Positions 1 to 64,000 of a stretch of 64,000 nucleotides of DNA are shown piece by piece (within the stretch, counting starts at the first letter, position 1; the number at the start of each line of letters is the position of its first letter). Under the pieces are notes generated by a model. That model had not been told where the DNA came from. It made no database searches and worked only from the letters and a program-made list of their open reading frames with translations. The stretch is from a virus. Lineage: Duplodnaviria; Caudoviricetes. The translations under genes were made by a program, and so were the position numbers. The DNA is taken from positions 1 to 64,000 of the IMG/VR virus record IMGVR_UViG_2920551333_000002; one strand, 5' to 3'.

Positions 1-4
1 GGGA

Positions 5-37
5 TCGTCGGCAGCGTCAGAAGTGTATAAGAGACAG
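5..37 (+). other. Nextera/Tn5 sequencing adapter remnant (artefact)
   Basis: TCGTCGGCAGCGTCAGAAGTGTATAAGAGACAG matches the Nextera read-1 adapter TCGTCGGCAGCGTCAGATGTGTATAAGAGACAG with one mismatch (pos 22). Confidence 0.95.
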
Positions 38-71
38 GCCCGGCACACCCCGCGACCGTCCCGTAGCGCCG

Positions 72-218
72 ATGGCCACGATCCGGCTCAAACGCAACAC
101 CCGGGCAAGGCTCGCCGCCGCCAGTAAGCAGGAAGAGATGGGCGGCATGGCCGCCATCAACGACGCCATGGAGGCGTACCTGGACGAGCTGGACCTGGAG
201 GAGCACGACTCCGAGTAG
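72..218 (+). CDS. Small ribbon-helix-helix-like protein, possibly the 3' end of a truncated gene
   Basis: MATIRLKRNTRARLAAASKQEEMGGMAAINDAMEAYLDEL: strand-helix-helix pattern; frame is open back to the contig edge. Confidence 0.4.
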   Translation: MATIRLKRNTRARLAAASKQEEMGGMAAINDAMEAYLDELDLEEHDSE

Positions 219-258
219 CGGCACATCCAGGGCTCTACGCCCGGCCGGCGGCAGCGGG

Positions 259-846
259 TCATCCGCGTCGACGACATGAACGCTTCGCCTTCGGCGCGGC
301 AGGCAGGCCGATGCCGTACTGAGCGGCCTTGCCTGCCCAGTGCTGGACCGCCTGCTCAGGGTTCGCCGCAGGCCGGTTCTCCTGCACGTACTCGCGCACG
401 GTACGCCGGAACTTCGGGTCGTCGAACCGCTGCTTGAGACGCCCGAGCTGTTCGGCGTTGAGCGGGTCTGGCTTGCCGACGTCGAGCGACCGCGCCAGCA
501 GCGTGTGCCCCTCCGCGTCCGACAGCAGCCCCTCCTCTGGGCGGCAGCCGTACGGGCACGGCATCGACTCAACGGCGCCCCAGAGGTGACAGGACATCGG
601 CCGGATGTCGTACACGCTGCACTGCCCATCCGCGAGTGCCGGACAGGAGTAGTCCCCCGTCTCGATGAGCTGGGCCAGCGCGTCCCGGTGGTGCGGGATC
701 TTCACGCCCCGCTCGCGGATCCGCTGGTGCTCGCGCGGGTTCATCCCGACCGGGCCGCAGCTATCGACGCACAGCCCCTTGCACCCGGGCTGCGGCACCT
801 TGGCGTACAGCTCGTCGAGGGCGGCGTCCATGTCAGATCGCTTCAT
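259..846 (-). CDS. YkgJ-like cysteine-cluster (Fe-S/Zn) protein
   Basis: CKGLCVDSC...CPALADGQCSVYDIRPMSCHLW motif; start moved to ATG 846. Confidence 0.7.
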   Translation of the reverse strand: MKRSDMDAALDELYAKVPQPGCKGLCVDSCGPVGMNPREHQRIRERGVKIPHHRDALAQLIETGDYSCPALADGQCSVYDIRPMSCHLWGAVESMPCPYGCRPEEGLLSDAEGHTLLARSLDVGKPDPLNAEQLGRLKQRFDDPKFRRTVREYVQENRPAANPEQAVQHWAGKAAQYGIGLPAAPKAKRSCRRRG

Positions 847-1187
847 TCGGTGTCCTTCGCAAATGGAAACGTCGGCGGTCCGCGCCCCCGCAGCGGACCG
901 CCGACGAGCTGGTGCTACTTGTGACGGCGGCCTTGACCTTCGTGGCCGCCCTGAACCGCATGACCCACTTGCCGAGCACCTCGACCACCTCGTTGGTGTT
1001 CGGGTTCCGGCGGGCCGTGGCCTTGTGGTAGCTGCGGTCGAACACGCCGAGTCCGCCGATGCGCACCTCACCGCCGCCGACCACGGCGCTGACGGTGATC
1101 AACGCCTCAACGCCTCTCTTTGCGGCCGCCTTTGCCTGGCGCGTCCGTGCGGCAGGCGTACTCCTCAGTCTGTTCTGCCTTGTTCAT
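833..1187 (-). pseudogene. Frameshifted HU-family DNA-binding protein
   Basis: ATG 1187 with GGAG RBS gives MNKAEQTEE...; the HU C-terminal part (EVRIGGLGVF...ARRNPNTNEVVEV...RFRAA) is in a different frame. Confidence 0.75.
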
Positions 1188-1657
1188 ACTCCACTCCCCG
1201 ATTCGACGGTCCTGTTCTAGAGAACGGTAGAGCCCGCGCCGGGCGTGTCTGACACTCCAGCTGCGTCAGACGCTCATTCTCGGGCACGACCTGTCACACG
1301 GCCTCCCACCATGTGCGCAGGATGGTCTCGCTGCCGGTCAGGCGCCGTGGACGATGGCGGCCAATTCCAACCGGGTCGAGGGAGTCGTTGAGCTACGACC
1401 CGGGGGCCCCTTCGCGGCCCGCCAGGTGGTGCCATACAACGTCGAGTTGACATTTACATGTTGATCGTCGTGGTCCTGACCACCCCAAATATCATTCCGT
1501 CATAGAGGAGACACACAATGGGACGGCCGACAATCGCGGCATCGAGGAGTGCACCCCTTCAAGACGGTTACCTACAGCGATCGTACCGATCCAAAATGCG
1601 CCGACCAGAGTCGAGGCCAACTGATCCCTTGATATTTCCGTATTTCAACCTAAAGTA

Positions 1658-3049
1658 GTGATCACAGGCCGCAATCGAAGGAGACACGTGTTACGCAGAA
1701 CAACGGCAGCAATTACGTTAGCGATTGGGCTGACCGCAGTCCCCGCATCGGCCCACGCTTCTTCCAATGATCCCATCGTAATCACTGGGTCGCCGGTGGA
1801 AAGACCAACGCTGGAGCGGCTCAAGGTAAAGGCTGCTCAATCAGGATCCTCTCTGGAGGAAGCGATCGAGCAGTACGCGACAGAGGCGAGCGCCACTGCC
1901 ACCGTCAAGCCGAACTGGCCCGACGGGCCTCCCGGACGTCCAGAGGTGAGCATCGATGATCTGGACCTAACCGAGATAGACGATCTGAAGGGCCTCGCCA
2001 AGACGATGGGCATGAGCCTGGAAGAATCCATCGACCGATGGGGATGGTCGGAGACTTTCCGCGATTTTTCAAAGAATCTCCGAAATCGATTCCCCGGGGA
2101 AGTCGCCGCCCTCGCCATTGTCGACAATGGACGTGGCGCAGCAGTGGGGTTCAAGGGTTCCATTCCGTCCAATGTGGCCGAGTTGGCCAAGTCCCTGCCA
2201 GTACGGGTGGAACTGTCGGACAATAAAGGTTACACCGAACAAGAATTCCATGACGCGGTAACACGGGCAAAAGAGACCGTGACAGCACAACCCGAGGTCG
2301 AAATAGCCGAAGTTTCGGACGCGAACCCCGTGACCGGCGAAATCACGCTTAAGTTCAAGGCGAAGGCGGCAGTTCGCTCAACAGTCTCCATCGAATCCCT
2401 GCAAGCACGGACTCGGGATGCTGTGGCACTCGCCACAATCCGCGTGGGCGTCATCAGTGACGACACCCTCACAGGACGCGTCCTGGAGGATCAGTACATT
2501 CGGGGCGGTGGCTGGCTGGAACAAACCCTGGGCACACACCACTGCACGTCTGGCTTCAACATCACCAATGGGACGACCCGCAGGTCAAGCACTGCAGAGC
2601 ATTGTGCGGACGCAGAGTACCTCTGGTACAACAATCACCCCACACAGGGCGGCGATCATACCACCATTTCACGGATGTTCCGGTCACCCACATATGATGT
2701 CGCGAGCTACAACCAGGGAGGCAAGACCCTTACTCGCACATTCTATGCCGACCTCAACGACCCGCGATACGCTGACGGCTGGAGTTATCCAGGCATCGGG
2801 GACCCCGTTTGCAAATACGGCCGTGAAACCGGTCATACATGTAGCTACGTCGCTCATTACTCTGGCAGCGATGGAGTGTGGGTTACGGAGCACGACATCT
2901 CGACTGGCGGCGACAGCGGAGGTCCGTGGTTCTACAATAGAATAGCGTACGGGATTCACATGGGCAAAGTCGGCGGACTTTCTTCGTTCACTTCGGTAGC
3001 GACCGTTTACAGTCCATGGGGCGCCAACTGGACCGTGTGGACCCGTTAG
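1658..3049 (+). CDS. Secreted S1 (chymotrypsin/streptogrisin-like) serine protease with pro-domain
   Basis: Signal peptide (AHA); CTSGF, TAEHC and GDSGGPW motifs; lower GC than flanks. Confidence 0.85.
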   Translation: MITGRNRRRHVLRRTTAAITLAIGLTAVPASAHASSNDPIVITGSPVERPTLERLKVKAAQSGSSLEEAIEQYATEASATATVKPNWPDGPPGRPEVSIDDLDLTEIDDLKGLAKTMGMSLEESIDRWGWSETFRDFSKNLRNRFPGEVAALAIVDNGRGAAVGFKGSIPSNVAELAKSLPVRVELSDNKGYTEQEFHDAVTRAKETVTAQPEVEIAEVSDANPVTGEITLKFKAKAAVRSTVSIESLQARTRDAVALATIRVGVISDDTLTGRVLEDQYIRGGGWLEQTLGTHHCTSGFNITNGTTRRSSTAEHCADAEYLWYNNHPTQGGDHTTISRMFRSPTYDVASYNQGGKTLTRTFYADLNDPRYADGWSYPGIGDPVCKYGRETGHTCSYVAHYSGSDGVWVTEHDISTGGDSGGPWFYNRIAYGIHMGKVGGLSSFTSVATVYSPWGANWTVWTR

Positions 3050-3097
3050 AGAGTAAACTTCGGCGCCGCTCCAGCCAAAGGAACGGCGCTGAAGCCC

Positions 3098-3583
3098 CTA
3101 ATCGAGCACGAAATCGTCGTTCAAAACGAGCAGTGAATCAGCACCTTGCAAGCATGGCGCAGGAATGTCGACACTCCGGAACTCCTCAGCTCTGGCCGAC
3201 ACCGCCCCGCCAGACACTGCGAAGTGGTCTCCTTCGAGAAGAAGCGAACCGTTCTTTAGACGGACACCTCGCTTCCCACGAGCCACCAGGGGCTCCACAC
3301 CTTTGGGCCACACAATTGCCGCGTGTCGACCTTTCGCCGGCCGGTCCGCCATTGCGAGACATCTCCCCTTGGCTACGTACATGAGGACACCGGAAACCGA
3401 AGCCTCCATGGCAGTAGGAAATTCATGGATTAGAATCCTAGGATCGGTTCCGATGTAGCGCACGAGAGGCTTAGTCGCCTCTTTGCCGTCACTTGCGGAA
3501 CCTGAGCTACAGCCCGCAAAGAGGACGTACGACATCAAAATACCGATGACACCAATGCTGCGGATCCTCGTTCGGGAAATCAA
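3098..3583 (-). CDS. Lipoprotein, convergent with the protease gene
   Basis: Basic N-terminus, hydrophobic stretch, lipobox FAGC. Confidence 0.65.
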   Translation of the reverse strand: MISRTRIRSIGVIGILMSYVLFAGCSSGSASDGKEATKPLVRYIGTDPRILIHEFPTAMEASVSGVLMYVAKGRCLAMADRPAKGRHAAIVWPKGVEPLVARGKRGVRLKNGSLLLEGDHFAVSGGAVSARAEEFRSVDIPAPCLQGADSLLVLNDDFVLD

Positions 3584-4037
3584 CGCTGCTACTTCCTGAC
3601 ATCGTGCAGGCGCGTCACTTGCGACTAGACCGGCTTATTGTACCCGGAGCGAGGCACCAGCGGAAGCTTGTGATTGCAACTCCGTATTGCGGAAATCCCG
3701 CCTCTCACCCGCTATCCGTCAGAGGCTTGTGGTGCGTGAGTGGCTTTGCGGTTGAACCTTGATGCCCCCTACACCGTCGAGACCTGCCATTGGTTGACAC
3801 TGCGGAGGGCGCCGAAGGCTACGGGGTCCAGTGCGCTGCTCCTTTCTAGTTCGTCGGGGCGCGCCGCCCCTTAAGAAGAGGCAGCAGGCGGGATAAGCGC
3901 CGTCAGACTGGGACGGAGGGATCGAGGTCGCGGTCATCTGGACGACGTGGCGGGTGGCCATGTCGGTCTCCTTCGGTTTGAAGCGAGGCCCTGCCCGCTG
4001 AGCGCGCAAGGCCAATTGTGGTTCCGCTATCGACGGG

Positions 4038-7000
4038 TCAAGCTACGAGGTCGTAGTCGAACCTGGAGAGCTCGATACCTAGGAACGCCTCGATGAGGGC
4101 GCAGGTCAGGATCTCGGCCATGGGCGGCGGTACCGCGTTGCCGATCAACTTGACCTTGTCGCGGGCGGTGTCGGCGACGAACACGTACCGGTCCGGGAAC
4201 GACTGTGCCCGCTGCAACTCCGGGATCCGAAGCATCCTGAACAGGATGGACGACACGTCGATCTGCCCGTCCGGGGTGAGCAGCGCCCACCGGTCTCGGG
4301 TCGGGATCGTCCCCAGCGGCTCGTGCACGCTCTGCGTGCGCCCGTTGCCGTAGTACGCCATGAGCAGCGTCTCAGGCAGGGGCAGGCCGGGCGGCGCGGT
4401 GAGGAGCGACTGGTGCCCTGCCGTGGTGACGGTGCGCATGTGCTCGCTCGCCGGGGTGACGTGCTCGCGCCCGTCGCCCCTGCTGCCGTTGTTCCGCATG
4501 AGCAGCGCTGGCGGCGGGAGCCAGCCGGGAGGGACGCCGAGCCCGTGGTGGAAGCCGCCGGCCGTGACCGCGTGGGCGGGGTCATCGAACGCGGGCCTTG
4601 ATTTGAACTCGTCGCCACCGCCCCGGAACGGGAACACCAGCGGCAACATGCCGTCCTTGACGGCCGGGTCAGTAGCGAGCCCGTGGTTGGAGCCGTCCGA
4701 GACGAGGGTCGCCAGCGGGTCCGTGGTCGGGTCGGTGTTACGCGGCCGACCCGACCTCATCAGCGACAGGAACGAGGGGAACGCTCCTGATTGCGCCTCC
4801 GGCGGGAAGGCGATGCCGTCCTCGTTCCGGGTGGTGCTGGTCCGCTTCGGCATGCTGACCGGCCGCGCCGTCTTCCCGTCGCGGCCTTCGCAAGGCACGA
4901 CGAGGGCGTTCGCTTCGCGGGTGGTGAGCGCGAGGATCGGCTCGTCCACTCCCCTGGGCCCGTCGTTCCAGGTGCCGCCCGCGGGGACGGTGAACGGCTT
5001 GATCCAGTGCTCCTCGACCCCGGCGCGGATGCGGGCGATCGTCTTCGGCGCCAGGCCCTCGGGCTTCTTCTTCGTCTTCTTCCGGGAGCCGATCGGTGTG
5101 CCGAGGTCGGACCAGTCGATCGTGTACGCGGCCGGGAGCACCGGCGGTTCGATGATCTGCCCCTGGCAGGCGACCTCGGGGCACACCCACACGTATTGGC
5201 CGGTCTTGATGCCGTAGACGCCCATGTCCACGCCGCGCTTCTTCCACGCGCGGACGGCCTGCACCCATCCGCCGTGGCGGGGGCAGAAGCAGTGTGGGTC
5301 GAACCACTTGCGGTAGTTCGGCGTGCGACCCACGGACTCGTGGATGCCGGAGATGAGCATGCGGTCGCGGGACTGCGGCGTCGGCAGCGTGGTCCGTCCC
5401 TGCACGTGCGCGGCGTTGACGGCGTGGATCTGGATGATGTAGCCGAGCTTCCGCAGCTCCCGGATCCATCGGTCCCAGTGCGCCCACAGACGGGCCTGCA
5501 CAACGTTCTCGACGCCGAACCCGAGCACCGGCTTGCCGTGCTTCTCCTGGCAGTGACGCAGGTAGGTGACGACCTCCTCCATCAGCGCCCGCGACCGGAT
5601 GCGGGTCTTCTGGTGCTCGGTCAGGTCGTCCAGGTCGTCGGCCCACAGGGCCATCTGGTTTTCCTTGTCGAAGTACCGCGTCTCGCCCGAGGCCGTGGAG
5701 AACGCGGGGCAGTTGTGGACGGTGATGCCGTCCGCGACGTACGACTCGTCGTCGGCGACGTGGATGTTGTAGACCAGCTCCAGACGTCTGGTGCTGGCCG
5801 GGTGGTGGGTGTTCGACCAGCGGTGGCCTTCGGCTTCGGCGTACTGGGAGCGCTGCGGGCCGGCTGTGATCCAGGACACGGTCCAGGTCGGCCGCTCGTT
5901 GACGGGCCGTCCGTCGATGATTCGTTGCCGATTGCGGGCGGGCTGGTAGCCGAGGTTGGCGACGTGCCCGAGCGAGTTGGCCAGCATCCGGATACCGATG
6001 GCCAGCTTCTTGGACACGGTGGACGCCCTGGTGTACTTCGCGTCAATGCAACCGTCCGCCGACAGGTAGCCGTCGAGCAGCGCCTCACGCCACGCTCGTG
6101 GCATGGTCATCGCCCAGGCGGGGATGGTCTTGCCGTGGGCGTGCTGCCCGAAATGCTCGGCCATCCACTCGACCAGGCCCCGGTGTGACGCGACGAATCG
6201 GGCGGCGGTCTTGGTCCGGCCTCGGTTCCAGGTCAACTCGTGGAGGGCGTCGAGCTTCTGGGCTAGGTCCTCCACCTCGTGGTAGCCGCAGGTGATGGCC
6301 AGGTCGTACCGCCCGTGATCAGGGTTGCGGCGGACGCTGGCCCGCCTGCAGCGGTCCGAGCAGAACAGCCGAACACGGCCCGTGGTGCTCTTGCCGTGCT
6401 GCCTTGTCTTGCCGCCGCATATGACGCACGACGATCCAGCCGGCTGGGAGCGTCGGCGCAGGCTGGGGTCGAGCTTGGTTGATCGCTTAGCTCGCAGCCA
6501 GCCGTCGCCGACCCACCGGCCGACCATCCACCAGAACTCCGGCGTGAACTCCATGCCGCGCCCGCCGACCTCCGGCACCGGCAGAGGTTCGCCGAAGTCG
6601 GTCGGGGTCGCCCACCAGGTGCCTGGCCCGAGGTCCTTCGCTTCGGTCCATTCGGACTCGTCAGCGACGGAGTGCCGGTACGTGCGAGCGTCGTTGTCCC
6701 ATACGCGGCTGCGCTTTCGGGTGTAGAAGGGGTGCTCGGCGGTGGTTTCGATGCCCTGATGGAATCCCTTGCCGGACACGATGACGGTGGGAGCGAGCTT
6801 ACGCATGGTGCCGGTAACCAGACGCCAGCGGCGCTGGTGGGTGAACACCTCGTCGCCTTCGCGAACCTCCTCGATGGGGACGAGGCCGCGACGGGTGAGG
6901 ATGAGCGTGCCCGCGACGAAGCACGCCGGCGAGGCCCAGAAGAAGCTGGCGTAGGGGAACTTGTCGATGGCGTCAGCGGCCTGGACGTCGCCGAGCCAGA

Positions 7001-7169
7001 AGTTCACGTTGGGATGGTTCTTGACGTACGTCCACTTCGCGGGCTTGGCGTGGTTGGCTGCGAACTTGATTTTGGTGCCGGGGACGGCAGCGATCCCGGT
7101 TCCGGATCCGCCACCGCCCGCGAACATTTCGACCACGTCGATGTCGTCGGGGAAGAGCCGGTTCAGCAC
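4038..7169 (-). CDS. C5 cytosine DNA methyltransferase interrupted by an intein
   Basis: Motif I EMFAGGGG, motif IV WASPA/C, VENV, PQSRDR, RAQSFP, IGNAVPP; GTG 7169 with AGGGAG RBS. Confidence 0.9.
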   Translation of the reverse strand: MLNRLFPDDIDVVEMFAGGGGSGTGIAAVPGTKIKFAANHAKPAKWTYVKNHPNVNFWLGDVQAADAIDKFPYASFFWASPACFVAGTLILTRRGLVPIEEVREGDEVFTHQRRWRLVTGTMRKLAPTVIVSGKGFHQGIETTAEHPFYTRKRSRVWDNDARTYRHSVADESEWTEAKDLGPGTWWATPTDFGEPLPVPEVGGRGMEFTPEFWWMVGRWVGDGWLRAKRSTKLDPSLRRRSQPAGSSCVICGGKTRQHGKSTTGRVRLFCSDRCRRASVRRNPDHGRYDLAITCGYHEVEDLAQKLDALHELTWNRGRTKTAARFVASHRGLVEWMAEHFGQHAHGKTIPAWAMTMPRAWREALLDGYLSADGCIDAKYTRASTVSKKLAIGIRMLANSLGHVANLGYQPARNRQRIIDGRPVNERPTWTVSWITAGPQRSQYAEAEGHRWSNTHHPASTRRLELVYNIHVADDESYVADGITVHNCPAFSTASGETRYFDKENQMALWADDLDDLTEHQKTRIRSRALMEEVVTYLRHCQEKHGKPVLGFGVENVVQARLWAHWDRWIRELRKLGYIIQIHAVNAAHVQGRTTLPTPQSRDRMLISGIHESVGRTPNYRKWFDPHCFCPRHGGWVQAVRAWKKRGVDMGVYGIKTGQYVWVCPEVACQGQIIEPPVLPAAYTIDWSDLGTPIGSRKKTKKKPEGLAPKTIARIRAGVEEHWIKPFTVPAGGTWNDGPRGVDEPILALTTREANALVVPCEGRDGKTARPVSMPKRTSTTRNEDGIAFPPEAQSGAFPSFLSLMRSGRPRNTDPTTDPLATLVSDGSNHGLATDPAVKDGMLPLVFPFRGGGDEFKSRPAFDDPAHAVTAGGFHHGLGVPPGWLPPPALLMRNNGSRGDGREHVTPASEHMRTVTTAGHQSLLTAPPGLPLPETLLMAYYGNGRTQSVHEPLGTIPTRDRWALLTPDGQIDVSSILFRMLRIPELQRAQSFPDRYVFVADTARDKVKLIGNAVPPPMAEILTCALIEAFLGIELSRFDYDLVA
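5712..6923 (-). mobile_element. Intein (404 aa) with LAGLIDADG homing endonuclease
   Basis: Starts CFVAGTLILT; block B TTAEHPFY; LAGLIDADG-like WMVGRWVGDG and LLDGYLSADG; ends VYNIHVADDESYVADGITVHN followed by Cys. Confidence 0.93.
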
Positions 7170-7656
7170 CCGGACTCCCTGCAGGACGACTCCTCGCAGA
7201 CGGCACGCACGTGCCGATACACATGGACGAGCGCCTGCGCGGAGTGATTTTGGGCAGGGGGTACTGCAGAGTGGCAATTCATCTGTGGTGTTACCTTTCG
7301 CAACAAGCGAGGGGGTAGAACGAAAGCGAGAGCTGGGTGGCCCAACGGAGCACGGCCAGCCATGCCTTCTCGGAGGAGAGATAGGCCTTGTCGTTCGCCA
7401 AGGCGGGCGCGGCGGTCAGGGTGTGCTCGGGCCACGTGTAGTACGGGTTCCGGGCGCGCAGCCATATGCGGTGGTGGCGGCTGTCTACATCGACCTGGCG
7501 AGCGATCAGATGTGAGGCCCGATCGACACAACAGCGGTTCGTCACGCGCTGGATCTCTCTAATGACGATCTTCAGCCGGATCTGCTGATTTCAGACGCGT
7601 CCACCCGGCGACGGGAGAGAATCTAGGGCATCCCTCACTACATCCACGGAGGTCGA

Positions 7657-8364
7657 ATGTCCAAAGACGAACCGTCTGGCCGAAATGTCTCGAACGTCGG
7701 CCTTGGCAACCACGCAGCTGGTGAGCAGGCCAACTACCAAGTAGTAAGCGATCAGCAGGTGCACATCCGAGCGCATGATGGTGGCACGGTCAACATCATC
7801 ACTGTCCGGAGTAACGAGAACCTACTGGAGACATTCCCAGGATTGGTGCTGATCAGTGTCTTTCTAGAGGATGCAGCGGACGCGGAAGTGATCGAGGATG
7901 CGGTTCGAGCGGCCGCAGAGCAGCTTGGCCTCGATATCGTCGCGGACAGCCCCCCGATTCTCGGATCCTGGTTCAAGCGCATGCTCGCTCGTGGAAGGGC
8001 CGAATTCACCGAGGAGAGGATCCGCGCAACTATCGAGGGCGCCGTCCGCGCAGTGGAACTGGAGCAGGTCGAGAAGAGACAGGCCCAGGTGAACGCGACC
8101 AACATAGGTGCGGTCGCTGAGCTCATCGAGAAGCTGAACGACACACCCGCCGCAGTCGTACAGATCGGCTCGCTGATCCTAATCAAGGAGCCTGAGACGC
8201 TGGTGGTACGGGAGCTCACACCCCTAGAGCAAGCCACGTTGCGAGATAATCCAATCCTCCTCAAGAATGCGCAGGCAGCGGCGGCAGTCCTTAACTCTGG
8301 ACAAAGAGGGAGTACCAACGTCACGATCGAGCAGCCACCGGCGGCGCCTCAGATCGCCGGATAA
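7657..8364 (+). CDS. Hypothetical moron protein, paralogous to C-terminal domain of 48075-49052
   Basis: GGAGG RBS; antisense to flanking genes; PPILGSWFKR...QAQVNATN...IGSLILIK shared with 48075 ORF. Confidence 0.75.
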   Translation: MSKDEPSGRNVSNVGLGNHAAGEQANYQVVSDQQVHIRAHDGGTVNIITVRSNENLLETFPGLVLISVFLEDAADAEVIEDAVRAAAEQLGLDIVADSPPILGSWFKRMLARGRAEFTEERIRATIEGAVRAVELEQVEKRQAQVNATNIGAVAELIEKLNDTPAAVVQIGSLILIKEPETLVVRELTPLEQATLRDNPILLKNAQAAAAVLNSGQRGSTNVTIEQPPAAPQIAG

Positions 8365-8406
8365 TCATGGCCCCCACCTGAGGAGGGGGCCATGTACGGT
8401 CGGCGG

Positions 8407-10050
8407 CTACTGCTCGGCGGGGATGACCACGACGACTGTGCTGACGCCGGTCGCTGGGGCGAACGAGTTCTCGGGCAGTTCCTCGAACCAGCCGTCGCGC
8501 TCCTCCACCAGGGCGCGGAACTGCTCGGCTGCCTTGGACTGGTGGTGCAGCACCCCGGCGGCCATCACCGCGACGAGGCGGCCGCCGGGATTGAGGAAGC
8601 GCAGCGCGTGGCGGACGTGGAGGATGTCCTTGCCGCCGGAGAACGGCGGGTTCATCACGATCCGGTCGTAGCTCTCCTGCTCCACCTGCTCCACCTGCTC
8701 CAGGTCGAGGAAGTCCTGGCGGCGGACGCAGTTCACGCCGGGAACGCGCTCAACGAGGACGTTCGCCAGGCCATTGTCGATCTCCACGCAGTCCACGACC
8801 GCGCCGAGCACAACAGCCGCCAGAGCGATGTTGCCGGTGCCCGCGGAGGGTTCGAGCACGGTCATGCCGGGCTCAATCTCGGCCAGCCCCAACAGCCTGT
8901 CCACCACGGTCGACGGACTGACGAACGCTTCCCGCCCGGCACCCACCTGCATGTTGCTGACGGTCTGCGCGGCCGCCTGCAGCCGCTCCGTGTCGAGCTT
9001 CGCCACCTCGACCTTCGGCCTGGCCGGGGCCTTCTTCGCAGGCCGGCTGGTCGTAGTGACTGCGGGCCCGTTCTCGCCGTGCGGGCAGTCAACGCGGCGG
9101 ATGTCGGTGAACTTCACCTTGTCGGGCCAGGAATAGCCGGACTCGACGGCGACCGTGACCGTGTTGACCTTCACCACGGTGCGCGCCCGAATCCCCCAGT
9201 AGTGCACGACATCGCCGACGTGCACGTTGTGCTTGTCCCACATGACGTACTCGCCCGCCTCGATCGCGGCAGCGAGCTGCGCCCGGTCGTATTCGAGCTG
9301 GTTCTCAAGCTGCGCTTTACGGGCGAGTTGCATCTCCCGGTAGTCACCCTGGGCGGGCGCGTGGTCCTCGATGTAGCGCGGGTTACCTGCGTAGTCGAGG
9401 TGCCTGCGCTCGTAACCGTCCAGGTTCTTTTGGATCTGGCGTAGCTCGGCTTCGGCCCTCTCGATCCGGCGCCTGGTCACGGCCGGAGTCGCCGAGCGGG
9501 CCATCTGGCGGCCGACCGCATTCGCACGGTCGGCAGCGCTCTGCGCCGCCTTGTCCTCGTCGATGCTCTTGCGCATCGCGGCGTCCATGCGCTTCCGGTC
9601 GCGCCGTGCGCCCCGCTCGGAGTGATGGCCGACGAGGATCGGCTGGCCAGCCGCGAACCGCTCGCTGATCTGATGCGCTCGGTCGTGCGCGGCCGCTGCC
9701 TCGCCGGCGTGCCGCTCGGCCTTTCGCTCCAGCGCGTCGCGTCGGTCGTCGAGCCGGTCGGCTCTGTCTTCCAGGACCTGGGCGCGGTCGCGGTGCTCGT
9801 CGTCGATCTCGACTTCGACCTCGAACCCCGCCTCGCGCAGGGCCTTCGCCGCGGCGTTGATAGCCCAGCGGTCGGCGACCCTGTCCCGGCTGTTGCGGAG
9901 CCCGATCATGCGGATGGAGGGGAAGAACTTGAAGTTGCCGTTCTCCCACTTGCGGATGAGGTCGTACACGCCGTCGCCCTTGCGGGTGCCGTAGACGAGC
10001 GTGCCGTCCTCGTGGTTGTGCTTGATCGTGATCAAAGTTCCTCGCTTCAT
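8407..10050 (-). CDS. DUF3560 domain fused to class I (amino-type) methyltransferase
   Basis: GQPILVGHHSE (DUF3560 signature); VLEPSAGTG and MNPPF methyltransferase motifs. Confidence 0.85.
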   Translation of the reverse strand: MKRGTLITIKHNHEDGTLVYGTRKGDGVYDLIRKWENGNFKFFPSIRMIGLRNSRDRVADRWAINAAAKALREAGFEVEVEIDDEHRDRAQVLEDRADRLDDRRDALERKAERHAGEAAAAHDRAHQISERFAAGQPILVGHHSERGARRDRKRMDAAMRKSIDEDKAAQSAADRANAVGRQMARSATPAVTRRRIERAEAELRQIQKNLDGYERRHLDYAGNPRYIEDHAPAQGDYREMQLARKAQLENQLEYDRAQLAAAIEAGEYVMWDKHNVHVGDVVHYWGIRARTVVKVNTVTVAVESGYSWPDKVKFTDIRRVDCPHGENGPAVTTTSRPAKKAPARPKVEVAKLDTERLQAAAQTVSNMQVGAGREAFVSPSTVVDRLLGLAEIEPGMTVLEPSAGTGNIALAAVVLGAVVDCVEIDNGLANVLVERVPGVNCVRRQDFLDLEQVEQVEQESYDRIVMNPPFSGGKDILHVRHALRFLNPGGRLVAVMAAGVLHHQSKAAEQFRALVEERDGWFEELPENSFAPATGVSTVVVVIPAEQ

Positions 10051-10095
10051 GCGAAGCGCAGGACGGCCACCCGCCGCCCTGCGCGGGGGTGGTGA

Positions 10096-10335
10096 CTACT
10101 GCTGGGGGCCGTGCTCGCAGTCGTGGAGCAGGTGGTCGTCCATCGCGGCGTCGAGCAGCGCGATGCGGGTCGTGCCGCTCTCCCACGCGGCGCTGACCCG
10201 CTGGCGGCACAGCGGGCAGTCGACCTGGAACTGCCGCCCCTGGCCGGGGCTGGCCGGGATGTCGTAGTAGCCGTACGCGCGGGCGTTGCGGGCGAGCTGG
10301 CGGCGGCCCGTCCTCGTCTTCGGGTCGAGGTTCAT
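10096..10335 (-). CDS. Small hypothetical protein with CxxC
   Basis: ATG overlaps upstream stop (TAATG); DCPLCR...HLLHDC. Confidence 0.6.
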   Translation of the reverse strand: MNLDPKTRTGRRQLARNARAYGYYDIPASPGQGRQFQVDCPLCRQRVSAAWESGTTRIALLDAAMDDHLLHDCEHGPQQ

Positions 10336-10982
10336 TAGTCGCCGCCCTCGGCCTCGTCGCCGTCGAGGAGCTGGGCCTGCATCACCTCGATGACGAGGTC
10401 TCGGGGCGGCTTGGAGCCCGGCCGGAGCGCGAACACCGCGCACGTCGGCGGGCATTGCGTGGTGCGGTCGTCCTCACCGGTCGGGGTGGTGCCGCAGTGC
10501 GGGCAGGCCGCAGCCGGCCGCGTCTGGGCGACGTCGAACGTGCCGCGCTTCACGTAGTAGCGGGGCCTGCGCCCGGTGGACTGCCAGCCTTCCTCGGCCA
10601 GTTCCTTCTCCTTGGCGCGTTCCTCGTCGGTCTTCTTCCCGCCGATGTGCCGCCAGGTCCCGAGCGACGTCTCCCCCGCGACCACGCACCGGCCGACGCT
10701 CAGCCAGTAGTCGAAGCCGCCGCACCAGGTGAGCGGGCGACGCTGCGCGGCGAGCAGCGCCACGTTCTGCAGCGAGTACCCCGGGTCGTCGCTGGCGGGG
10801 TCGTACTTCCAGCCGAGGCTTGCCGCGATCGAGCGGAACTGCTCCAGCTCGGCCGGGTCGGACAGGCACAGCACGGCGTAGGCGTGCAGCACCTCCCGGG
10901 CGGCGGTGCGGTTGGCGGCGCTGCGGTCCTTCTGCGCCTGCGTGACGCGGCGACGCTTGCCGCGTTGTTTGGTGGTCGCCAT
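10335..10982 (-). CDS. ArdC-like ssDNA-binding (DUF1738-type) protein
   Basis: GYSLQNVALLAAQ...GFDYWLSVGRCVVAGE...FDVAQT resembles ArdC N-terminal domain; GGGAG RBS. Confidence 0.7.
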   Translation of the reverse strand: MATTKQRGKRRRVTQAQKDRSAANRTAAREVLHAYAVLCLSDPAELEQFRSIAASLGWKYDPASDDPGYSLQNVALLAAQRRPLTWCGGFDYWLSVGRCVVAGETSLGTWRHIGGKKTDEERAKEKELAEEGWQSTGRRPRYYVKRGTFDVAQTRPAAACPHCGTTPTGEDDRTTQCPPTCAVFALRPGSKPPRDLVIEVMQAQLLDGDEAEGGD

Positions 10983-11004
10983 GAATATTCTCCCTGTTCA
11001 GGTC

Positions 11005-11028
11005 TCTGATTGCGGTTCCGCTGTTAGC
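11005..11028. promoter_or_regulatory. 24-bp pseudo-palindrome site
   Basis: TCTGATTGCGGTTCCGCTGTTAGC upstream of ArdC-like gene. Confidence 0.75.
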
Positions 11029-11067
11029 AGGCTGACCCCGCCGTTTGGCGGGGCCAGTGTGTGGGGG

Positions 11068-11397
11068 TTAGTCCCAGGAGACGATCTCGAAGTCGTCTGG
11101 GAGGCTGACGCGGCGGCTGCACACGTCGCACTCGAAGCCGTCGCCCTCGAACGTGCTGTCGCCGCAGTACGCAGCGATTGCGCCGGGACCGACGATCTCC
11201 AGTTCGTTGCTGCGGGTGGCGACGTCCAGCTCGACGATCTGGTCAACCGCCCCGCAGTCGGGGTGCGGGCAGACCAGCACGCCGTCACGCACCAGCGCGT
11301 GAGGCTCGTCCGGGCCGAGGACGACGCCTTCGAGCGCGATCGCGTCCGGCGCCATGAATACCGGGATCGCCAGCTCAGATCCGGGCCCAGGCTCCAT
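11068..11397 (-). CDS. Zinc-ribbon hypothetical protein
   Basis: CPHPDC...CDVC; GGAGG RBS. Confidence 0.6.
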   Translation of the reverse strand: MEPGPGSELAIPVFMAPDAIALEGVVLGPDEPHALVRDGVLVCPHPDCGAVDQIVELDVATRSNELEIVGPGAIAAYCGDSTFEGDGFECDVCSRRVSLPDDFEIVSWD

Positions 11398-11545
11398 CTC
11401 TCACCTCCAGGTGCCAGATGGTGCCGGTCGCGGTGTGGCGAGCCTTGATGAGGCGGCCGCCCTCTCGGACGCGCAGCACAACGTACGAACCGTCCCGGCC
11501 CTCGACGACGTCCTCGACATGGACGGGCGCAGCGTGCTGGGTCAC
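11375..11545 (-). CDS. Small hypothetical protein
   Basis: GTGA-coupled to upstream ORF; VTQHAAPVHVEDVVEG... Confidence 0.45.
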   Translation of the reverse strand: MTQHAAPVHVEDVVEGRDGSYVVLRVREGGRLIKARHTATGTIWHLEVRDGAWARI

Positions 11546-12027
11546 CGCTGCGTCTCCGGCCCGATCGGGAGGCCGTACCGGGCGTCGGGCGGTCCGAGGA
11601 TCACCGTCACGCCCAGCTTGGCGGCGCGGGCGAGCGCGGCCGGCCCGTCCCCGGCCCACTCGCGGACCCGCCACTTGCCGCGGGTCTGGTCGCACAGGGC
11701 GTACTCGCCGTGCTCCTCGATGCGGTCGCCGTGGTGGCCGGCCGCGATGGGGCCCATCGGCCGGTATCGGTGGGTGCCGTCCGGCAGGGTCACCTTGTGC
11801 GAGCCGTGCGGCATGCAGTGGTTGCACGGCATGCAGGTGGCGGTGAACAGGTGATGATAGGTGCCGATCACCCTCTCCGTGCCCTCGATGCCCTTGACCT
11901 TCGGGCAGCCGGGGACGTGGAAGACCTTGCCGTGCGGGCCGGGGCCGAGCACGTACGCGTGTTCCCCGTCCGGGTCCCGGTAAATGACGTGGTTGAGCAG
12001 CGCCACCGTCCGGCGGATCGGCTTCAC
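11542..12027 (-). CDS. Hypothetical protein
   Basis: GTGA-coupled to neighbours; His/Cys-rich. Confidence 0.6.
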   Translation of the reverse strand: MKPIRRTVALLNHVIYRDPDGEHAYVLGPGPHGKVFHVPGCPKVKGIEGTERVIGTYHHLFTATCMPCNHCMPHGSHKVTLPDGTHRYRPMGPIAAGHHGDRIEEHGEYALCDQTRGKWRVREWAGDGPAALARAAKLGVTVILGPPDARYGLPIGPETQR

Positions 12028-12470
12028 ACCGCCACCTCGTCCTCAGCGTGGACAAACGTGGTGAACGGCGATCCCACGCTGCCGTCGTCGTAGCGGACGA
12101 CGAGCCGGACCTTCACCTCCCCGTCCGGCACGATGTCCTCCACCACCCCGGCCCGATCGCCGACGATGACCCGCTGTCCCCACCGGAACGCCGCCATCTG
12201 CTCCCGGTTGCCCCGCAGGTAGACAGACACCATGGCGAGGGGCAGCATGCCCGCGGGCGCGGTCTGGCCCGGGTACTGGAGGGCGGCTGCCAGCGCGGTG
12301 GATCCCTGGAAGGCGACGACGATCTTCCAGTCGTCGCGGATCAGGACCAGCTCGGTGGAGCTGCCGCCGGTCGGGGCGGTCGTGATCGCCCACCCGCACG
12401 CCCGCGCCTTCATGCTGATCACGCTGTGGCTGGTGATCGGGTTGACGGCGGGTCTGGCTCTCTTGCTCAT
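12024..12470 (-). CDS. Hypothetical protein, possible SH3-like C-terminus
   Basis: ATG 12470 with GAGG RBS; FRWGQRVIVGDRAGVVEDI. Confidence 0.6.
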   Translation of the reverse strand: MSKRARPAVNPITSHSVISMKARACGWAITTAPTGGSSTELVLIRDDWKIVVAFQGSTALAAALQYPGQTAPAGMLPLAMVSVYLRGNREQMAAFRWGQRVIVGDRAGVVEDIVPDGEVKVRLVVRYDDGSVGSPFTTFVHAEDEVAV

Positions 12471-12877
12471 GCGTTTCCTCTCGGGATCGAGTCGGACACG
12501 GCTCGGGCCGTGTCGTAGATGGGGTCGGGCAGGTCTGTGGGGGCGCCGCAGTGGCATAGGCCGGTGATGACGACGCCGCCGCGCAGGTCGAGCCACCACC
12601 GGTTGGAGGCGGGCCCGAAGTACCGGTCGAGCAGCAGCCCGGCGATGCGGTTGCGCGGCCGGTCGCCGGGGTGGGCGAGCTGGCCGACGATGAGGCGCAG
12701 GTGCGGGTACACCTCGACTTGGGTGATCTCGGTGTCGGTGTCGCCATCGCCGAGGGTGAGCACGCCCGACAGGTAAGGGTGGTCGAGGCGGCCGCCGTCG
12801 TCGGCCGTCAGCAGCGGCACCCGGTCACCCCAGCCCAGGTCGGTGGTGAGCAGTAGCCCGGTCACGGTGCTGGTCAC
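12467..12877 (-). CDS. Hypothetical protein (DUF3846-like)
   Basis: PRNRIAGLLL...LRGGVVITG...PTDLP; GGAGG RBS. Confidence 0.5.
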   Translation of the reverse strand: MTSTVTGLLLTTDLGWGDRVPLLTADDGGRLDHPYLSGVLTLGDGDTDTEITQVEVYPHLRLIVGQLAHPGDRPRNRIAGLLLDRYFGPASNRWWLDLRGGVVITGLCHCGAPTDLPDPIYDTARAVSDSIPRGNA

Positions 12878-12885
12878 GGCGCCTC

Positions 12886-13599
12886 CTAGCTGTCGCTCAG
12901 GTCGATGACGGCGACGGTGGTGTTGTCGCGGCCTCGGCCGCTGCGGGCCAGGTTGAGCAGCGACGCTGCGACGTACTCGCCGTCGAGGTCGAGCGCGGCC
13001 AAGCGCGCGAGGTCGTCGACCATCGCGTTCACGTGGTCGGCCCGCCCGCTGAGCGGCAGGTGCGCGGTCAGGCCGTCCGAGGCGAGGACGATGCGGGCGT
13101 AGTCGTCGGTGAGGGTGAAGGGCCGCCGGTGCGGCCAGGTCGTCCCTTCGTGTCTCTCCTCGACGTTGCAGGGGGTGCCGCAGGGGTGGCAGGACGGTGT
13201 GGTCAGGGGGACGACCGTGCCGTTCCGCATCACCGCCCAGGCGGGCGAGTCGCCGACCCAGGCGAGGTCGAGACCGCCGGGGGTGATCGCGGCGACGACC
13301 GCAGTGGTGATGCCTTCCTGGCCGGGCGGGGCCTCCTCGTTGCGCCGCTGCAGGTAGGTGCGGGCCGCGTGCAGCCCCTCCAAGCTGCTGTTGGTGGAGC
13401 CTGCGACGGCGGCGGCGATCTGCGCGCTGATCTGCGAGGCGTCGGCCGCGTCGGGGTCGTCGCCCGCGCCGTCGCACACCGCGACGGCCAACGCCCAGGA
13501 GCCGTTGAGCACGGCGACGTAGTCGGCCTGGTGGATGCGGCCGTTCTGGATGCTGTCGAAGAAGACGCGGGCGATGCCCGGCACGTACATCTGCTGCAT
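12886..13599 (-). CDS. PP2C/PPM-family Ser/Thr protein phosphatase
   Basis: HQAD, AVCDGAG, AWVGDS, LASDGL and RDNTTV motifs. Confidence 0.85.
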   Translation of the reverse strand: MQQMYVPGIARVFFDSIQNGRIHQADYVAVLNGSWALAVAVCDGAGDDPDAADASQISAQIAAAVAGSTNSSLEGLHAARTYLQRRNEEAPPGQEGITTAVVAAITPGGLDLAWVGDSPAWAVMRNGTVVPLTTPSCHPCGTPCNVEERHEGTTWPHRRPFTLTDDYARIVLASDGLTAHLPLSGRADHVNAMVDDLARLAALDLDGEYVAASLLNLARSGRGRDNTTVAVIDLSDS

Positions 13600-13610
13600 G
13601 GGAGGTCCTT

Positions 13611-13886
13611 TCAGTTGTTCCAGCCGTGCTGAGGCAGGGTGTTGAGCAGGCCGATGATCCGGGAGGCGCCGCTGCCCTTTCGGTTGGTCCTGTTCGGCTG
13701 CCACGTCATGGAGATCCGCAGGGCGCGCCCCTTGTCGGCGGAGACGTCGAGCGTCCCGAAGTACCAACCGCGGCTGAGCCGGAGCTGGTAGATGCGCCGG
13801 TACGGCGTGTCCGGGATGGTGACGGTGAACCCGTCCGCCCGAAGCCGGTTGATGATCTGGAGAGCGGTTCGGTTCGGCTGCAGCAT
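13611..13886 (-). CDS. Hypothetical protein
   Basis: AAAGGA RBS; fits leftward operon. Confidence 0.6.
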   Translation of the reverse strand: MLQPNRTALQIINRLRADGFTVTIPDTPYRRIYQLRLSRGWYFGTLDVSADKGRALRISMTWQPNRTNRKGSGASRIIGLLNTLPQHGWNN

Positions 13887-13899
13887 GAGGCTGGTCCTT

Positions 13900-14325
13900 T
13901 CAGATCTTGATGACGTTGTCCGCGCCGTGCTGCTCGCCCAGGCAGGGGCAATCGCAGACGGGGCCGCGGGCGGATCGGCAGCGGCCGTCGCACCGCTTGT
14001 CGGGGTTGGCGCCCTTGCTGGTGTCGAGCTGCCGCCAGCGGAACAGCACGTTGTGGTCGGGGCAGCGGGGCCGGTCGTCGGCGACCTGCCCGGTCCAGTG
14101 GCGGGGGTCGGTGTACAGGTGGTCGTAGACGTCGAAGAAGGACCACCAGCCGGGGTCCGCCATGCCGGAGTGCTTGGTGACCGGCTTGAGGTAGCTGCCG
14201 ACGACCCGCTGCGCGCGGTCTCGGTCGTAGTGCCGGAAGGCGGGGGTGTCGGTCACGAAACGCTGCTTGCAGCCCTTGACCGGGCAGTTGCCGAACATGC
14301 GGGTGGTTTCGATCTCTTGCGTCAA
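13900..14325 (-). CDS. Cys-rich hypothetical phage protein
   Basis: CDGRCRSARGPVCDCPCLGEQHG; AGGAGG RBS. Confidence 0.65.
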   Translation of the reverse strand: MTQEIETTRMFGNCPVKGCKQRFVTDTPAFRHYDRDRAQRVVGSYLKPVTKHSGMADPGWWSFFDVYDHLYTDPRHWTGQVADDRPRCPDHNVLFRWRQLDTSKGANPDKRCDGRCRSARGPVCDCPCLGEQHGADNVIKI

Positions 14326-14370
14326 CGTTCCTCCTGAGGGGTGTCGGCCCCGCCGTTGCGGGGCCGACGT

Positions 14371-14394
14371 TTCGATTGCGGTTACGCTTTTAGC
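14371..14394. promoter_or_regulatory. 24-bp pseudo-palindrome site
   Basis: TTCGATTGCGGTTACGCTTTTAGC. Confidence 0.75.
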
Positions 14395-14415
14395 GGCTCT
14401 ACCTGTGTTGTGTCG

Positions 14416-14913
14416 CTACTGGGCGGGGAAGTACCTCTTCTTGCACACCGGCCCGATGCCGTCGTGGACGGACTGGGCGTCGGTGAGCAGCCGGAAGCAG
14501 CAGCAGCAAATGCCGTACTGGTGGCCGAATCCGGTGGCGTCGTCGAGGGTGACCTTGTCGTCCGGGGTGAACTGGCCGGCCCGGTAGAACGAGGCGTATC
14601 GCTGAACCTTGCTGCCGACGACGCGGATCCGCTTGACGCGTAGCACGCCGGTGCGGGACTTCTTGATCTCGTAGATGTCGCCGTTCTTCTTGTAGACGCC
14701 GGGCTCGATGGTCACGGTCTCGACGGGCTTCGGCTTACGGGGCGCGCCGAGCAGGGCGCTGATCGCTTTCGACATGTTCGGGCCGGACGCCTTCCTGAGC
14801 AGGGCGATGACTTCGGGGGTGTACGGGTGGACCCGCTCCTCGACGAGGCGGTCGAACAATGCCCGCTGCCGGTCGGTCGCGGGCGCGTCGGTCTTCGTGG
14901 CGGTGGTGCTCAT
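14416..14913 (-). CDS. DUF6011-like zinc-finger protein
   Basis: C-terminal CCCCFRLLTDAQSVHDGIGPVC. Confidence 0.7.
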   Translation of the reverse strand: MSTTATKTDAPATDRQRALFDRLVEERVHPYTPEVIALLRKASGPNMSKAISALLGAPRKPKPVETVTIEPGVYKKNGDIYEIKKSRTGVLRVKRIRVVGSKVQRYASFYRAGQFTPDDKVTLDDATGFGHQYGICCCCFRLLTDAQSVHDGIGPVCKKRYFPAQ

Positions 14914-14941
14914 GGTGTCGGCCCTTCTGGAACGCAGACGA

Positions 14942-14966
14942 CCCCGCGACCGTGGCGGTCGCGGGG
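14942..14966. repeat. 25-bp GC hairpin, copy 1
   Basis: CCCCGCGACCGTGGCGGTCGCGGGG, identical to 16713-16737. Confidence 0.9.
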
Positions 14967-15020
14967 TCGTTGCCGAGTTGTTTGGTTGCGCTGCCGCTTT
15001 CGGCGCGCTGTACTGGTCTT

Positions 15021-15106
15021 TTGTGGTGCTTCTCAACCACATTAGCACCTTGAGCGCACCGGTACGGATATGCAGGGTACCAGCGCGATCACGCAATATA
15101 ACGATT
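15021..15106 (-). promoter_or_regulatory. Putative leftward promoter A (extended -10)
   Basis: Minus strand TGcTAATGT; shares TAGCAC and TATAACGATT (54-bp spacing) and TGCAGGGTACC with 17414-17500. Confidence 0.55.
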
Positions 15107-15473
15107 AGATAACGAGCATGTGCGAGCTGCGAGCCACCCCACACCTCGGGCCAGCGGCCCGCAGGACGACCGAGCTAACGCCAACCCGCCATGCAGGAAT
15201 AGCTGTGCTCCTCCGGCGGCGCGTCCCAACGCGCACCGCAGTCTCCGCACTCGTCGCCGATCTTGATGGGGAAGACGTCCTCGATGCTCTCCCCTGGCTC
15301 CATATCGTCACAAAACCGGCGATCCATGCATTTCACCCTTCTTCGGATAGCGGGCGAGTCGAGACCGCCCGGCAGGCGTTACCCTGAGATGCACTGGGGC
15401 CTCGTCGGCGACGAGGGCCAGACTTGTGGTGTTGGTGATGGCCGGGCCTGTGGCGGGCCCGGCCATCGGCGCT

Positions 15474-15794
15474 TCAGCCCTCGGGCAGGACACGCAGGGC
15501 GTTCGGGCTCACAGGCTCGACCCAGACGCCCGGAGGCAGCGGCACCGGCTCGTACACGGTCGGGTCCCCGTCCTCCGACACCCCGCCGCCGCTCGCCAAG
15601 TACGCCCAGTCGGATAGGCCGTGCCCCCAGACGATGACGCGGCCGCTGCCGCCGTCCCAGTCGGCGTGCATGACCTGCGGGGCGTAGTCGGGGTCTGCCC
15701 GGAAGTGGGCGCTGATCGCGTCGGCGATCTGCTGGGCGCTCTCGTCGGTGATCTCTGCGACGCCGGCCGGGGCCTGGTCGACGGCAACATGCAT
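15474..15794 (-). CDS. Hypothetical protein
   Basis: AAAGGA RBS; plausible composition. Confidence 0.6.
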   Translation of the reverse strand: MHVAVDQAPAGVAEITDESAQQIADAISAHFRADPDYAPQVMHADWDGGSGRVIVWGHGLSDWAYLASGGGVSEDGDPTVYEPVPLPPGVWVEPVSPNALRVLPEG

Positions 15795-15842
15795 GATTCG
15801 TTCCTTTCGGTCGAGCTGGGGCCGCTCAGGCGACCCCAGCTC

Positions 15843-15866
15843 GTTGATTGCAGTTCCGCTTTTAGC
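15843..15866. promoter_or_regulatory. 24-bp pseudo-palindrome site
   Basis: GTTGATTGCAGTTCCGCTTTTAGC. Confidence 0.75.
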
Positions 15867-16119
15867 CGGTTCGGCTGGCGAGCATCGCGTCGAACAGAGA
15901 GGTGTCGCTGGACATCGCCACGTAGATCGCCTCGTTGGCCATCTGACGACCCCACCCCTCCTCGACCAAGACCTTGGTCAGGGCTTCGCGGACGTCGCCA
16001 TAGGCGCCACCGGCCTGGACGGCCAACCGCTGGTTGTCGGCGAGGTTGAGCAGGCGCAGCGTCTCCAGCAAGTGCTCGGCGATGCCGCGCGTGCTGGTGT
16101 CTCTCGTCGGCGGGGTCAC
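15862..16119 (-). CDS. Hypothetical protein, similar to C-terminus of 16116-16688
   Basis: GTGA-coupled; IAEHLLETLR...YGDVREAL. Confidence 0.6.
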   Translation of the reverse strand: MTPPTRDTSTRGIAEHLLETLRLLNLADNQRLAVQAGGAYGDVREALTKVLVEEGWGRQMANEAIYVAMSSDTSLFDAMLASRTG

Positions 16120-16688
16120 AACTGGCCGTCCATGTACGCGATGGCCTCGGCAATGCCCTGTCCGGTCGTAAGCGCGCGGTCGATGGACTCGACCGCCAGC
16201 GAGTAGCCCACGGACTGGGTGCCGAGGAGCGTCACCAGCGCCTCACGGATCGCGGTGTAGGTGGTTCCGTAGTGCGGCCCGTACTCGACCCTGAGCGCGG
16301 CCGCCTTGCGCAGGCAGTGGAGCAGGTTGTCGGCGAGCGCGATCGGCGGCGCGGGCATCTCCGCGTCCTCGTCCAGCTCGCCGAACTCGTTGATGACGCG
16401 TTCAATGACCGTCATCTGGTCGCCGCCCGCGAGGTTGTCCAACGAGGTGTCGGCCAGGTACGGCGTGACGCCCTTGTTCCGGATGTACGCGCTGGACAGG
16501 GCCTCGAAGTGGAACGACGCCGTGTCCCGGACGCTGGCCAGGTTGTTCTCGTACTCCAGCGGCGCGGCGGCCGGCGTCAGCATGCGGGCGATCGTCGCGA
16601 GTATGTGCGTGGTGGTGCCGCCCGCGTTGCGGACCTCGGTGGCCGCGGCCTGCAGTTCGGTGCGGGTCCGGCGGGTGATCGTGTCCAT
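16116..16688 (-). CDS. Hypothetical protein
   Basis: AAGGAG RBS; helical composition. Confidence 0.65.
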   Translation of the reverse strand: MDTITRRTRTELQAAATEVRNAGGTTTHILATIARMLTPAAAPLEYENNLASVRDTASFHFEALSSAYIRNKGVTPYLADTSLDNLAGGDQMTVIERVINEFGELDEDAEMPAPPIALADNLLHCLRKAAALRVEYGPHYGTTYTAIREALVTLLGTQSVGYSLAVESIDRALTTGQGIAEAIAYMDGQL

Positions 16689-16712
16689 GTGTTTCTCCTT
16701 GGAAATGCGTGG

Positions 16713-16737
16713 CCCCGCGACCGTGGCGGTCGCGGGG
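16713..16737. repeat. 25-bp GC hairpin, copy 2
   Basis: Identical to 14942-14966. Confidence 0.9.
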
Positions 16738-16759
16738 CCGGATTGGGTTGATGGGGTGG

Positions 16760-17374
16760 TCAGGACTTGGCGGACAGGTCGTACGCCGACAGCACTTCAC
16801 CGGTTGCGGGGTGCATGAACGCCCAGCTCACGGTGTGGCCGGGGTGGTCGGCGGCCAGCTTCTTGATCTGATGCATGACCCGGAAGATCTGCGCCCCGGC
16901 GGACGGGACGAGCAGCGTCCGGCCTTCCTTCTGCACGAACTCGATCAGGTCGACGCGCTCGGTGTCGTCGGGCAAGGCCGGGGTGACGGTGACCCGCTGG
17001 TCTGCCGCGCCACCGTCTGAAAGCAGTTCCGCTAGTGGCGTGCCGCGCTCGTCGGTGTGGTCGCAGAACCGGCACGCGACGTACAGCGCAGAGGTGAGGA
17101 CTCCGGCGACTGCGACATCGGGCAGGTCGTCGTAGGTGACGCCGTCCCAGATGTCGACCCCGAGGGGGGCGGTCTCGTCCATCGCGGCGGTGGCGGCGGC
17201 ACCGAACACGCGGTCGTGAGCGCGTTCCAGGAGGTGGTCCCAGTTGCCGCTGCTGAACTCTGTGGCGTTGGCGGCGGCCGAGAAGACCAGCGCGTCGAGC
17301 ATGTGACTCGTGGTGGCGCCTGCTCGTTGTGAGTCGAGGAGCATGGTGTACGGCGGGGGGATCGTGGCGGTCAC
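16760..17374 (-). CDS. Hypothetical protein, first gene of the leftward early operon
   Basis: GAAGGA RBS; CxxC. Confidence 0.6.
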   Translation of the reverse strand: MTATIPPPYTMLLDSQRAGATTSHMLDALVFSAAANATEFSSGNWDHLLERAHDRVFGAAATAAMDETAPLGVDIWDGVTYDDLPDVAVAGVLTSALYVACRFCDHTDERGTPLAELLSDGGAADQRVTVTPALPDDTERVDLIEFVQKEGRTLLVPSAGAQIFRVMHQIKKLAADHPGHTVSWAFMHPATGEVLSAYDLSAKS

Positions 17375-17413
17375 GGCGTTCCTTCCGGCGTTTTGGCTGG
17401 TCAGCGGTGGTGC

Positions 17414-17500
17414 TTGTGGTGTTACGTCTTCGACGCTAGCACGTGCAGGGTACCGACACGTACATATGGGGTATCGGTGATCGCTTCGCTTATAACGATT
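17414..17500 (-). promoter_or_regulatory. Putative leftward promoter B (extended -10)
   Basis: Minus strand TGcTAGCGT; homologous to 15021-15106. Confidence 0.55.
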
Positions 17501-17621
17501 TGGTCAACGCGTCAGACGCATCCTAAGCGGTCCGATGCTCGTGACGCGTCAGATGCACCAGACGCACACCGATAGCGCGTCTCCGTCCACCTCAGGGACG
17601 CACAGACCCATTCACGGACCT

Positions 17622-17975
17622 TCACTCACGCACGCCCCCGGCTTTACGTGGTACATCCGAATTGTCGTTTTGTCGGTCGGTCCGCTCCAGCCGTGCCCGC
17701 ATCCGCGCCCGCGCCAACGCCACCCGCCGCCGCTCCGCCTCCTCATCCACCACCTCCCGCTCCGGCTCCGGCGACACCGCCTCCACCAGCCGAGGCAGCG
17801 CCGCCACCGCCTCCTCCGCCTGTTCGTCGACCCACTTCCACCACCACTCCCCCACCTCACGACCCGGCCGCGCCGACTCGAGCTCGCGAACACGCATCGC
17901 CCGAGCGGCCCCCGGCGACGACCGCGCCAGCAGCTTCCGCGCCCGCTCCGCATGATCGGCGTACGACTCACTCAC
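17622..17975 (-). CDS. Hypothetical protein coupled to rep
   Basis: Overlaps rep stop; charged helical sequence. Confidence 0.55.
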   Translation of the reverse strand: MSESYADHAERARKLLARSSPGAARAMRVRELESARPGREVGEWWWKWVDEQAEEAVAALPRLVEAVSPEPEREVVDEEAERRRVALARARMRARLERTDRQNDNSDVPRKAGGVRE

Positions 17976-19047
17976 GACCCAACCTCCGACGAAACTCCTC
18001 CTCCTGCGCCAGCCGCTTGGCTTCCAGCGCCGCGCGCGCAGCGAGGTAGGCCGTGCTCGGGCCGGACGCCGGGGCCTGCTCGACCATGGGCGGCGGGGCG
18101 AGCGCTTCCGCCCTGCTGAGCCGCTGTGGCAGCCCGATCGCCCCGCCAGCGCGACGAGCTCTCATGTCCTCGAACCGCTCCTGCAGCGCTGCCTGCTCGG
18201 CGCGGAGTTGGGCGGCCGCGGCCGCGAGCCGCTGCGACTTGCCGGGCAGGGGCCGGCCGCGCTCGTCGAGCCATGCCGACAGCCGGAACCGCACCCAGGC
18301 GGGGACGTTGCGGATCTGGTCGCGGCTGGTCCAGGTGTAGGTCCAGGCGGTCCCGTCCGGCTTGTGGTCCAGGGCGTGCAGCACGTCGGCGGACGTCCAG
18401 CCTGCAGCGATGAAGACCCTGGTCAAGTGCCGGATGTACCACGGGGACAGCCGTCGCAGCGTGGTGCTGGTGTCGTGGATCTTCTCGGCGACCTGCAAGG
18501 CCTGTCGTCGCTCGTGCTTGCGGGTCCCCGGCGTGGCGGTGACCTCGTTCGTCGTTGAGATTCGGTTCCAGCGGCGCGAAGTTGATCTTTCCTCGCGCGC
18601 GTGCGTAGGACCTTCCTGTACTCCCCTACGGGAAGTACAGGAGGGGGGTTCAGTTGTCGTTTTGTCGGTGTGCGCGTCGTGTTCGTCCAGCTCGGGGGCC
18701 GGGACGCACAGCACCCAGACAGCCGCCCGGTTCCCCATGCCGTCGTCGGTGAGCCCGCAGCGGTTGCCCCTGCGGTAGCGGTTGGTCGTGCCCTCCTCGA
18801 CGACGCCGAGGAAGCCACGTTCGCGCAGCCACCGGATCCACCGCTTCACGGTGGACAGCGCTAAGTCGAGGTCGTCAGCGATGCGCTGCTCGGTGGGCCG
18901 GGTGGTCAGCGTGGTCCAGTCGGCCGCGTGCGCGAGCCGGGCCGCCACCTCGGTGAGGTTCCGGTAGGCGTGGCACTTCAGCGCGAGCGCGTCGGGGTGC
19001 TCCTTGACGGTGCGGAGGAAGTGGCGCTGCGAAGGTGCGCGGCGCAT
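17968..19047 (-). CDS. Plasmid-type replication initiator (HTH Rep); start uncertain
   Basis: ADWTTLTTRPTEQRIADDLDLALSTVKRWIRWLRERGFLGVVEEG HTH, NRAAVWVL, GWTSADVLHALD, WVRFRLSAW resemble actinobacterial plasmid RepA. Confidence 0.7.
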   Translation of the reverse strand: MRRAPSQRHFLRTVKEHPDALALKCHAYRNLTEVAARLAHAADWTTLTTRPTEQRIADDLDLALSTVKRWIRWLRERGFLGVVEEGTTNRYRRGNRCGLTDDGMGNRAAVWVLCVPAPELDEHDAHTDKTTTEPPSCTSRRGVQEGPTHAREERSTSRRWNRISTTNEVTATPGTRKHERRQALQVAEKIHDTSTTLRRLSPWYIRHLTRVFIAAGWTSADVLHALDHKPDGTAWTYTWTSRDQIRNVPAWVRFRLSAWLDERGRPLPGKSQRLAAAAAQLRAEQAALQERFEDMRARRAGGAIGLPQRLSRAEALAPPPMVEQAPASGPSTAYLAARAALEAKRLAQEEEFRRRLGRE

Positions 19048-19259
19048 GCCCTGAGGGACGGCAGAAAGGATCGCCGTTCGCGATGGGATGAGCGAGGGGT
19101 CGGTGGCGTTCGGGTGCGGCGGCCGCGGGAGGTGCGGGCGCGCCGGAGCGAACGCTTGGCGAGGTGATATCTTCAGCTCCAAGGATCTAGGGGCACCAAC
19201 CTGATCGGCCGGGCGACCAACCTGTGGGCCGGTCAGGGGTGCGGTGTCACTGGTGATGT

Positions 19260-19298
19260 GAAGGCGCTCTCCGCTTCGGCGGGGGGCGCCTTTTCGTT
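19260..19298 (+). terminator. Intrinsic terminator antisense to the rep leader
   Basis: GAAGGCGCTCTCCGC-TTCG-GCGGGGGGCGCCTT followed by TTCGTT; C(UUCG)G loop on + strand. Confidence 0.65.
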
Positions 19299-19580
19299 GT
19301 CCGGGCGGCTCCTGAGGGGTGGCGGGCCGGGCGGGGGCTCTCGCCGTGTTCCGGTGGTCTCGTGTGATACAAACAATACAACTCGACGCGTCCGACGCGT
19401 CAGACACACCATAGCGCGCTATGCGCGTCCACACGAGACGCGCGAGCAAAGATCATCAGCGCGGAAGGTGACCTTCAGAGCACGGCGGTTGGCGCGAGCG
19501 TGCGCGCTCGTCACCAGGCGAAACGCCGGGCCGGGGCCGCCCTCTGCGCGCCGGCCACAACCCCTCAGAGGAGAAGCACG

Positions 19581-20873
19581 ATGGCTCGCGTCAAGGACCT
19601 GTGGTTCAAGACGGTGACGGACCGGGACGGCGTATCGAAGCGCGAACCGACCGCGCGGCACGGGAAGGGAAAGCGCTGGTTAGCGATCTGGACGAACCTC
19701 GAAGGCCGAGAGCAGTCGAAGGCGTTCGCCAAGAAGGCCGACGCCGAGAAGCACGGCTCGCTGATGGAAGCCGACAAGGCGCGGGGCAACTACATCGACC
19801 CCAACGGCGGCAAGACGCGCCTGATCCTCCTCGTCGAGGGCGTCGCAGACGACGACAGCAAGCAGGGTTGGCTCGCGTCACTCACTGCGGACCCGTCCAC
19901 CCGGGAGATCTACGAGATCTACTGGCGAGTGCACGTCAAGCCCAAGTTCGGGCAGCGGGAGATCGGCTCAATCCGGCCGAGCGAGATCCGGACCTGGGTC
20001 AAGCAGCTTGAGAAGAAGTTGGCGAACAGCACGGCCAACCGCGTGCTCGCGTTCCTCGAACAGCTCCTGCAGAGCGCCGTGGACGATGACCTGATCGCCA
20101 AGAATCCGTGCGCGTCCAAGGTCGTCAAGAAGCCCAAGGCCGAGCCTCGGAAGGTGGTGCCGTGGTCGGTAGCACGTCTTCAGGCGGTGACGCAGGCGCT
20201 ACCGCCCAGGTACCGGGTCCTGGCGATCCTGGGGTCCGGGCTGGGGCTCCGCCAGGGCGAGATCTTCGGCCTCTCCGTCGACGACGTGGACATGGACAAG
20301 GGCGTCGTCCACGTGCGGCAGCAGGTGAAGCTCGTGGACAAGAAGCAGTTGTTCGGCCTGGTCAAGCACGATCACGAGCGGACCGTCCCTCTGCCCGCGT
20401 CCGTCGCCGAGGCCGTGTCGGAGTACCTGGAGCAGTTCCCGGCCCGGGAGGTCACCTTGCCGTGGGAGGAGACGGACGGCGACCTGCTCACCCTGCGGTT
20501 GATCGTCACCAGCCGGGAGTCCAAGGCGCTGAACCGCAATTACATCAACACCTACGTCTGGAAGCCTGCGCTGGTGGCCGCGGGTGTGATCACGCAGGCC
20601 GATCTCGCTGTGAGGATCCCCGGCCGGCGCAATCAGAAGAACCGCAAGCACGGCATGCACATGCTGCGGCATCTCTACGCCAGCGTGCTGCTCGACGCTG
20701 GCGTGTCACCGAAGGCGCTGGCCGAATACCTCGGGCATCAGGATCCGGGCTACACGCTGCGGACCTACACGCATCTGATTCCGGGGACTGAAGGCCGGGC
20801 CGGGGCGGCGATCGACACGGCGTTCCGCCGTGAGGAGTTGGCATCCGGAACAGATCCGGAACAGCACTCTTGA
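19581..20873 (+). CDS. int: Tyrosine integrase
   Basis: GLRQGE (R), HMLRH (H-x-x-R), LGH and YTH catalytic residues; GAGGAG RBS. Confidence 0.95.
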   Translation: MARVKDLWFKTVTDRDGVSKREPTARHGKGKRWLAIWTNLEGREQSKAFAKKADAEKHGSLMEADKARGNYIDPNGGKTRLILLVEGVADDDSKQGWLASLTADPSTREIYEIYWRVHVKPKFGQREIGSIRPSEIRTWVKQLEKKLANSTANRVLAFLEQLLQSAVDDDLIAKNPCASKVVKKPKAEPRKVVPWSVARLQAVTQALPPRYRVLAILGSGLGLRQGEIFGLSVDDVDMDKGVVHVRQQVKLVDKKQLFGLVKHDHERTVPLPASVAEAVSEYLEQFPAREVTLPWEETDGDLLTLRLIVTSRESKALNRNYINTYVWKPALVAAGVITQADLAVRIPGRRNQKNRKHGMHMLRHLYASVLLDAGVSPKALAEYLGHQDPGYTLRTYTHLIPGTEGRAGAAIDTAFRREELASGTDPEQHS

Positions 20874-21050
20874 TGATCAAGGGATCGGCAGGTCACTGCG
20901 CCTGCTAGATCACACCTACGACGTGTGACGGCGGGGTTTTCCGGCCTCGGCGATCATGGCTGACATGGCTGCTGAGCTGGAAAAACGTTCTCGTCCTTGC
21001 TCGTTGTTTCCCGTCCCTTCTCGTTCTCTGACGGAACAGGATCGGAACAG
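20846..21050. other. Putative intact attP
   Basis: Paired arm-type repeats CGGAACAG at 20846/20857 and 21032/21043 (11-bp period) between convergent int and xis. Confidence 0.65.
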
Positions 21051-21053
21051 AAC

Positions 21054-21082
21054 GGCCCGGCATCGAATCTCGATGCCGGGCC
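21054..21082. terminator. Hairpin terminator between int and xis
   Basis: GGCCCGGCATCGA-ATC-TCGATGCCGGGCC perfect 13-bp stem. Confidence 0.75.
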
Positions 21083-21102
21083 ATTTCTGCACGTGAGGGG
21101 GT

Positions 21103-21291
21103 TCAGGCAGCCCCCTGCTGCACATAGTGGGCGTCCTCCCATGCTCGCACGTCGGCCTCCCGGTACCGCGCGTGCTTGCCGACCCGGATGTACTTCGGAC
21201 CCGTGCCGTCCGAGTTCATCTTGTAGATCGTCTTCTTCGGCACGCGGAATCGCGCCGCCAGATCGTCCGGAGTCAGGTGCACCTCTGCCAT
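21103..21291 (-). CDS. xis: Excisionase (AlpA/HTH_17-like)
   Basis: LTPDDLAARFRVPKKTIYKM...GPKYIRVGKHARYREADVRAW. Confidence 0.85.
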   Translation of the reverse strand: MAEVHLTPDDLAARFRVPKKTIYKMNSDGTGPKYIRVGKHARYREADVRAWEDAHYVQQGAA

Positions 21292-21385
21292 CGGCCCGCA
21301 CTTCCCGTTGTTGCTCGCCACCACACCATTCCTACTCATTATGACGCACTTGACGCATCTGGATCAATCTGACGCGTCAGTCGTG

Positions 21386-21694
21386 TCACCACTGCTGACC
21401 GGCCCGCCGAGCTCTGCCGACCATCAGCACCGCGGCGGCCGACAGCACCAGCGCGCTGCCCCCGGTCACGCCCCACGTAGAGACCGCCAGTCCCCACAGC
21501 GCGACCGCAGTCAGCGAGATGCCGGCCGCCCCGGCCCCGTGCCGCTCCAGCTCCTCGAGGACAGCGCCGACCACGATGATGATCAGCGGCACCACGACCG
21601 CAAGCTCCAGGGTGCCGACCTGCGCCAGCGGCGCAGCCGCCCAGACGACCGCCAGCCACGCCGCCACCAACGAGACCCGGACCGCTCCCCTCAT
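21386..21694 (-). CDS. Small multi-pass membrane protein
   Basis: About 4 hydrophobic segments; ATGA-coupled to traB. Confidence 0.6.
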   Translation of the reverse strand: MRGAVRVSLVAAWLAVVWAAAPLAQVGTLELAVVVPLIIIVVGAVLEELERHGAGAAGISLTAVALWGLAVSTWGVTGGSALVLSAAAVLMVGRARRAGQQW

Positions 21695-23592
21695 TTCGCC
21701 TCCAGACGCTCCATGATCTCCTCAGGAAGGGCGTACGCCTCGCCCCCGTCCTTGCCGACCAACCACACCCGCCCGTCCTGCACGAGCCGCTTGAGCTGCG
21801 CGTGGATCTCGCTCGGTGGAGCCGTCACCCGCCGCTTGAGCACGTGGTGCAGCAGCTCCCCCAGCTCCAGGGCGAGACCATCCGCTTCGGCGAGGACGTC
21901 GACGATCGCGGCCTTCACGTCACCCGGTGTCGACCGCGGCTCCTCCGCTACCGCCCGCTTGCCCGTGCGCGGCTCGCGCCCGTCCTTCTTGGCGCTGGTG
22001 TACTCCTCGATCCAGCCCATCGTCAGGTCGTCGATCCGGCCGGCCGCGGGCTGGCGAGAGATCAGCTTCGGCTTCTCGGTGTACAGCCACCGCATCAGCG
22101 CCGCCCGCCGGTCGATCCCGGACAGGTAGGCGAGGCCCTGCGTGAGCGTCCCGTTCTTGAACGTCGCCGGGAGCAGCGACGGGTCCTGCGGGAGGCCCAT
22201 CTGGTAGGCGGCGCCGGGCGTCTGCGTCCGCAGCGCGCACGCGTTCTTGCGGAGCTGAGCCCGCAAGGTCACGCTCCCGCCCAGCTCGGTCATGTTCGGG
22301 TCCTGAGCGACCAGAACGATCCCGCCGCCGCCCTTGCGCCAGGTCTTCGCGCCGGACGCCAGCGTGGCCACGGCCTTCTTGCCGTGCACGTCGTGCGTCA
22401 GCAGCTCGGGTGCCTCCTCCAGGATGAAGAAGATGCCCGTCATGCCGCCGACGTCGGGGTCACCGGGCACGAGGTGCGTCTTGCCGATCCGCTCGTCGCC
22501 GTCCTCGTCCACCCACGGCAGGGACGCGAGGTGGCGAACGCGGCGGCGCATCACCCAGTGCCACAGGCCCAGCTCGTCCGCGCCGTCGTCCTCGCCGAGC
22601 GCGCAGCGGTGGGTGCGCCCGTTCCAGTCCGGCATGGAGCCGCCCTGCGGGTCGATCAGCACCGTGGCGAGCTTGTCGGACAGGTGCGCCAGGCCAAGCA
22701 GCGTCTCCACGCTGCGCGATTTGCCCGCTTCGGAGTCGCCGACGATGATGCCGTGCCGCATGCCGCCGGACTTCGTGAAGAACGCCCAGTGGGCCGGGGA
22801 GAGGTCGTAGAAGTAGCCGATGTGCGCGCGGCCGTCCTTGCCGATGCGGGGCTGCACGTCCTCGAACCGGCGGACCTGCGCCAGCGTGTCATCCTTCAGC
22901 AGGGTGAACAGGGCGCGGGAGTTGTCCCCTGAGGGCGACGGCTCCAGTACGGCAAGCTGCGTCGAGGTCTGAAAGGCCGAAGCGACCTTCCCCGCGGCCG
23001 CCATGATGTCCTTGGTCTCCTTGTCGCCCGGCACCGCGTGGATCTCCGCGCGGTACCCGGCGTCGATCCGCTTCGGCGTCGTCAGCGTCATGCCGTCCAG
23101 CGCCTTGCCCTTGGCGGCCAGGCGCTCGTTGAACCGGGCGATGATCCGCGCCACCTCCGGGTCGATCGCGACCTGCTCGACGGTGACCTGCGGCTCGTCC
23201 TCGAACGCCGTGCGACCGGGCAGGGGCAGGCGGCGGTGGCGCCGCCAGTGCAGCAGTGCGAACGTCAGCCAGCCGGCCACCCCGACCTGAACCACCAGCT
23301 TCGTGGGGCCGATGGGCGCGGCGGCGATGAGCCAGGCCGCGCCGAACACCGCGGCGGCGACGGTCTCGCGGGCCTGGACTGCCTTGCGGACCGGGACCAC
23401 GGCCGTGGCCGCCGCGATGAGGACGGCCACGGCCGGGTGCACCGGCAGCAGGTGAAGCACTGCTAAAAGCGGAAGCGCAATCAGCCACGCGAACGGAGCG
23501 GCCATCGTCATGCGGTACCGCTGGCGGAACGCGACCCGCCGCACCGTGCGGGTGACCTCGTCGGTCGCCTTCTGCTTGCTGGCCTTGGACAA
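21691..23592 (-). CDS. TraB-like FtsK/SpoIIIE DNA translocase
   Basis: N-terminal TM helices; Walker A GDSEAGKS; Walker B FFILEE; LVAQ; C-terminal winged-helix-like segment; TTG start after GAAGGAG. Confidence 0.85.
   Translation of the reverse strand: MSKASKQKATDEVTRTVRRVAFRQRYRMTMAAPFAWLIALPLLAVLHLLPVHPAVAVLIAAATAVVPVRKAVQARETVAAAVFGAAWLIAAAPIGPTKLVVQVGVAGWLTFALLHWRRHRRLPLPGRTAFEDEPQVTVEQVAIDPEVARIIARFNERLAAKGKALDGMTLTTPKRIDAGYRAEIHAVPGDKETKDIMAAAGKVASAFQTSTQLAVLEPSPSGDNSRALFTLLKDDTLAQVRRFEDVQPRIGKDGRAHIGYFYDLSPAHWAFFTKSGGMRHGIIVGDSEAGKSRSVETLLGLAHLSDKLATVLIDPQGGSMPDWNGRTHRCALGEDDGADELGLWHWVMRRRVRHLASLPWVDEDGDERIGKTHLVPGDPDVGGMTGIFFILEEAPELLTHDVHGKKAVATLASGAKTWRKGGGGIVLVAQDPNMTELGGSVTLRAQLRKNACALRTQTPGAAYQMGLPQDPSLLPATFKNGTLTQGLAYLSGIDRRAALMRWLYTEKPKLISRQPAAGRIDDLTMGWIEEYTSAKKDGREPRTGKRAVAEEPRSTPGDVKAAIVDVLAEADGLALELGELLHHVLKRRVTAPPSEIHAQLKRLVQDGRVWLVGKDGGEAYALPEEIMERLEAK
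23462..23485. promoter_or_regulatory. 24-bp pseudo-palindrome site inside traB
   Basis: GCTAAAAGCGGAAGCGCAATCAGC. Confidence 0.75.
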
Positions 23593-23632
23593 CGGAAGCT
23601 CCTTCGCGTGATGTTGGGACGTACGGCCGGGC

Positions 23633-24493
23633 TCAGCCGCCCGCGTACGCATCCTTGTCGGCGGTGTTGTCCACGCCGCCGACCGCCGCGTGAGCCTCGG
23701 CCACGGTGCCCTGCTCGGCGGCGAGGTCGGCGATCCGCGCGTGCTGCGCGGCGAGCTGGTTCGCGGTCTCCTGCGCAGCCATCAGCTCCGTGATGAGCGC
23801 GCCACGGCCCATGTTCCTCTGCAGCAGGCCAGCCACCTGGCCGTCGATGGCTGCGGCGATCTGGGCCATGTCGGTGTTGGCGGTGTCGTGGTCGTGCTTG
23901 AGCTGGGCGAAGCTGACGAATTCGGCGTTCACGGTGGCTCCTTGGGTGGTGTCGTAGCTGGTCAGGTCGATGACGGGCTTGTTGGCGGGGTTCTGATCGG
24001 TAGCGGGCGGCAGCTCGGGTGTCTCCTCGGGCGTTTCCGCCTCAGGCGGCTGGGCTTCGGCTTCCTGCTCGCGTTCCTCGACCACCTCGGCTTCCTCGAT
24101 CTCGCGGGTGGCCTGGTAATCGCGATATGCCTGGCGGGCACCCTCGGCCGTCTGGCGGCCGATGCGGACGGCACCGCCGAGGACCTTGAGCAGCCCGTAC
24201 GTTCCACCCGCGACCACCGCGGCGGTGCCGCCGGTCACCGCGAACGCCCCGGACACCCACCAGCGGAGGTTCCGGGGCCCGGGCGGGTCACCGGACGCGG
24301 TCGGGCGGGTGAGGTACTTCTGCGTCTGGTGGTAGCGGGCCTGAGCAGCCGCGAACCCCTTGCGGAATTCGACGTCGGCCTGCGCCGCGCCGGCCCGGAG
24401 CCCGCCCAGGGTGGCGGCGCGGGCGTCGGGATGCTTCGCCAGCGCCGCAGTGATGAGCGCGGACAGGGCGAGGATCAGGAGGAAGGGGATCAC
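23633..24493 (-). CDS. Transfer-region protein with N-terminal TM segments and helical C-terminus
   Basis: GTGA-coupled; directly upstream of traB. Confidence 0.6.
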   Translation of the reverse strand: MIPFLLILALSALITAALAKHPDARAATLGGLRAGAAQADVEFRKGFAAAQARYHQTQKYLTRPTASGDPPGPRNLRWWVSGAFAVTGGTAAVVAGGTYGLLKVLGGAVRIGRQTAEGARQAYRDYQATREIEEAEVVEEREQEAEAQPPEAETPEETPELPPATDQNPANKPVIDLTSYDTTQGATVNAEFVSFAQLKHDHDTANTDMAQIAAAIDGQVAGLLQRNMGRGALITELMAAQETANQLAAQHARIADLAAEQGTVAEAHAAVGGVDNTADKDAYAGG

Positions 24494-24903
24494 TTGCGGC
24501 CTCCGTTGACGTCGGCGGTCATGGTGTCCTGCCAGATCTTCTTGACGTCGCGGCCGACGTCCGCGGTGTTGATGCCGAAGATGGAGATGGCACCGACGAC
24601 CAGCAGCGTGGGGATGAACGGCGCGACGATCGCGGTCGGTCGGCCGACTTTGTTCTTCTTGCCCCACACGTCCGAAGCCCAGGTAGCCAGGCAGACGCCC
24701 AGCAGGATCGACGGGACGACGGGGTGCAGGCGGCCGGTCACAGTCCGGACGATGGCCTCGAAGAACGTGCCGATCAGGCCGACACCGCCCACGAGCATCA
24801 GCCAGGCCGTGAACGTCGGCCAGGCCTTCTTCCAGATGCACACGATGCCGAAGCTCAGCAGCACGGCGGTCGCGGAGCCGAGCCCGACGAGCAGGCTGTT
24901 CAT
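24490..24903 (-). CDS. Spd-like membrane protein
   Basis: About 4 TM segments; in tra operon. Confidence 0.65.
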   Translation of the reverse strand: MNSLLVGLGSATAVLLSFGIVCIWKKAWPTFTAWLMLVGGVGLIGTFFEAIVRTVTGRLHPVVPSILLGVCLATWASDVWGKKNKVGRPTAIVAPFIPTLLVVGAISIFGINTADVGRDVKKIWQDTMTADVNGGRK

Positions 24904-24915
24904 GGAGGGGTCCTT

Positions 24916-25356
24916 TCAGGCGAAGAAGTGAAGGATCAGGTAGGCGACGATCGCTGCCGTGGTCAGCTCGGGGAGGAAGACCGTCATGGCGGGGATATAG
25001 AACGCCGTGTAGAGCAGCGCGCGGGCGAGCAGCAGCACCCGCCAGGCCCACACCAGCGCGCCGACGTCGGCAGGTAGCCAGGACGGGGACCACCGCTCCC
25101 GGACGAACGTGACCGGGCTGGCCAGGTAGGAGGGCCGCTCTCGGGCGATCCAGTCCGACAGCGGACCTTGGACGAACTCGACGAGCCGGTCCAGCCGCGA
25201 CACGTCGGGCGTCGCGGGGAGTTGAGGCTGGTCCTCCCGCAGGGGCACGACTGTGGCGACCTGCTCAGCGGTGTCGCTGGCGGCCTTGGTCTCGTCCGGA
25301 CTTGGCTGCTCCTTCGGCTGTTCGGGCTGGGCGTAGGGCGAGCGGATGCTGCGCAT
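24916..25356 (-). CDS. Spd-like membrane protein
   Basis: GAGGAGG RBS; two C-terminal TM segments. Confidence 0.6.
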   Translation of the reverse strand: MRSIRSPYAQPEQPKEQPSPDETKAASDTAEQVATVVPLREDQPQLPATPDVSRLDRLVEFVQGPLSDWIARERPSYLASPVTFVRERWSPSWLPADVGALVWAWRVLLLARALLYTAFYIPAMTVFLPELTTAAIVAYLILHFFA

Positions 25357-25358
25357 GG

Positions 25359-25547
25359 TCACCTCCTCTGGCGGTTGACGTCGTCGCCGCTGCGCCGCAG
25401 TTCGGCGGCGTAGAACGCGTAGAGCCGATCGCCCTCGGCCTCGTCGGCGTTGTGCTTGTCGGCGAGTTCGGCCGTGAGGTAGCGGATGGCCTCGTGGAAC
25501 GCGGCTTTCGGGCTCTCCGCGCCCTTGATACGGGCGTGGAAGCGCAT
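25359..25547 (-). CDS. Small hypothetical protein
   Basis: MRFHARIKGAESPKAAFHEAIRYL...; in operon. Confidence 0.5.
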   Translation of the reverse strand: MRFHARIKGAESPKAAFHEAIRYLTAELADKHNADEAEGDRLYAFYAAELRRSGDDVNRQRR

Positions 25548-25734
25548 CTTGCGCCCCTCGCGGCGGGTCGGCCTGGTCGGCACGTGACTCCTCCCGAACG
25601 TCACGGACGGTTACATCTGGCGGGAGCGTGCTACGCTCTCGCGCACGTGCGCGCACGTACACCTGCGCGCGTTGGCCCCCTCGGCGGCGATTGTCTGCGG
25701 CGCTGATCAGCGTTCGACACCGCCTCGCGGGCGA

Positions 25735-26172
25735 TCACGGCCGGTCACGGGCCAGCAGGTTGGCGATCACGGCGTCCCAGTCGATCAAGGCCATCTCCCC
25801 GCCCGTCGGCACCAGTTCGTCGAGCCTGTCCAGGTGCCCGGTCATCAGGGCGGCCGGGGTCCGGACCACGCCGAGCAGCAAGTCTCCTTGCGTGATGCCG
25901 AGCAGCGTGTGCTTGCCGTCCGATGACGGCTGGACCCGCAGGCCCGTGCGGTCCGGCTTCGACAGGCACTCGGCCAGCGCGGCCATGCCGTCCGCGAGGA
26001 CGTGCCGGGGCGCGACCACTGGGGCCGACCAGTCCTCGATCTCCAGGTGGACGAAGTACGGGTCGGCCGCACGGTAGGTCATCCACCCGTTGTGGAACTC
26101 GTCGGTCGCCTCGTCCCACAGGGGGAGGTAGCAGGCGATCTCGGCCGTCTTGTCCGTCTCGTTTTCCGTCAT
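25735..26172 (-). CDS. SsgA-like (SALP) sporulation/cell-division protein
   Basis: TYRAADPYFVHL...RHVLADG...LRVQP...LDELVPTGGE...IDWDAVIANLL. Confidence 0.8.
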   Translation of the reverse strand: MTENETDKTAEIACYLPLWDEATDEFHNGWMTYRAADPYFVHLEIEDWSAPVVAPRHVLADGMAALAECLSKPDRTGLRVQPSSDGKHTLLGITQGDLLLGVVRTPAALMTGHLDRLDELVPTGGEMALIDWDAVIANLLARDRP

Positions 26173-27830
26173 CGGTCCGCTCCCTTGTCGTCGGTGGACG
26201 AGCCGTCCCCGTCCGCTTCGTCCGCGCCGGACGGTCCGCTGTCCGGCGCCTGCTCGGTCCGCGCGGACGAGCCGTTCTTGTCCGCGCCCTCCACGGCGGA
26301 CGAACCGTCCGTCCGCAGCAGGTGCAGCAGCGCGCTGGCGCGCTGATTGCTGATCGTCCGTCCGCCTGCTTTCACGGCTGCCGCGAGCGAGTCGCGGGTG
26401 AGCCGGGTACCGCTCCGCTGGTGCTCGGCGAGGATCTGCCGTCCGAGCGGCAACACGTCGGCGAGGTCGTCCGCACCTGCGGTCCGCCCGCTCGTCCGCG
26501 ACTTCCGTCCGCCGTTCGTCCGCGCGGACGGACGACGCCCGTCCGTCCGCTTCCTGCTCGGCCGTCCGCCCGGGCGGGGCTTGCCGTCCGCGTCGTCCGT
26601 CCGCTTCGGCTCGGGCTCGTCGTCCGTCGTCCGTCCGCCGTCCGTCCGCCCCTCGTCCGCCGCGCTCGTCCGCTCGTCCGTCCGCTTGCCGGTCGGGTTC
26701 TCGTCCGCCGCCCATCCGCGCTTGAGCACATCCCGCCACCGCACACGGCGCACCGGCTCGTCCGCCGTCCAGGCCTCGTCCGTCCGTCCGCCGTCCGCGC
26801 CGTCCGCGCCGTCCGCCCGCCGTTCGTCCGCCGGACGAAGCTCGCCCGTAGGCAGCGGACGGTACATCGGGAACATCCCGCCACCCACCCGGCTCACGAA
26901 CCTGGCGATCGTCTGCTTGGCCGCCAGCGCGTCCGGGGACACGCCGTACAGTTCCTCCGACACGGCGGCGAGTTGCGTCAGCGCGAGCTCCAACTGAGTC
27001 CGCTGCGCGGCGACCACCGCCGACTGGGCTTCGTCCACAGTCCGCCACGTCGTGCGGACGGCGCGGCGCGTCCGTACGACCTCGACCGCGATGTGCGGCG
27101 ACTGCACGCCCTCGCTCACCGCCCAGCGGAAGGCCGTGAACGTCTCCTTGGTGTGCAGCAGCCAGCGCAGCGCACTGAACTTGGGCGCCCTCGGGTCGAT
27201 CAACCCGGCCTCGCGCAGGTCCTGGCGGTGCAGGTGGCGGGAGTGCATCGACCACAGCCACGGCGAGGCGAGCGAGCAGGCCGCGAACAGCTCGGGGTAG
27301 TCCTGCACGTGGGTGTAGGACAGGTACCCGGCGCCCGCGCCAATCGCGTAGGACCACATGCGGGTCGCCCAGGCCGCGTCACCCTCCCTCAGCGCCACGT
27401 GCGCGTGCCAGGAGACGTACACCGCGACCGACTCGACGATCCCGGCCGCGAGCAGGGCCCACAGCGTCGGCAGGCCGCGCTCCATGAACGACATCGCCTG
27501 GCCCGAGACTGCGACGAGGTTGACGCCCAGGTTCGTGGTGCTCATGACCAGCAGACGGCCGGCCGTCCGGGTCCGCTCGGACCAGACCTCGCGCCGCTTC
27601 CGCCACTTCGCGCGGGTGCGCTCAGCTTCGGCTTCGGCCTCGGCGACGATCCGAGTCTGCTCCTGCTCGGCCAGCTCACCCGCCCGCTCGGACAGGGCTG
27701 CGCGGTGCTCGGCCTCTTCAAGCTCGCGCTTGCGCCGGGCCGCTTCGCGAAGCTCCTCCTGCTCGATGCGGAACTGCTCCGCTTCGAGCCGGGCACGCTC
27801 ACGATCGGGGCTGGGGGCAAGCAGTCTCAC
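26169..27830 (-). CDS. DUF2637/SpdB-like membrane protein with coiled coil and repeat-rich C-terminus
   Basis: Coiled-coil N-terminus, about 4 TM segments, SLASPWLW, GLIDPRAPKFSALRWLLH, C-terminal HTH-like segment. Confidence 0.7.
   Translation of the reverse strand: MRLLAPSPDRERARLEAEQFRIEQEELREAARRKRELEEAEHRAALSERAGELAEQEQTRIVAEAEAEAERTRAKWRKRREVWSERTRTAGRLLVMSTTNLGVNLVAVSGQAMSFMERGLPTLWALLAAGIVESVAVYVSWHAHVALREGDAAWATRMWSYAIGAGAGYLSYTHVQDYPELFAACSLASPWLWSMHSRHLHRQDLREAGLIDPRAPKFSALRWLLHTKETFTAFRWAVSEGVQSPHIAVEVVRTRRAVRTTWRTVDEAQSAVVAAQRTQLELALTQLAAVSEELYGVSPDALAAKQTIARFVSRVGGGMFPMYRPLPTGELRPADERRADGADGADGGRTDEAWTADEPVRRVRWRDVLKRGWAADENPTGKRTDERTSAADEGRTDGGRTTDDEPEPKRTDDADGKPRPGGRPSRKRTDGRRPSARTNGGRKSRTSGRTAGADDLADVLPLGRQILAEHQRSGTRLTRDSLAAAVKAGGRTISNQRASALLHLLRTDGSSAVEGADKNGSSARTEQAPDSGPSGADEADGDGSSTDDKGADR
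26200..26835 (-). repeat. Dense array of RCGGACGR 8-mer direct repeats (clt-like)
   Basis: Roughly 30 copies by eye of YCGTCCGY on the + strand, mostly in one orientation. Confidence 0.75.
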
Positions 27831-28141
27831 GCCGCCACCTCGTACGTGCCGATCCCGAGCCGGCGGCGCTGCGTCGGGGTGGTGCCGCCGATGATGCCCC
27901 AGTTGTCGAACGGCATCGTCCGCGCGCGGTTCAAGCACTCGCCGGCCAGGCCGGTGAAGGGGCAGCCTGCACAGAGCTGGCGGGCGTAGTCCTCGTCGTC
28001 GGACAGGCGGGCGTCGAGGGGGTACCAGTCGTCGGGGTCGGTGCCGGGCTGGCGGCACTTGGCCTTGCGGGTGAGGACGGCGTCGAGGTCAGGGGTGGAT
28101 GTGACAACGCCAGCGGGCGATGCCACGATGTGGCTGGACAT
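27827..28141 (-). CDS. WhiB-family (Wbl) Fe-S transcription factor
   Basis: KC...DPDDWYP...ARQLCAGCP...ECL...WGIIGGTTPTQRR. Confidence 0.9.
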   Translation of the reverse strand: MSSHIVASPAGVVTSTPDLDAVLTRKAKCRQPGTDPDDWYPLDARLSDDEDYARQLCAGCPFTGLAGECLNRARTMPFDNWGIIGGTTPTQRRRLGIGTYEVAA

Positions 28142-28288
28142 CGGGTCTCGTAGTCCTTTCGCAGAGGGAGAGACCTGGTGTTTAGGGCCCCGCCTGGAAG
28201 TGGAGTTCCGGGTGTGGGCCCGCGAAGACTTGTGGTGGGCGGCTTGCCGGTGGAGCGGTGGGCCGCTTTTTCGTGTCCTGCTACGCTG

Positions 28289-28347
28289 TGTTTACTAGTA
28301 AACAGAGTCGCACTGGCCATGCTGCATCACCCGACGATCACTGTCAA
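28289..28347 (-). promoter_or_regulatory. tra-operon promoter with palindromic operator
   Basis: Minus strand TTGACA(28347-42)-17 nt-CAGCAT; perfect palindrome TGTTTACTAGTAAACA at 28289-28304. Confidence 0.7.
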
Positions 28348-28426
28348 GCCCGCAGGTGAGCCGCACCCGCTTGCCGCTCGTAATACGATCAGCGCCAGCC
28401 AGAACAGCTCAGAGAAGGAGCCCAGA

Positions 28427-29128
28427 GTGCCCGTCGCGAGGTTTCCCGAGGTCCTAAACGACCTCCGGACCAAGATCCTCGACGGCACTTACCCCCCAGG
28501 CGAGCCGCTCCCCCACACCGAAGACCTGATGCAGAGCTACGACGTCAGCAGGCAAGTCATCACCAACGCGATGCGGGCCCTCAAGGAGGAGGGACTGGTC
28601 TGGCGCGTCGCCAACAAGGGCATGATCGTGCAACGACCGCCTGTCATCATCGAAATCCCCATGGCCGTCGAGCGGCGCAACGAGCCCATCGTGTTCATGA
28701 ACGCATGCATGTCGGCGGGTACTACGGGTCACCTAATCGAACAGACTCCGCGAACCGTCCGCCCGCCCGAAGCGATCTTGGAGAGCCTACGCCTCGACCC
28801 CGATCACCCGGTGCTCTACATCGAGGGACATGGTGTTGTCGATGGCCAGGTCGTGTGCCTCGATCAGTGGTACCTCGCTACAGAGGAGCCTGAAGCCGAA
28901 GCGGCCAGCGCAGACCGGTCATCCGACGTGTTGGACATCCACACTCAGCTCCGCCAAGCGGAGCTGGACGAAGCGACAAGGCTCCGAGTCAGCCGAGGCA
29001 GCCCACTGCTCGACATCACGCGCATCACCTACGACTACACTGGCCAGCCTCTCCATCTACTGCGCCGCCTGATCAACCCGCAGCGGGTCCACGTCGTAGA
29101 CCATCGGCTCCCTCCCACGTCACCCTGA
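28427..29128 (+). CDS. GntR-family repressor with UTRA-like domain (KorSA/TraR-like)
   Basis: LRTKILDGTYPPGEPLP...YDVSRQVITNAMRALKEEGLV; divergent from tra operon; AAGGAG RBS. Confidence 0.88.
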   Translation: MPVARFPEVLNDLRTKILDGTYPPGEPLPHTEDLMQSYDVSRQVITNAMRALKEEGLVWRVANKGMIVQRPPVIIEIPMAVERRNEPIVFMNACMSAGTTGHLIEQTPRTVRPPEAILESLRLDPDHPVLYIEGHGVVDGQVVCLDQWYLATEEPEAEAASADRSSDVLDIHTQLRQAELDEATRLRVSRGSPLLDITRITYDYTGQPLHLLRRLINPQRVHVVDHRLPPTSP

Positions 29129-29184
29129 CCAATCAGCGTCATATACGACACAAAGTCGATCAATGCGCCTTACCCTGTTCTGCT

Positions 29185-30438
29185 ATGAGTCAGGGAGCGA
29201 ACACCCCCCCAAACAAGCCAGCCAGCAAGTCTCTCCGGGAGCTGTTCCCGGGGTTCTTCCCTCCGAGCGACGATTCGCTGCGCCTGTTCTTGACGGAGGG
29301 GCTGATCGTCTTCGACACCAACCCACTTCTGGACACCTACAAGCTGACCGGTGTGGCGCGAGCCGAGTTTCTCAACACGCTCCGCGTGCTGGGCGACCGG
29401 CTATGGATCCCACATCAGGTGGGACTTGAGTTTCTCCGGAACCGCAACACAGTCATTAGCCAGGGTACCGGTTTTCGCGATAAATTCCGAAGCGCAGCAA
29501 ACGACCTACACAAGGTCGTACAGCAATTGAAGGAACATCGCGGCCTCAAAGACGAAGAGGTCAGCGACATCAAACAAGCGATCGACACTGCCATCACAGA
29601 AATCCTCGATACGCACTCCGACCTTTACGCCTTTGAAGTTGAGCCAGGAACAACAGTAGACAATGACCCGGTATTCAAGGAGATAGATCGGATCACGGCT
29701 GGCAAGATCGGACCGCCGCTCTCCAACCTGGACGAGGCCAAGAAAATCGGAGCCCAGCGGCTTAAGAACAAAGTGCCGCCCGGCTATAGCGACGTCCCCG
29801 ACAAGGGCTCAGATGACGCCCTCGGTGACTACTTCGTCTGGGAACAGACTCTCATCGAGGCCACGCACCGCCAGCTACCTGTTCTGCTTGTCACCAACGA
29901 CAGCAAAGAGGACTGGATTCGAAAGGAGGGCTCCTACAGGCGTGGTCCTCGGCCGGAGCTGGTGGAAGAGATGCTTACCAGGGCTGGGCAGCCTTTCCAT
30001 CTAATGAACGTCAGATCCTTTCTTTTCCAAGTAGGGAAGCACCTACACACTCACATCAGCGACTCGACTATTAAACAGGCCGAGTCTGTCCAGAGGCAGG
30101 TGGAACTTTCCCCAAGTGCACGCTTCGAGCCCGTCTTCCTGGACAAAACCGGTCGCTCCTTCTCCCTCATAACGTTGTTCCCAGATTTGACCCCACGACA
30201 GTACGTCATGCTCAGACGCATCCTGCTCTCAGGCGAAACGGTGTCGACAGAAGACATATCAGATGTCATCGCTGTCCGAAGGGCTCTCAACGAACTACGC
30301 CACAAAGAGATGACCATCCGCATCAATCGTGACAAAAACCGATCTGGCGACCGAGCACTACTCGATGAATGGCGACAGGGGAAGCTGACCAATGAAATCT
30401 TCCTCGACGAGGACGAGAGCGGCAATCTGGAGGAATGA
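29185..30438 (+). CDS. PIN-like domain protein (DUF4935 type)
   Basis: VFDTNPLL, WIPHQVGLEF, PPGYSD, GDYFVW, VTNDSKEDW. Confidence 0.8.
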   Translation: MSQGANTPPNKPASKSLRELFPGFFPPSDDSLRLFLTEGLIVFDTNPLLDTYKLTGVARAEFLNTLRVLGDRLWIPHQVGLEFLRNRNTVISQGTGFRDKFRSAANDLHKVVQQLKEHRGLKDEEVSDIKQAIDTAITEILDTHSDLYAFEVEPGTTVDNDPVFKEIDRITAGKIGPPLSNLDEAKKIGAQRLKNKVPPGYSDVPDKGSDDALGDYFVWEQTLIEATHRQLPVLLVTNDSKEDWIRKEGSYRRGPRPELVEEMLTRAGQPFHLMNVRSFLFQVGKHLHTHISDSTIKQAESVQRQVELSPSARFEPVFLDKTGRSFSLITLFPDLTPRQYVMLRRILLSGETVSTEDISDVIAVRRALNELRHKEMTIRINRDKNRSGDRALLDEWRQGKLTNEIFLDEDESGNLEE

Positions 30439-30605
30439 CCCTTGCGCCTGGCATCCTTACATGCCAGGTAACGCCAACGGCGACATCGGCCAGTCAAGCC
30501 TCCGTGCCGTGAGCCAGCGCTACAGCGTGCCTGCTCTGAACAGGGCCATTGCCTGTGTCGTTGCGAACGCTTCCACCTGTCCGGTGCCGTGCCTATGCTC
30601 GATGA

Positions 30606-31451
30606 GTGACTTTGACGGAGCATGAGATCACCTTCCGTACGCTCGACGGCCAACAGCTCGCCGGAACGCTCGTCACACCAGATGAATCACCTGAGCACGC
30701 CGTCGTCCTGGTCCACGGCGGCGGCGTGACGCGTCACGAAAGCGGCTTCTTCACCCGGATAGCCCGCGGGCTGAGCGACCGCGGTCTGGCGTCCCTCCGA
30801 TTCGACCTGCGCGGCCACGGCGAGAGCGAGGGCCGACAAGAAGAACTGACCCTCTCCACCATCCTCAACGACATCCGCGCCGCGCTGCAGCAGCTCCGCG
30901 AAACCACGGGAGCAGCCAGGCTGAGTCTGCTCGGCACAAGCTTCGGCGGCGGCATCTGCGGCTACTACGCTGCCCACCGACCTGACGAGGTGTCTCGGCT
31001 GGTGCTGTTCAACCCCCAGCTCGACTACAAGAAGCGCACCATCGACAGCCGCCCCTATTGGCATGACGACTACCTGGACGAAGACGTCGCCCGCCAACTC
31101 ACCAAGCAGGGAGCCATCACCTTCACCCCCACCCTGAAGCACGGCCGCCCCATCCTCAACGAGGTCTTCTGGCTGCAGCCGCACACCATCCTCGGCTCGA
31201 TCAAGGCTCCAACCCTCATCGTGCACGGCACCAAAGACACCCTCGTGCCGATCGAGTCCTCCCGCGCGGCCGTACCCCAGTTCACCGCCCCATGCGACCT
31301 CGTCGAGGTCGAAGGCGCACAGCACACCTTCGCTGTCCACGACGACCCGCAGTACCACAACCCCCAGAGCCAGGCATGGCAGGCATCCGTGATCGAGACG
31401 GTCGCCGGCTGGCTGCGAGACGGTCGCCTACGCGACAGGACGATCAGCTAG
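30606..31451 (+). CDS. Alpha/beta hydrolase
   Basis: LVHGGG, FDLRGHGES, nucleophile GTSFGG, HGTKD, GAQH. Confidence 0.9.
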   Translation: MTLTEHEITFRTLDGQQLAGTLVTPDESPEHAVVLVHGGGVTRHESGFFTRIARGLSDRGLASLRFDLRGHGESEGRQEELTLSTILNDIRAALQQLRETTGAARLSLLGTSFGGGICGYYAAHRPDEVSRLVLFNPQLDYKKRTIDSRPYWHDDYLDEDVARQLTKQGAITFTPTLKHGRPILNEVFWLQPHTILGSIKAPTLIVHGTKDTLVPIESSRAAVPQFTAPCDLVEVEGAQHTFAVHDDPQYHNPQSQAWQASVIETVAGWLRDGRLRDRTIS

Positions 31452-32603
31452 GAACTCCTGCAAGGCGCGCACTTGCGGCCGGCGCCGCCAACGATCCATC
31501 GACTGCAGCATCTCGCCCAGAACGGTGACCGTCCGCCGCGAGCGTGTGGCACGGGCTACACGGGCCGCCTCAAGGCCCACGCTTGCCGCCTGATCCGGTT
31601 CGCCGATCAACGCCAACGCGGCTGCGTGACGGGCCTGGAAGTAGCCAACGTCGCGGTAGGACAGGCTGCCACCGGCGATGATCGACTGAAGTATCTCGGC
31701 CGCCCTGGCGGGCTTACCCGCCTCGGTGAAGCACGCACTACTGCGCAGCAGCAGCACGCGCTCTGTGAAGGAACTCCCGAGCGCATTGGGGTCCCCAGCG
31801 GACACCTCTGGCAGCAGCTCGCGCGCCTCGTCTAGTTTCCGCTCTACGTCACTTACAGGTTCGCCGACCATGGCCAGACCCAACGCCTGTTGCTGCAGAA
31901 TCTCCGCGCGCACCCCTGGAGGGAACCGCCCGCTGCTGTAGCCGGCCGCATCAGCCAGGGTCAGCGCCTTCAAGGCATCCTGCCGGTCATATGCGAGCTG
32001 GGACTTCCGCAGCAGCACATAGCCCTGCATGGGACCGTCATCCGCCTCTTGCGCCCATTCGATTGCCCGGTCGTACCAGTACGTCGCTGTCGCGAGATCA
32101 CGCAGGTCGCGGTACAGCCAGCCGACGAATTCGGCGCCCTCGGCCCCCACGACCAGCAGTTGCCGCCGCACCTCCGGTTTCACTTCTCGGACAGCATGCT
32201 GCACAGCCCCAAGCACAGCCTGAACCTTCGGCAGCGCCACTGTCGAGCCAAGGGTTCCGTCATCCGCCTTGCTCGCTTCGAGCTGGGCGCGAAGCTCATC
32301 CACAATGGTCCCGTCGACATAGCGACGAGGATCAGTCAGGATCGCCTCAACCGGCGGCAGCGCATCCATACTCGCCGCTGGCCAGACGACGGCGCGCTGC
32401 CCGCGATCGGCGAGGGACACGAGTTCACCATTCGCCCCGAGTGCCTTATCGAGCGCCGTCGCGACAGGAGCGGTCGGCTGGCGGCGCCCGTTTTCAAGAT
32501 CCGCAATGTGGGTCTTGCTGCAGTTGGACAAGTCGGACACCCTGCGGAGCGACATATCACCACGTAGCCGTCGCAGTGCCTCACCGAACGTTTCCATTCC
32601 CAT
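31428..32603 (-). CDS. XRE-family HTH regulator with helical-repeat C-terminal domain
   Basis: FGEALRRLRGDMSLRRVSDLSNCSKTHIADLENGRR; AEFVGWLYRD. Confidence 0.85.
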   Translation of the reverse strand: MGMETFGEALRRLRGDMSLRRVSDLSNCSKTHIADLENGRRQPTAPVATALDKALGANGELVSLADRGQRAVVWPAASMDALPPVEAILTDPRRYVDGTIVDELRAQLEASKADDGTLGSTVALPKVQAVLGAVQHAVREVKPEVRRQLLVVGAEGAEFVGWLYRDLRDLATATYWYDRAIEWAQEADDGPMQGYVLLRKSQLAYDRQDALKALTLADAAGYSSGRFPPGVRAEILQQQALGLAMVGEPVSDVERKLDEARELLPEVSAGDPNALGSSFTERVLLLRSSACFTEAGKPARAAEILQSIIAGGSLSYRDVGYFQARHAAALALIGEPDQAASVGLEAARVARATRSRRTVTVLGEMLQSMDRWRRRPQVRALQEFLADRPVA

Positions 32604-32930
32604 GCGGCTCCTGTCGTGTCCGCACACGGTGTCCGCAACTTTGCGGACGCCCTGCGGACAGTCCACCCCTCGACCCTGACTGGCGGTGTCAACAACGCTA
32701 CTCTCGCGGGCTTTCGCTTTCGATGCCCGCTCAAATGGGCGGCCCCGGCCCCGGTGCGTGAACACCGGGGAGCTCCGGGGCCTAGATCAGGAATCGAGGT
32801 CCTGACCCGTGGCAAATCGTAAGGCCATCAGGATTCGCAGACACGCGGATCGCCCGCACTGGTCACCGTGCCGCCGACTGCGCAGAAGCACGTGTCCGCT
32901 CGACGAGAGCACGACAGACCGGAGATCCGC

Positions 32931-33764
32931 ATGAGCGAGATCCTTCCGCCAGCGCCTGGTGGCACCTTCAACCCGTGCCAGGCCGCACCAGCTCGAACGT
33001 ATGCCGTGCTACGAGGAGCCGACAAAGACGGGCTGCCGCCCGATCGTGATGCCAGCCAGTCGCTCAAGAAGACGCTGGGCGCGGTGGATGAGGTCGTGCA
33101 AGAGAACGCGGCCGCGCTGGTGCGCGCAATCCGCCACTACGCGCGAGAGGGACACACCCAGTTCGCCGACCTCGGCTGCGGCCGCCCCCTGCAAGGCATG
33201 GACAAGCTCAGGCTGCCCGACCTCGCCGACGTCGCCGCCCAGGCCCAGCCCGACCGGCTCTGGGTCGCCCTCGACTCCGACGTGCAGGTGATCACCGCCT
33301 GCCGAGCGCTGCTCACCGGTCCTGGCGTGAATGTCGTCCAAGAGGACCTGCGCCGGTCAGCGAAGGTCCTCGACGCGCTCTCCCGCCACCTCGACATGAC
33401 CCGGCCGGTCGTCGTCATCCTCGGCGCGGCGCTGCACTTCCTCGACGACCAGGACGCCAAGCACCTGATGATCGCCTTGCGCGCCCGACTCCCCCAGGGC
33501 AGCCTCGTGATCATCACGCACGTCCACCACGCAAGGCTCTCACCCGAACGGATCGCCGCAGGCCAGGCCGAGTACGAGCGGAAGCACGGCGTCAAGATCT
33601 ACGTCCGCAGCCGAGACGAGATCGCCGCGCTGGCCTGCGATTTCACCTTGCAGGAGCCGGGCGTGGTCCGCACGATCGACTTCCGTCCCGACCAGGAAGG
33701 GCCTGGCCCGGTCCAGGACGCGCCGCACTTCCTCATGCTGGCGGCCAAGCGACCTGCGGTGTGA
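32931..33764 (+). CDS. SAM-dependent methyltransferase (actinobacterial DUF574 type)
   Basis: PARTYAVLRGADKD, QFADLGCGRP, ALHFLDD, GSLVIITH, EPGVV. Confidence 0.85.
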   Translation: MSEILPPAPGGTFNPCQAAPARTYAVLRGADKDGLPPDRDASQSLKKTLGAVDEVVQENAAALVRAIRHYAREGHTQFADLGCGRPLQGMDKLRLPDLADVAAQAQPDRLWVALDSDVQVITACRALLTGPGVNVVQEDLRRSAKVLDALSRHLDMTRPVVVILGAALHFLDDQDAKHLMIALRARLPQGSLVIITHVHHARLSPERIAAGQAEYERKHGVKIYVRSRDEIAALACDFTLQEPGVVRTIDFRPDQEGPGPVQDAPHFLMLAAKRPAV

Positions 33765-33964
33765 CAGATCATGGCGCGGCAGCAGCCCACCCCGGCGAGG
33801 TGTATCCGCCATACGCCTCAGTGCCGCGCCTGCTGCGGTCGGCCGGGATCGGGCCCCCGCCGCACCGCACCGCCGGGCGCAGGACGGAGCCGCCCATGCT
33901 CCCTGCTGCGCCCGGCCCCCGACCTCTTCCGCATCCACCTCTACGCATCACCCGGAGGAACCCC

Positions 33965-34270
33965 GTGGCCACCGCCAACGCGACCGCCGACGAACTCGCC
34001 GACGCCGCGGCTCAGGCATACATCCGACAGCACCAGGGGCGCATGCCCGACTGGCTGCTCACCTACAGCCCCTCCCGGCGCAGCCTCATCGCCTACTACC
34101 GCGGGTACTGCCCCCCGCCGGGCATCCAGGTCGAAGCCGAGTACCCAGACGAGCTCCCGCGCCTCCTGCACGAAGCCGTGCAGCCGCTCTGGCAGTCACA
34201 CGGCGCGCCGACGCTGGCAGGCAGAAGACCCGACCCGTGCTCCGGCAATCGAGCGGCGCCGAAGGGGTGA
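33965..34270 (+). CDS. Small hypothetical protein
   Basis: GGAGG RBS before GTG; PDWLLTYSPSRRSLIAYY. Confidence 0.55.
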   Translation: MATANATADELADAAAQAYIRQHQGRMPDWLLTYSPSRRSLIAYYRGYCPPPGIQVEAEYPDELPRLLHEAVQPLWQSHGAPTLAGRRPDPCSGNRAAPKG

Positions 34271-34276
34271 ACGCGC

Positions 34277-34519
34277 GTGAACGAGACAGGGCTGGCACAC
34301 AAGCGGCTCTCGGCGCTGCGTCACACCTTCCCCGCGTTCGACATCGCCCGCGGCCGGGACGAAACCGGCCAAGAGTGGTGGATCGCCCGGCTCCGACGCG
34401 AAGCCACCGAACGCATGCAAGCCGCCGGGGTGATCGCCGTCGTCCAGCGAAGGGACTACGCCTCGCTGGCGTCCTCGCTGGCGTGTCAGGCGGCCATCCT
34501 GCACCACTTCCGCGCCTGA
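34277..34519 (+). CDS. Small hypothetical protein
   Basis: LSALRHTFPAFDI...WWIARLR; in operon. Confidence 0.6.
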   Translation: MNETGLAHKRLSALRHTFPAFDIARGRDETGQEWWIARLRREATERMQAAGVIAVVQRRDYASLASSLACQAAILHHFRA

Positions 34520-34673
34520 CCCACCACCCACAGCTCCCCGGCGGCCGTTGTCACAGGCGGCCGGCGGGAGAGGTGCCCATCCCCATCGGAACGGCACCCA
34601 TCCCAGGACGTCACCCGCGGCCTGGGCTCCCACGCCCCGGACCGCCTCCCGGGGCAGACGAAAGGAGAAACGC

Positions 34674-34892
34674 ATGATGGCCAACGACCTGTACAACCGG
34701 CCGATCGACGAACAGGGCTTCCGCCGACTGTGCGGCGGCAACGACGGCGAGGAGGGCGAATCCTGCGTCGAGATCGCCCCGCTCGTGGGCATCGATGACG
34801 CATTCGCCCTGCGTGACTCCAAGCACCCGGAAGCCGGGACGCTCCGCTTCCACGGGTCCGAGCTCCGCGCGGCCGGCATCACCACCATCTAG
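34674..34892 (+). CDS. DUF397 domain protein
   Basis: GESCVEIA...FALRDSKHPEAGTLRF; AAGGAG RBS. Confidence 0.85.
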   Translation: MMANDLYNRPIDEQGFRRLCGGNDGEEGESCVEIAPLVGIDDAFALRDSKHPEAGTLRFHGSELRAAGITTI

Positions 34893-34972
34893 GCACCACC
34901 GATGACGAGCGGCCCCCGCCTGAAGAAGGCAGGCAGGGGCCGCCCCCAGCAACACTACGGGAGCAGCAAACC

Positions 34973-35377
34973 ATGCACTGGCACGCCTACCAGTGGACCG
35001 GCGCAGGCGCCGACCGGGCCAACGAGGCAGAACGTCGCACCACCTCAGCGGATTTCCCCGCCTCGCCGTTGCCGCCCATGCGGACCGGCGACTGGCTGGC
35101 CAAGCCCCCCACGCGCATCGCTGGCACCTTCACCGACGTCGCCCCAGCCGTGGAGTGGCTGGAGGCCAAGTACGACGCAGCCCGCTCCGCCCTGCTCACC
35201 CCGGAACGCATTCCGCTGTCCGACCGGCTGGCCAACGCCCGCGATCTGCTGCCACGCGGGGTGGACGTGCAGTGGGGCGAATGGCTGAGCGGCGGCCGGT
35301 TCATCACGCTCGGCATGGTCTGCTGCCCGAACCGACACACCCCGCATTCCTGCCCCACCAGCGGCCGAACAGGATGA
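34973..35377 (+). CDS. Hypothetical protein upstream of the nucleotide-modification operon
   Basis: MHWHAYQWTG...DWLAKP...GVDVQWGEWL...CCPNRH...CP. Confidence 0.7.
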   Translation: MHWHAYQWTGAGADRANEAERRTTSADFPASPLPPMRTGDWLAKPPTRIAGTFTDVAPAVEWLEAKYDAARSALLTPERIPLSDRLANARDLLPRGVDVQWGEWLSGGRFITLGMVCCPNRHTPHSCPTSGRTG

Positions 35378-35396
35378 CCGGAGATGGAGAACTGAC

Positions 35397-36407
35397 GTGA
35401 CACCTGAGACCGCAGAAACCTTCCACGAGGCGTACCCGCGCGTGCTGGACCAGGTCACGACGTGCCCGGAGTACCGCATCTCCACGCGCGGCAACACGTC
35501 GCTGGAACTGCTGGACGTCTCCTTCCGGGTTGCCGACCCGATCCAGCGGCTGCCGTACCTGGTCAGCCGACCCATCAACCTGGCCTACAACTGGGCCGAG
35601 GTGGTGTGGTACTGGTTCGGCCGCGACGACCTCGACATGATCGGCTACTACGCGCCGCAGATGGCTCAGAACAGCCACGACGGGCGCACGCTCACCGGCA
35701 CCGCCTACGGGCCGCCGCTGTTCAACGAGGGTCCGGACGGCCGCTCGCAGTGGCAGCGCGTGTTGGATCTGCTGGTCAAGGACAACGACAGCAAACGCGC
35801 CGTGCTGACGATCTTCCGCCCGGAGGAACTGGCCGTCGACAGCAACCCGGATGTGTCTTGCACCATCGCCGCCCAATTCTTCCTGCGGGAGAACGGGCTG
35901 AACCTGACGTGCTACATGCGCGGCAACGACGCGTTCATGGGACTGCCCAGCGACTTCTTCTCCTTCACCGTGCTGCAGGAACTGGCCGCTCGCCTGATCG
36001 GCGTCCCGGTCGGCTACTACACCCACCATGTCGGGTCGATGCATGTCAACATGCCCAACCGGCCCAAGGTGCGCAAGATCCTCGCAGAGATCAGCGGCGA
36101 GGACTACCGGCCGCCGGCCTTCCGCTTTCCGATCATGCCGGTCGATTCGTGCATCAGCTCGTTGCGGCTGCTCGTGCGGGAGGAGGAGCGGCTGCGCACC
36201 GACACCCACCGGCACACCGTACGAAGCGTCGCCGAGACCGGGCTGCACCCCTACTGGCAGCAGGTGTTGCTCATCTGGGAGGTGTACCGGCAGATCATCC
36301 ACACCGAATGCGCCGTCAGCGGCGAGGTGCTGTCCGCGCTGGATCCGGGCTACCGGTGGCTGATCGGCCGCCGCTGGCCGGCCCGCATGCCCGAGGCGGC
36401 GGTATGA
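35397..36407 (+). CDS. Thymidylate-synthase-family enzyme, probable (d)CMP hydroxymethylase type
   Basis: TRGN, AYGP, DSKRAV, catalytic DVSCT, MRGNDAFMGLPSD (Asp at the Asn177-equivalent position), GSMH. Confidence 0.85.
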   Translation: MTPETAETFHEAYPRVLDQVTTCPEYRISTRGNTSLELLDVSFRVADPIQRLPYLVSRPINLAYNWAEVVWYWFGRDDLDMIGYYAPQMAQNSHDGRTLTGTAYGPPLFNEGPDGRSQWQRVLDLLVKDNDSKRAVLTIFRPEELAVDSNPDVSCTIAAQFFLRENGLNLTCYMRGNDAFMGLPSDFFSFTVLQELAARLIGVPVGYYTHHVGSMHVNMPNRPKVRKILAEISGEDYRPPAFRFPIMPVDSCISSLRLLVREEERLRTDTHRHTVRSVAETGLHPYWQQVLLIWEVYRQIIHTECAVSGEVLSALDPGYRWLIGRRWPARMPEAAV

Positions 36408-36919
36408 CACCGCCACGGGACGGCTGGGAACGCTGGACGATCATCTTGTGCAAGCCGGACGCCACCCACCGTGGCCTCGTGCTGCCCATCCTGGAATGGA
36501 TCGAGGGCAGCGTGGACATCGTCAAGGCGCGCGAGGTCGTCGTCACCGAACAGCAGATCCTCGCCCACTACGCCGACATGCTCACGCTGCAGCACCGCTT
36601 CAGCTTCGACGTCCGCGCCGACTTGATCAGCCACTACGTCGGCAGCACGGTCACCGTCGCGCTCGGCCACGGCGACAGCGACGACACCGCCCAGCGGGTG
36701 CGTGACCTGCTCGGCCACTACGACCCGTCCCGCGCCCCGTCGTACACCATCCGCGGCCACTACGGCATCGACAGCGCCGAGCGGGCAACCGCGGAGGGCC
36801 GATTCATTCACAACCTGGTCCACTCCAGCGACCACGCCAAGGACGCCGAAGCCGATTTCATGATCTGGTTCGGCGACCCCTACCGGCACATCCTCACCCA
36901 GGAGGCCCGAGCACGATGA
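36404..36919 (+). CDS. ndk: Nucleoside-diphosphate kinase
   Basis: TIILCKPDA, HYAD, TIRGHYG, NLVHSSD phospho-His motif; ATGA-coupled. Confidence 0.88.
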   Translation: MTPPRDGWERWTIILCKPDATHRGLVLPILEWIEGSVDIVKAREVVVTEQQILAHYADMLTLQHRFSFDVRADLISHYVGSTVTVALGHGDSDDTAQRVRDLLGHYDPSRAPSYTIRGHYGIDSAERATAEGRFIHNLVHSSDHAKDAEADFMIWFGDPYRHILTQEARAR

Positions 36920-38184
36920 CCCGGCATCCCGCCCACCTTGGCGACACCATCCCCACCGGGCCGGCGCATCTGCGGCTGATACCCACCAGCGAGCAGACGC
37001 AGCTCGACCCGTACATGGCGCAGATCGTCACCAACCGCAAGTCCGGGATCAGCCTCAACCACATCATCGGCTGCCCGCTCGACTGCGGCTACTGCGTGCG
37101 CCACTTCTGGGGCAACTTCGAGCAGAAGATCCCCCAACTGCTCGTCCCCACCGATGAGGCGGTCCGGCTGCTGGTCAACCATCCCGAGTTCCTGGACCAC
37201 ACCACACCGATCCAACTCTTCAACAAGGCGACCGACCCGTTCCTGCCGGGCGTCAAACCCCACACCTTCGCCGTCTTGGAGGACCTCGATCGGCAAGGCC
37301 TGACCAACCTGGTGCTGATCATCACCCGCTTCCACGTCACCCAGGCCGACATGGACCGGCTGGAAAGCCTGCACTACGTCCGGCCGACGCTGCTGATCAC
37401 CTACTCCGGCATCCGGGACGACCGGGTGGAGCCGATCGGCAAGTCCACCACCACCGTCGACTCCATCATCACCGCGGCCCGCCACAGCGAGCGGACGAAG
37501 GTGATCCTTTACTGGCGGCCGATCGTGCCCGGCTGGAACGACGACTGCGCCTCGATGGCGCACGTGCTCGGCGTCGCCGCCGACGCCGGCGTGGACGCGC
37601 TCGTGTTCACCGGCTACTACCACAAGGAGGAGAACGCCACCTACCTGCGGGAGATGGGCGTGCCCGTGCCGTACGGCGACGACTGGCAGCGCCGCAAGAT
37701 GCTGCCCGCCGACCTGGACGCCCGCGTCGTCGAGGCATGGCGCGACTCCGGCATCAGCGTGCCACTGTTCCGCAAGACGTCCTGCGGCGTCACCGCGTCC
37801 TGGCAGCTCCCCGACTACAACGGCCACCTGGGCGTGCCCGAGCTGTGCGACATCTGCCCGCCCGAGCAGGTCGCCCGCTGTGCCGAAGCGCTCAAGGCCC
37901 CCACCGACGAGCAGGTGCGGGACGCGCTCGACCTGTTCGACTTCGACCCGGACACGCCGTTCCTCATCGAGCACGGGCACGTCCTGACCGCCAAGCTCGG
38001 CGAGCAGCGCCGATACGCCCTGCAGCACCTGTTCGGCTACCAGTTCTGGGAGGTCGAACACCCGCACGTGCACGCCGCACACGGCCGGGCTCTGCAAGGC
38101 TACGAACTGACCCCGGCCGAGCAGGAAGCGCTCGACGGAGCACGCGAACGCCTCGCGGCCGCCGCCCGCCACGAAGACGACTGA
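36916..38184 (+). CDS. Radical SAM protein (SPL-like subgroup)
   Basis: GCPLDCGYC (CxxxCxxC), ATDPF, RPIVPGWND, additional Cys near C-terminus; ATGA-coupled. Confidence 0.85.
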   Translation: MTRHPAHLGDTIPTGPAHLRLIPTSEQTQLDPYMAQIVTNRKSGISLNHIIGCPLDCGYCVRHFWGNFEQKIPQLLVPTDEAVRLLVNHPEFLDHTTPIQLFNKATDPFLPGVKPHTFAVLEDLDRQGLTNLVLIITRFHVTQADMDRLESLHYVRPTLLITYSGIRDDRVEPIGKSTTTVDSIITAARHSERTKVILYWRPIVPGWNDDCASMAHVLGVAADAGVDALVFTGYYHKEENATYLREMGVPVPYGDDWQRRKMLPADLDARVVEAWRDSGISVPLFRKTSCGVTASWQLPDYNGHLGVPELCDICPPEQVARCAEALKAPTDEQVRDALDLFDFDPDTPFLIEHGHVLTAKLGEQRRYALQHLFGYQFWEVEHPHVHAAHGRALQGYELTPAEQEALDGARERLAAAARHEDD

Positions 38185-38200
38185 CCAGGAGCACACACCG

Positions 38201-38848
38201 ATGCCAGAGCTGCCGTGGACGGACGCCGACCTCGTCGTCATCGACCTGGAAGGCACCGGCGGGCAGGACCGCCGCGACGAGGCGATCCTGGAGATCGCCA
38301 TCGTCCCCCTGGCCGATGGCCGGCCCGACATGCGCGCCGCGTGGGACACCACCATCAACCCGGGCCGGTGGATCAACCCTCGCCCCTGGATCTCCCCCGG
38401 TCTCACCGGGGACGCGCTCGCGGGCGCCCCTACGCTCGACGAGCTGCGCGACACGATCGTGAAGAAGCTGAGCGGGCGCGTCCTGGTCGGCCACAACGTG
38501 GGCGTGGACTGGCGGCTCCTCCACCTGCGGCTCCCCGAGCTGGAGCCCGCGGGGCTCATCGACACCGCCGCGCTGACCCGGCACCTGCGGCCGGACATCA
38601 AGCGGTGGAACCTGGCCGGGCTGCTCGACCAGTACACCCTCACCGACCACGTGAACGCTCTGGTACCTCATGGCCGGCCGCACCGGGCGCTGTGGGACGC
38701 GGTGGGCGCTGCGCTGCTCCTGGCCGAGTTGGTCAGCCAGCTTCCGGACACGGCTGATACCTCACTATCTGTGCTTCAGCATGTCGCCGGGCGTGCGCCG
38801 GCAGAGTCGGCGCCTGCGGAACCTGATCAGCTCACACTCGACTTGTAA
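38201..38848 (+). CDS. DEDDh 3'-5' exonuclease
   Basis: IDLEGTG, GHNVGVD, HRALWDA. Confidence 0.88.
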   Translation: MPELPWTDADLVVIDLEGTGGQDRRDEAILEIAIVPLADGRPDMRAAWDTTINPGRWINPRPWISPGLTGDALAGAPTLDELRDTIVKKLSGRVLVGHNVGVDWRLLHLRLPELEPAGLIDTAALTRHLRPDIKRWNLAGLLDQYTLTDHVNALVPHGRPHRALWDAVGAALLLAELVSQLPDTADTSLSVLQHVAGRAPAESAPAEPDQLTLDL

Positions 38849-39000
38849 GGCTTTCCTCCCGGCTGCAGGGCCAGACCCCCGTGATGGCCCTGCAGCACCC
38901 GCCCCAGGCTGTCCCCTGCGGCGTTGGCCGTGGGGCGGCGCTTGCGGACCGTCGCCCCACGGCCATTCTTGCGCCGAGAGCTCGACATCTCGCGGAACGC

Positions 39001-39048
39001 AAAAGAGCGCCCCGCCCCTCCCGGCGAACGGGAGGAGCGGGGCGCTCT
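39001..39048 (-). terminator. Terminator of the late/lysis operon (possibly bidirectional)
   Basis: AGAGCGCCCCGC...GCGGGGCGCTCT stem with TTTT on the minus strand. Confidence 0.75.
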
Positions 39049-39063
39049 GGTGAACAGCATGAC

Positions 39064-39324
39064 CTATCGCTGATCGGCCGGGAGGTCCGGACGCGGCGTG
39101 TGCCGAGCCTTCCAACCGGCCAGGGCCGCCAGCGCGGTCGGCACCAGCGGCAGCGTGATCGCCTCGATCCAGTCGGGCAGGAACGCGATCATGCTGGGGT
39201 CGTCAGCGACCGCCTGCAGCACCGCCATGCCAGCGACACCGGCGAGGTAAGCCGTCAGGCCCATCGCCTTGACCTTGGTCTCGACCGGCGGCTTAGAGTA
39301 GGTGACCTGAGGATCTGCGTGCAT
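39064..39324 (-). CDS. Holin
   Basis: VETKVKA, two TM segments, GWKARHTPR; downstream of endolysin. Confidence 0.75.
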   Translation of the reverse strand: MHADPQVTYSKPPVETKVKAMGLTAYLAGVAGMAVLQAVADDPSMIAFLPDWIEAITLPLVPTALAALAGWKARHTPRPDLPADQR

Positions 39325-39376
39325 GTGCCCCTCCTTCGGGACAGCCCGCCACCAGGGCGGAAGAACGAACGGAAGA

Positions 39377-39673
39377 TCAGGCGCGCGGGGGCCACGACCA
39401 CTGACCGTGGTCCGAACCCTGCGAGCGCGACGTCGCCCAGTAGGAGTGATTGCCGTCCAGGAACACCTGGAGGTTCACCGCCGTCCCGGCGTCCTCGAAG
39501 GTGCGGGTGATGATCGCCGGGAGGACGTCGCCGAGCTTGGCCGGGGAGCGGATGACGCCCTGGCCGCCGAACGACTGCATCGACTCCAGGTTGATCATGG
39601 AGACGTCGTGGCCGGACAGCTTGTAGTGAACGATCCGGCCGATCGTCGGCGCGGTCTCGGTAGGGGTGGACAC
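39377..39673 (-). CDS. Hypothetical phage protein, paralog of 62661-62921
   Basis: PTIGRIVHY...PAIIT...VNLQVFLDG...WSWPP. Confidence 0.7.
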   Translation of the reverse strand: MSTPTETAPTIGRIVHYKLSGHDVSMINLESMQSFGGQGVIRSPAKLGDVLPAIITRTFEDAGTAVNLQVFLDGNHSYWATSRSQGSDHGQWSWPPRA

Positions 39674-39697
39674 AGGGTGCCTCCTTGGCGGATTGAA

Positions 39698-39721
39698 GCC
39701 GAAAGCGGTACCGCAATCAGC
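39698..39721. promoter_or_regulatory. 24-bp pseudo-palindrome site after endolysin
   Basis: GCCGAAAGCGGTACCGCAATCAGC. Confidence 0.75.
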
Positions 39722-40679
39722 GATTGAACATGGCGATCTTGGCCATGGTCACCTTCTCGACCACCGCCGCGGCGTCGGTCGGGTTGATGATCCGTAGCCG
39801 GAGCTGGGTCTTGCTGTTGAGCCCGAACTGGCCACCGATACTGTGCTCCACGCGGCCGTTGGCGTCCGCGCGCACGCTCAGCCGCCAGGCGTCGTCCTCG
39901 AACTTCTCGCCGTCGCGGGAGTAGCGTGACCACGCCAGGTCGATCTCCGAACCCGGCTTCAGCCCGCGGACCTTGACCAGGCCGTCCACGATGCACCAGC
40001 GAGACTCCTTCGCCAGAACCGCGACGCCGTCCTCGGCGTGGCCGGGCGGGTCATCCGCGTACTCGATGTGCCAGCGCACCGCCAGCGCGCCGCCGGCCGG
40101 GGCCTCCTGGTCCTCACCGGCACCCAGAGAGATCACCTCGGGCACGTCTTCCTCCTGCTTGATCGGCGCTCCGGGACTCTTGAGCAGCGCGGCCACCCGC
40201 CCTCGGAACGTGTTCATGTTGACGCTGTGCGGGTCCGGCTTCTGGGTGTTGACCTCCTTGTGGCCGCACACCCGAGACGCGGGCAGGTCGAACTCTCTGC
40301 ACAACTCCGCGCAGAGCGCGTGATAGGCGTCGAGCTGCACCTGCGGCCACGGCGTGCGGCCGTCGTTTTCGGCCTCGATCCCGATGGACGCCCCGTTGCG
40401 GTGGTGCGGGCTGGTGCTCGGCGCGTTGTGCCAGCACCTCCCAGCCGCCACGATCCAGATACGGCCGGTGTGCTCCAGCCAGATGTGCGACAGCGGACCA
40501 CGTAGTCCCGGCCGACCGGCGACCACGACGTGCCGGTCACGCCACCCCGCGGTGTGGTGGCACACCACGCCCTCCACCGTGGGCTGCGGCCCGTGCCCAC
40601 GCGACCGCCACCCGCCCACCTCCGTCACCGGGAAACCCGTCTTTCGGGCCACGTCGGCGAGCTGCGTCAGCCACGGCAT
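39717..40679 (-). CDS. Endolysin, N-acetylmuramoyl-L-alanine amidase
   Basis: CHHTAG, CWHNA, SIGIEAE, GHKE, KPDP. Confidence 0.9.
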   Translation of the reverse strand: MPWLTQLADVARKTGFPVTEVGGWRSRGHGPQPTVEGVVCHHTAGWRDRHVVVAGRPGLRGPLSHIWLEHTGRIWIVAAGRCWHNAPSTSPHHRNGASIGIEAENDGRTPWPQVQLDAYHALCAELCREFDLPASRVCGHKEVNTQKPDPHSVNMNTFRGRVAALLKSPGAPIKQEEDVPEVISLGAGEDQEAPAGGALAVRWHIEYADDPPGHAEDGVAVLAKESRWCIVDGLVKVRGLKPGSEIDLAWSRYSRDGEKFEDDAWRLSVRADANGRVEHSIGGQFGLNSKTQLRLRIINPTDAAAVVEKVTMAKIAMFNR

Positions 40680-40701
40680 GATCAATCCCCCTTGACTACG
40701 A

Positions 40702-41040
40702 TCAGCTTCGGGTGAGCTGAATCAGCGCGATCACCGTGCCCGCCACGGCGACCAGAATGGTGAAGACGGCGATGATCTGCTTGGTCCGGTCGGTGAGCTG
40801 CGTGCGCGTCACCGACTCCCGCTCGACGACGTCAAGACGAGCCTCCAACGCTGCGTACCGAGCGTCAGCCGCCGCACGGTCCTGCTCAACCTGCCGGGCC
40901 AACTCAGCGTGGCGATCGTCCACTTGGTCGAGCCGCTGCAAGATGAGCTGCGTCAAGCCGTTGTTCTTCTCGAACCCCACCTCGACCAGGCGACGCAACT
41001 CCGATAGCGCGAGCGCGACGCTCGGAGCCTCCTCGGTCAC
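40702..41040 (-). CDS. Coiled-coil membrane protein of the lysis region
   Basis: Coiled coil plus C-terminal TM segment. Confidence 0.65.
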   Translation of the reverse strand: MTEEAPSVALALSELRRLVEVGFEKNNGLTQLILQRLDQVDDRHAELARQVEQDRAAADARYAALEARLDVVERESVTRTQLTDRTKQIIAVFTILVAVAGTVIALIQLTRS

Positions 41041-41708
41041 CCAGCACCGCCCGGGGCAGGGTGCATCCCCACGAACGTGCCCGGCGGCTTGAGCCCGAAC
41101 GCCGGCCGCTGCGGCTTCTCCGACGTCGCACGAACCCACTCCACAGCCAGCACCCGTGCCTGCACCCGGGCAGGGTCCAGCCGGACACCGGTCCGCATCG
41201 GCGCGAGCGGGTCAGGCTCGGCCACTCGGTCCGAACCAACGTAGGCGAGAGCTGCGGCACGGTGGGCCTGGGGTGCGTCCTCAACGCGGACCAGGTGCTT
41301 CTTCACCGCAGCGATCCGCGCCAGGTGAGCCGCACTCCGCTCGGCATCCGGCACGCCCGGCGTCCACCACGCGGGCAGGCCGTGGATCTCCTCCATCAGC
41401 GCCGCCAGCGCCGGACTCTGCCAGGCCAGCGGATCGTCCCGGGCCGGCAGGTGCGGCTCGTGCAGAGCGACGTCGATCAGCGTGTCCACGTCGTCCGGGT
41501 CGAAGCCGTACTCAGCGCATCGCCACTCGAGCTCCGAGTTCGGCAGCATGCGCAGCCCGTGCGCGCCCGTCGCCGGGGCCACCTGGTAGATCCCCCACAG
41601 CGGTTCGCCGCCGTGCGGGACCGGCTGGCCGATCCCGGCCTGCGGGACGAGCAGGTCAGCAGCGGTGTAGGCCAGCTCCACATCCCACGTCTGCCACACC
41701 TCAACCAT
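41037..41708 (-). CDS. Tail-associated protein, paralog of 44600-45073
   Basis: EWRCAEYG...LIDVALHE...VRLDPARV. Confidence 0.65.
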   Translation of the reverse strand: MVEVWQTWDVELAYTAADLLVPQAGIGQPVPHGGEPLWGIYQVAPATGAHGLRMLPNSELEWRCAEYGFDPDDVDTLIDVALHEPHLPARDDPLAWQSPALAALMEEIHGLPAWWTPGVPDAERSAAHLARIAAVKKHLVRVEDAPQAHRAAALAYVGSDRVAEPDPLAPMRTGVRLDPARVQARVLAVEWVRATSEKPQRPAFGLKPPGTFVGMHPAPGGAG

Positions 41709-41719
41709 GAAGCCCCCTG

Positions 41720-44455
41720 TCAGTGGCGGTGAACCCACCAGTAATAGGCCGTAGAACTCGACCAGTCCGTGTTGATCCGGAACCCTGTCTCGCTCGACCA
41801 GGTGCAGTACCAGTCGCCCGCAGGATCGTGGCCAGATGATCCGCTCTCAGAGACACCGCGTCGCACGACGGCGACCGGCCCCATGTTGCCGAGCATCGAC
41901 GCCCCGTAGGAGATCCAGTTCGTCCCGGGCGGCCCGCCCGGCGTCCACACCATCGACCCGGCGAGGATGCCCGCGGTGTTGCCCAGCGCGGTGAAGTCCC
42001 ACCATTTGCCCACGTGTCTCGTACGGCCGCTGTTATCGAACCAGAAATACTGTTCGCGGCTGCCGTCCTTGAAATACCCGTACCTGGCATAGCCCTCCGC
42101 GACCTCCATCAACCCGCCATTCGGATTGGCCAGAGCCGCGTCCCTCACCTGCAACTGCATGAAGCCGGCCGCGATCGTGGTCTGGCTCGCAGCCGTCGCG
42201 CCGCTGTTGGTACCGCTCGTGACCTCGAACGTAGCCTCGCCGGAGAACACGTCATCCCGAGTTCGCAGCCGCGTGTAGTTCGTCCCGGACGACGGGTAGA
42301 ACCGCATCTCAGGAAAGGTCGCCCCAGGCGGCTGCAGGTCCAGGCGCCGTCCGGTCGCCGCCGTCCTGATGTTGCTGCCCGTGATGGTCTTCCCATCGAT
42401 CGCCGTAGCGGTCAGTCGGGTCGCGTCCACCGACCCGGCGGCGAGCTTGTCGAGCGTGACAGCGTTGGCCTTCAGGTGCGGGGTCTCGATCGCCGAAGCT
42501 TGAATGAGCCCGCCCGTGATCGTGTTGGCGATGACAGCGTCGGCCGCGTTCACGGTGCCGTCGATGATGTTCGCCCCGCTGAGTACCTTCCCGATGACGT
42601 CGCCGTTGACGAGCGGCTGCGTCGCGATGCTTGCCGCAGTGGAGGGTGCGGACTCGTTGCCGCGCCGGTCCACGGACGTGAAGCGGAACCAGCGTGGTGT
42701 GTTGTAGGGCTGGTCCGCGACGAGTGCCGCGCCGGCCGCGCGCAGGTGGTCCACCAGCGTCCACGGGCCATCGGCTGCGCCCGCCATCCATACCCGCACC
42801 TGCTCAAAGTCCGACGACATGCCGCCGTTCTGGCCTAGCCCGTCCCAGCCAACCTCGATCACCCCGAGCCGGGTAGACAAGGCTGGCGTGCTCGGCACTG
42901 GCGGCGGGGTCGTATCGTCCTCGATCAGCGCCACCACCTGATCGCTGAATTCGCCCTTGGTGCCCTGCGCCACGGCGCGTACTTTGAACGCGTATGTCGT
43001 GGCGACGATCAGCGGGGAGTACGACGCCGTGGTGTCGTCGCTGCTGGCGATCAGCCGCCACGGCTCGCCGAGTTGGTTGACCCGGGCGTACAGCTCGTAG
43101 CCGTCCACTGTGAGCGCGACCCCGGCGACGTCGGCGGCAACCGCCCCCCAGGTAGCGGTGACCTGCCCGCGAGCAAACCCGTATTCGTCCACGTAGGCGG
43201 CGTCGTCGATGATCAGTCCGGGCGGCTTCGCTGCCACGCGTCCGCCTGGCTGCTCCGGAGCTGGTTCGCCTCCGGACCCGCCGGATCCCACCCCGCCGTC
43301 GAGGATCCCGGCCGCCTGCCTGGCTAACCTGATTTCGCGTTCCAAGAACCGGTCGTTGAGCACAACGTTGCCGCCCACCTGACCGTCCGACCCCACCGAC
43401 AAGGTGATCTGCCTCAGCCGCAACGACTGCATCGCCCCGCCGTCGCCCGGCGCGAGCAGGTAGTCCCCCGGCTGGTAATGCTCGAACGGCAGCCACCGCG
43501 CCCCGCTGAACAACAGCCCGCGGGTGACCTGCACCCGCTCACGGGCGACACGCTCCAACGCGTTCTGCCCCAGCAACGTCGCGGTCCCGGCGTCCGAGAC
43601 GCCGTTCTGCGACTGGTAGGTCTCCCAGCGACCCCATGGCGCGACAGCCCCCGGGTTGGTCACCTCCACCGACAGGCCGGCCTCGCCGCCGATCAGGATG
43701 GCCGACGCGGCATCCTCCAGCGTGCCCGTGTCGGGTGCCTCGGTGATGTCACGCCCAATCCGCAGGTCCACCGGCGACGAGCCGGACGCCCGGTCAGCGC
43801 CGAGCACCGTGTCCGGGTTGTACACCTGCAGCGTGCGGCCCTGCATCCGCCAGTCGATGACGCCCTGCTCGCTCAGGTTGATCAGGACGCTGAGCAGGTC
43901 CTTGCCCGGCTCGATGGCCAGCGTCAGCTTCCGCGTCGGGTCCCACGCCTGGTTGTCGCTGTCGCGGGTGTCGGAGAAGTTGTAGGTCAGGCCGGCCAGC
44001 GCGCCGCGCGCCTTCCCTTCCTGGATGAACGTCGCGAGGATCGCCCCGGCGCTGACGGCGTTGAACTGGCGCTTGCCGTCCACCATCGACCCGTTGGGGT
44101 ACAGCACGACCTTCCGCAGCATCCAGGCCCAGCCCGGCAGATCGTAGGAGCGGGCCCCAGCCCGGTCGGTCTCGTCGCCACCCCGCTTGATCCGCAGAAA
44201 CCGCGCGTTCGGCGGCTCCACCCACGGGCCGCCGTCCGCCGCGTACTCCACCGCGACCTCGCAGTGCTCGGCGATGAGGTGGGCGTTCAGCCCAGCCGCC
44301 GGGTAGGTCGCCCTGAGGCTGGGCACGTCGTTCAGCGGGGTGGCCAGCTCGAAGCCGCTGTGCTGAGGGAGCGTACCGAGCCGCACGTCATTGGGCGCGT
44401 AAGCCACCAGCCGCAGCGCGAACTTCGTGGGCTCACCTGGGATGATCACCTGCAC
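41720..44455 (-). CDS. Minor tail/tail-tip protein with FN3-like domains, copy 2
   Basis: LRLVAYAP, PLNDVPSL, PWGRWE, YAFKVRAV, beta-helix-like repeats. Confidence 0.8.
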   Translation of the reverse strand: MQVIIPGEPTKFALRLVAYAPNDVRLGTLPQHSGFELATPLNDVPSLRATYPAAGLNAHLIAEHCEVAVEYAADGGPWVEPPNARFLRIKRGGDETDRAGARSYDLPGWAWMLRKVVLYPNGSMVDGKRQFNAVSAGAILATFIQEGKARGALAGLTYNFSDTRDSDNQAWDPTRKLTLAIEPGKDLLSVLINLSEQGVIDWRMQGRTLQVYNPDTVLGADRASGSSPVDLRIGRDITEAPDTGTLEDAASAILIGGEAGLSVEVTNPGAVAPWGRWETYQSQNGVSDAGTATLLGQNALERVARERVQVTRGLLFSGARWLPFEHYQPGDYLLAPGDGGAMQSLRLRQITLSVGSDGQVGGNVVLNDRFLEREIRLARQAAGILDGGVGSGGSGGEPAPEQPGGRVAAKPPGLIIDDAAYVDEYGFARGQVTATWGAVAADVAGVALTVDGYELYARVNQLGEPWRLIASSDDTTASYSPLIVATTYAFKVRAVAQGTKGEFSDQVVALIEDDTTPPPVPSTPALSTRLGVIEVGWDGLGQNGGMSSDFEQVRVWMAGAADGPWTLVDHLRAAGAALVADQPYNTPRWFRFTSVDRRGNESAPSTAASIATQPLVNGDVIGKVLSGANIIDGTVNAADAVIANTITGGLIQASAIETPHLKANAVTLDKLAAGSVDATRLTATAIDGKTITGSNIRTAATGRRLDLQPPGATFPEMRFYPSSGTNYTRLRTRDDVFSGEATFEVTSGTNSGATAASQTTIAAGFMQLQVRDAALANPNGGLMEVAEGYARYGYFKDGSREQYFWFDNSGRTRHVGKWWDFTALGNTAGILAGSMVWTPGGPPGTNWISYGASMLGNMGPVAVVRRGVSESGSSGHDPAGDWYCTWSSETGFRINTDWSSSTAYYWWVHRH

Positions 44456-44600
44456 GGCTGGCCCCCTTCAGATCGTTGATCTCGTCGCGCTGTTGGTCGA
44501 TGGCCGCTGAAAGCAGCGCGTTCTCGTACACCAGCTCCTCAACTCGCGCGCGCAGCGCTGCGATGATCCGGCCCGTGTCCACCACGAGGTCTTGCCGCAT
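44433..44600 (-). CDS. Small coiled-coil protein
   Basis: IIAALRARVEELVYENALLSAAIDQ; TAATG coupling. Confidence 0.55.
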   Translation of the reverse strand: MRQDLVVDTGRIIAALRARVEELVYENALLSAAIDQQRDEINDLKGASRAGDHPR

Positions 44601-45073
44601 TACGCTCCTGTCTGCAGAAGCGCCCGCTGCTGTTCCAGGCGCGTGGCCGCGGCCTTCACCGGGTCGATCCGCACGTACGACCGCAGCGGGGCGAGCACGT
44701 CGGCTGCCTTCCGCGCGGCCGCCGTCCGAGCCTTCGGTACGGCTGTCGCGACCGTCGCGTGGTCGCGACGGCATCGCTCGACCCGCTCCAGCACAGCGGC
44801 GCGGGCTTCCTCTCCCGGCATCTGCCATGGGTTCGTCTCGGGCAAGTTCGGCTCGTAGACGGGATGGACAGCGCGGTGCATCAGCACGTCGATCACCTCG
44901 TCCGTCGACGCCAGGCCGCACGCCACAGCGGTGGACTCGATCGCCACCTTCGGCAGGAACACCCCGACCGTGACACCGTCGCTGGCCCGGGTCAGCATGA
45001 TCTCCCATGCGTCGATCCGCCCGGACTCGTCGGCGGTGTCGGTCACCTCCGTGACCTGCCATGCGTCCGGCAT
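44600..45073 (-). CDS. Tail-associated protein, paralog of 41037-41708
   Basis: ESTAVACG...VIDVLMH...VRIDPVKA; GGAGG RBS. Confidence 0.65.
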   Translation of the reverse strand: MPDAWQVTEVTDTADESGRIDAWEIMLTRASDGVTVGVFLPKVAIESTAVACGLASTDEVIDVLMHRAVHPVYEPNLPETNPWQMPGEEARAAVLERVERCRRDHATVATAVPKARTAAARKAADVLAPLRSYVRIDPVKAAATRLEQQRALLQTGA

Positions 45074-45075
45074 CG

Positions 45076-47820
45076 TCACCTCCAGGCCCAGATATGGAAC
45101 GTCCGGCTCGGCGCGGGAGACCCAGCGGCCGGATCGTAGAAGAACAGGTCGCCGTTGCTGCGGGAATACAGCTGCATGTTCGTGGTCTGCTCGGCCGTGA
45201 ACACCACCTTCGGCACGGTCGGGAAGCTGTACCCGAGCACCACCTGGTAGTAGGTGGCGCCCTTCGTCGCCGTGACCGAAATCATGATCAGACCGGAGTC
45301 GTCGGCGTACATCCACGTGCCCCGGTGAAGCGTCCCCGCCTGGTCGAGCACAAGGAGCTGGTCCTGCTGCGTCGGGTGCGTCCACCCGATCGACGCCTGC
45401 CCCTCCACCGCCGACACCGCGCCGCCGCGCTGCTCACCGTTCGACGGGTTCAGGATCGCTGCCTGCCAGAAGCCGGCCGCGTGCGTCAGGCGGCACATCG
45501 CGGTGCCCGGCTGGTTGGTGCCCGACTCCATGATCAGGGTCGCCTCCCCTGTGAAGCGGCTACCGTCGCTGTAGATACGCGACTGGTTGATGCCGCTGCC
45601 AGGGATGAACCGGATCTCAGGGGCCGCCGCGCCCGCAGGGTTGACCACCACCCGCGCGCCCGTCACCCCGGACGCGAGCTGACCCACGATGGACACCGCC
45701 CCCGTGGCGGCCGAGATGCTGGCGGTCTGCTGGCCGGAGCCGTTGAACGCCGCCAGGCCCGAGCTGTTGAGCTCGACCCGAGAACCGGACGCGCTGCCCG
45801 CGACGACGCGGGTGGACAGCGTGAGCACCGCGGCGAGCTTGTCGGCCACCACCGCGCCGGCCTTGATGTGCTGCGCATCGACCGCGCCCACCGCGAGCTT
45901 GTCAGTAGTGACCGCGTTCGCGACCAGCGCGCCCGTCGTGATCGACTCGTTCGCGGCGTCGCCCTGGACGAGCTGCACCGCGGCGATCGTCGCCGACGCG
46001 GACGGAGCCGACTCGTTACCAGACCTGTCACGAGCGGTGAACCGGAACTGCCTGTCCGCGCCGTACGAGAGGCCCGGCACGAGAATCGCCCCGGCCTCCC
46101 CCAGCACGCCGATCTCCGACCAGCCGGGCGCAAGCGGGTCCTGTATCCACACGCGGACGTGCAGGAAGTCCGGCGGCATCGGCGCCGAGCCGACCCCGAG
46201 CCCGGACCAGGTCACCCGGACCACGCCGAGCCGCGTGGAGAGCTGCGGGGCGGTCGGTACGGGCGGCGCTTCGTCGTCGTCGGGGATCGTCACCGCCACC
46301 TGACTGGAGAACGGGCCGGTCTTGCCGACGTTCACCGCCCGGACCTTGAAGGCGTACGACTCGCCGCTGACGAGCGGCGAGTACGTGGCCGTGGTGTCGC
46401 CCGCCGGAGTGGAGGTGACGAGGAACCACGGCTGCCCCTGCTGGTTGATCCGCATGAACAGCTCGTAGCCGCCCACGGTGAGCGCGACCCCTCCGGCATC
46501 GGTGGTGACTGCGCCCCATGAGACCGTCACCTGCCCGTGCGGCAGCCCGTGCTCATCGATGTACGGCAGCGGGTTCACCAGCAGTCCGGTCGGGGCCGCC
46601 GGCGTGCGCGGCTCGGGCGCTTCCGGGCTCGGTTGCGCCCCTGACCCTCCGTCCGCCGTCGAACCGCCGACGATCCCGGCCGTCCGGCGGGCCAGCCGGA
46701 TGTCCCGCTCCAAGAACCGGTCGTTGAGGACGAGCGACCCGCCGAGCACGCCTGTCGAGGTGCGCGCCAACGTCACCTGCCGGACGCGCAGCGGCTCCAG
46801 AACTCCGCCGTCTCCTGGCGCGAGCACCCGGTCACCGGGCTGGTAGTCCTTCAGCGGCAACCAGCGTGCGCCGGGGATGACGATGCCTCGCGTTCGCTGC
46901 ACCCGCTCGCGCCCGGCGCGCTCGAGCGCGGATTGCGCGAGGATCGTCGCAGTGCCCTCGTCGGCGATGCCGCCCGCGCCGACGTACTGCTCCCACCGCC
47001 CCCACGGCTGCGCTGCAGCGGGGTTGGTGAACGTCTTCACCAGGCCGTGGTCCCCGACGAGCAGCACCGACGACGCCAGATCCTCCAGCGTCGCGTCGTC
47101 CGGCGCCTCCGCGATGTCGCGGCCGTATCGCAGGTCCACCGGGGCAGGTCCGGCCGCCAGGTCGTCGTTCAGCGTGTCAGGGTTGAACACCTGCAGCGTG
47201 CGGCCAGCCATGCGGAAGTCGCACACGCCCTGCTCGGCAAGGTTCTGCAGCGCCGTCAGCGCGTCCATGCCGGGCTGGTAGTAGATGTTGATGACCTTGT
47301 TCCAGGCGTGCCCTGCGCTGTCCTCGTCCGGGTTGAAGTCCCAGTTCAGGCCGGGTACCGCTTCGCGGCCCGGGGCCTTGGCCTCGGCGATGAACGTCTG
47401 CAGGATCTCGCCCGCCGTCGCGGAGAGGAACGCCCTCTTGCCGTCCACCAGCGGCACCGCACCGGGGTGGAGCACCACCTTACGGAGCATCCACACGAAG
47501 CCGGGCAGCTCGAACCTGAACAGCCCAGTCGAGTCGGAGCTGTCACCGCGGCGCTTGATGCGCAGGAACCGCGAGTCGGGCCCTTCGGTCCAGACGGTGC
47601 CGTCGACGCTCCACTCGACGGCGATCTCGCATGGCTGGTGGAGCAGGGCGGCGCCCACCGCGGTGGTGGTGTAGGTCAGCTTGAGCGACGGCACATCGTT
47701 CAAGGGCAAACCCGCCTCGAACGTCAGCGGGTGCGGGAGCACACCGAGCCGGCCACCGAAAGGCGCGTAGGCTACGAGTCGAAGATCAAACACCGGCCCC
47801 CTTGCCCATTCGATGGTCAC
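45076..47820 (-). CDS. Minor tail/tail-tip protein with FN3-like domains, copy 1
   Basis: Colinear paralog of 41720-44455; follows Dit. Confidence 0.8.
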   Translation of the reverse strand: MTIEWARGPVFDLRLVAYAPFGGRLGVLPHPLTFEAGLPLNDVPSLKLTYTTTAVGAALLHQPCEIAVEWSVDGTVWTEGPDSRFLRIKRRGDSSDSTGLFRFELPGFVWMLRKVVLHPGAVPLVDGKRAFLSATAGEILQTFIAEAKAPGREAVPGLNWDFNPDEDSAGHAWNKVINIYYQPGMDALTALQNLAEQGVCDFRMAGRTLQVFNPDTLNDDLAAGPAPVDLRYGRDIAEAPDDATLEDLASSVLLVGDHGLVKTFTNPAAAQPWGRWEQYVGAGGIADEGTATILAQSALERAGRERVQRTRGIVIPGARWLPLKDYQPGDRVLAPGDGGVLEPLRVRQVTLARTSTGVLGGSLVLNDRFLERDIRLARRTAGIVGGSTADGGSGAQPSPEAPEPRTPAAPTGLLVNPLPYIDEHGLPHGQVTVSWGAVTTDAGGVALTVGGYELFMRINQQGQPWFLVTSTPAGDTTATYSPLVSGESYAFKVRAVNVGKTGPFSSQVAVTIPDDDEAPPVPTAPQLSTRLGVVRVTWSGLGVGSAPMPPDFLHVRVWIQDPLAPGWSEIGVLGEAGAILVPGLSYGADRQFRFTARDRSGNESAPSASATIAAVQLVQGDAANESITTGALVANAVTTDKLAVGAVDAQHIKAGAVVADKLAAVLTLSTRVVAGSASGSRVELNSSGLAAFNGSGQQTASISAATGAVSIVGQLASGVTGARVVVNPAGAAAPEIRFIPGSGINQSRIYSDGSRFTGEATLIMESGTNQPGTAMCRLTHAAGFWQAAILNPSNGEQRGGAVSAVEGQASIGWTHPTQQDQLLVLDQAGTLHRGTWMYADDSGLIMISVTATKGATYYQVVLGYSFPTVPKVVFTAEQTTNMQLYSRSNGDLFFYDPAAGSPAPSRTFHIWAWR

Positions 47821-48074
47821 GGCTTCGGACAGCCGACGTCTCGCCCTGATTTCTGCAGATTCTCACGGAGATGACTCGCAGCGGCGTACGCTGATCGACA
47901 AAGCAGGTTGCGCGCAACCTCACATCGATGGACGCTTCCCTGAGATCATCACCTGCTTAGCGGCTATCAGGTGGTGAAGCTTCTAATTGCACACTTCGGC
48001 CGGGTCGGCACATCCGGCATTCTTCGTTGCTCAGCCTTGATACTGCATATCAACGATAGGAGGATCCTCCTGAG

Positions 48075-49052
48075 ATGGCTTCGCCCCACGACTTCATCGC
48101 CGCTATCCGGCGCGAGTTAAACCGCCTCGATGCCCACTCCCTCAGCGCCACACTTCTCGCGCATCAGTACAAGATTATGAATCTGGTCGAGAATCCGCCT
48201 CTATCGGAGATCTCCGAGGTGGAGGTGATCGAGAATCTTGAGGAAATCGAATGGACTATCTCAAAGGTAGATAGTTCCGCCGCCGATTACGCCAACGAGG
48301 TCTCCCTACTACCCGGGTTTGGAGACCGTGACGTTCAAGCCCATCGCTATTCAGCCATCCTCCTAACCCAGAACCTGTTCCGACTCAAGCAGCGGACAGC
48401 CAACCTGCTGAATGTGCTGGGCGTTACAGACCATACTGGGCTGCTGGTGCCCGAGACAGAGTGGCTGCACTACCGTCCGCAATCCCAGCCTCCTGCAAGT
48501 ACGATCGAGGATGAGTTTGCAGATGCGCTAGACGAACTTAGCATCGGCTTCCCGGAAAACATGGCACGGCATGTCCCGTTAGTTCTCTATATCAAACACG
48601 GAGACCATCTGGCAGCGCGCCAAGCGATGAGAGACCTTGCTGAGGAGTACGGCAGCACCGAGGAGTTCCCACCCTTAGAAGGGTCGTTCTTTCAGCGGTT
48701 CCGCCTCTGGACGCAACGCCGGGGCGCTCAGGAACTTGGCGACGCCATGCGCCGCGTAGCCGAACTACCGCTAGAAGAACAGCAGGCCAACGTTAACTCT
48801 CTGAATGCCGAAGCAGTCAGCAAGCTCATCACCGCCCTCGACAACACCGAAACGGCCGCCGGACTCGTTGGCTCCATACTGGTGATCAAAGTCAACGGCG
48901 CCATGAACTTTCGCACCTTGACCAATCGCGAGATTATCTACCTCGGCCAGCATCCTGGGCTCATTCGGGATCCCGCGAGCATGCAGGTAGCGCTCGACGC
49001 GCTAGCGATTGAGGCTAACGACCCTGTCGAAAGCCGATGGCTGCAAGATTGA
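48075..49052 (+). CDS. Moron protein inserted antisense in the tail operon
   Basis: Lower GC; AGGAGG RBS; C-terminal domain similar to 7657-8364. Confidence 0.75.
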   Translation: MASPHDFIAAIRRELNRLDAHSLSATLLAHQYKIMNLVENPPLSEISEVEVIENLEEIEWTISKVDSSAADYANEVSLLPGFGDRDVQAHRYSAILLTQNLFRLKQRTANLLNVLGVTDHTGLLVPETEWLHYRPQSQPPASTIEDEFADALDELSIGFPENMARHVPLVLYIKHGDHLAARQAMRDLAEEYGSTEEFPPLEGSFFQRFRLWTQRRGAQELGDAMRRVAELPLEEQQANVNSLNAEAVSKLITALDNTETAAGLVGSILVIKVNGAMNFRTLTNREIIYLGQHPGLIRDPASMQVALDALAIEANDPVESRWLQD

Positions 49053-49262
49053 GTCAGTAATCAATGCCGATGATCTTGAGCCACAACCTATCCTGCCTCA
49101 CCATAATCGAGGGCATCGTGATCCTCCCTCTTCACGGCCCAAGCGACCTCCACATGACTCCGCCAGCGTCATGCTCGCCGCCGTGTGACCGCCAGAGCTC
49201 GACGCCGACCTCCTGGCGGAGCGGCTGACGGTCGCTGCTGCGCAGAGCCCCGCGCGAGCCGG

Positions 49263-50132
49263 TCATAGGTAGGCGCGCCGCGCCCTGATCTCCACCTTCG
49301 ACGAGGCGTTCGTGCTCGTGGCGGCTGTGGAGACCAGCACCGCACGGGAGAACGGGTCGTTAACCGCAACGGATGGCGTCAGGTGCAGCCAGCGGAACTG
49401 TGAGCCGGGGCCGATTGCGTCGATCTCCCCGGTCACGTCGTCCCCGCTGGCCAGGTTCCACGTGTCCGTGGTCACCTTCGCGGCCTGCATGCGGCCGCAG
49501 TCGATGATCAGCCGCTCCCCCGCCAGCAGGCCACCTGCGCGGAGCACCCATCCGCCCGTTGCGACGTCTCCGATGGACGGCTGCACGGCCGGGCCTGTGA
49601 AGCGCAGCAGCGCGTCCACGATGGGCCCGGTCGAGCCGGCGAGGCTGGTGACGGCCTGGGCGAGCTGGTTGGGCGCGCCCTCCCAGGTGGACTCGGTCTC
49701 GTCGCGCCACAGCGCGCCCGGCACCTCGACCACTGCGGTGAGTCGGGCGGTTGCGGCGCCGGTGTTGACCTCCGGTTCGGTGCTGGCCGTGATCTGCACG
49801 TCGGCGACGCGGACGAGGTTGCCCGCCTGGTAGCGGAGCTTCATCAGTCGGTGCCGCGTCCCAAGGAGCGCCGACAGCGCTTCCAGGTTGCGCTCCATCT
49901 GCTCATATCCGCCGTCCGCCCCCGCGGGGGTGGCCGAGCTGACCTTGAAGGCCAGGCCGAACGTCGTGGCCTCCAGGTCGAGGCCGACGACCGGGATGTC
50001 CCCGTGCCTGCCCGGCACGCTGACCTTGACGGCCCGCGCGCCGGGCAAGGGCCGCCTCTGCGTCCCCTTCTTGAGTCTCCAGCAGCCGGCCGGATGGTCC
50101 AGCGGCACGCCGTCGAGCGAGTAGCTAGGCAC
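49263..50132 (-). CDS. Distal tail protein (Dit-like)
   Basis: Immediately after tape measure; VPGRHG, GSTGPIVD, ends ARRAYL. Confidence 0.7.
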   Translation of the reverse strand: MPSYSLDGVPLDHPAGCWRLKKGTQRRPLPGARAVKVSVPGRHGDIPVVGLDLEATTFGLAFKVSSATPAGADGGYEQMERNLEALSALLGTRHRLMKLRYQAGNLVRVADVQITASTEPEVNTGAATARLTAVVEVPGALWRDETESTWEGAPNQLAQAVTSLAGSTGPIVDALLRFTGPAVQPSIGDVATGGWVLRAGGLLAGERLIIDCGRMQAAKVTTDTWNLASGDDVTGEIDAIGPGSQFRWLHLTPSVAVNDPFSRAVLVSTAATSTNASSKVEIRARRAYL

Positions 50133-50133
50133 C

Positions 50134-52503
50134 TCAGATCACTCCTATCGCGCCGACGTACTGGAGCGACCGGTTCACGCTCACGCTCGTGGGTTCGGCC
50201 TGCGGATAGTGGTTGGTCACGTTGACCACCGTGCGCGACAGTGCCCGGCCGCCGCCGAGTCCTTCGGGCACGTTGACCCCGGGTACTGACAGGTCTGGCA
50301 TCGCGGTCTTCGCAGTGAGCGCCGCCGCCTTCTTCACGGAGGAGACGACGAGTCCGCGGGTCTTGTCGATGCCGATCGACATGCCACGCATCATGAAGTG
50401 CCCGATCTGGGCAAACACGCGTGATGGTGAGTTGATGCCGAGGGCGTCCTTGGCGCTCTTGACGATGTTGGAAAAGAAGCCGCTGACCTTGGCGTACAGG
50501 TTGGAGGCCAGCGACTGGAGCTTGCCCCAGAAGCCGTCCACGACCGACTGGGCTACGCCCGCCATTACCGAACCTATGTTCGATACCGCGTTCTTGATCT
50601 TGCCTGGCAGATCACGGAAGAAGCCGACCAGCGTGGTTCCGAGCCACCTGCCAATACCGTTGACCAGGTCCGGAATGATGCTGTGCCCGATCAGCACGTT
50701 ATAGAACCACTGGAACTTGGCGACCACACGTTCGATCCAAGGAACGATGATGTTGATCACTTCCGCGACCTTGACGGCGAAAGTCGCAAAGCCTTGCGTG
50801 AGCTTCGTCAGGAGGCCGATCATCGGGGACGACTTCAGGACCTGCTCGACGAACTTGACCGCCAATTCGGTAAAGATCGGGAGAAGAGGCTCAATTGCCT
50901 TAAAAAGGGATGAAAAGGCAGGAAAGAGCTGATTCTGGAGAATTGGGACAAGTTCCAGGAAAGGCGGCAGCAATGCGGTGATCACCGTGGCCGCCAATTG
51001 TCCCAAAAGCGACAAAACGGGCTCCATGATCGGAGCGAGCGTCGCGAAGGCGGTCGAGATCAGCGACAGAACGGGAGCCAGCGCTTCCGCCAGCGCCGCG
51101 ATCAGCGGCCCAAGTAGTGCCGCCAGATTCGTGAGCGCGACACCCAGGGCCTGGCCGATAATGCCCGCAAGCTGGCCAATTACAGGAAGTAGTGGAGCGA
51201 CTGCGGCGAGTGCTGTCGACAGTCCCTGACCCAGCGCGAGCAAGCCCGCCTGCAGCTCAGGCGAAGCGAACGCCTTTGAAAGCATTTCCGCAATTAGCGT
51301 CAGTCCAGGACCGAGCGCGGCCAGAGCCGGCCCGAGCGCCGAGACCGCAGCCGCCAGCCCCGGACCCAAGGCCGTCGCGATGGACGCGATGTGCGGCGCG
51401 ACCTGCGCTGCCGCACCGGCCAGCGCCTTGAAGATCGGCATCAAGGCACTTCCGACAGCCGAAAGGCTCTGGAAGATCGTGACCAAGATCTTCTGGCCCT
51501 CAGCGCTCGACAGGAAGGCGTTGAGCTGATCAAGGAGCTGGCCCACCACGCCGAGCGCACCCTGCCCGCCCGACGACATCGCGGTGAAGATCGACTTTAT
51601 GATGCCGACGACGTCACCAGCGACCTGGCCGAGCTGCCGAAACACATCGACGGCGGTCTGCATCCAATTAAAAGCGGAACCGCTTTTAGCAGCATTTGAA
51701 AGAAACTCGCCGAACCTCGTCGCCGCCGAAGCGATACCAGGGGCCAGCCCGGACGAGAACTGGGCACCCACAACCGCGATGTCGCGAAAGCCCGCCAGGA
51801 CGGGCTCAATGGCAGGCCGCAGCGCGGCGACCGCCGACCGCAGCGACCCGAAGACACTCGTGATCGCCGACACCGTCGCCGAGGAGGACGCGAACCGTGC
51901 CACTGCCGCACCAGCGAGACCGAACTCCCCCGCAACGCCCTGCATCCCGCTGCGCAGCGGCCCAACCACGGCGTCCGCGACGGCCCGGATCTGCCCAGCC
52001 AGCGGCGCGAAGAACGCGTCCTGCACGGCGGACCGCAGCCCGTCCACGGCCGGCTTGACCGTGCGCAGCTCACGCGCAGCCGCCTGCGCCGCAGGTGACA
52101 GCCCCTTCAGACTCTCCTCGAACTTCTTCGGGTCGTCCCCCAGGGCCGCAGAGAAGGCGTCACCGACGCCGGTCAGCGCGATCTTGAGCGTGGCCAGCGC
52201 CGCCTGAGTCAGCGCGATCGCACCCGGCAGAGCAGCAACGATCCCGCCCGCCGGGGCCAACGCTGCAGCGAGACCGACCGCGCCCTGCGCGGCCGTCGCC
52301 ATCGAGGCCGCCAGGAAGGCAGCCTTGAGCGCCGCGCCGGTGAACTGTAGGCCCACCGACCCCGCGCGCTTGGCGAGGCCGCCGATGTCGATGTCGACCT
52401 TCTTCGCGGCCTCCCGGACAGAGGACATGAACCGGCGCACCGTGTGCGTGCCCCGATCCCGCACCTCGATCGTCGCGAACAACTCGCCGACATTCAGCGC
52501 CAC
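50134..52503 (-). CDS. Tape measure protein
   Basis: MALNVGELFATI; Ala/Gly/Leu amphipathic repeats; LIGHSIIPD; ALGINSPSRVF. Confidence 0.9.
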   Translation of the reverse strand: MALNVGELFATIEVRDRGTHTVRRFMSSVREAAKKVDIDIGGLAKRAGSVGLQFTGAALKAAFLAASMATAAQGAVGLAAALAPAGGIVAALPGAIALTQAALATLKIALTGVGDAFSAALGDDPKKFEESLKGLSPAAQAAARELRTVKPAVDGLRSAVQDAFFAPLAGQIRAVADAVVGPLRSGMQGVAGEFGLAGAAVARFASSSATVSAITSVFGSLRSAVAALRPAIEPVLAGFRDIAVVGAQFSSGLAPGIASAATRFGEFLSNAAKSGSAFNWMQTAVDVFRQLGQVAGDVVGIIKSIFTAMSSGGQGALGVVGQLLDQLNAFLSSAEGQKILVTIFQSLSAVGSALMPIFKALAGAAAQVAPHIASIATALGPGLAAAVSALGPALAALGPGLTLIAEMLSKAFASPELQAGLLALGQGLSTALAAVAPLLPVIGQLAGIIGQALGVALTNLAALLGPLIAALAEALAPVLSLISTAFATLAPIMEPVLSLLGQLAATVITALLPPFLELVPILQNQLFPAFSSLFKAIEPLLPIFTELAVKFVEQVLKSSPMIGLLTKLTQGFATFAVKVAEVINIIVPWIERVVAKFQWFYNVLIGHSIIPDLVNGIGRWLGTTLVGFFRDLPGKIKNAVSNIGSVMAGVAQSVVDGFWGKLQSLASNLYAKVSGFFSNIVKSAKDALGINSPSRVFAQIGHFMMRGMSIGIDKTRGLVVSSVKKAAALTAKTAMPDLSVPGVNVPEGLGGGRALSRTVVNVTNHYPQAEPTSVSVNRSLQYVGAIGVI
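51667..51690. promoter_or_regulatory. 24-bp pseudo-palindrome site inside tape measure gene
   Basis: ATTAAAAGCGGAACCGCTTTTAGC. Confidence 0.7.
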
Positions 52504-53195
52504 CGGGATTCACCTCCTGAGGTCTGGACTGGGGTGAAGCCAGCGGAACGCTGGTCAAGGACAGCCCGAGCGATGAACTCGGTGTAGGCGGGAGGAATCG
52601 CCTGCCGGATCTCCCGGCGGGCGCTGGTCCAGTCGATGCCCATGGCCTGCTGCCACTCGGCGACGGACCCCTTGCCACCGCCTTTGCCGTACACCGCGAT
52701 GTACGGGCCCTGGTGCCACTCGCCATGGCGGTAGCCGGCGACACGGCCGCGGTGCTGCGGATGCTCGGGCTGCTCGACGCGGATGCCGCCGAGCTCGAAC
52801 CATCGGTGCCGCAGCACCGCCAGCTCGGGGAACATCGCGCCGCACAGCATCAGGTCCCGCTTGATCGGCGCGGTCGGGACGTTCTCGATCACCCACGGCC
52901 GGCCGGTCGCCTCCAGAGCCCGCCGCGTCTCCGCGATGAGGTCCGGGTAGACACGGCGGCCCTGGTTCGTGCCGGTCGTCAACGTCGCGAACGCCTGACA
53001 CGGCGGCGACGCGTGGATCAGGTCAAACTCATGGCCGTGCGCGGCGATGTACTCGATCGCGTCGCCGCGCACGAACTCATCCCCGCAGTAGCGCGGCATC
53101 GGCCGGATATCCACGCCGACGACGTGGACCCCGACGCGCTGGTAGCCGCGAGTCGCCCCGCCCACACCACAGAACGCGTCAAGGACACGCCTCAC
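52494..53195 (-). CDS. Short C5 cytosine DNA methyltransferase-like protein
   Basis: VLDAFCGVGG, HASPPCQ, VIENV, RHRWFE, AIPPAYT. Confidence 0.85.
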   Translation of the reverse strand: MRRVLDAFCGVGGATRGYQRVGVHVVGVDIRPMPRYCGDEFVRGDAIEYIAAHGHEFDLIHASPPCQAFATLTTGTNQGRRVYPDLIAETRRALEATGRPWVIENVPTAPIKRDLMLCGAMFPELAVLRHRWFELGGIRVEQPEHPQHRGRVAGYRHGEWHQGPYIAVYGKGGGKGSVAEWQQAMGIDWTSARREIRQAIPPAYTEFIARAVLDQRSAGFTPVQTSGGESRWR

Positions 53196-53886
53196 CGCCG
53201 CCCCTCGGGGTCCAGCGAGCGGGCCAGCCGCGAGTCACACGTCAACAGTCCGAGCAGCCGCGCCCGCAGCCACCGCCACGACCGGGTCCGCAGCACGCCC
53301 GGCTCGCCGACGTCGATGCCGAACGTCTCGTGCAGGTCCGGCTCGACGAGCGCCCAACGGTTCAGGATGTCGTGCCAGGAGACGGTGCGGCCTTTCGAGA
53401 CCGAGAGGCCGTCGTCCGGGTCGTAGTAGTCGCGGATCCCCGAGATCGGGTCGATTTCGCCGCCGCGGCTGTCGCCCGGCGCGTCGCCCGATTCGGGGCC
53501 GGGGCTTCCCCCGTCGTACCGCCCGAGGCCCACACCTTCGCGGCAGCGTCCTTACCGGCCGCGATCCACACCAGCGCGGTCGCGCCGACGTGCTGGATCT
53601 TGGGCCAGCTCACCCCGTCCGCGCGCAGCTCGTCCCAGGTCGGGCCGAGGATGCGCTGGTACAGGTCGCGCTCCTCTTCGTCGTTCAGCACGACCTCGAC
53701 CAGCTCGGTGAGCTTGGGGTCGTCCACCGCCTGGCCCTGCTCGGCCGCCAGGCCGGCGTGCATGAGCCGCTGGCACAGCAGGCCGACCTCGGCGTCCGGG
53801 GCGGGGACGCGATACCACTTCCCGCCCACGGGGAGCGGCAGCGAGTCGTCGAAGAAGTCGTCGAGGTCCTGGAACTGGGTCGTCAC
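53192..53886 (-). CDS. Tail assembly chaperones G (53362-53886) and GT via -1 frameshift
   Basis: In-frame slippery G GGG GAA at 53512-53506; -1 frame continues to WALVEPDLHETFGIDV...RSWRWLRARLLGL, stop at 53192. Confidence 0.75.
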
Positions 53887-54359
53887 GGAGTGGCCACCGG
53901 GTTCTCGATCTCGATCGGTGCACCCTGCCCGAGGAGGGTGAAGTTGAAGGGCTCCAAGTCGGTGACCGACCCGCCCTTGGTGAACTCGCTGACGGTGCAG
54001 ACGCCCCGGTAGGCGTCCGGCGCGCCGTCCCGGCGGTACCACCTGACCGGGATGTTCGCGCCGAAGCCCACCTTCCGGGCGGCCTGCCGGATGGCTTCCT
54101 GACCCGGGTCGGCGGTGAACACCGCGGCGTCGGTCCGCTTGCGGCGGCCTTCGGCCTCGATCTGCCAGGTCCGGCCGGTCACGACCGAGGAACCCCAGCC
54201 CTCTTCGTCGTCGAAGTCGCCGTCGTCCTCCGTGTTATCGTCCGTGGTCTCCTGGAAGCTGGTGAGGCCCCGCACGGGGAGCCACGTAGGGTTCTCCAGG
54301 TCGGGCCCAGTGCCGACGTCGAGCTTCCAGTCCTTCGCGAGCAGGGAACGCAGCCCCAT
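53883..54359 (-). CDS. Major tail (tube) protein
   Basis: LAKDWKLDV...DDGDFDDEEGW...DPGQEAIR...FTLLGQG; synteny. Confidence 0.8.
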   Translation of the reverse strand: MGLRSLLAKDWKLDVGTGPDLENPTWLPVRGLTSFQETTDDNTEDDGDFDDEEGWGSSVVTGRTWQIEAEGRRKRTDAAVFTADPGQEAIRQAARKVGFGANIPVRWYRRDGAPDAYRGVCTVSEFTKGGSVTDLEPFNFTLLGQGAPIEIENPVATP

Positions 54360-54388
54360 GATCACTCCTTAAATGGGCATGCAAAAGC

Positions 54389-54412
54389 GCTGAAAGCGGA
54401 ACCGCTTTCAGC
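54389..54412. promoter_or_regulatory. 24-bp palindrome site upstream of tail tube gene
   Basis: GCTGAAAGCGG-AA-CCGCTTTCAGC, perfect 11-bp arms. Confidence 0.8.
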
Positions 54413-54424
54413 AGATGCGTCAGG

Positions 54425-54868
54425 TCAGCCGCGATGCGGCGACGGGCGATGAGCCATCAGGTCGAAAGAGTCCGCCCGCTCCCACCGGCCCGAGCTGTCG
54501 CGGCCGAGCGGAGCGACCAGCGTGCGGCGCGCGAGCAGCACGTGCACGCCCGTCGAGAGCGTGTGATTGGCCAGGCCGTGGATCGCGTCGAACACGTCGT
54601 CCGCGAGATCATCCACCAGCCGTGGGTCCGTCTTGGCGCGGAATCGGGCCTGCATCTGCACGGCCGAGTCCGGCTGCTCAACGTCGTCACCGTCCTGGCC
54701 CACGCCGTAAACCGCCAGCGCAATCGCGGTGTCCGGCTTGGCCGGAAGACCACCTATGGTGATCGCCGTCTGCTCGTCGGCGTAGATGCCGTTCGGGTTC
54801 CAGTCGGCTACGCCGGCCTCGCCGAGCAGGACCGCGAACCCGGTCAGCAGGTCGCGTGTCCAGCTCAC
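54425..54868 (-). CDS. Tail terminator/minor capsid-type protein
   Basis: Synteny; DDVFDAIHGL, PLGRDSSGRWE. Confidence 0.7.
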   Translation of the reverse strand: MSWTRDLLTGFAVLLGEAGVADWNPNGIYADEQTAITIGGLPAKPDTAIALAVYGVGQDGDDVEQPDSAVQMQARFRAKTDPRLVDDLADDVFDAIHGLANHTLSTGVHVLLARRTLVAPLGRDSSGRWERADSFDLMAHRPSPHRG

Positions 54869-55218
54869 TTCAGCACCTCGCGGATCGGCTTGGCGATCAG
54901 CAGCTTGACCACCTCCGCCTCCTCCCGGACTGCGCGCTCCAAGAACTTCGGCGTCCGGCCTTCCTTGTGGTGGAGATACAGATCTTCGTGCTGCACCTTC
55001 GCGTAGGGCGTGTTGTAGCGGACGACGGCGAGCAGGCTCCTGCGTCGAACGAGGGCCTTGCCCGACCGCTCCAGCGCGCCCTTGTCATGGGGGACGCGCT
55101 GGTTGGACACCGCCAGCACATGCTCAGCAGCTAGCCGCAGTCCATCGGCGGCTGCGTTCCGGATCAGCTCGGTGATCTCTTCCTCGCTGATTCGCGAGTT
55201 GAAGTCGGCGTTGGCCAT
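54865..55218 (-). CDS. Neck protein (HK97 gp10-like)
   Basis: VPHDKGALERSG...YNTPYAKVQHE...PKFLERA. Confidence 0.75.
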   Translation of the reverse strand: MANADFNSRISEEEITELIRNAAADGLRLAAEHVLAVSNQRVPHDKGALERSGKALVRRRSLLAVVRYNTPYAKVQHEDLYLHHKEGRTPKFLERAVREEAEVVKLLIAKPIREVLK

Positions 55219-55532
55219 CAGCGGCACACCACCTCAACGTGATCCGGCGTCGGCAGCCCGCCGCCGTCGCGGGAGAAGGACGTGATGACGGTGGTCTGCC
55301 GTCCGTTGACGGTGACCCTGCTCCCTTCCGGGCAGATGGTGCCCGGTGGGAGAAACACGGTCGTGTCGGAGACAACCTCGGCCCCTTGGGCGTCCCTGAC
55401 CAGCCTGCGCTCGTCGTCCACGAGGCAGCGGGACTCGAACGCCGGCCCGAACACCGGCCCGTACGCGCCATCCCCCTGAAACGGTTCGATGGTCGCCTTG
55501 TGACGCAGCAGCCACTCGGGCAGCATCACCAC
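55218..55532 (-). CDS. Head-closure protein
   Basis: Synteny; RLVRDAQGAEVVS, CPEGSRVT. Confidence 0.7.
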   Translation of the reverse strand: MVMLPEWLLRHKATIEPFQGDGAYGPVFGPAFESRCLVDDERRLVRDAQGAEVVSDTTVFLPPGTICPEGSRVTVNGRQTTVITSFSRDGGGLPTPDHVEVVCR

Positions 55533-55915
55533 ACGCTCCCGTCGAGGATGTAGCCGGGCAGCAGCCCGGCCCGCTGCAGAATCGACGAGGCGTCCGGGGA
55601 GTACCGCGGGGGCGGCGCGTCACCGGCGCCGCCACGTTCCAGCCGGACCGAGCCGATGCTGACCGATTTGAACGCTGCGGCTACGCCGAACTCGTCGCCC
55701 ACGGCGATCGTCCACGCGACCTGCGCGCACGTCGCCCGCTTCATCGCCGCAGCGTCCTCGGGCCGGGTCGGCAGGCCGGCGTCGTCGGTCGGGTAGATCG
55801 AGGCGAACAGCAACTCGTCGACCCGCTCCGACGCGCGCTCCAGCCGCCGCTCGATGTCGTCGGGCGCGGCCTGGCCCGTGTATGCCGTGTAGTCGGCGGC
55901 GTTCGCGTACGCCAT
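55526..55915 (-). CDS. Head-tail connector protein
   Basis: MAYANAADY...LERASERVD...ATCAQV...SVSIGSV. Confidence 0.75.
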   Translation of the reverse strand: MAYANAADYTAYTGQAAPDDIERRLERASERVDELLFASIYPTDDAGLPTRPEDAAAMKRATCAQVAWTIAVGDEFGVAAAFKSVSIGSVRLERGGAGDAPPPRYSPDASSILQRAGLLPGYILDGSVW

Positions 55916-55917
55916 AG

Positions 55918-56262
55918 CTACACCGGCAGTTCGAGAACCACGACCGACACGCCGACCGGGTCGGAGTAGTCGATGTAGACCTTGCCGTTGGTCTGCCGGT
56001 AGATCGGCTTGAATGCGGGGATCAGCACGTCACCCGTGTTCGCTGGGATGACGTAAGGCTTGTCCACGATGTCCTGGCCGTCCACGGTCGCCGGGATCTG
56101 CACCGTCACCGTGCGCGCCGACGCATTGGTGTTCTTCACCCGCAGCATCCGCCGCTCCGAGTGGACGAACATGTGCCCGTCCGCGATGGCCGGCGTGAGC
56201 GCGGTGGTGAGGTCCAGTCCCGTGCGCGGCACGGGGACGGCAGTCAGGTCAGTCCTCGCCAT
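55918..56262 (-). CDS. Virion-associated hypothetical protein
   Basis: Beta-rich; after capsid genes. Confidence 0.6.
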   Translation of the reverse strand: MARTDLTAVPVPRTGLDLTTALTPAIADGHMFVHSERRMLRVKNTNASARTVTVQIPATVDGQDIVDKPYVIPANTGDVLIPAFKPIYRQTNGKVYIDYSDPVGVSVVVLELPV

Positions 56263-56527
56263 TGGGTTCTCCCCCGAATTCCTCGATGAGCGCGGCCTTG
56301 CTCAGCGACTTGGCGTCGGCTTCGGGCATGCCGCAGGCGACCGCGTACTCGACCCACACGGCCTTGATGTCGTGATCGGACGGGCGGCCCAGCCCAGCCG
56401 GGCCGGGCTCGTCGGCGGGCTCAGGCCCGCCGACGATGCTCCAGTTGTCCAACATGTCCAGGCAGGGGTCCCGCTGTTCGAGCGGGACCACCTGCCCGGT
56501 GTTGGAGTTGCGGTAGACGAACGTCAC
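56249..56527 (-). CDS. Small head-region protein
   Basis: KAVWVEYAV...AKSLSKAALIE; GTGA-coupled to capsid. Confidence 0.6.
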   Translation of the reverse strand: MTFVYRNSNTGQVVPLEQRDPCLDMLDNWSIVGGPEPADEPGPAGLGRPSDHDIKAVWVEYAVACGMPEADAKSLSKAALIEEFGGEPNGED

Positions 56528-57465
56528 GCCGCCTGCACCCCGTGGATGAGGACGGCCCGGTGGGGGTCGAGCGTCTTGACGCCGTAGAGGCAGTCCACGC
56601 TGACGATGTCTTGCTTCTTCGAGATGTCGTAGTCCATCACCACGCGGACGCCGAACCCCTTGTAGCTCTCCACCGCGGCGTTGGCCGCGCCCTGCGGGAG
56701 GACGAGAGGCCTGGTCACGAGGGCGAACGCGGTCCTGTGGAAGCCCACGCCGATCTCGGTGTTCGGCTGACCCACCGGCGGCGCCGCGGTCGGGGCATCG
56801 ATGTTCTGGGTCTGGAAGGCATCGAACCCGAACACGCGCCTGCCCAGGCTCGCCTCACGCAGACCGTCCGTCGTGCCCGACGTGTCAGCCTGGTGGAACA
56901 GCGGGTCCGACAGCCACTTCGCCTCGATCTCCGGGCCGACCACCAGGTGACGGTCCGCCGCCGGGACGTTGCGCTGGTTCAGCACGCGCCTGGCGTCGAT
57001 GGCCGTCTTCGGGTCGTCGTACGGGTGGATCGCGTTGCCGGTCACGCCCGTGATCGGCGCGTTCGCCACGCCGACGCGCTGCACGATGTCGGCGCGCAGC
57101 GACAGGATGTCCCGGTCGATCTTCTGGCTGATCGCCTCCATCGCGGGGTTGAGGAGCTGCGTGCCGAAGTCCTCGATCTCCAGCGTGAGCTCTTCCGACG
57201 TCACGCTGAAGCTGACGTCGGCGAAGTGGTTCAGCGTGATCGGCACGCTGCCCTCGGACGCGTTCTGGATCTGGATGCCGGTCGCGCGATCGAACTCGTT
57301 CGCCGTGAAGACGGCCGGCTTCCGCACGGAGATCGTGTCGCCGACGCGAGAGACGAACTCCTCCTCATAGTCGCGGTGGACGAGCTGCGCCATGACACAG
57401 GTCTCGTACAGCGTGGCCAGCGCCGCCTTGGCGATGATCGACGGGGTCAGAAAAGTGTTAGCCAT
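56524..57465 (-). CDS. Major capsid protein (P22 coat-like family)
   Basis: MANTFLTPSIIAKAAL...VGDTISVRKP...GFHRTAFALVTRPL...DCLYGVKTL. Confidence 0.88.
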   Translation of the reverse strand: MANTFLTPSIIAKAALATLYETCVMAQLVHRDYEEEFVSRVGDTISVRKPAVFTANEFDRATGIQIQNASEGSVPITLNHFADVSFSVTSEELTLEIEDFGTQLLNPAMEAISQKIDRDILSLRADIVQRVGVANAPITGVTGNAIHPYDDPKTAIDARRVLNQRNVPAADRHLVVGPEIEAKWLSDPLFHQADTSGTTDGLREASLGRRVFGFDAFQTQNIDAPTAAPPVGQPNTEIGVGFHRTAFALVTRPLVLPQGAANAAVESYKGFGVRVVMDYDISKKQDIVSVDCLYGVKTLDPHRAVLIHGVQAA

Positions 57466-57489
57466 TCGGGCCTTTCAACTCCTTTGGAA

Positions 57490-57513
57490 GCTAAAAGCGA
57501 CTCCGCTTTCAGC
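57490..57513. promoter_or_regulatory. 24-bp pseudo-palindrome site upstream of capsid gene
   Basis: GCTAAAAGCGACTCCGCTTTCAGC. Confidence 0.75.
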
Positions 57514-58342
57514 GGTCAGACGAGGCGCGCTTCCTACGCAGGGCGCGGAACTCGTCGATGGAGGGCTCGGAACTCGGCGCTCGCTCACCAGGCCCGCCGG
57601 TGAACTCACCCCCCGAGCGCGCGGGCGGCCCCGCCTGGGAAGCCGCCTTGAACTTCGGGTTGTTCTCCACCGCCGTCTGAATGGTCTCGGCCAGGCTGGT
57701 GGAGAAGTTGTCGGCGTCCGGGTCCATGTCCCGGACCGCCTTCAGAAAAGACCTGGAATCGAGCAGGGCGTCCGGGTCCGCACCGACCTTCTGGCTGGCG
57801 CGATGCACCGCGAGCTCGATCAGCGCGCGGCGGTGCCGCTCACGCTCCTTGTCGCGCTCGGCCGCCGTGGTGTCCCGCTCGGCCGTCAGCGTCTCGATCA
57901 CCTGCTCGGGCGAAGGCGGCGTCTCCTCAGCCGCCAGACCCAGGGCCTTGGCGATCTGCTGGGCGAAGTCCGACTTCACCTGGTTGGTGATCTCCTCCTG
58001 CGACGGCCCCTGCTGCTTGGTGGCCTCGTCGGCCGACTTCTGCGCATCGGCCAGCCGGGTACGGTAGTCCCCAGCCTCCTTCCGCGCGTCCTTGATGAGC
58101 TTCTGCGCCCACGAAGGAAGTTGGTCCACGCGCCGGGCGTCCGGGTTGACCGGCTCGTCGACCGCGGGCTCCTCGGGCGGCGTGACCCCGGTCTCGGCAG
58201 GCGAGATCTGCGCATCCTGCTGCTCCGACTGGCCTTCGCCGTCCTCGGGTGCGCCACCAGCGATCAGGTAGATCGGGGTGACGCCGTCCTTGCGGTAGCC
58301 GAGCAGCGCGCCAGGCGTGGTCGGCAGGGTGTTTTCGAGCAT
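57509..58342 (-). CDS. Capsid scaffolding protein
   Basis: LPSWAQKLIKDARKEAGDYR, ADPDALLDSRSF; upstream of capsid. Confidence 0.75.
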   Translation of the reverse strand: MLENTLPTTPGALLGYRKDGVTPIYLIAGGAPEDGEGQSEQQDAQISPAETGVTPPEEPAVDEPVNPDARRVDQLPSWAQKLIKDARKEAGDYRTRLADAQKSADEATKQQGPSQEEITNQVKSDFAQQIAKALGLAAEETPPSPEQVIETLTAERDTTAAERDKERERHRRALIELAVHRASQKVGADPDALLDSRSFLKAVRDMDPDADNFSTSLAETIQTAVENNPKFKAASQAGPPARSGGEFTGGPGERAPSSEPSIDEFRALRRKRASSDR

Positions 58343-58417
58343 GACGAGATCGCCCTCCTGGAGCGTGTCGTCGGACAAGGGAAAGGCCCGCGCCAGGCGG
58401 GCCTTGAGAGGGGGCGT

Positions 58418-58588
58418 CTACGCGCCCGCGTTGTATCGCACGTACGTGCGCATCCACAGCAGCCGCAACGCACGCTGCCGAGCATCACCACGCGCCCGGT
58501 ACGGGCAGGCGGTGACCGGCATGCCGCGCTCACCGGCCAGACGACCGAACGTGATCGCGGCCCGGCGGTCGGTCTCAGTGATGGTCAT
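58418..58588 (-). CDS. Small Rmf/CrpP-fold-like protein
   Basis: GRLAGERGMPVTACPY...WMRTY; ATGA-coupled to minor capsid gene. Confidence 0.55.
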   Translation of the reverse strand: MTITETDRRAAITFGRLAGERGMPVTACPYRARGDARQRALRLLWMRTYVRYNAGA

Positions 58589-61062
58589 ACGCCGAACTCC
58601 CTCCCGGCGCCGCCCGCGCGGATCTGCTCGGCCGCCCGCCGGTCGGACTCCCGCCCGAGCCACTGCGCGCGGAACTCTGTGAGTGTCAGCCGCGGGCTGT
58701 CCTGCCAGAACCGCAGCAGTTCCTCCGAGGCGTACTTCCGAGCGCGTGCGCCTGGCCCGGAGAACAGCGACCGCTCGTTGATCCCGGCCGCCCGCCCTTC
58801 GGCGTTCAGCATGAACCCGTTCGTGTCGGCCTCGGCCCGCTCGTACGCCCGGTCGAGCCATTCGGCGTACAAGCGGCGCACCGCCTGGTCGATGTCCTCG
58901 CCCGGGCGACGGTCAGCCTCCAGCAGCGCCCGCCGCTCCTGACGCTCCAGCTCGGCCGGGTCCAGCCCGTGAACCTCGGCGTACGCCTCCATGTAGGAGT
59001 AGCGGCCCGACGCGATCAGGTCCGAGATCTGCCGGTCGGCGTCGGTCTCTTCCTCGCGCCAGTTCCACGTCCAGACGTCGCGTGTCTCCCGCTCGATGCG
59101 GTCCAGCTCGTCCAGCAGGCGGGACATGCCGTCGTCGTCGTCCTGGTACCGCTCCATCACCGCCATCACGTCGTCGTCGCTGAGATCGTTGATGTTGTGG
59201 ATCTCCCTCAGCGCCGCGATCGGGTCGTCGGCCCTGGCCGGGCTCTGCCGCCGCTTCGGCTCCTCACGCGGCTTGGCCGGCTCGGGGCTCGGGGTCGGCT
59301 TCCGCGTGGTGCGGCGGCCACCTCGAACCGCCCGAAACAGCGACTTGTAGTAGCCGGGCCGGTGGTCGGGAGTGGCCTCCTCATACCTGTCGGCCGCCTC
59401 CATGATCGCCGCCGCGAACGTATCCGGATCAGCGTCGCGCCGCTCCTCGTCCCAGACGTCGAAGATCTCACTATCGGACGCCGCCGCCGGGTCGATCCCG
59501 TACTTGGACTGGAGCCGAATCCGGATCCAGGCGGCCAACTGCTCGGTCACCTCGGTCTTGGTCATCCGCTTGTCGGTGCCAGGCTTGACCGGCGGCTTCC
59601 ACGCCTCCTCCTCCACCTGGCGCGCGGTCTCCTCGACCTCGGCCGCAGCCTCGTCGCGGCGTTTGACCTCCTGTTCGAGCCGCGCCATAGCCTGCTCGTC
59701 GGTGGCGAACTTCGCTGCCTGCTCGGCGAGCTGCTCGTCGGTCAACGTGTCCAGGTCCCTCGGCGGAGCATCGGCCTTCTCACGCTCCCGCCTGCGACGA
59801 AGCGACGTCACCTTCGGCAAGGCCCGAAGCTGCTCCTCGTACTCGGCCGCCTTCGCCTCAGCCTTCGCCCGAGCTTCATCGTCCTCTGCCTCGGCAGCAC
59901 GCCGGCGTGCGGCGTTGATCTTCCGCTGCAGGTCAGATCCCGCCGTCAGCTCCGAAAGCTGCCCCTCGTACTGGGCCACCTTCGCATCGGCCTTCGCCCG
60001 AGCGCCATCATCGAGCGCGACCGCTGCTCGCCGCCGGTGCTCGCGAACCTTGCGTTCGAGATACCGCTGCCGCTGCGCATCCTCGTACGTCGTGTCCGAC
60101 CGTACGACCGGCGCCGGCTTGGACACGCCCGGAAGGTAGGCGTTCAGGCTGTGGCCGCAGGACGGGTGCAGCAGCCCCTCCCGCCGCGCCTGCTCGACCA
60201 CCCCCGCCACCTTCACGAACACCTGCACGCCAGTCGCAGGGTTCTCCTCCACGCGCATCCCAGCCGCACCGGACAGCGCCAGCACTTCGCCCTCCCAGGG
60301 GGCACACTGCTTGCAGGTGTACGGCAGCCGGGACACGCTGACGAGGGTGATCCCCGCCTCACGCAGGGTGGACAGGTGCCCATCCACCGCCGCCCGGGCG
60401 GTCGCCGTGCGCATCGCCATCTCGACGTAGGCGGCCATGCTCCACGTGCGGGGCGGCTTCGCCCCGTCGACGAACCCGCTAATGCCCTGCGCAGCGAACT
60501 TGTCGAGCGCCCGCTGCGCTGCCTCGTCCAGAGTCTCTGCACCCACCAGCACCCGACTGGCGGTCTCGGCGACCACGCTGCGGTACATGTAGTCGACGGC
60601 ACGAAGCGCGCCTTGGCTCACCGCCGCAACCATCTTGGCCGAGTAGGCGGCCAGCTCGGCGACGCCCTCACCAGCGTTGATGCCCTGCTCCGCGCCGAGA
60701 TTCTTCGCATCCTGCAGCACCTTGGCCAGCCGCTTGCGAAGCTTCGCGTCATGGACCTGCAGCACCGCGCCGCGCACCGCGGCGTCCATGCCTTCGGCCC
60801 AGGTGTCCAGCACCGCCCGCTGCGCGGCCGCCTTCGCGGCCGCCTCCAGACGGCGGACGATCGACTCGGCTTCCTTGCGGAGCTGGGTGACCTCGGCGAG
60901 CCTCTGATCCGCCCAGTCGGCGCCGTCGCTGGTGTCGAGGTCCTTGCCGACCCGCGCGGCGATGCGCTCCAGGAGCGCCGTCTCCGCGTCGACGTACATG
61001 GCTGCGATGAGCCGCGCCTGCTCCAGCCCAGCCTCGATCGCCCCGGCTGGAGTGATGGTCAT
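58585..61062 (-). CDS. Minor capsid (MuF-like) protein with long C-terminal extension
   Basis: WSMAAYVEMAMRT, CKQCAPWEG, GLLHPSCGHS, QRQRYLERKVR; about 400 extra residues. Confidence 0.85.
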   Translation of the reverse strand: MTITPAGAIEAGLEQARLIAAMYVDAETALLERIAARVGKDLDTSDGADWADQRLAEVTQLRKEAESIVRRLEAAAKAAAQRAVLDTWAEGMDAAVRGAVLQVHDAKLRKRLAKVLQDAKNLGAEQGINAGEGVAELAAYSAKMVAAVSQGALRAVDYMYRSVVAETASRVLVGAETLDEAAQRALDKFAAQGISGFVDGAKPPRTWSMAAYVEMAMRTATARAAVDGHLSTLREAGITLVSVSRLPYTCKQCAPWEGEVLALSGAAGMRVEENPATGVQVFVKVAGVVEQARREGLLHPSCGHSLNAYLPGVSKPAPVVRSDTTYEDAQRQRYLERKVREHRRRAAVALDDGARAKADAKVAQYEGQLSELTAGSDLQRKINAARRRAAEAEDDEARAKAEAKAAEYEEQLRALPKVTSLRRRREREKADAPPRDLDTLTDEQLAEQAAKFATDEQAMARLEQEVKRRDEAAAEVEETARQVEEEAWKPPVKPGTDKRMTKTEVTEQLAAWIRIRLQSKYGIDPAAASDSEIFDVWDEERRDADPDTFAAAIMEAADRYEEATPDHRPGYYKSLFRAVRGGRRTTRKPTPSPEPAKPREEPKRRQSPARADDPIAALREIHNINDLSDDDVMAVMERYQDDDDGMSRLLDELDRIERETRDVWTWNWREEETDADRQISDLIASGRYSYMEAYAEVHGLDPAELERQERRALLEADRRPGEDIDQAVRRLYAEWLDRAYERAEADTNGFMLNAEGRAAGINERSLFSGPGARARKYASEELLRFWQDSPRLTLTEFRAQWLGRESDRRAAEQIRAGGAGREFGV

Positions 61063-62636
61063 CAGTCCTCGCCGGTCGCATCAGGGATCCACGTCTCGCC
61101 CAGTGTTGCCGGGTCGGGCACGTTCAGGCCGAGCTCGTCGCGGAGCCGCGTCTTCTCAGCTTCGACCTGGACGTCGTCCCAGTCGGGATGCACCCACCTG
61201 ATTTTCGTGTCCAGGCTGACGGCTTGGGCCCGGTTCAGCAGGTCCAGCGTTCGCCCGATCGACTCCGGGTCCGGCATGACGCCGTCCGGCCATTCGACGG
61301 TGGCACGCTCAGCCACGACCTTCGTCCCGAACACAGCATGATCCACTGCCAGCATCGCCTCCGCCAACCAGGCCAAGCGCGGCGTCCAATAGCCGATCTT
61401 CCGACCGCGCGTCGAGTACGAGCGGTGCTTCTCCATGTGGATCTCGGTCGCCGTCTTGGCCTGGCCGTTGCCGCCCTCAGCGAACGACTGCAGCGCGTAT
61501 CCTGCGCCGCGAACGATCTGCTCCACCAGGCCTTTCGACGTGTCGGCGTGCTCCTGCACGCGGATGGAGAACTGGCTGAGGGTGATCATGCTGCCGGGGT
61601 TCTGCGGCGACGGCAGCATGCCGCCCAGCGCGCTGTAAATCTCCCGGTCCGGATCCCAAGACGCGGCCTGGCCACGCCCGGCCGTCGTCAGGTACACCTC
61701 CGGGACGATGATCCTGGCTTTGCCGAGCCGCAGGTCACGCATCCAGCTCGTCCACGTCTCGTCCAGGGCGTCCATCAACGGCTCGACACCGGCGTAGTCG
61801 CTGCGGCCGACCGCCGTACCCCTGATGAGCCTGTGCGGCCTCATGTTCGGGACGTAGTCGACCAGCAGGCCACGCCCGTACCCGCTGTCGAACCCGCCGT
61901 CTTCGTCCACCAGCGGCGCGAACTCGGCGGTGGCCGGGTGGTCCTCCAGCGGCATTTGCCTGCCCAGGTGGTCCTCGTCGCCGAGGTACAAGCCATGGAA
62001 GACGCGGCCGATCTCGTGCTTCTCCAGGTGTCGCCACACCTCGCCGGATCGGGCGTCCTCGTGCACGACCCGCCAGAAAGTGACGGCCTTGAGCCGGCCA
62101 TGGTGGAACTCCGGCACCGCGGCGTCCGGCGGCAGCGCGTCCACGACCGGGTGATCAGCCATGGTCGTGTCCCAGCCCACCCTGAGGTAGACGCCGCCGT
62201 ACGCGGCTGCCAGCTCTGCGGCTTCAAGCAGGCTGCCGTACGCGCCTGCCTCGTGCAGGACGGAGTCGAGCCGCTGCTGTCCCTTCTTGCCCTTCAGCTT
62301 CAGAGTGGGCGGCTCGGAAAACAGCAGGTCAGCCGAGGTGGCGGCGATGTCAGCGGCGAGCGGGATGTGAAGCTTCGTCGCCCGCGACTGCGCGGCCGGG
62401 GTCGGCGTCCCCCAGAAGTACCGAACCATCCGGCCGAGGTAACCGCCCGCACGAGTGATCGGACGGTCCCAGCCCTTCGGGTCCATGCCCATCCTGGGCT
62501 GTGCCTGATTGCCGCCGTACACCTGCGCCAGCTTGTCCGGGTCACCGGCGTACCAAGCTCCGTGGGTGTCGTAGAGCCGCATCTCCTGACGGATCGCAGG
62601 CGGCGGCCACTCCACATTACGATCGGGAAGCGGCAT
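61062..62636 (-). CDS. Portal protein
   Basis: LHIPLAADIAATSADLLFSEPP, GRSDYAG, ALDETWTSWMRDLRLGK, KTATEI. Confidence 0.9.
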   Translation of the reverse strand: MPLPDRNVEWPPPAIRQEMRLYDTHGAWYAGDPDKLAQVYGGNQAQPRMGMDPKGWDRPITRAGGYLGRMVRYFWGTPTPAAQSRATKLHIPLAADIAATSADLLFSEPPTLKLKGKKGQQRLDSVLHEAGAYGSLLEAAELAAAYGGVYLRVGWDTTMADHPVVDALPPDAAVPEFHHGRLKAVTFWRVVHEDARSGEVWRHLEKHEIGRVFHGLYLGDEDHLGRQMPLEDHPATAEFAPLVDEDGGFDSGYGRGLLVDYVPNMRPHRLIRGTAVGRSDYAGVEPLMDALDETWTSWMRDLRLGKARIIVPEVYLTTAGRGQAASWDPDREIYSALGGMLPSPQNPGSMITLSQFSIRVQEHADTSKGLVEQIVRGAGYALQSFAEGGNGQAKTATEIHMEKHRSYSTRGRKIGYWTPRLAWLAEAMLAVDHAVFGTKVVAERATVEWPDGVMPDPESIGRTLDLLNRAQAVSLDTKIRWVHPDWDDVQVEAEKTRLRDELGLNVPDPATLGETWIPDATGED

Positions 62637-62660
62637 CGCCCACGCTCCTCATCTGCATGC

Positions 62661-62921
62661 TCATCCAGCAGCCGCCGGCCAGTGCCAGGTGCCGGGCTCG
62701 GAACCGGGTGGGATGTTGTGCTCGGGGAAGCCGCCCGCTGCGCCAGGGGTGAACACCCACAGGTGCACGTGGAAAGCGGAGTCCAGCGGAGGGACTGCGC
62801 CCACCTGCACTCCGGCGGGGTCGAGGGTGTCCACGTCAGCGGTCACGATGGCCGCTCTGATCGCGTGGAGGCCCTGCGTGCCCCGGTAGCGGACGATCCG
62901 ACCGGTCGTCGGGCGATCCAT
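62661..62921 (-). CDS. Hypothetical phage protein, paralog of 39377-39673
   Basis: PTTGRIVRY...AAIVT...VHLWVFTPG...WHWP. Confidence 0.65.
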   Translation of the reverse strand: MDRPTTGRIVRYRGTQGLHAIRAAIVTADVDTLDPAGVQVGAVPPLDSAFHVHLWVFTPGAAGGFPEHNIPPGSEPGTWHWPAAAG

Positions 62922-62930
62922 GAAGACTCC

Positions 62931-63230
62931 TTAGATGACGTCGATCAGCCCGGCGGGAAGGACTGGCTTCTCAAGCTGGGCGGTCACCCGCACCCACGCC
63001 TGCCAGGTGCCGTCCGGGCGCGAGGCGGTACCCCCAGGGCCGAACAGGATCCGCGCCGTCGCGCCCTTGTCGGTCACGGACCCGGGCTTCCACTCGGCGG
63101 CGTGCCAGTCCCCTTCAACGGGCTCGGCCCCCGGCGCGGTGAACGCGATCTCCACCTGCTCCGTCGCCGTCGCGCCGCGCACGAAGATCGGCAGCCACTC
63201 TCGCGACAGCGACGAGATCGTCTCTCCCAA
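62931..63230 (-). CDS. Hypothetical virion protein
   Basis: AAGGAG RBS before TTG; ARILFGP...GTWQAWVRVT. Confidence 0.6.
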   Translation of the reverse strand: MGETISSLSREWLPIFVRGATATEQVEIAFTAPGAEPVEGDWHAAEWKPGSVTDKGATARILFGPGGTASRPDGTWQAWVRVTAQLEKPVLPAGLIDVI

Positions 63231-63240
63231 GTCGGGCTCC

Positions 63241-64000
63241 TTACGTGTATGCGGACCAGGCACAAGCCGGCGGCTCAGCGCCCCACCCGCGTGGGGCCAG
63301 CTCGGCGCCCCAACTCCTGTGCGGCCCGTCGACGCCGGTGATCTCGTTGCCGAGGTCCACGACCAGCGCGGTTTCGGCGAGCCCGGCCGAGTCCGACGCG
63401 CCAACGGGCTGGCCAGCCACGGCGGTGTCAGCAGCGGTGAGCGAGTCGGCGCGGGTGATGAGTACGGTGACGCTGGCCGTCTCAGCAGCGCTCACGCTTT
63501 CGCCGGTGAGCGGTCCCGCTACGGCCTGGTCAAGCACGGTGGCCGACTCGGACGCCGAACGCCCCACGTCGATCCGCGCCATCTCCTCCAGGGCGGCGAA
63601 GTCACCGCCGGCGACAGCCGCGGCCAGCGTTGCTGCCTCGACCGTGCTGGCGGCGTCGCTGGTGACCGGGCCGAGCGTTTCCTGTTTCGACGAAGTGTCG
63701 ACCAGCGCCCCATAGTCGGAGGCCGTGAGCGCGACCGCAGCCGACTCGGAGAGCACACCGGTGTCGGCGCGGCTGGTCGTCGAGGTGATCTGGACGGTTT
63801 CGGAGGCCGCGGCGGTCTCCGCCCGAGACGCGGTCCCGGCCGCGGCCGCGATGTCGCTGACTACCGCCGTGTCCGTGCGCTGGGCCGACGCTGTGACCGC
63901 TGACGTTTCCGCGACCGCGCCCTGCTCAGAGACGAGCCGAGCCGCCTGCCCTGTGTCCACCACGGCGGCAGAGTCGGAGCGGGCGAGGACCGCCCGCACA
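63241..64000 (-). CDS. 3' part of a repetitive Ala/Ser/Thr/Asp-rich virion protein (runs off window)
   Basis: Quasi-periodic S/T-D/E-x-A repeats; open to window edge. Confidence 0.6.
   Translation of the reverse strand, partial: VRAVLARSDSAAVVDTGQAARLVSEQGAVAETSAVTASAQRTDTAVVSDIAAAAGTASRAETAAASETVQITSTTSRADTGVLSESAAVALTASDYGALVDTSSKQETLGPVTSDAASTVEAATLAAAVAGGDFAALEEMARIDVGRSASESATVLDQAVAGPLTGESVSAAETASVTVLITRADSLTAADTAVAGQPVGASDSAGLAETALVVDLGNEITGVDGPHRSWGAELAPRGWGAEPPACAWSAYT

Follow-up and report, generated by a model that had tools for sequence, protein, structure and literature searches.

The locus raises the question of what is made, and to what end, by a compact prophage operon that combines a thymidylate synthase (TS) homologue, a nucleoside diphosphate kinase (NDK), a radical-SAM (rSAM) enzyme and a DEDDh exonuclease (Exo). 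The window, the whole 64,000-nucleotide stretch of viral DNA analysed here (IMG/VR record IMGVR_UViG_2920551333_000002, positions 1 to 64,000), contains the following features around it.

31428-32765, minus strand: NsdA-family HTH and TPR-like regulator (HTH_31, E 6e-10)
32868-33764, plus strand: Methyltransf_19 (DUF574) SAM methyltransferase (PF04672, E 8e-39)
34973-35377, plus strand: leader ORF, 134 aa (from the ORF list; no family match)
35397-36407, plus strand: predicted MilA-type pyrimidine C5-hydroxymethylase (TS homologue), 336 aa (PF00303)
36404-36919, plus strand: divergent NDK, 171 aa (PF00334)
36916-38184, plus strand: rSAM enzyme, 422 aa (CX3CX2C motif, predicted fold)
38201-38848, plus strand: DnaQ/PolC-type DEDDh 3'-5' exonuclease, 215 aa (PF00929)
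39004-39048, minus strand: intrinsic terminator of the convergent lysis operon (20-pair stem and T tail)
39717-40685: endolysin (phrog_880, E 5e-41)

Organization of the locus

The TS and NDK genes, and likewise the NDK and rSAM genes, are coupled by ATGA overlaps (36404-36407 and 36916-36919), and 16 nt separate the rSAM stop codon from the exonuclease start codon, which is preceded by AGGAG. The minus-strand terminator of the lysis genes, convergent with the operon, forms the boundary of the cassette, which has the endolysin on one side and an integrase on the other within a siphovirus-type prophage. The four genes are best explained as a single operon that a temperate siphovirus prophage carries as cargo in the arm running from its lysis genes to its integrase. 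The first-pass annotation had described four packed genes and a leader ORF facing the lysis terminator; the ORFs, the overlaps and the terminator are all as it described, and each motif it quoted (MRGNDAFMGLPSD, GSMHVN, DVSCT and VHSSD) is present. Its statement that the window lacks a DNA polymerase and a dCTPase holds for PolA and MazG, the polymerase and dCTPase families covered by our profile search of the window, neither of which gave a match.

The leader ORF matched nothing in Pfam, PADLOC, NCBIfam or PHROGs, and the sole homologue found is in Nonomuraea ceibae (L025; 62% identity). It occupies the slot held by a GT-B glycosyltransferase in other cassettes; a relationship to this glycosyltransferase (X5) was rejected, the sequences being unrelated. 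Divergent to the operon lies the NsdA-family regulator (163 bits with NCBIfam NsdA_fam_reg, whose cut-off is 75), and HTH regulators of 400-460 aa are similarly placed in four other loci (L034, L037, L042 and L046). Judging from this association, it may possibly regulate the operon. Homologues of the Methyltransf_19 protein adjoin the cassette in L025, L009 and L034, and one (59% identity) adjoins the third rSAM-Exo copy in the source genome (L044); whether this methyltransferase has a part in the system is uncertain.

The TS homologue has a MilA-like, ribo-type pocket

MilA is the CMP 5-hydroxymethylase of mildiomycin biosynthesis in Streptomyces rimofaciens (PDB 5jnh, 5b6d), in which ribose and cytosine are selected by Lys133, Asp186 and a small side chain at position 176 (PMC5175136). 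The TS homologue (PF00303, E 6e-18, 65.4 bits against a gathering cut-off of 24.3) is similar to MilA over its full length: residues 4-331 align with MilA 4-328 (E 1e-73), including the C-terminal helical extension. It retains E68, K133, C155, D186 and H216, and differs in having Gly instead of Ala at 176 and Asn (Gly in some relatives) at the position of Tyr218. The ribo signature of MilA favours CMP over dCMP, and its His216/Tyr218 pair binds the 2'-OH of CMP. Canonical, dUMP-methylating ThyA has Asn at the base-selecting position (N177 in E. coli) and an Arg/Ser phosphate-sugar pair.

We found the nucleophile C155 and the general base E68 to be invariant in 20 cassette copies. K133 and D186 occur in all copies examined and residue 176 is Gly or Ala, while residue 218 is Asn in 15 of the 20, Gly in the other 5 and Tyr in none. 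This pattern, common to the 20 type-A cassette copies and the three Streptomyces-plasmid copies checked, puts K133, G/A176 and N/G218 in place of R, S and Y, a pocket that fits a ribose or modified-ribose substrate. We rejected canonical ThyA on the diagnostic residues Asp186, Lys133 and Gly176, and the NCBIfam thymidylate synthase equivalogs on scores of 20-51 bits, far under cut-offs of 108-576. The first-pass annotation had proposed a cytosine-type Asp and an altered sugar pocket that might prefer CMP to dCMP; the former is present in every cassette-linked copy examined, and Lys133 and Gly176 match the ribo-type reading, with Asn in place of Tyr218. On these residues we predict a MilA-type enzyme acting on a cytosine ribonucleotide.

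The partner enzymes

The NDK (PF00334, E 4e-18; 66 bits, cut-off 27; closest PDB match 1xqi) scores under the NCBIfam equivalog cut-offs and is hence a divergent family member. Residues K17, Y56, R100, R117, N137, H140, S142 and D143, including the phospho-histidine H140 in NLVHSSD, are nearly invariant in 22 copies; the window protein is divergent yet has its catalytic residues intact.

For the 422-aa rSAM protein, no family match was obtained in Pfam, PADLOC or NCBIfam; its distant relatives reach 21-30 bits with PF04055, around the cut-off of 29.5. In an alignment of 44 sequences, the three cysteines of the CX3CX2C cluster motif (CPLDCGYC; C53, C57 and C60) are all invariant, as are four further cysteines of the C-terminal domain (C290, C311, C314 and C322). 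AF2 predicts a radical-SAM fold (pLDDT 91.6). Together, motif and model indicate an uncharacterised member of the radical SAM superfamily. Structural matches are led by spore photoproduct lyase (SPL, 4fhc; Z 15.7 over residues 12-288), PFL-AE (Z 15.1) and viperin (Z 13.1), and many radical-SAM structures score from 15.7 down to 12, the best matches being generic rSAM cores. In the ESM Atlas the nearest named clusters are DUF1848/SPL, at a TM of about 0.5. The likeness to the SPL/COG1533 'DNA repair photolyase' group lies in the core; the C-terminal domain with its four invariant cysteines is different, and the genomic partners are nucleotide enzymes. Viperin/pVip was rejected, as PADLOC gave no match at E <= 0.01, identity is 12% and the viperin Z score is not above those of other rSAM enzymes. 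A metagenomic protein (P0045) in which an NDK is fused to the rSAM enzyme, and a distant relative with a fused nucleoside deoxyribosyltransferase-like domain, point toward nucleotide substrates.

The exonuclease matches PF00929 (E 2e-8; 35.5 bits, cut-off 24) and the PADLOC DEDDh model (E 7e-22), with D15, E17, D103, H161 and D166 invariant in 22 copies; in the PDB it comes closest to exonuclease X and the exonuclease domain of PolC (2p1j). It is encoded downstream of rSAM at every locus examined apart from incomplete contigs and a Nostoc plasmid (L036), whose record has none annotated. In PADLOC v2 only the exonuclease finds matches (generic DEDDh and PDC-S48), and TS, NDK and rSAM match no model. 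A named anti-phage system of PADLOC v2 was rejected on this basis.

Ordinary nucleotide metabolism or DNA repair, in which the TS and NDK would be surplus copies and the rSAM enzyme and exonuclease would serve in repair, the former as an SPL-like lyase, would suit the lead of SPL among the structural matches and some database annotations: 'thymidylate synthase', and 'DNA repair photolyase', the name that JGI gives to many rSAM homologues. However, Asp186 instead of Asn indicates cytosine rather than uracil, K133, G176 and the low NCBIfam scores depart from thymidylate synthase, and SPL shares just 11-12% identity with the rSAM enzyme, which has no SPL Pfam match. The module occurs in 1/400 sampled Actinomycetota genomes, unlike a housekeeping function. 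Since the source genome already encodes ThyX and a separate canonical NDK (on C554), the cassette enzymes are unlikely to be housekeeping, and we disfavour this explanation as highly improbable.

A mobile module with a variable periphery

About 15 genera of Actinobacteria share the order TS-NDK-rSAM-Exo, which is seen at more than 20 independent loci, so the arrangement is not due to chance; the co-occurrence on which the first-pass proposal depended is widely kept. The module is spread patchily over plasmids, prophages and genomic islands of several phyla. Many copies lie in chromosomal islands without phage genes. A related prophage, from Planotetraspora, likewise carries the cassette as cargo, and so does an IMG/VR provirus, at its edge; a search of 50,697 isolated phage genomes gave no match. 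The source genome holds three copies, the third of which (rSAM-Exo) lacks TS and NDK.

Versions of the module differ in content. An aldo/keto reductase (AKR) gene lies downstream of the exonuclease gene in 5 of 23 loci from Actinobacteria and on Streptomyces plasmids, which carry an additional P-loop (AAA_28) kinase. Alphaproteobacterial plasmids have rSAM, exonuclease and AAA_28 kinase, with or without an HD hydrolase or reductase, and the Nostoc plasmid has rSAM and AAA_28 kinase; both are devoid of TS and NDK. Some actinobacterial cassettes have a T4-BGT-like GT-B glycosyltransferase upstream. The genes for the glycosyltransferase, AKR, AAA_28 kinase and HD hydrolase are recurrent accessories found outside the window, whose operon is best explained as the minimal actinobacterial form of a mobile module. 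By gene content, the conserved cross-phylum core is rSAM, exonuclease and kinase, with the hydroxymethylase as an actinobacterial add-on. As TS and NDK are missing from the alphaproteobacterial, Nostoc and third-copy versions, cytosine hydroxymethylation would decorate the pathway and not define it. The earlier reading of a modified-cytidine operon thus survives in TS identity, gene order and non-housekeeping status, and gives way in that TS and NDK fall outside this core. We found no description of the module in PADLOC, NCBIfam, Pfam or the literature searched; it is conserved but undescribed, with an uncharacterised rSAM enzyme at its centre.

Nucleic-acid modification and antibiotic synthesis as alternatives

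T-even phages make hydroxymethylcytosine with the dCMP hydroxymethylase gp42, kinases and alpha/beta-glucosyltransferases. The cassettes resemble this layout in that a cytosine hydroxymethylase of the TS family precedes a kinase and some relatives add a GT-B enzyme whose model has T4 BGT (TM 0.63/0.66) and AGT among its best matches, although other small GT-B enzymes match equally well. They differ from it in including an rSAM enzyme and an exonuclease, and in occurring in chromosomes and plasmids. A 5-hydroxymethylcytosine nucleotide might accordingly be built into phage, plasmid or host DNA by a resident polymerase, with the rSAM enzyme, with or without AKR, possibly converting ribo to deoxy and the BGT-like transferase glycosylating in some versions; the element would be shielded from restriction, or self DNA would be marked and spared by the exonuclease. 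Prophages and plasmids as carriers, the DNA-proofreading type of the exonuclease and the proximity of a DNA enzyme, SPL, to the rSAM core fit this scheme. On the other hand, the TS signature is ribo-type (K133 with G/A176, never R/S) and not deoxy-type, and the window yields no PolA or MazG match and its cassette no dNMP kinase or glycosyltransferase. The many islands free of phage genes, the lack of matches in isolated phages and the versions of the core without any TS likewise argue against it. We consider such hypermodification unlikely. A T4-type hmC DNA modification module was rejected on the pocket, the PolA/MazG result and the missing glycosyltransferase.

Alternatively, the cassette might be a miniature gene cluster that turns 5-hydroxymethylcytidine into a secreted nucleoside, either an antimetabolite or an antibiotic, against which the exonuclease would protect the producer. 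Radical-SAM enzymes and reductases are frequent in nucleoside antibiotic pathways, the nearest characterised TS relative, MilA, belongs to one, lanthipeptide clusters adjoin the cassette in three loci, and the NsdA-family regulator lies upstream. Yet a MilB/BlsM-type nucleotide hydrolase, a transporter and a peptide/sugar-tailoring set are not conserved with the cassette; MilB-type hydrolase and the other mil genes are absent here, the partners being NDK, rSAM and exonuclease. Moreover, dedicated kinases suggest a triphosphate as intracellular end product, the module is very small and mobile, and alphaproteobacterial plasmid versions stand beside defence genes. We judge this origin distinctly improbable.

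A proposed modified cytidine nucleotide in conflict

The alphaproteobacterial and Nostoc plasmid versions have as neighbours CBASS (S. meliloti), anti-phage dGTPase, GIY-YIG, TIR and WYL genes (A. vitis), and N6 methylase, toxin-antitoxin and RES genes, a defence-type neighbourhood drawn from a handful of plasmids and assessed without a background control. Known defence genes are infrequent around the 23 loci of Actinobacteria, where the neighbours are chiefly regulators, GNAT, APH, AKR and lanthipeptide genes.

Our favoured explanation, offered tentatively and at a little under even confidence, is that the operon makes a cytidine nucleotide that is modified in both base and sugar, stays inside the cell and serves in conflict or against viruses. 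The MilA-type enzyme would place a hydroxymethyl group on C5 of a cytosine ribonucleotide monophosphate, and radical chemistry by the rSAM enzyme would modify the nucleotide, with the ribose as the likeliest site. In many relatives AKR would complete this step, suggesting a keto-sugar intermediate. The dedicated NDK, joined by the AAA_28 kinase in other versions, would bring the product to an intracellular triphosphate; as the window cassette has no NMP kinase, conversion of CMP to CDP would depend on the host. The product may then disturb nucleic-acid synthesis of an invading phage or plasmid in the manner of the viperin product, and the exonuclease could remove the analogue from host 3' ends or provide monophosphate precursors.

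This scheme has a plausible functional analogue in pVip, in which an rSAM enzyme is genetically tied to nucleotide kinases on mobile or defence-rich DNA; the shared outcome would be a modified NTP inside the cell. The present rSAM enzyme differs in not being a viperin, which ranks mid-list by structure, and in its extra Cys4 C-terminal domain; the exonuclease and the actinobacterial base-modifying TS have no pVip counterpart. Because pVip systems do without an exonuclease, its role in our model is ad hoc. The BGT-like glycosyltransferase of some relatives is equally compatible with DNA modification and counts against the model.

Sugar deoxygenation is effected by the radical-SAM dehydratase AprD4 with its reductase AprD3, and the cordycepin set Cns1-3 comprises a kinase, an HD hydrolase and an oxidoreductase. 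The AKR, HD hydrolase and kinase accessories resemble this toolkit for removing a sugar hydroxyl via a keto intermediate; the window cassette differs in having no reductase, and AprD4 was compared by fold alone (Z 9.5). We take the resemblance as a lead only.

The cassette is an operon carried as prophage cargo

We observed five ORFs within 34973-38848, all on the plus strand, in a stretch of the window whose gene annotation is that of a siphovirus-type prophage.

Features of the operon and of the surrounding prophage
19500-20873: tyrosine integrase
34973-35377, plus strand: leader ORF, 134 aa; no match in Pfam, PADLOC or NCBIfam, no useful match in PHROGs
35397-36407, plus strand: thymidylate synthase (TS) homologue, 336 aa; Pfam Thymidylat_synt, E 6e-18
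36404-36919, plus strand: nucleoside diphosphate kinase (NDK), 171 aa; Pfam NDK, E 4e-18
36916-38184, plus strand: radical-SAM enzyme (rSAM), 422 aa; no match in Pfam, PADLOC or NCBIfam, no useful match in PHROGs
38201-38848, plus strand: DEDDh exonuclease (Exo), 215 aa; Pfam RNase_T/DEDDh, E 2e-8
39004-39048, minus strand: strong terminator closing the convergent lysis genes
39717-40685: endolysin
41720-47820: tail proteins
50134-52503: tape measure
58585-61062: head morphogenesis/protease
61062-62636: portal

ATGA overlaps join TS to NDK and NDK to rSAM, and Exo starts 16 nt 3' of the rSAM stop with AGGAG in front of its start. At the sequence level, it can be taken as established that the genes are co-transcribed and translationally coupled and that the predicted enzymes are intact. 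The first-pass annotation had described this gene stretch, and its ORFs, ATGA overlaps and lysis-gene terminator were right in every detail checked. It had also reported no visible DNA polymerase or dCTPase in the window, and none of the PolA or MazG family matches of the genome falls within it.

The operon, situated between endolysin and integrase, runs opposite to the late genes. This interval is the customary site of cargo genes in such prophages. The cassette is likewise cargo of a related prophage in Planotetraspora phitsanulokensis (L006:1290-2132 and 12133-15219), whose tail protein is 48% identical to that at 41720-44455. There the cassette, which includes a glycosyltransferase, occupies a similar position, and the module therefore travels with that phage lineage. 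The same prophage also holds a homologue of window 28178-29128, and a further gene (L006:8833-9603) stands directly 3' of its Exo.

The TS homologue is a predicted ribo-type cytosine hydroxymethylase

Next, we compared the TS homologue with proteins of solved structure. Residues 4-331 align end to end with MilA, the CMP 5-hydroxymethylase of mildiomycin biosynthesis (PDB 5jnh, E 1e-73), whereas ordinary thymidylate synthases reached only ~1e-12. In MilA, Asp186 selects cytosine, where dUMP enzymes have Asn; Lys133 and Ala176 favour ribose, where deoxy-specific enzymes have Arg and Ser; and His216 and Tyr218 bind the 2'-OH of CMP (PMC5175136). The window protein retains E68, K133, C155, D186 and H216, with Gly at 176 and Asn at 218. 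Position 176 is Gly or Ala and position 218 Asn or Gly throughout the 20 type-A cassette-linked copies; in the three copies checked from Streptomyces plasmids, these residues are Ala and Asn. Because the five residues are retained, 176 is small and 218 is Asn or Gly, we assign the protein as a putative ribo-type cytosine hydroxymethylase with a sugar pocket consistently unlike that of MilA. This bears out the earlier proposal of a cytosine-type enzyme with an altered sugar pocket: D186, G176 and N218 were seen, and the pattern is kept in the cassette copies. A substrate with an altered ribose would fit such a pocket.

The genome encodes ThyX, and its only other PF00303 gene belongs to a second cassette copy, so the TS homologue is not the thymidylate synthase of the cell. 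A separate canonical NDK is also encoded elsewhere in the genome. With ThyX and this NDK at hand, a housekeeping or repair role for the cassette is very improbable and largely excluded.

NDK and Exo keep their catalytic residues

The cassette NDK is divergent (best PDB match E 7e-15). Nevertheless, the phospho-histidine H140, within NLVHSSD, and the usual Lys, Tyr, Arg and Asn are kept in 22 NDK copies. All five DEDDh residues are kept in 22 Exo copies, and Exo comes closest to two DNA-type 3'-5' exonucleases, exonuclease X and the proofreading domain of PolC. On a Streptomyces plasmid, the NDK gene (L042:7967-9028, ~350 aa) is a tandem NDK-NDK fusion, and a second locus has an NDK gene of the same length (L046:7921-8973).

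The radical-SAM enzyme belongs to a family without a functional name

An alignment of 44 rSAM sequences has ten invariant positions. Seven are Cys: C53, C57 and C60, which form a CX3CX2C motif, and C290, C311, C314 and C322. A search of PDB sequences with the protein gave nothing meaningful. Its AlphaFold model is confident (pLDDT 91.6), and the core matches several radical-SAM structures at 9-16% identity with no clear favourite (SPL, Z 15.7; PFL activase, 15.1; NifB, 14.4; viperin, 13.1). In the ESM Atlas, the named clusters that come closest are of DUF1848/SPL-type proteins (TM ~0.5). Distant relatives give borderline matches to PF04055, and fusions to a nucleoside deoxyribosyltransferase-like domain or a GT2 domain occur in some of them. 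At E <= 0.001 the family has 593 representatives after clustering at 50%, and database names for its members go no further than "radical SAM protein", "DNA repair photolyase" or "hypothetical". Two copies were left out of the analysis because they looked truncated or frameshifted, one in a cyanobacterial MAG (L027:7001-8101) and one in a Candidatus Taylorbacteria MAG (L029:7001-8117); such short frames could stem from misassembly or from gene decay.

A constant core occurs in several cassette versions

The first-pass annotation had proposed looking for co-occurrence of the four families across actinobacteria. We found the order TS-NDK-rSAM-Exo in Nonomuraea, Planotetraspora, Nocardiopsis, Streptosporangium, Streptomonospora, Herbidospora, Sinosporangium, Sphaerisporangium, Sciscionella, Actinomadura, Streptomyces, Amycolatopsis, Paractinoplanes, Micromonospora, Actinoallomurus and Parafrankia. 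At a number of loci (L002, L004, L006, L013, L020 and L032-L034 among them), an additional gene of 340-365 aa lies 5' of TS. It encodes a compact GT-B glycosyltransferase with a weak Glyco_trans_1_2 match, and its Atlas neighbours include clusters of T4 beta-glucosyltransferase (BGT). The model superposes on T4 BGT with TM 0.63/0.66, a value that other small GT-B enzymes match equally well. In the window, an unrelated leader ORF takes the place of this gene; we considered the leader as a remnant of the glycosyltransferase and rejected this, since the two are unrelated.

An aldo/keto reductase (AKR) lies 3' of Exo in 5 of 23 actinobacterial loci. On Streptomyces plasmids the cassette reads TS-NDK-rSAM-Exo-AAA_28 kinase-AKR, with NDK tandem-duplicated in one. 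Alphaproteobacterial plasmids carry rSAM, Exo and an AAA_28 kinase with an HD (dGTPase-like) protein or AKR, and lack TS and NDK; a Nostoc plasmid has rSAM and an AAA_28 kinase, with Exo not annotated. The proofreading-type Exo accompanies the rSAM gene at nearly all loci examined. Since the plasmid versions without TS and NDK keep rSAM and a kinase, the constant core is rSAM, the exonuclease and a kinase; a reductase, an HD hydrolase, a second kinase and a glycosyltransferase are recurrent accessories. The window cassette is the minimal actinobacterial version. A metagenomic contig encodes an NDK-rSAM fusion of 598 aa (L032:1786-3582) with a glycosyltransferase in front.

The module is mobile, patchy and multi-copy

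Of 400 other Actinomycetota genomes, sampled evenly, only one gave a match at E <= 1e-30. The genome containing the window has three copies, namely the window cassette and the following two.

Further copies in the same genome
L043:6822-10253 (contig C277): complete TS-NDK-rSAM-Exo cassette, 75-82% identity to the window cassette
L044:7662-9438 (contig C444), minus strand: divergent rSAM-Exo pair without TS or NDK, 44% identity

The rSAM gene occurs on 30 plasmids. A scan of IMG/VR recovered one provirus, identical to the Nocardiopsis salina locus, with the cassette at the provirus edge. The distribution bears on whether the cassette hypermodifies DNA, a route that the BGT-like transferase and carriage by mobile elements would suit. 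We regard this as unlikely: tblastn with the rSAM protein gave no match in 50,697 phage genomes, the TS pocket is ribo-type, and versions without TS exist. The mobile, patchy and multi-copy pattern fits a conflict system.

Several plasmid neighbours are defence genes. The core adjoins CBASS genes on a Sinorhizobium meliloti plasmid, an anti-phage dGTPase with GIY-YIG, TIR and WYL genes on an A. vitis plasmid, an N6 methylase on a Labrenzia plasmid, and toxin-antitoxin and RES genes on Mesorhizobium, Nostoc, Gluconobacter and Streptomyces plasmids. As raw instances without a background comparison, these are anecdotal evidence for a defence island. Known defence genes are few at actinobacterial chromosomal loci, where the recurrent neighbours are HTH_31/DUF5753 regulators, GNAT, APH, Methyltransf_19, AKR and class I lanthipeptide genes. 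PADLOC on 149 neighbour ORFs of the 23 actinobacterial loci gave scattered matches (mad2, four; mad3, two; AriA, MzaA and others), and these raw counts, again without background, are not convincing as enrichment. On S. meliloti pSymA (L035:2114-6179 and 10829-12973), the rSAM-Exo-kinase-HD set sits between the CBASS operon (patatin, CD-NTase and E1-like Cap2, with ImmA/HTH) and a TcmP/DUF5131 pair.

A modified cytosine nucleotide is the proposed product

By family, the TS homologue and NDK are the two cassette enzymes that handle nucleotide monophosphates and diphosphates, and rSAM is genetically linked to a nucleotide kinase and once physically fused to one. We give close to an even chance to an intracellular cytosine nucleotide, modified on base and ribose, with a conflict role against invading replicons. 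C5 of a cytosine ribonucleotide would be hydroxymethylated and the ribose changed by radical chemistry. The frequent reductase in relatives suggests a keto-sugar intermediate, as radical-SAM dehydratase/reductase pairs pass through one. The module's own kinases would raise the product to the triphosphate; it may carry them because host kinases may reject the analogue. The product would act inside the cell on invading replicons, as viperin products do, although the rSAM enzyme itself is not a viperin. Exo may protect host 3' ends or supply monophosphates to the pathway.

A more specific version, which we hold to be doubtful, makes the rSAM-Exo-kinase core a viperin-independent antiviral nucleotide factory. 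Here rSAM, with the reductase where present, would remove or invert a ribose hydroxyl; a MilA-like 5-hydroxymethyl, in some cases glycosylated, and the kinases would yield a CTP analogue with both modifications, by which the nucleic-acid synthesis of phages is terminated or poisoned, and Exo would be built-in immunity, excising the analogue from host chains. If this chain-terminator-with-immunity version holds, the module could be a new class.

We place the module, which is built round an uncharacterised radical-SAM family, with known nucleotide-modifying systems, namely the T-even hmC pathway and viperin-type factories. We found no description of the gene set in the literature searched, including that on defence and Streptomyces; its terms were absent from a language-model defence preprint; and Pfam, PADLOC, NCBIfam and PHROGs gave no functional name for rSAM or the leader ORF. 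If the product is a new analogue, the few natural antiviral nucleotides would gain another radical-SAM route besides that of viperin and unrelated to it, with possibly new chain-terminator chemistry on base and sugar alike. A radical-SAM family of several hundred 50%-identity clusters would then have its first function, a proofreading exonuclease might prove to be a self-immunity factor, and a MilA-type ribonucleotide hydroxymethylase would be seen at work beyond antibiotic biosynthesis. Should the product instead modify DNA or be a metabolite, the family of six components (GT, TS, NDK, rSAM, Exo, AAA_28/AKR/HD) is still a conserved and mobile one of which we found no description. The small size of the module allows direct cloning and testing.

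Regulatory and biosynthetic neighbours recur beside the cassette

On the 5' side of the operon, window 31428-34892 encodes an HTH-TPR regulator of the NsdA family (minus strand), a Methyltransf_19 (DUF574) methyltransferase, an 80-aa ORF and a DUF397 protein, a set that may have a regulatory or accessory role in the system. Beside the third rSAM-Exo copy, L044:5301-6996 likewise holds homologues of the methyltransferase (59% identity) and of the 80-aa ORF, and comparable sets occur in Actinoallomurus (L034:1869-4332) and Nonomuraea ceibae (L025:2428-4177).

Class I lanthipeptide genes adjoin the cassette in three loci, in Micromonospora (L033:12050-18168), in Actinoallomurus (L034:12369-18437) and at the third copy (L044:1521-4622). 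All three have a LanB dehydratase; the first two also have LanC, a split LanB C-domain, a PCMT-like methyltransferase and a small peptide gene. The lanthipeptide genes and the cassette may be linked in function or may simply share a variable island. Together with the NsdA-type regulator and the MilA ancestry of TS, this neighbourhood is what a small nucleoside-metabolite cluster might show, but the cassette has kinases and neither a hydrolase nor an exporter, which makes such a cluster quite unlikely.

On a Nocardia plasmid (L045:5967-10134), the rSAM gene is seemingly split into two short annotated ORFs. Its divergent neighbours encode a dihydrofolate-reductase-family protein and a deaminase; downstream lie a glycosyltransferase, a 5'-3' exonuclease, a second 3'-5' exonuclease and a NUDIX gene.
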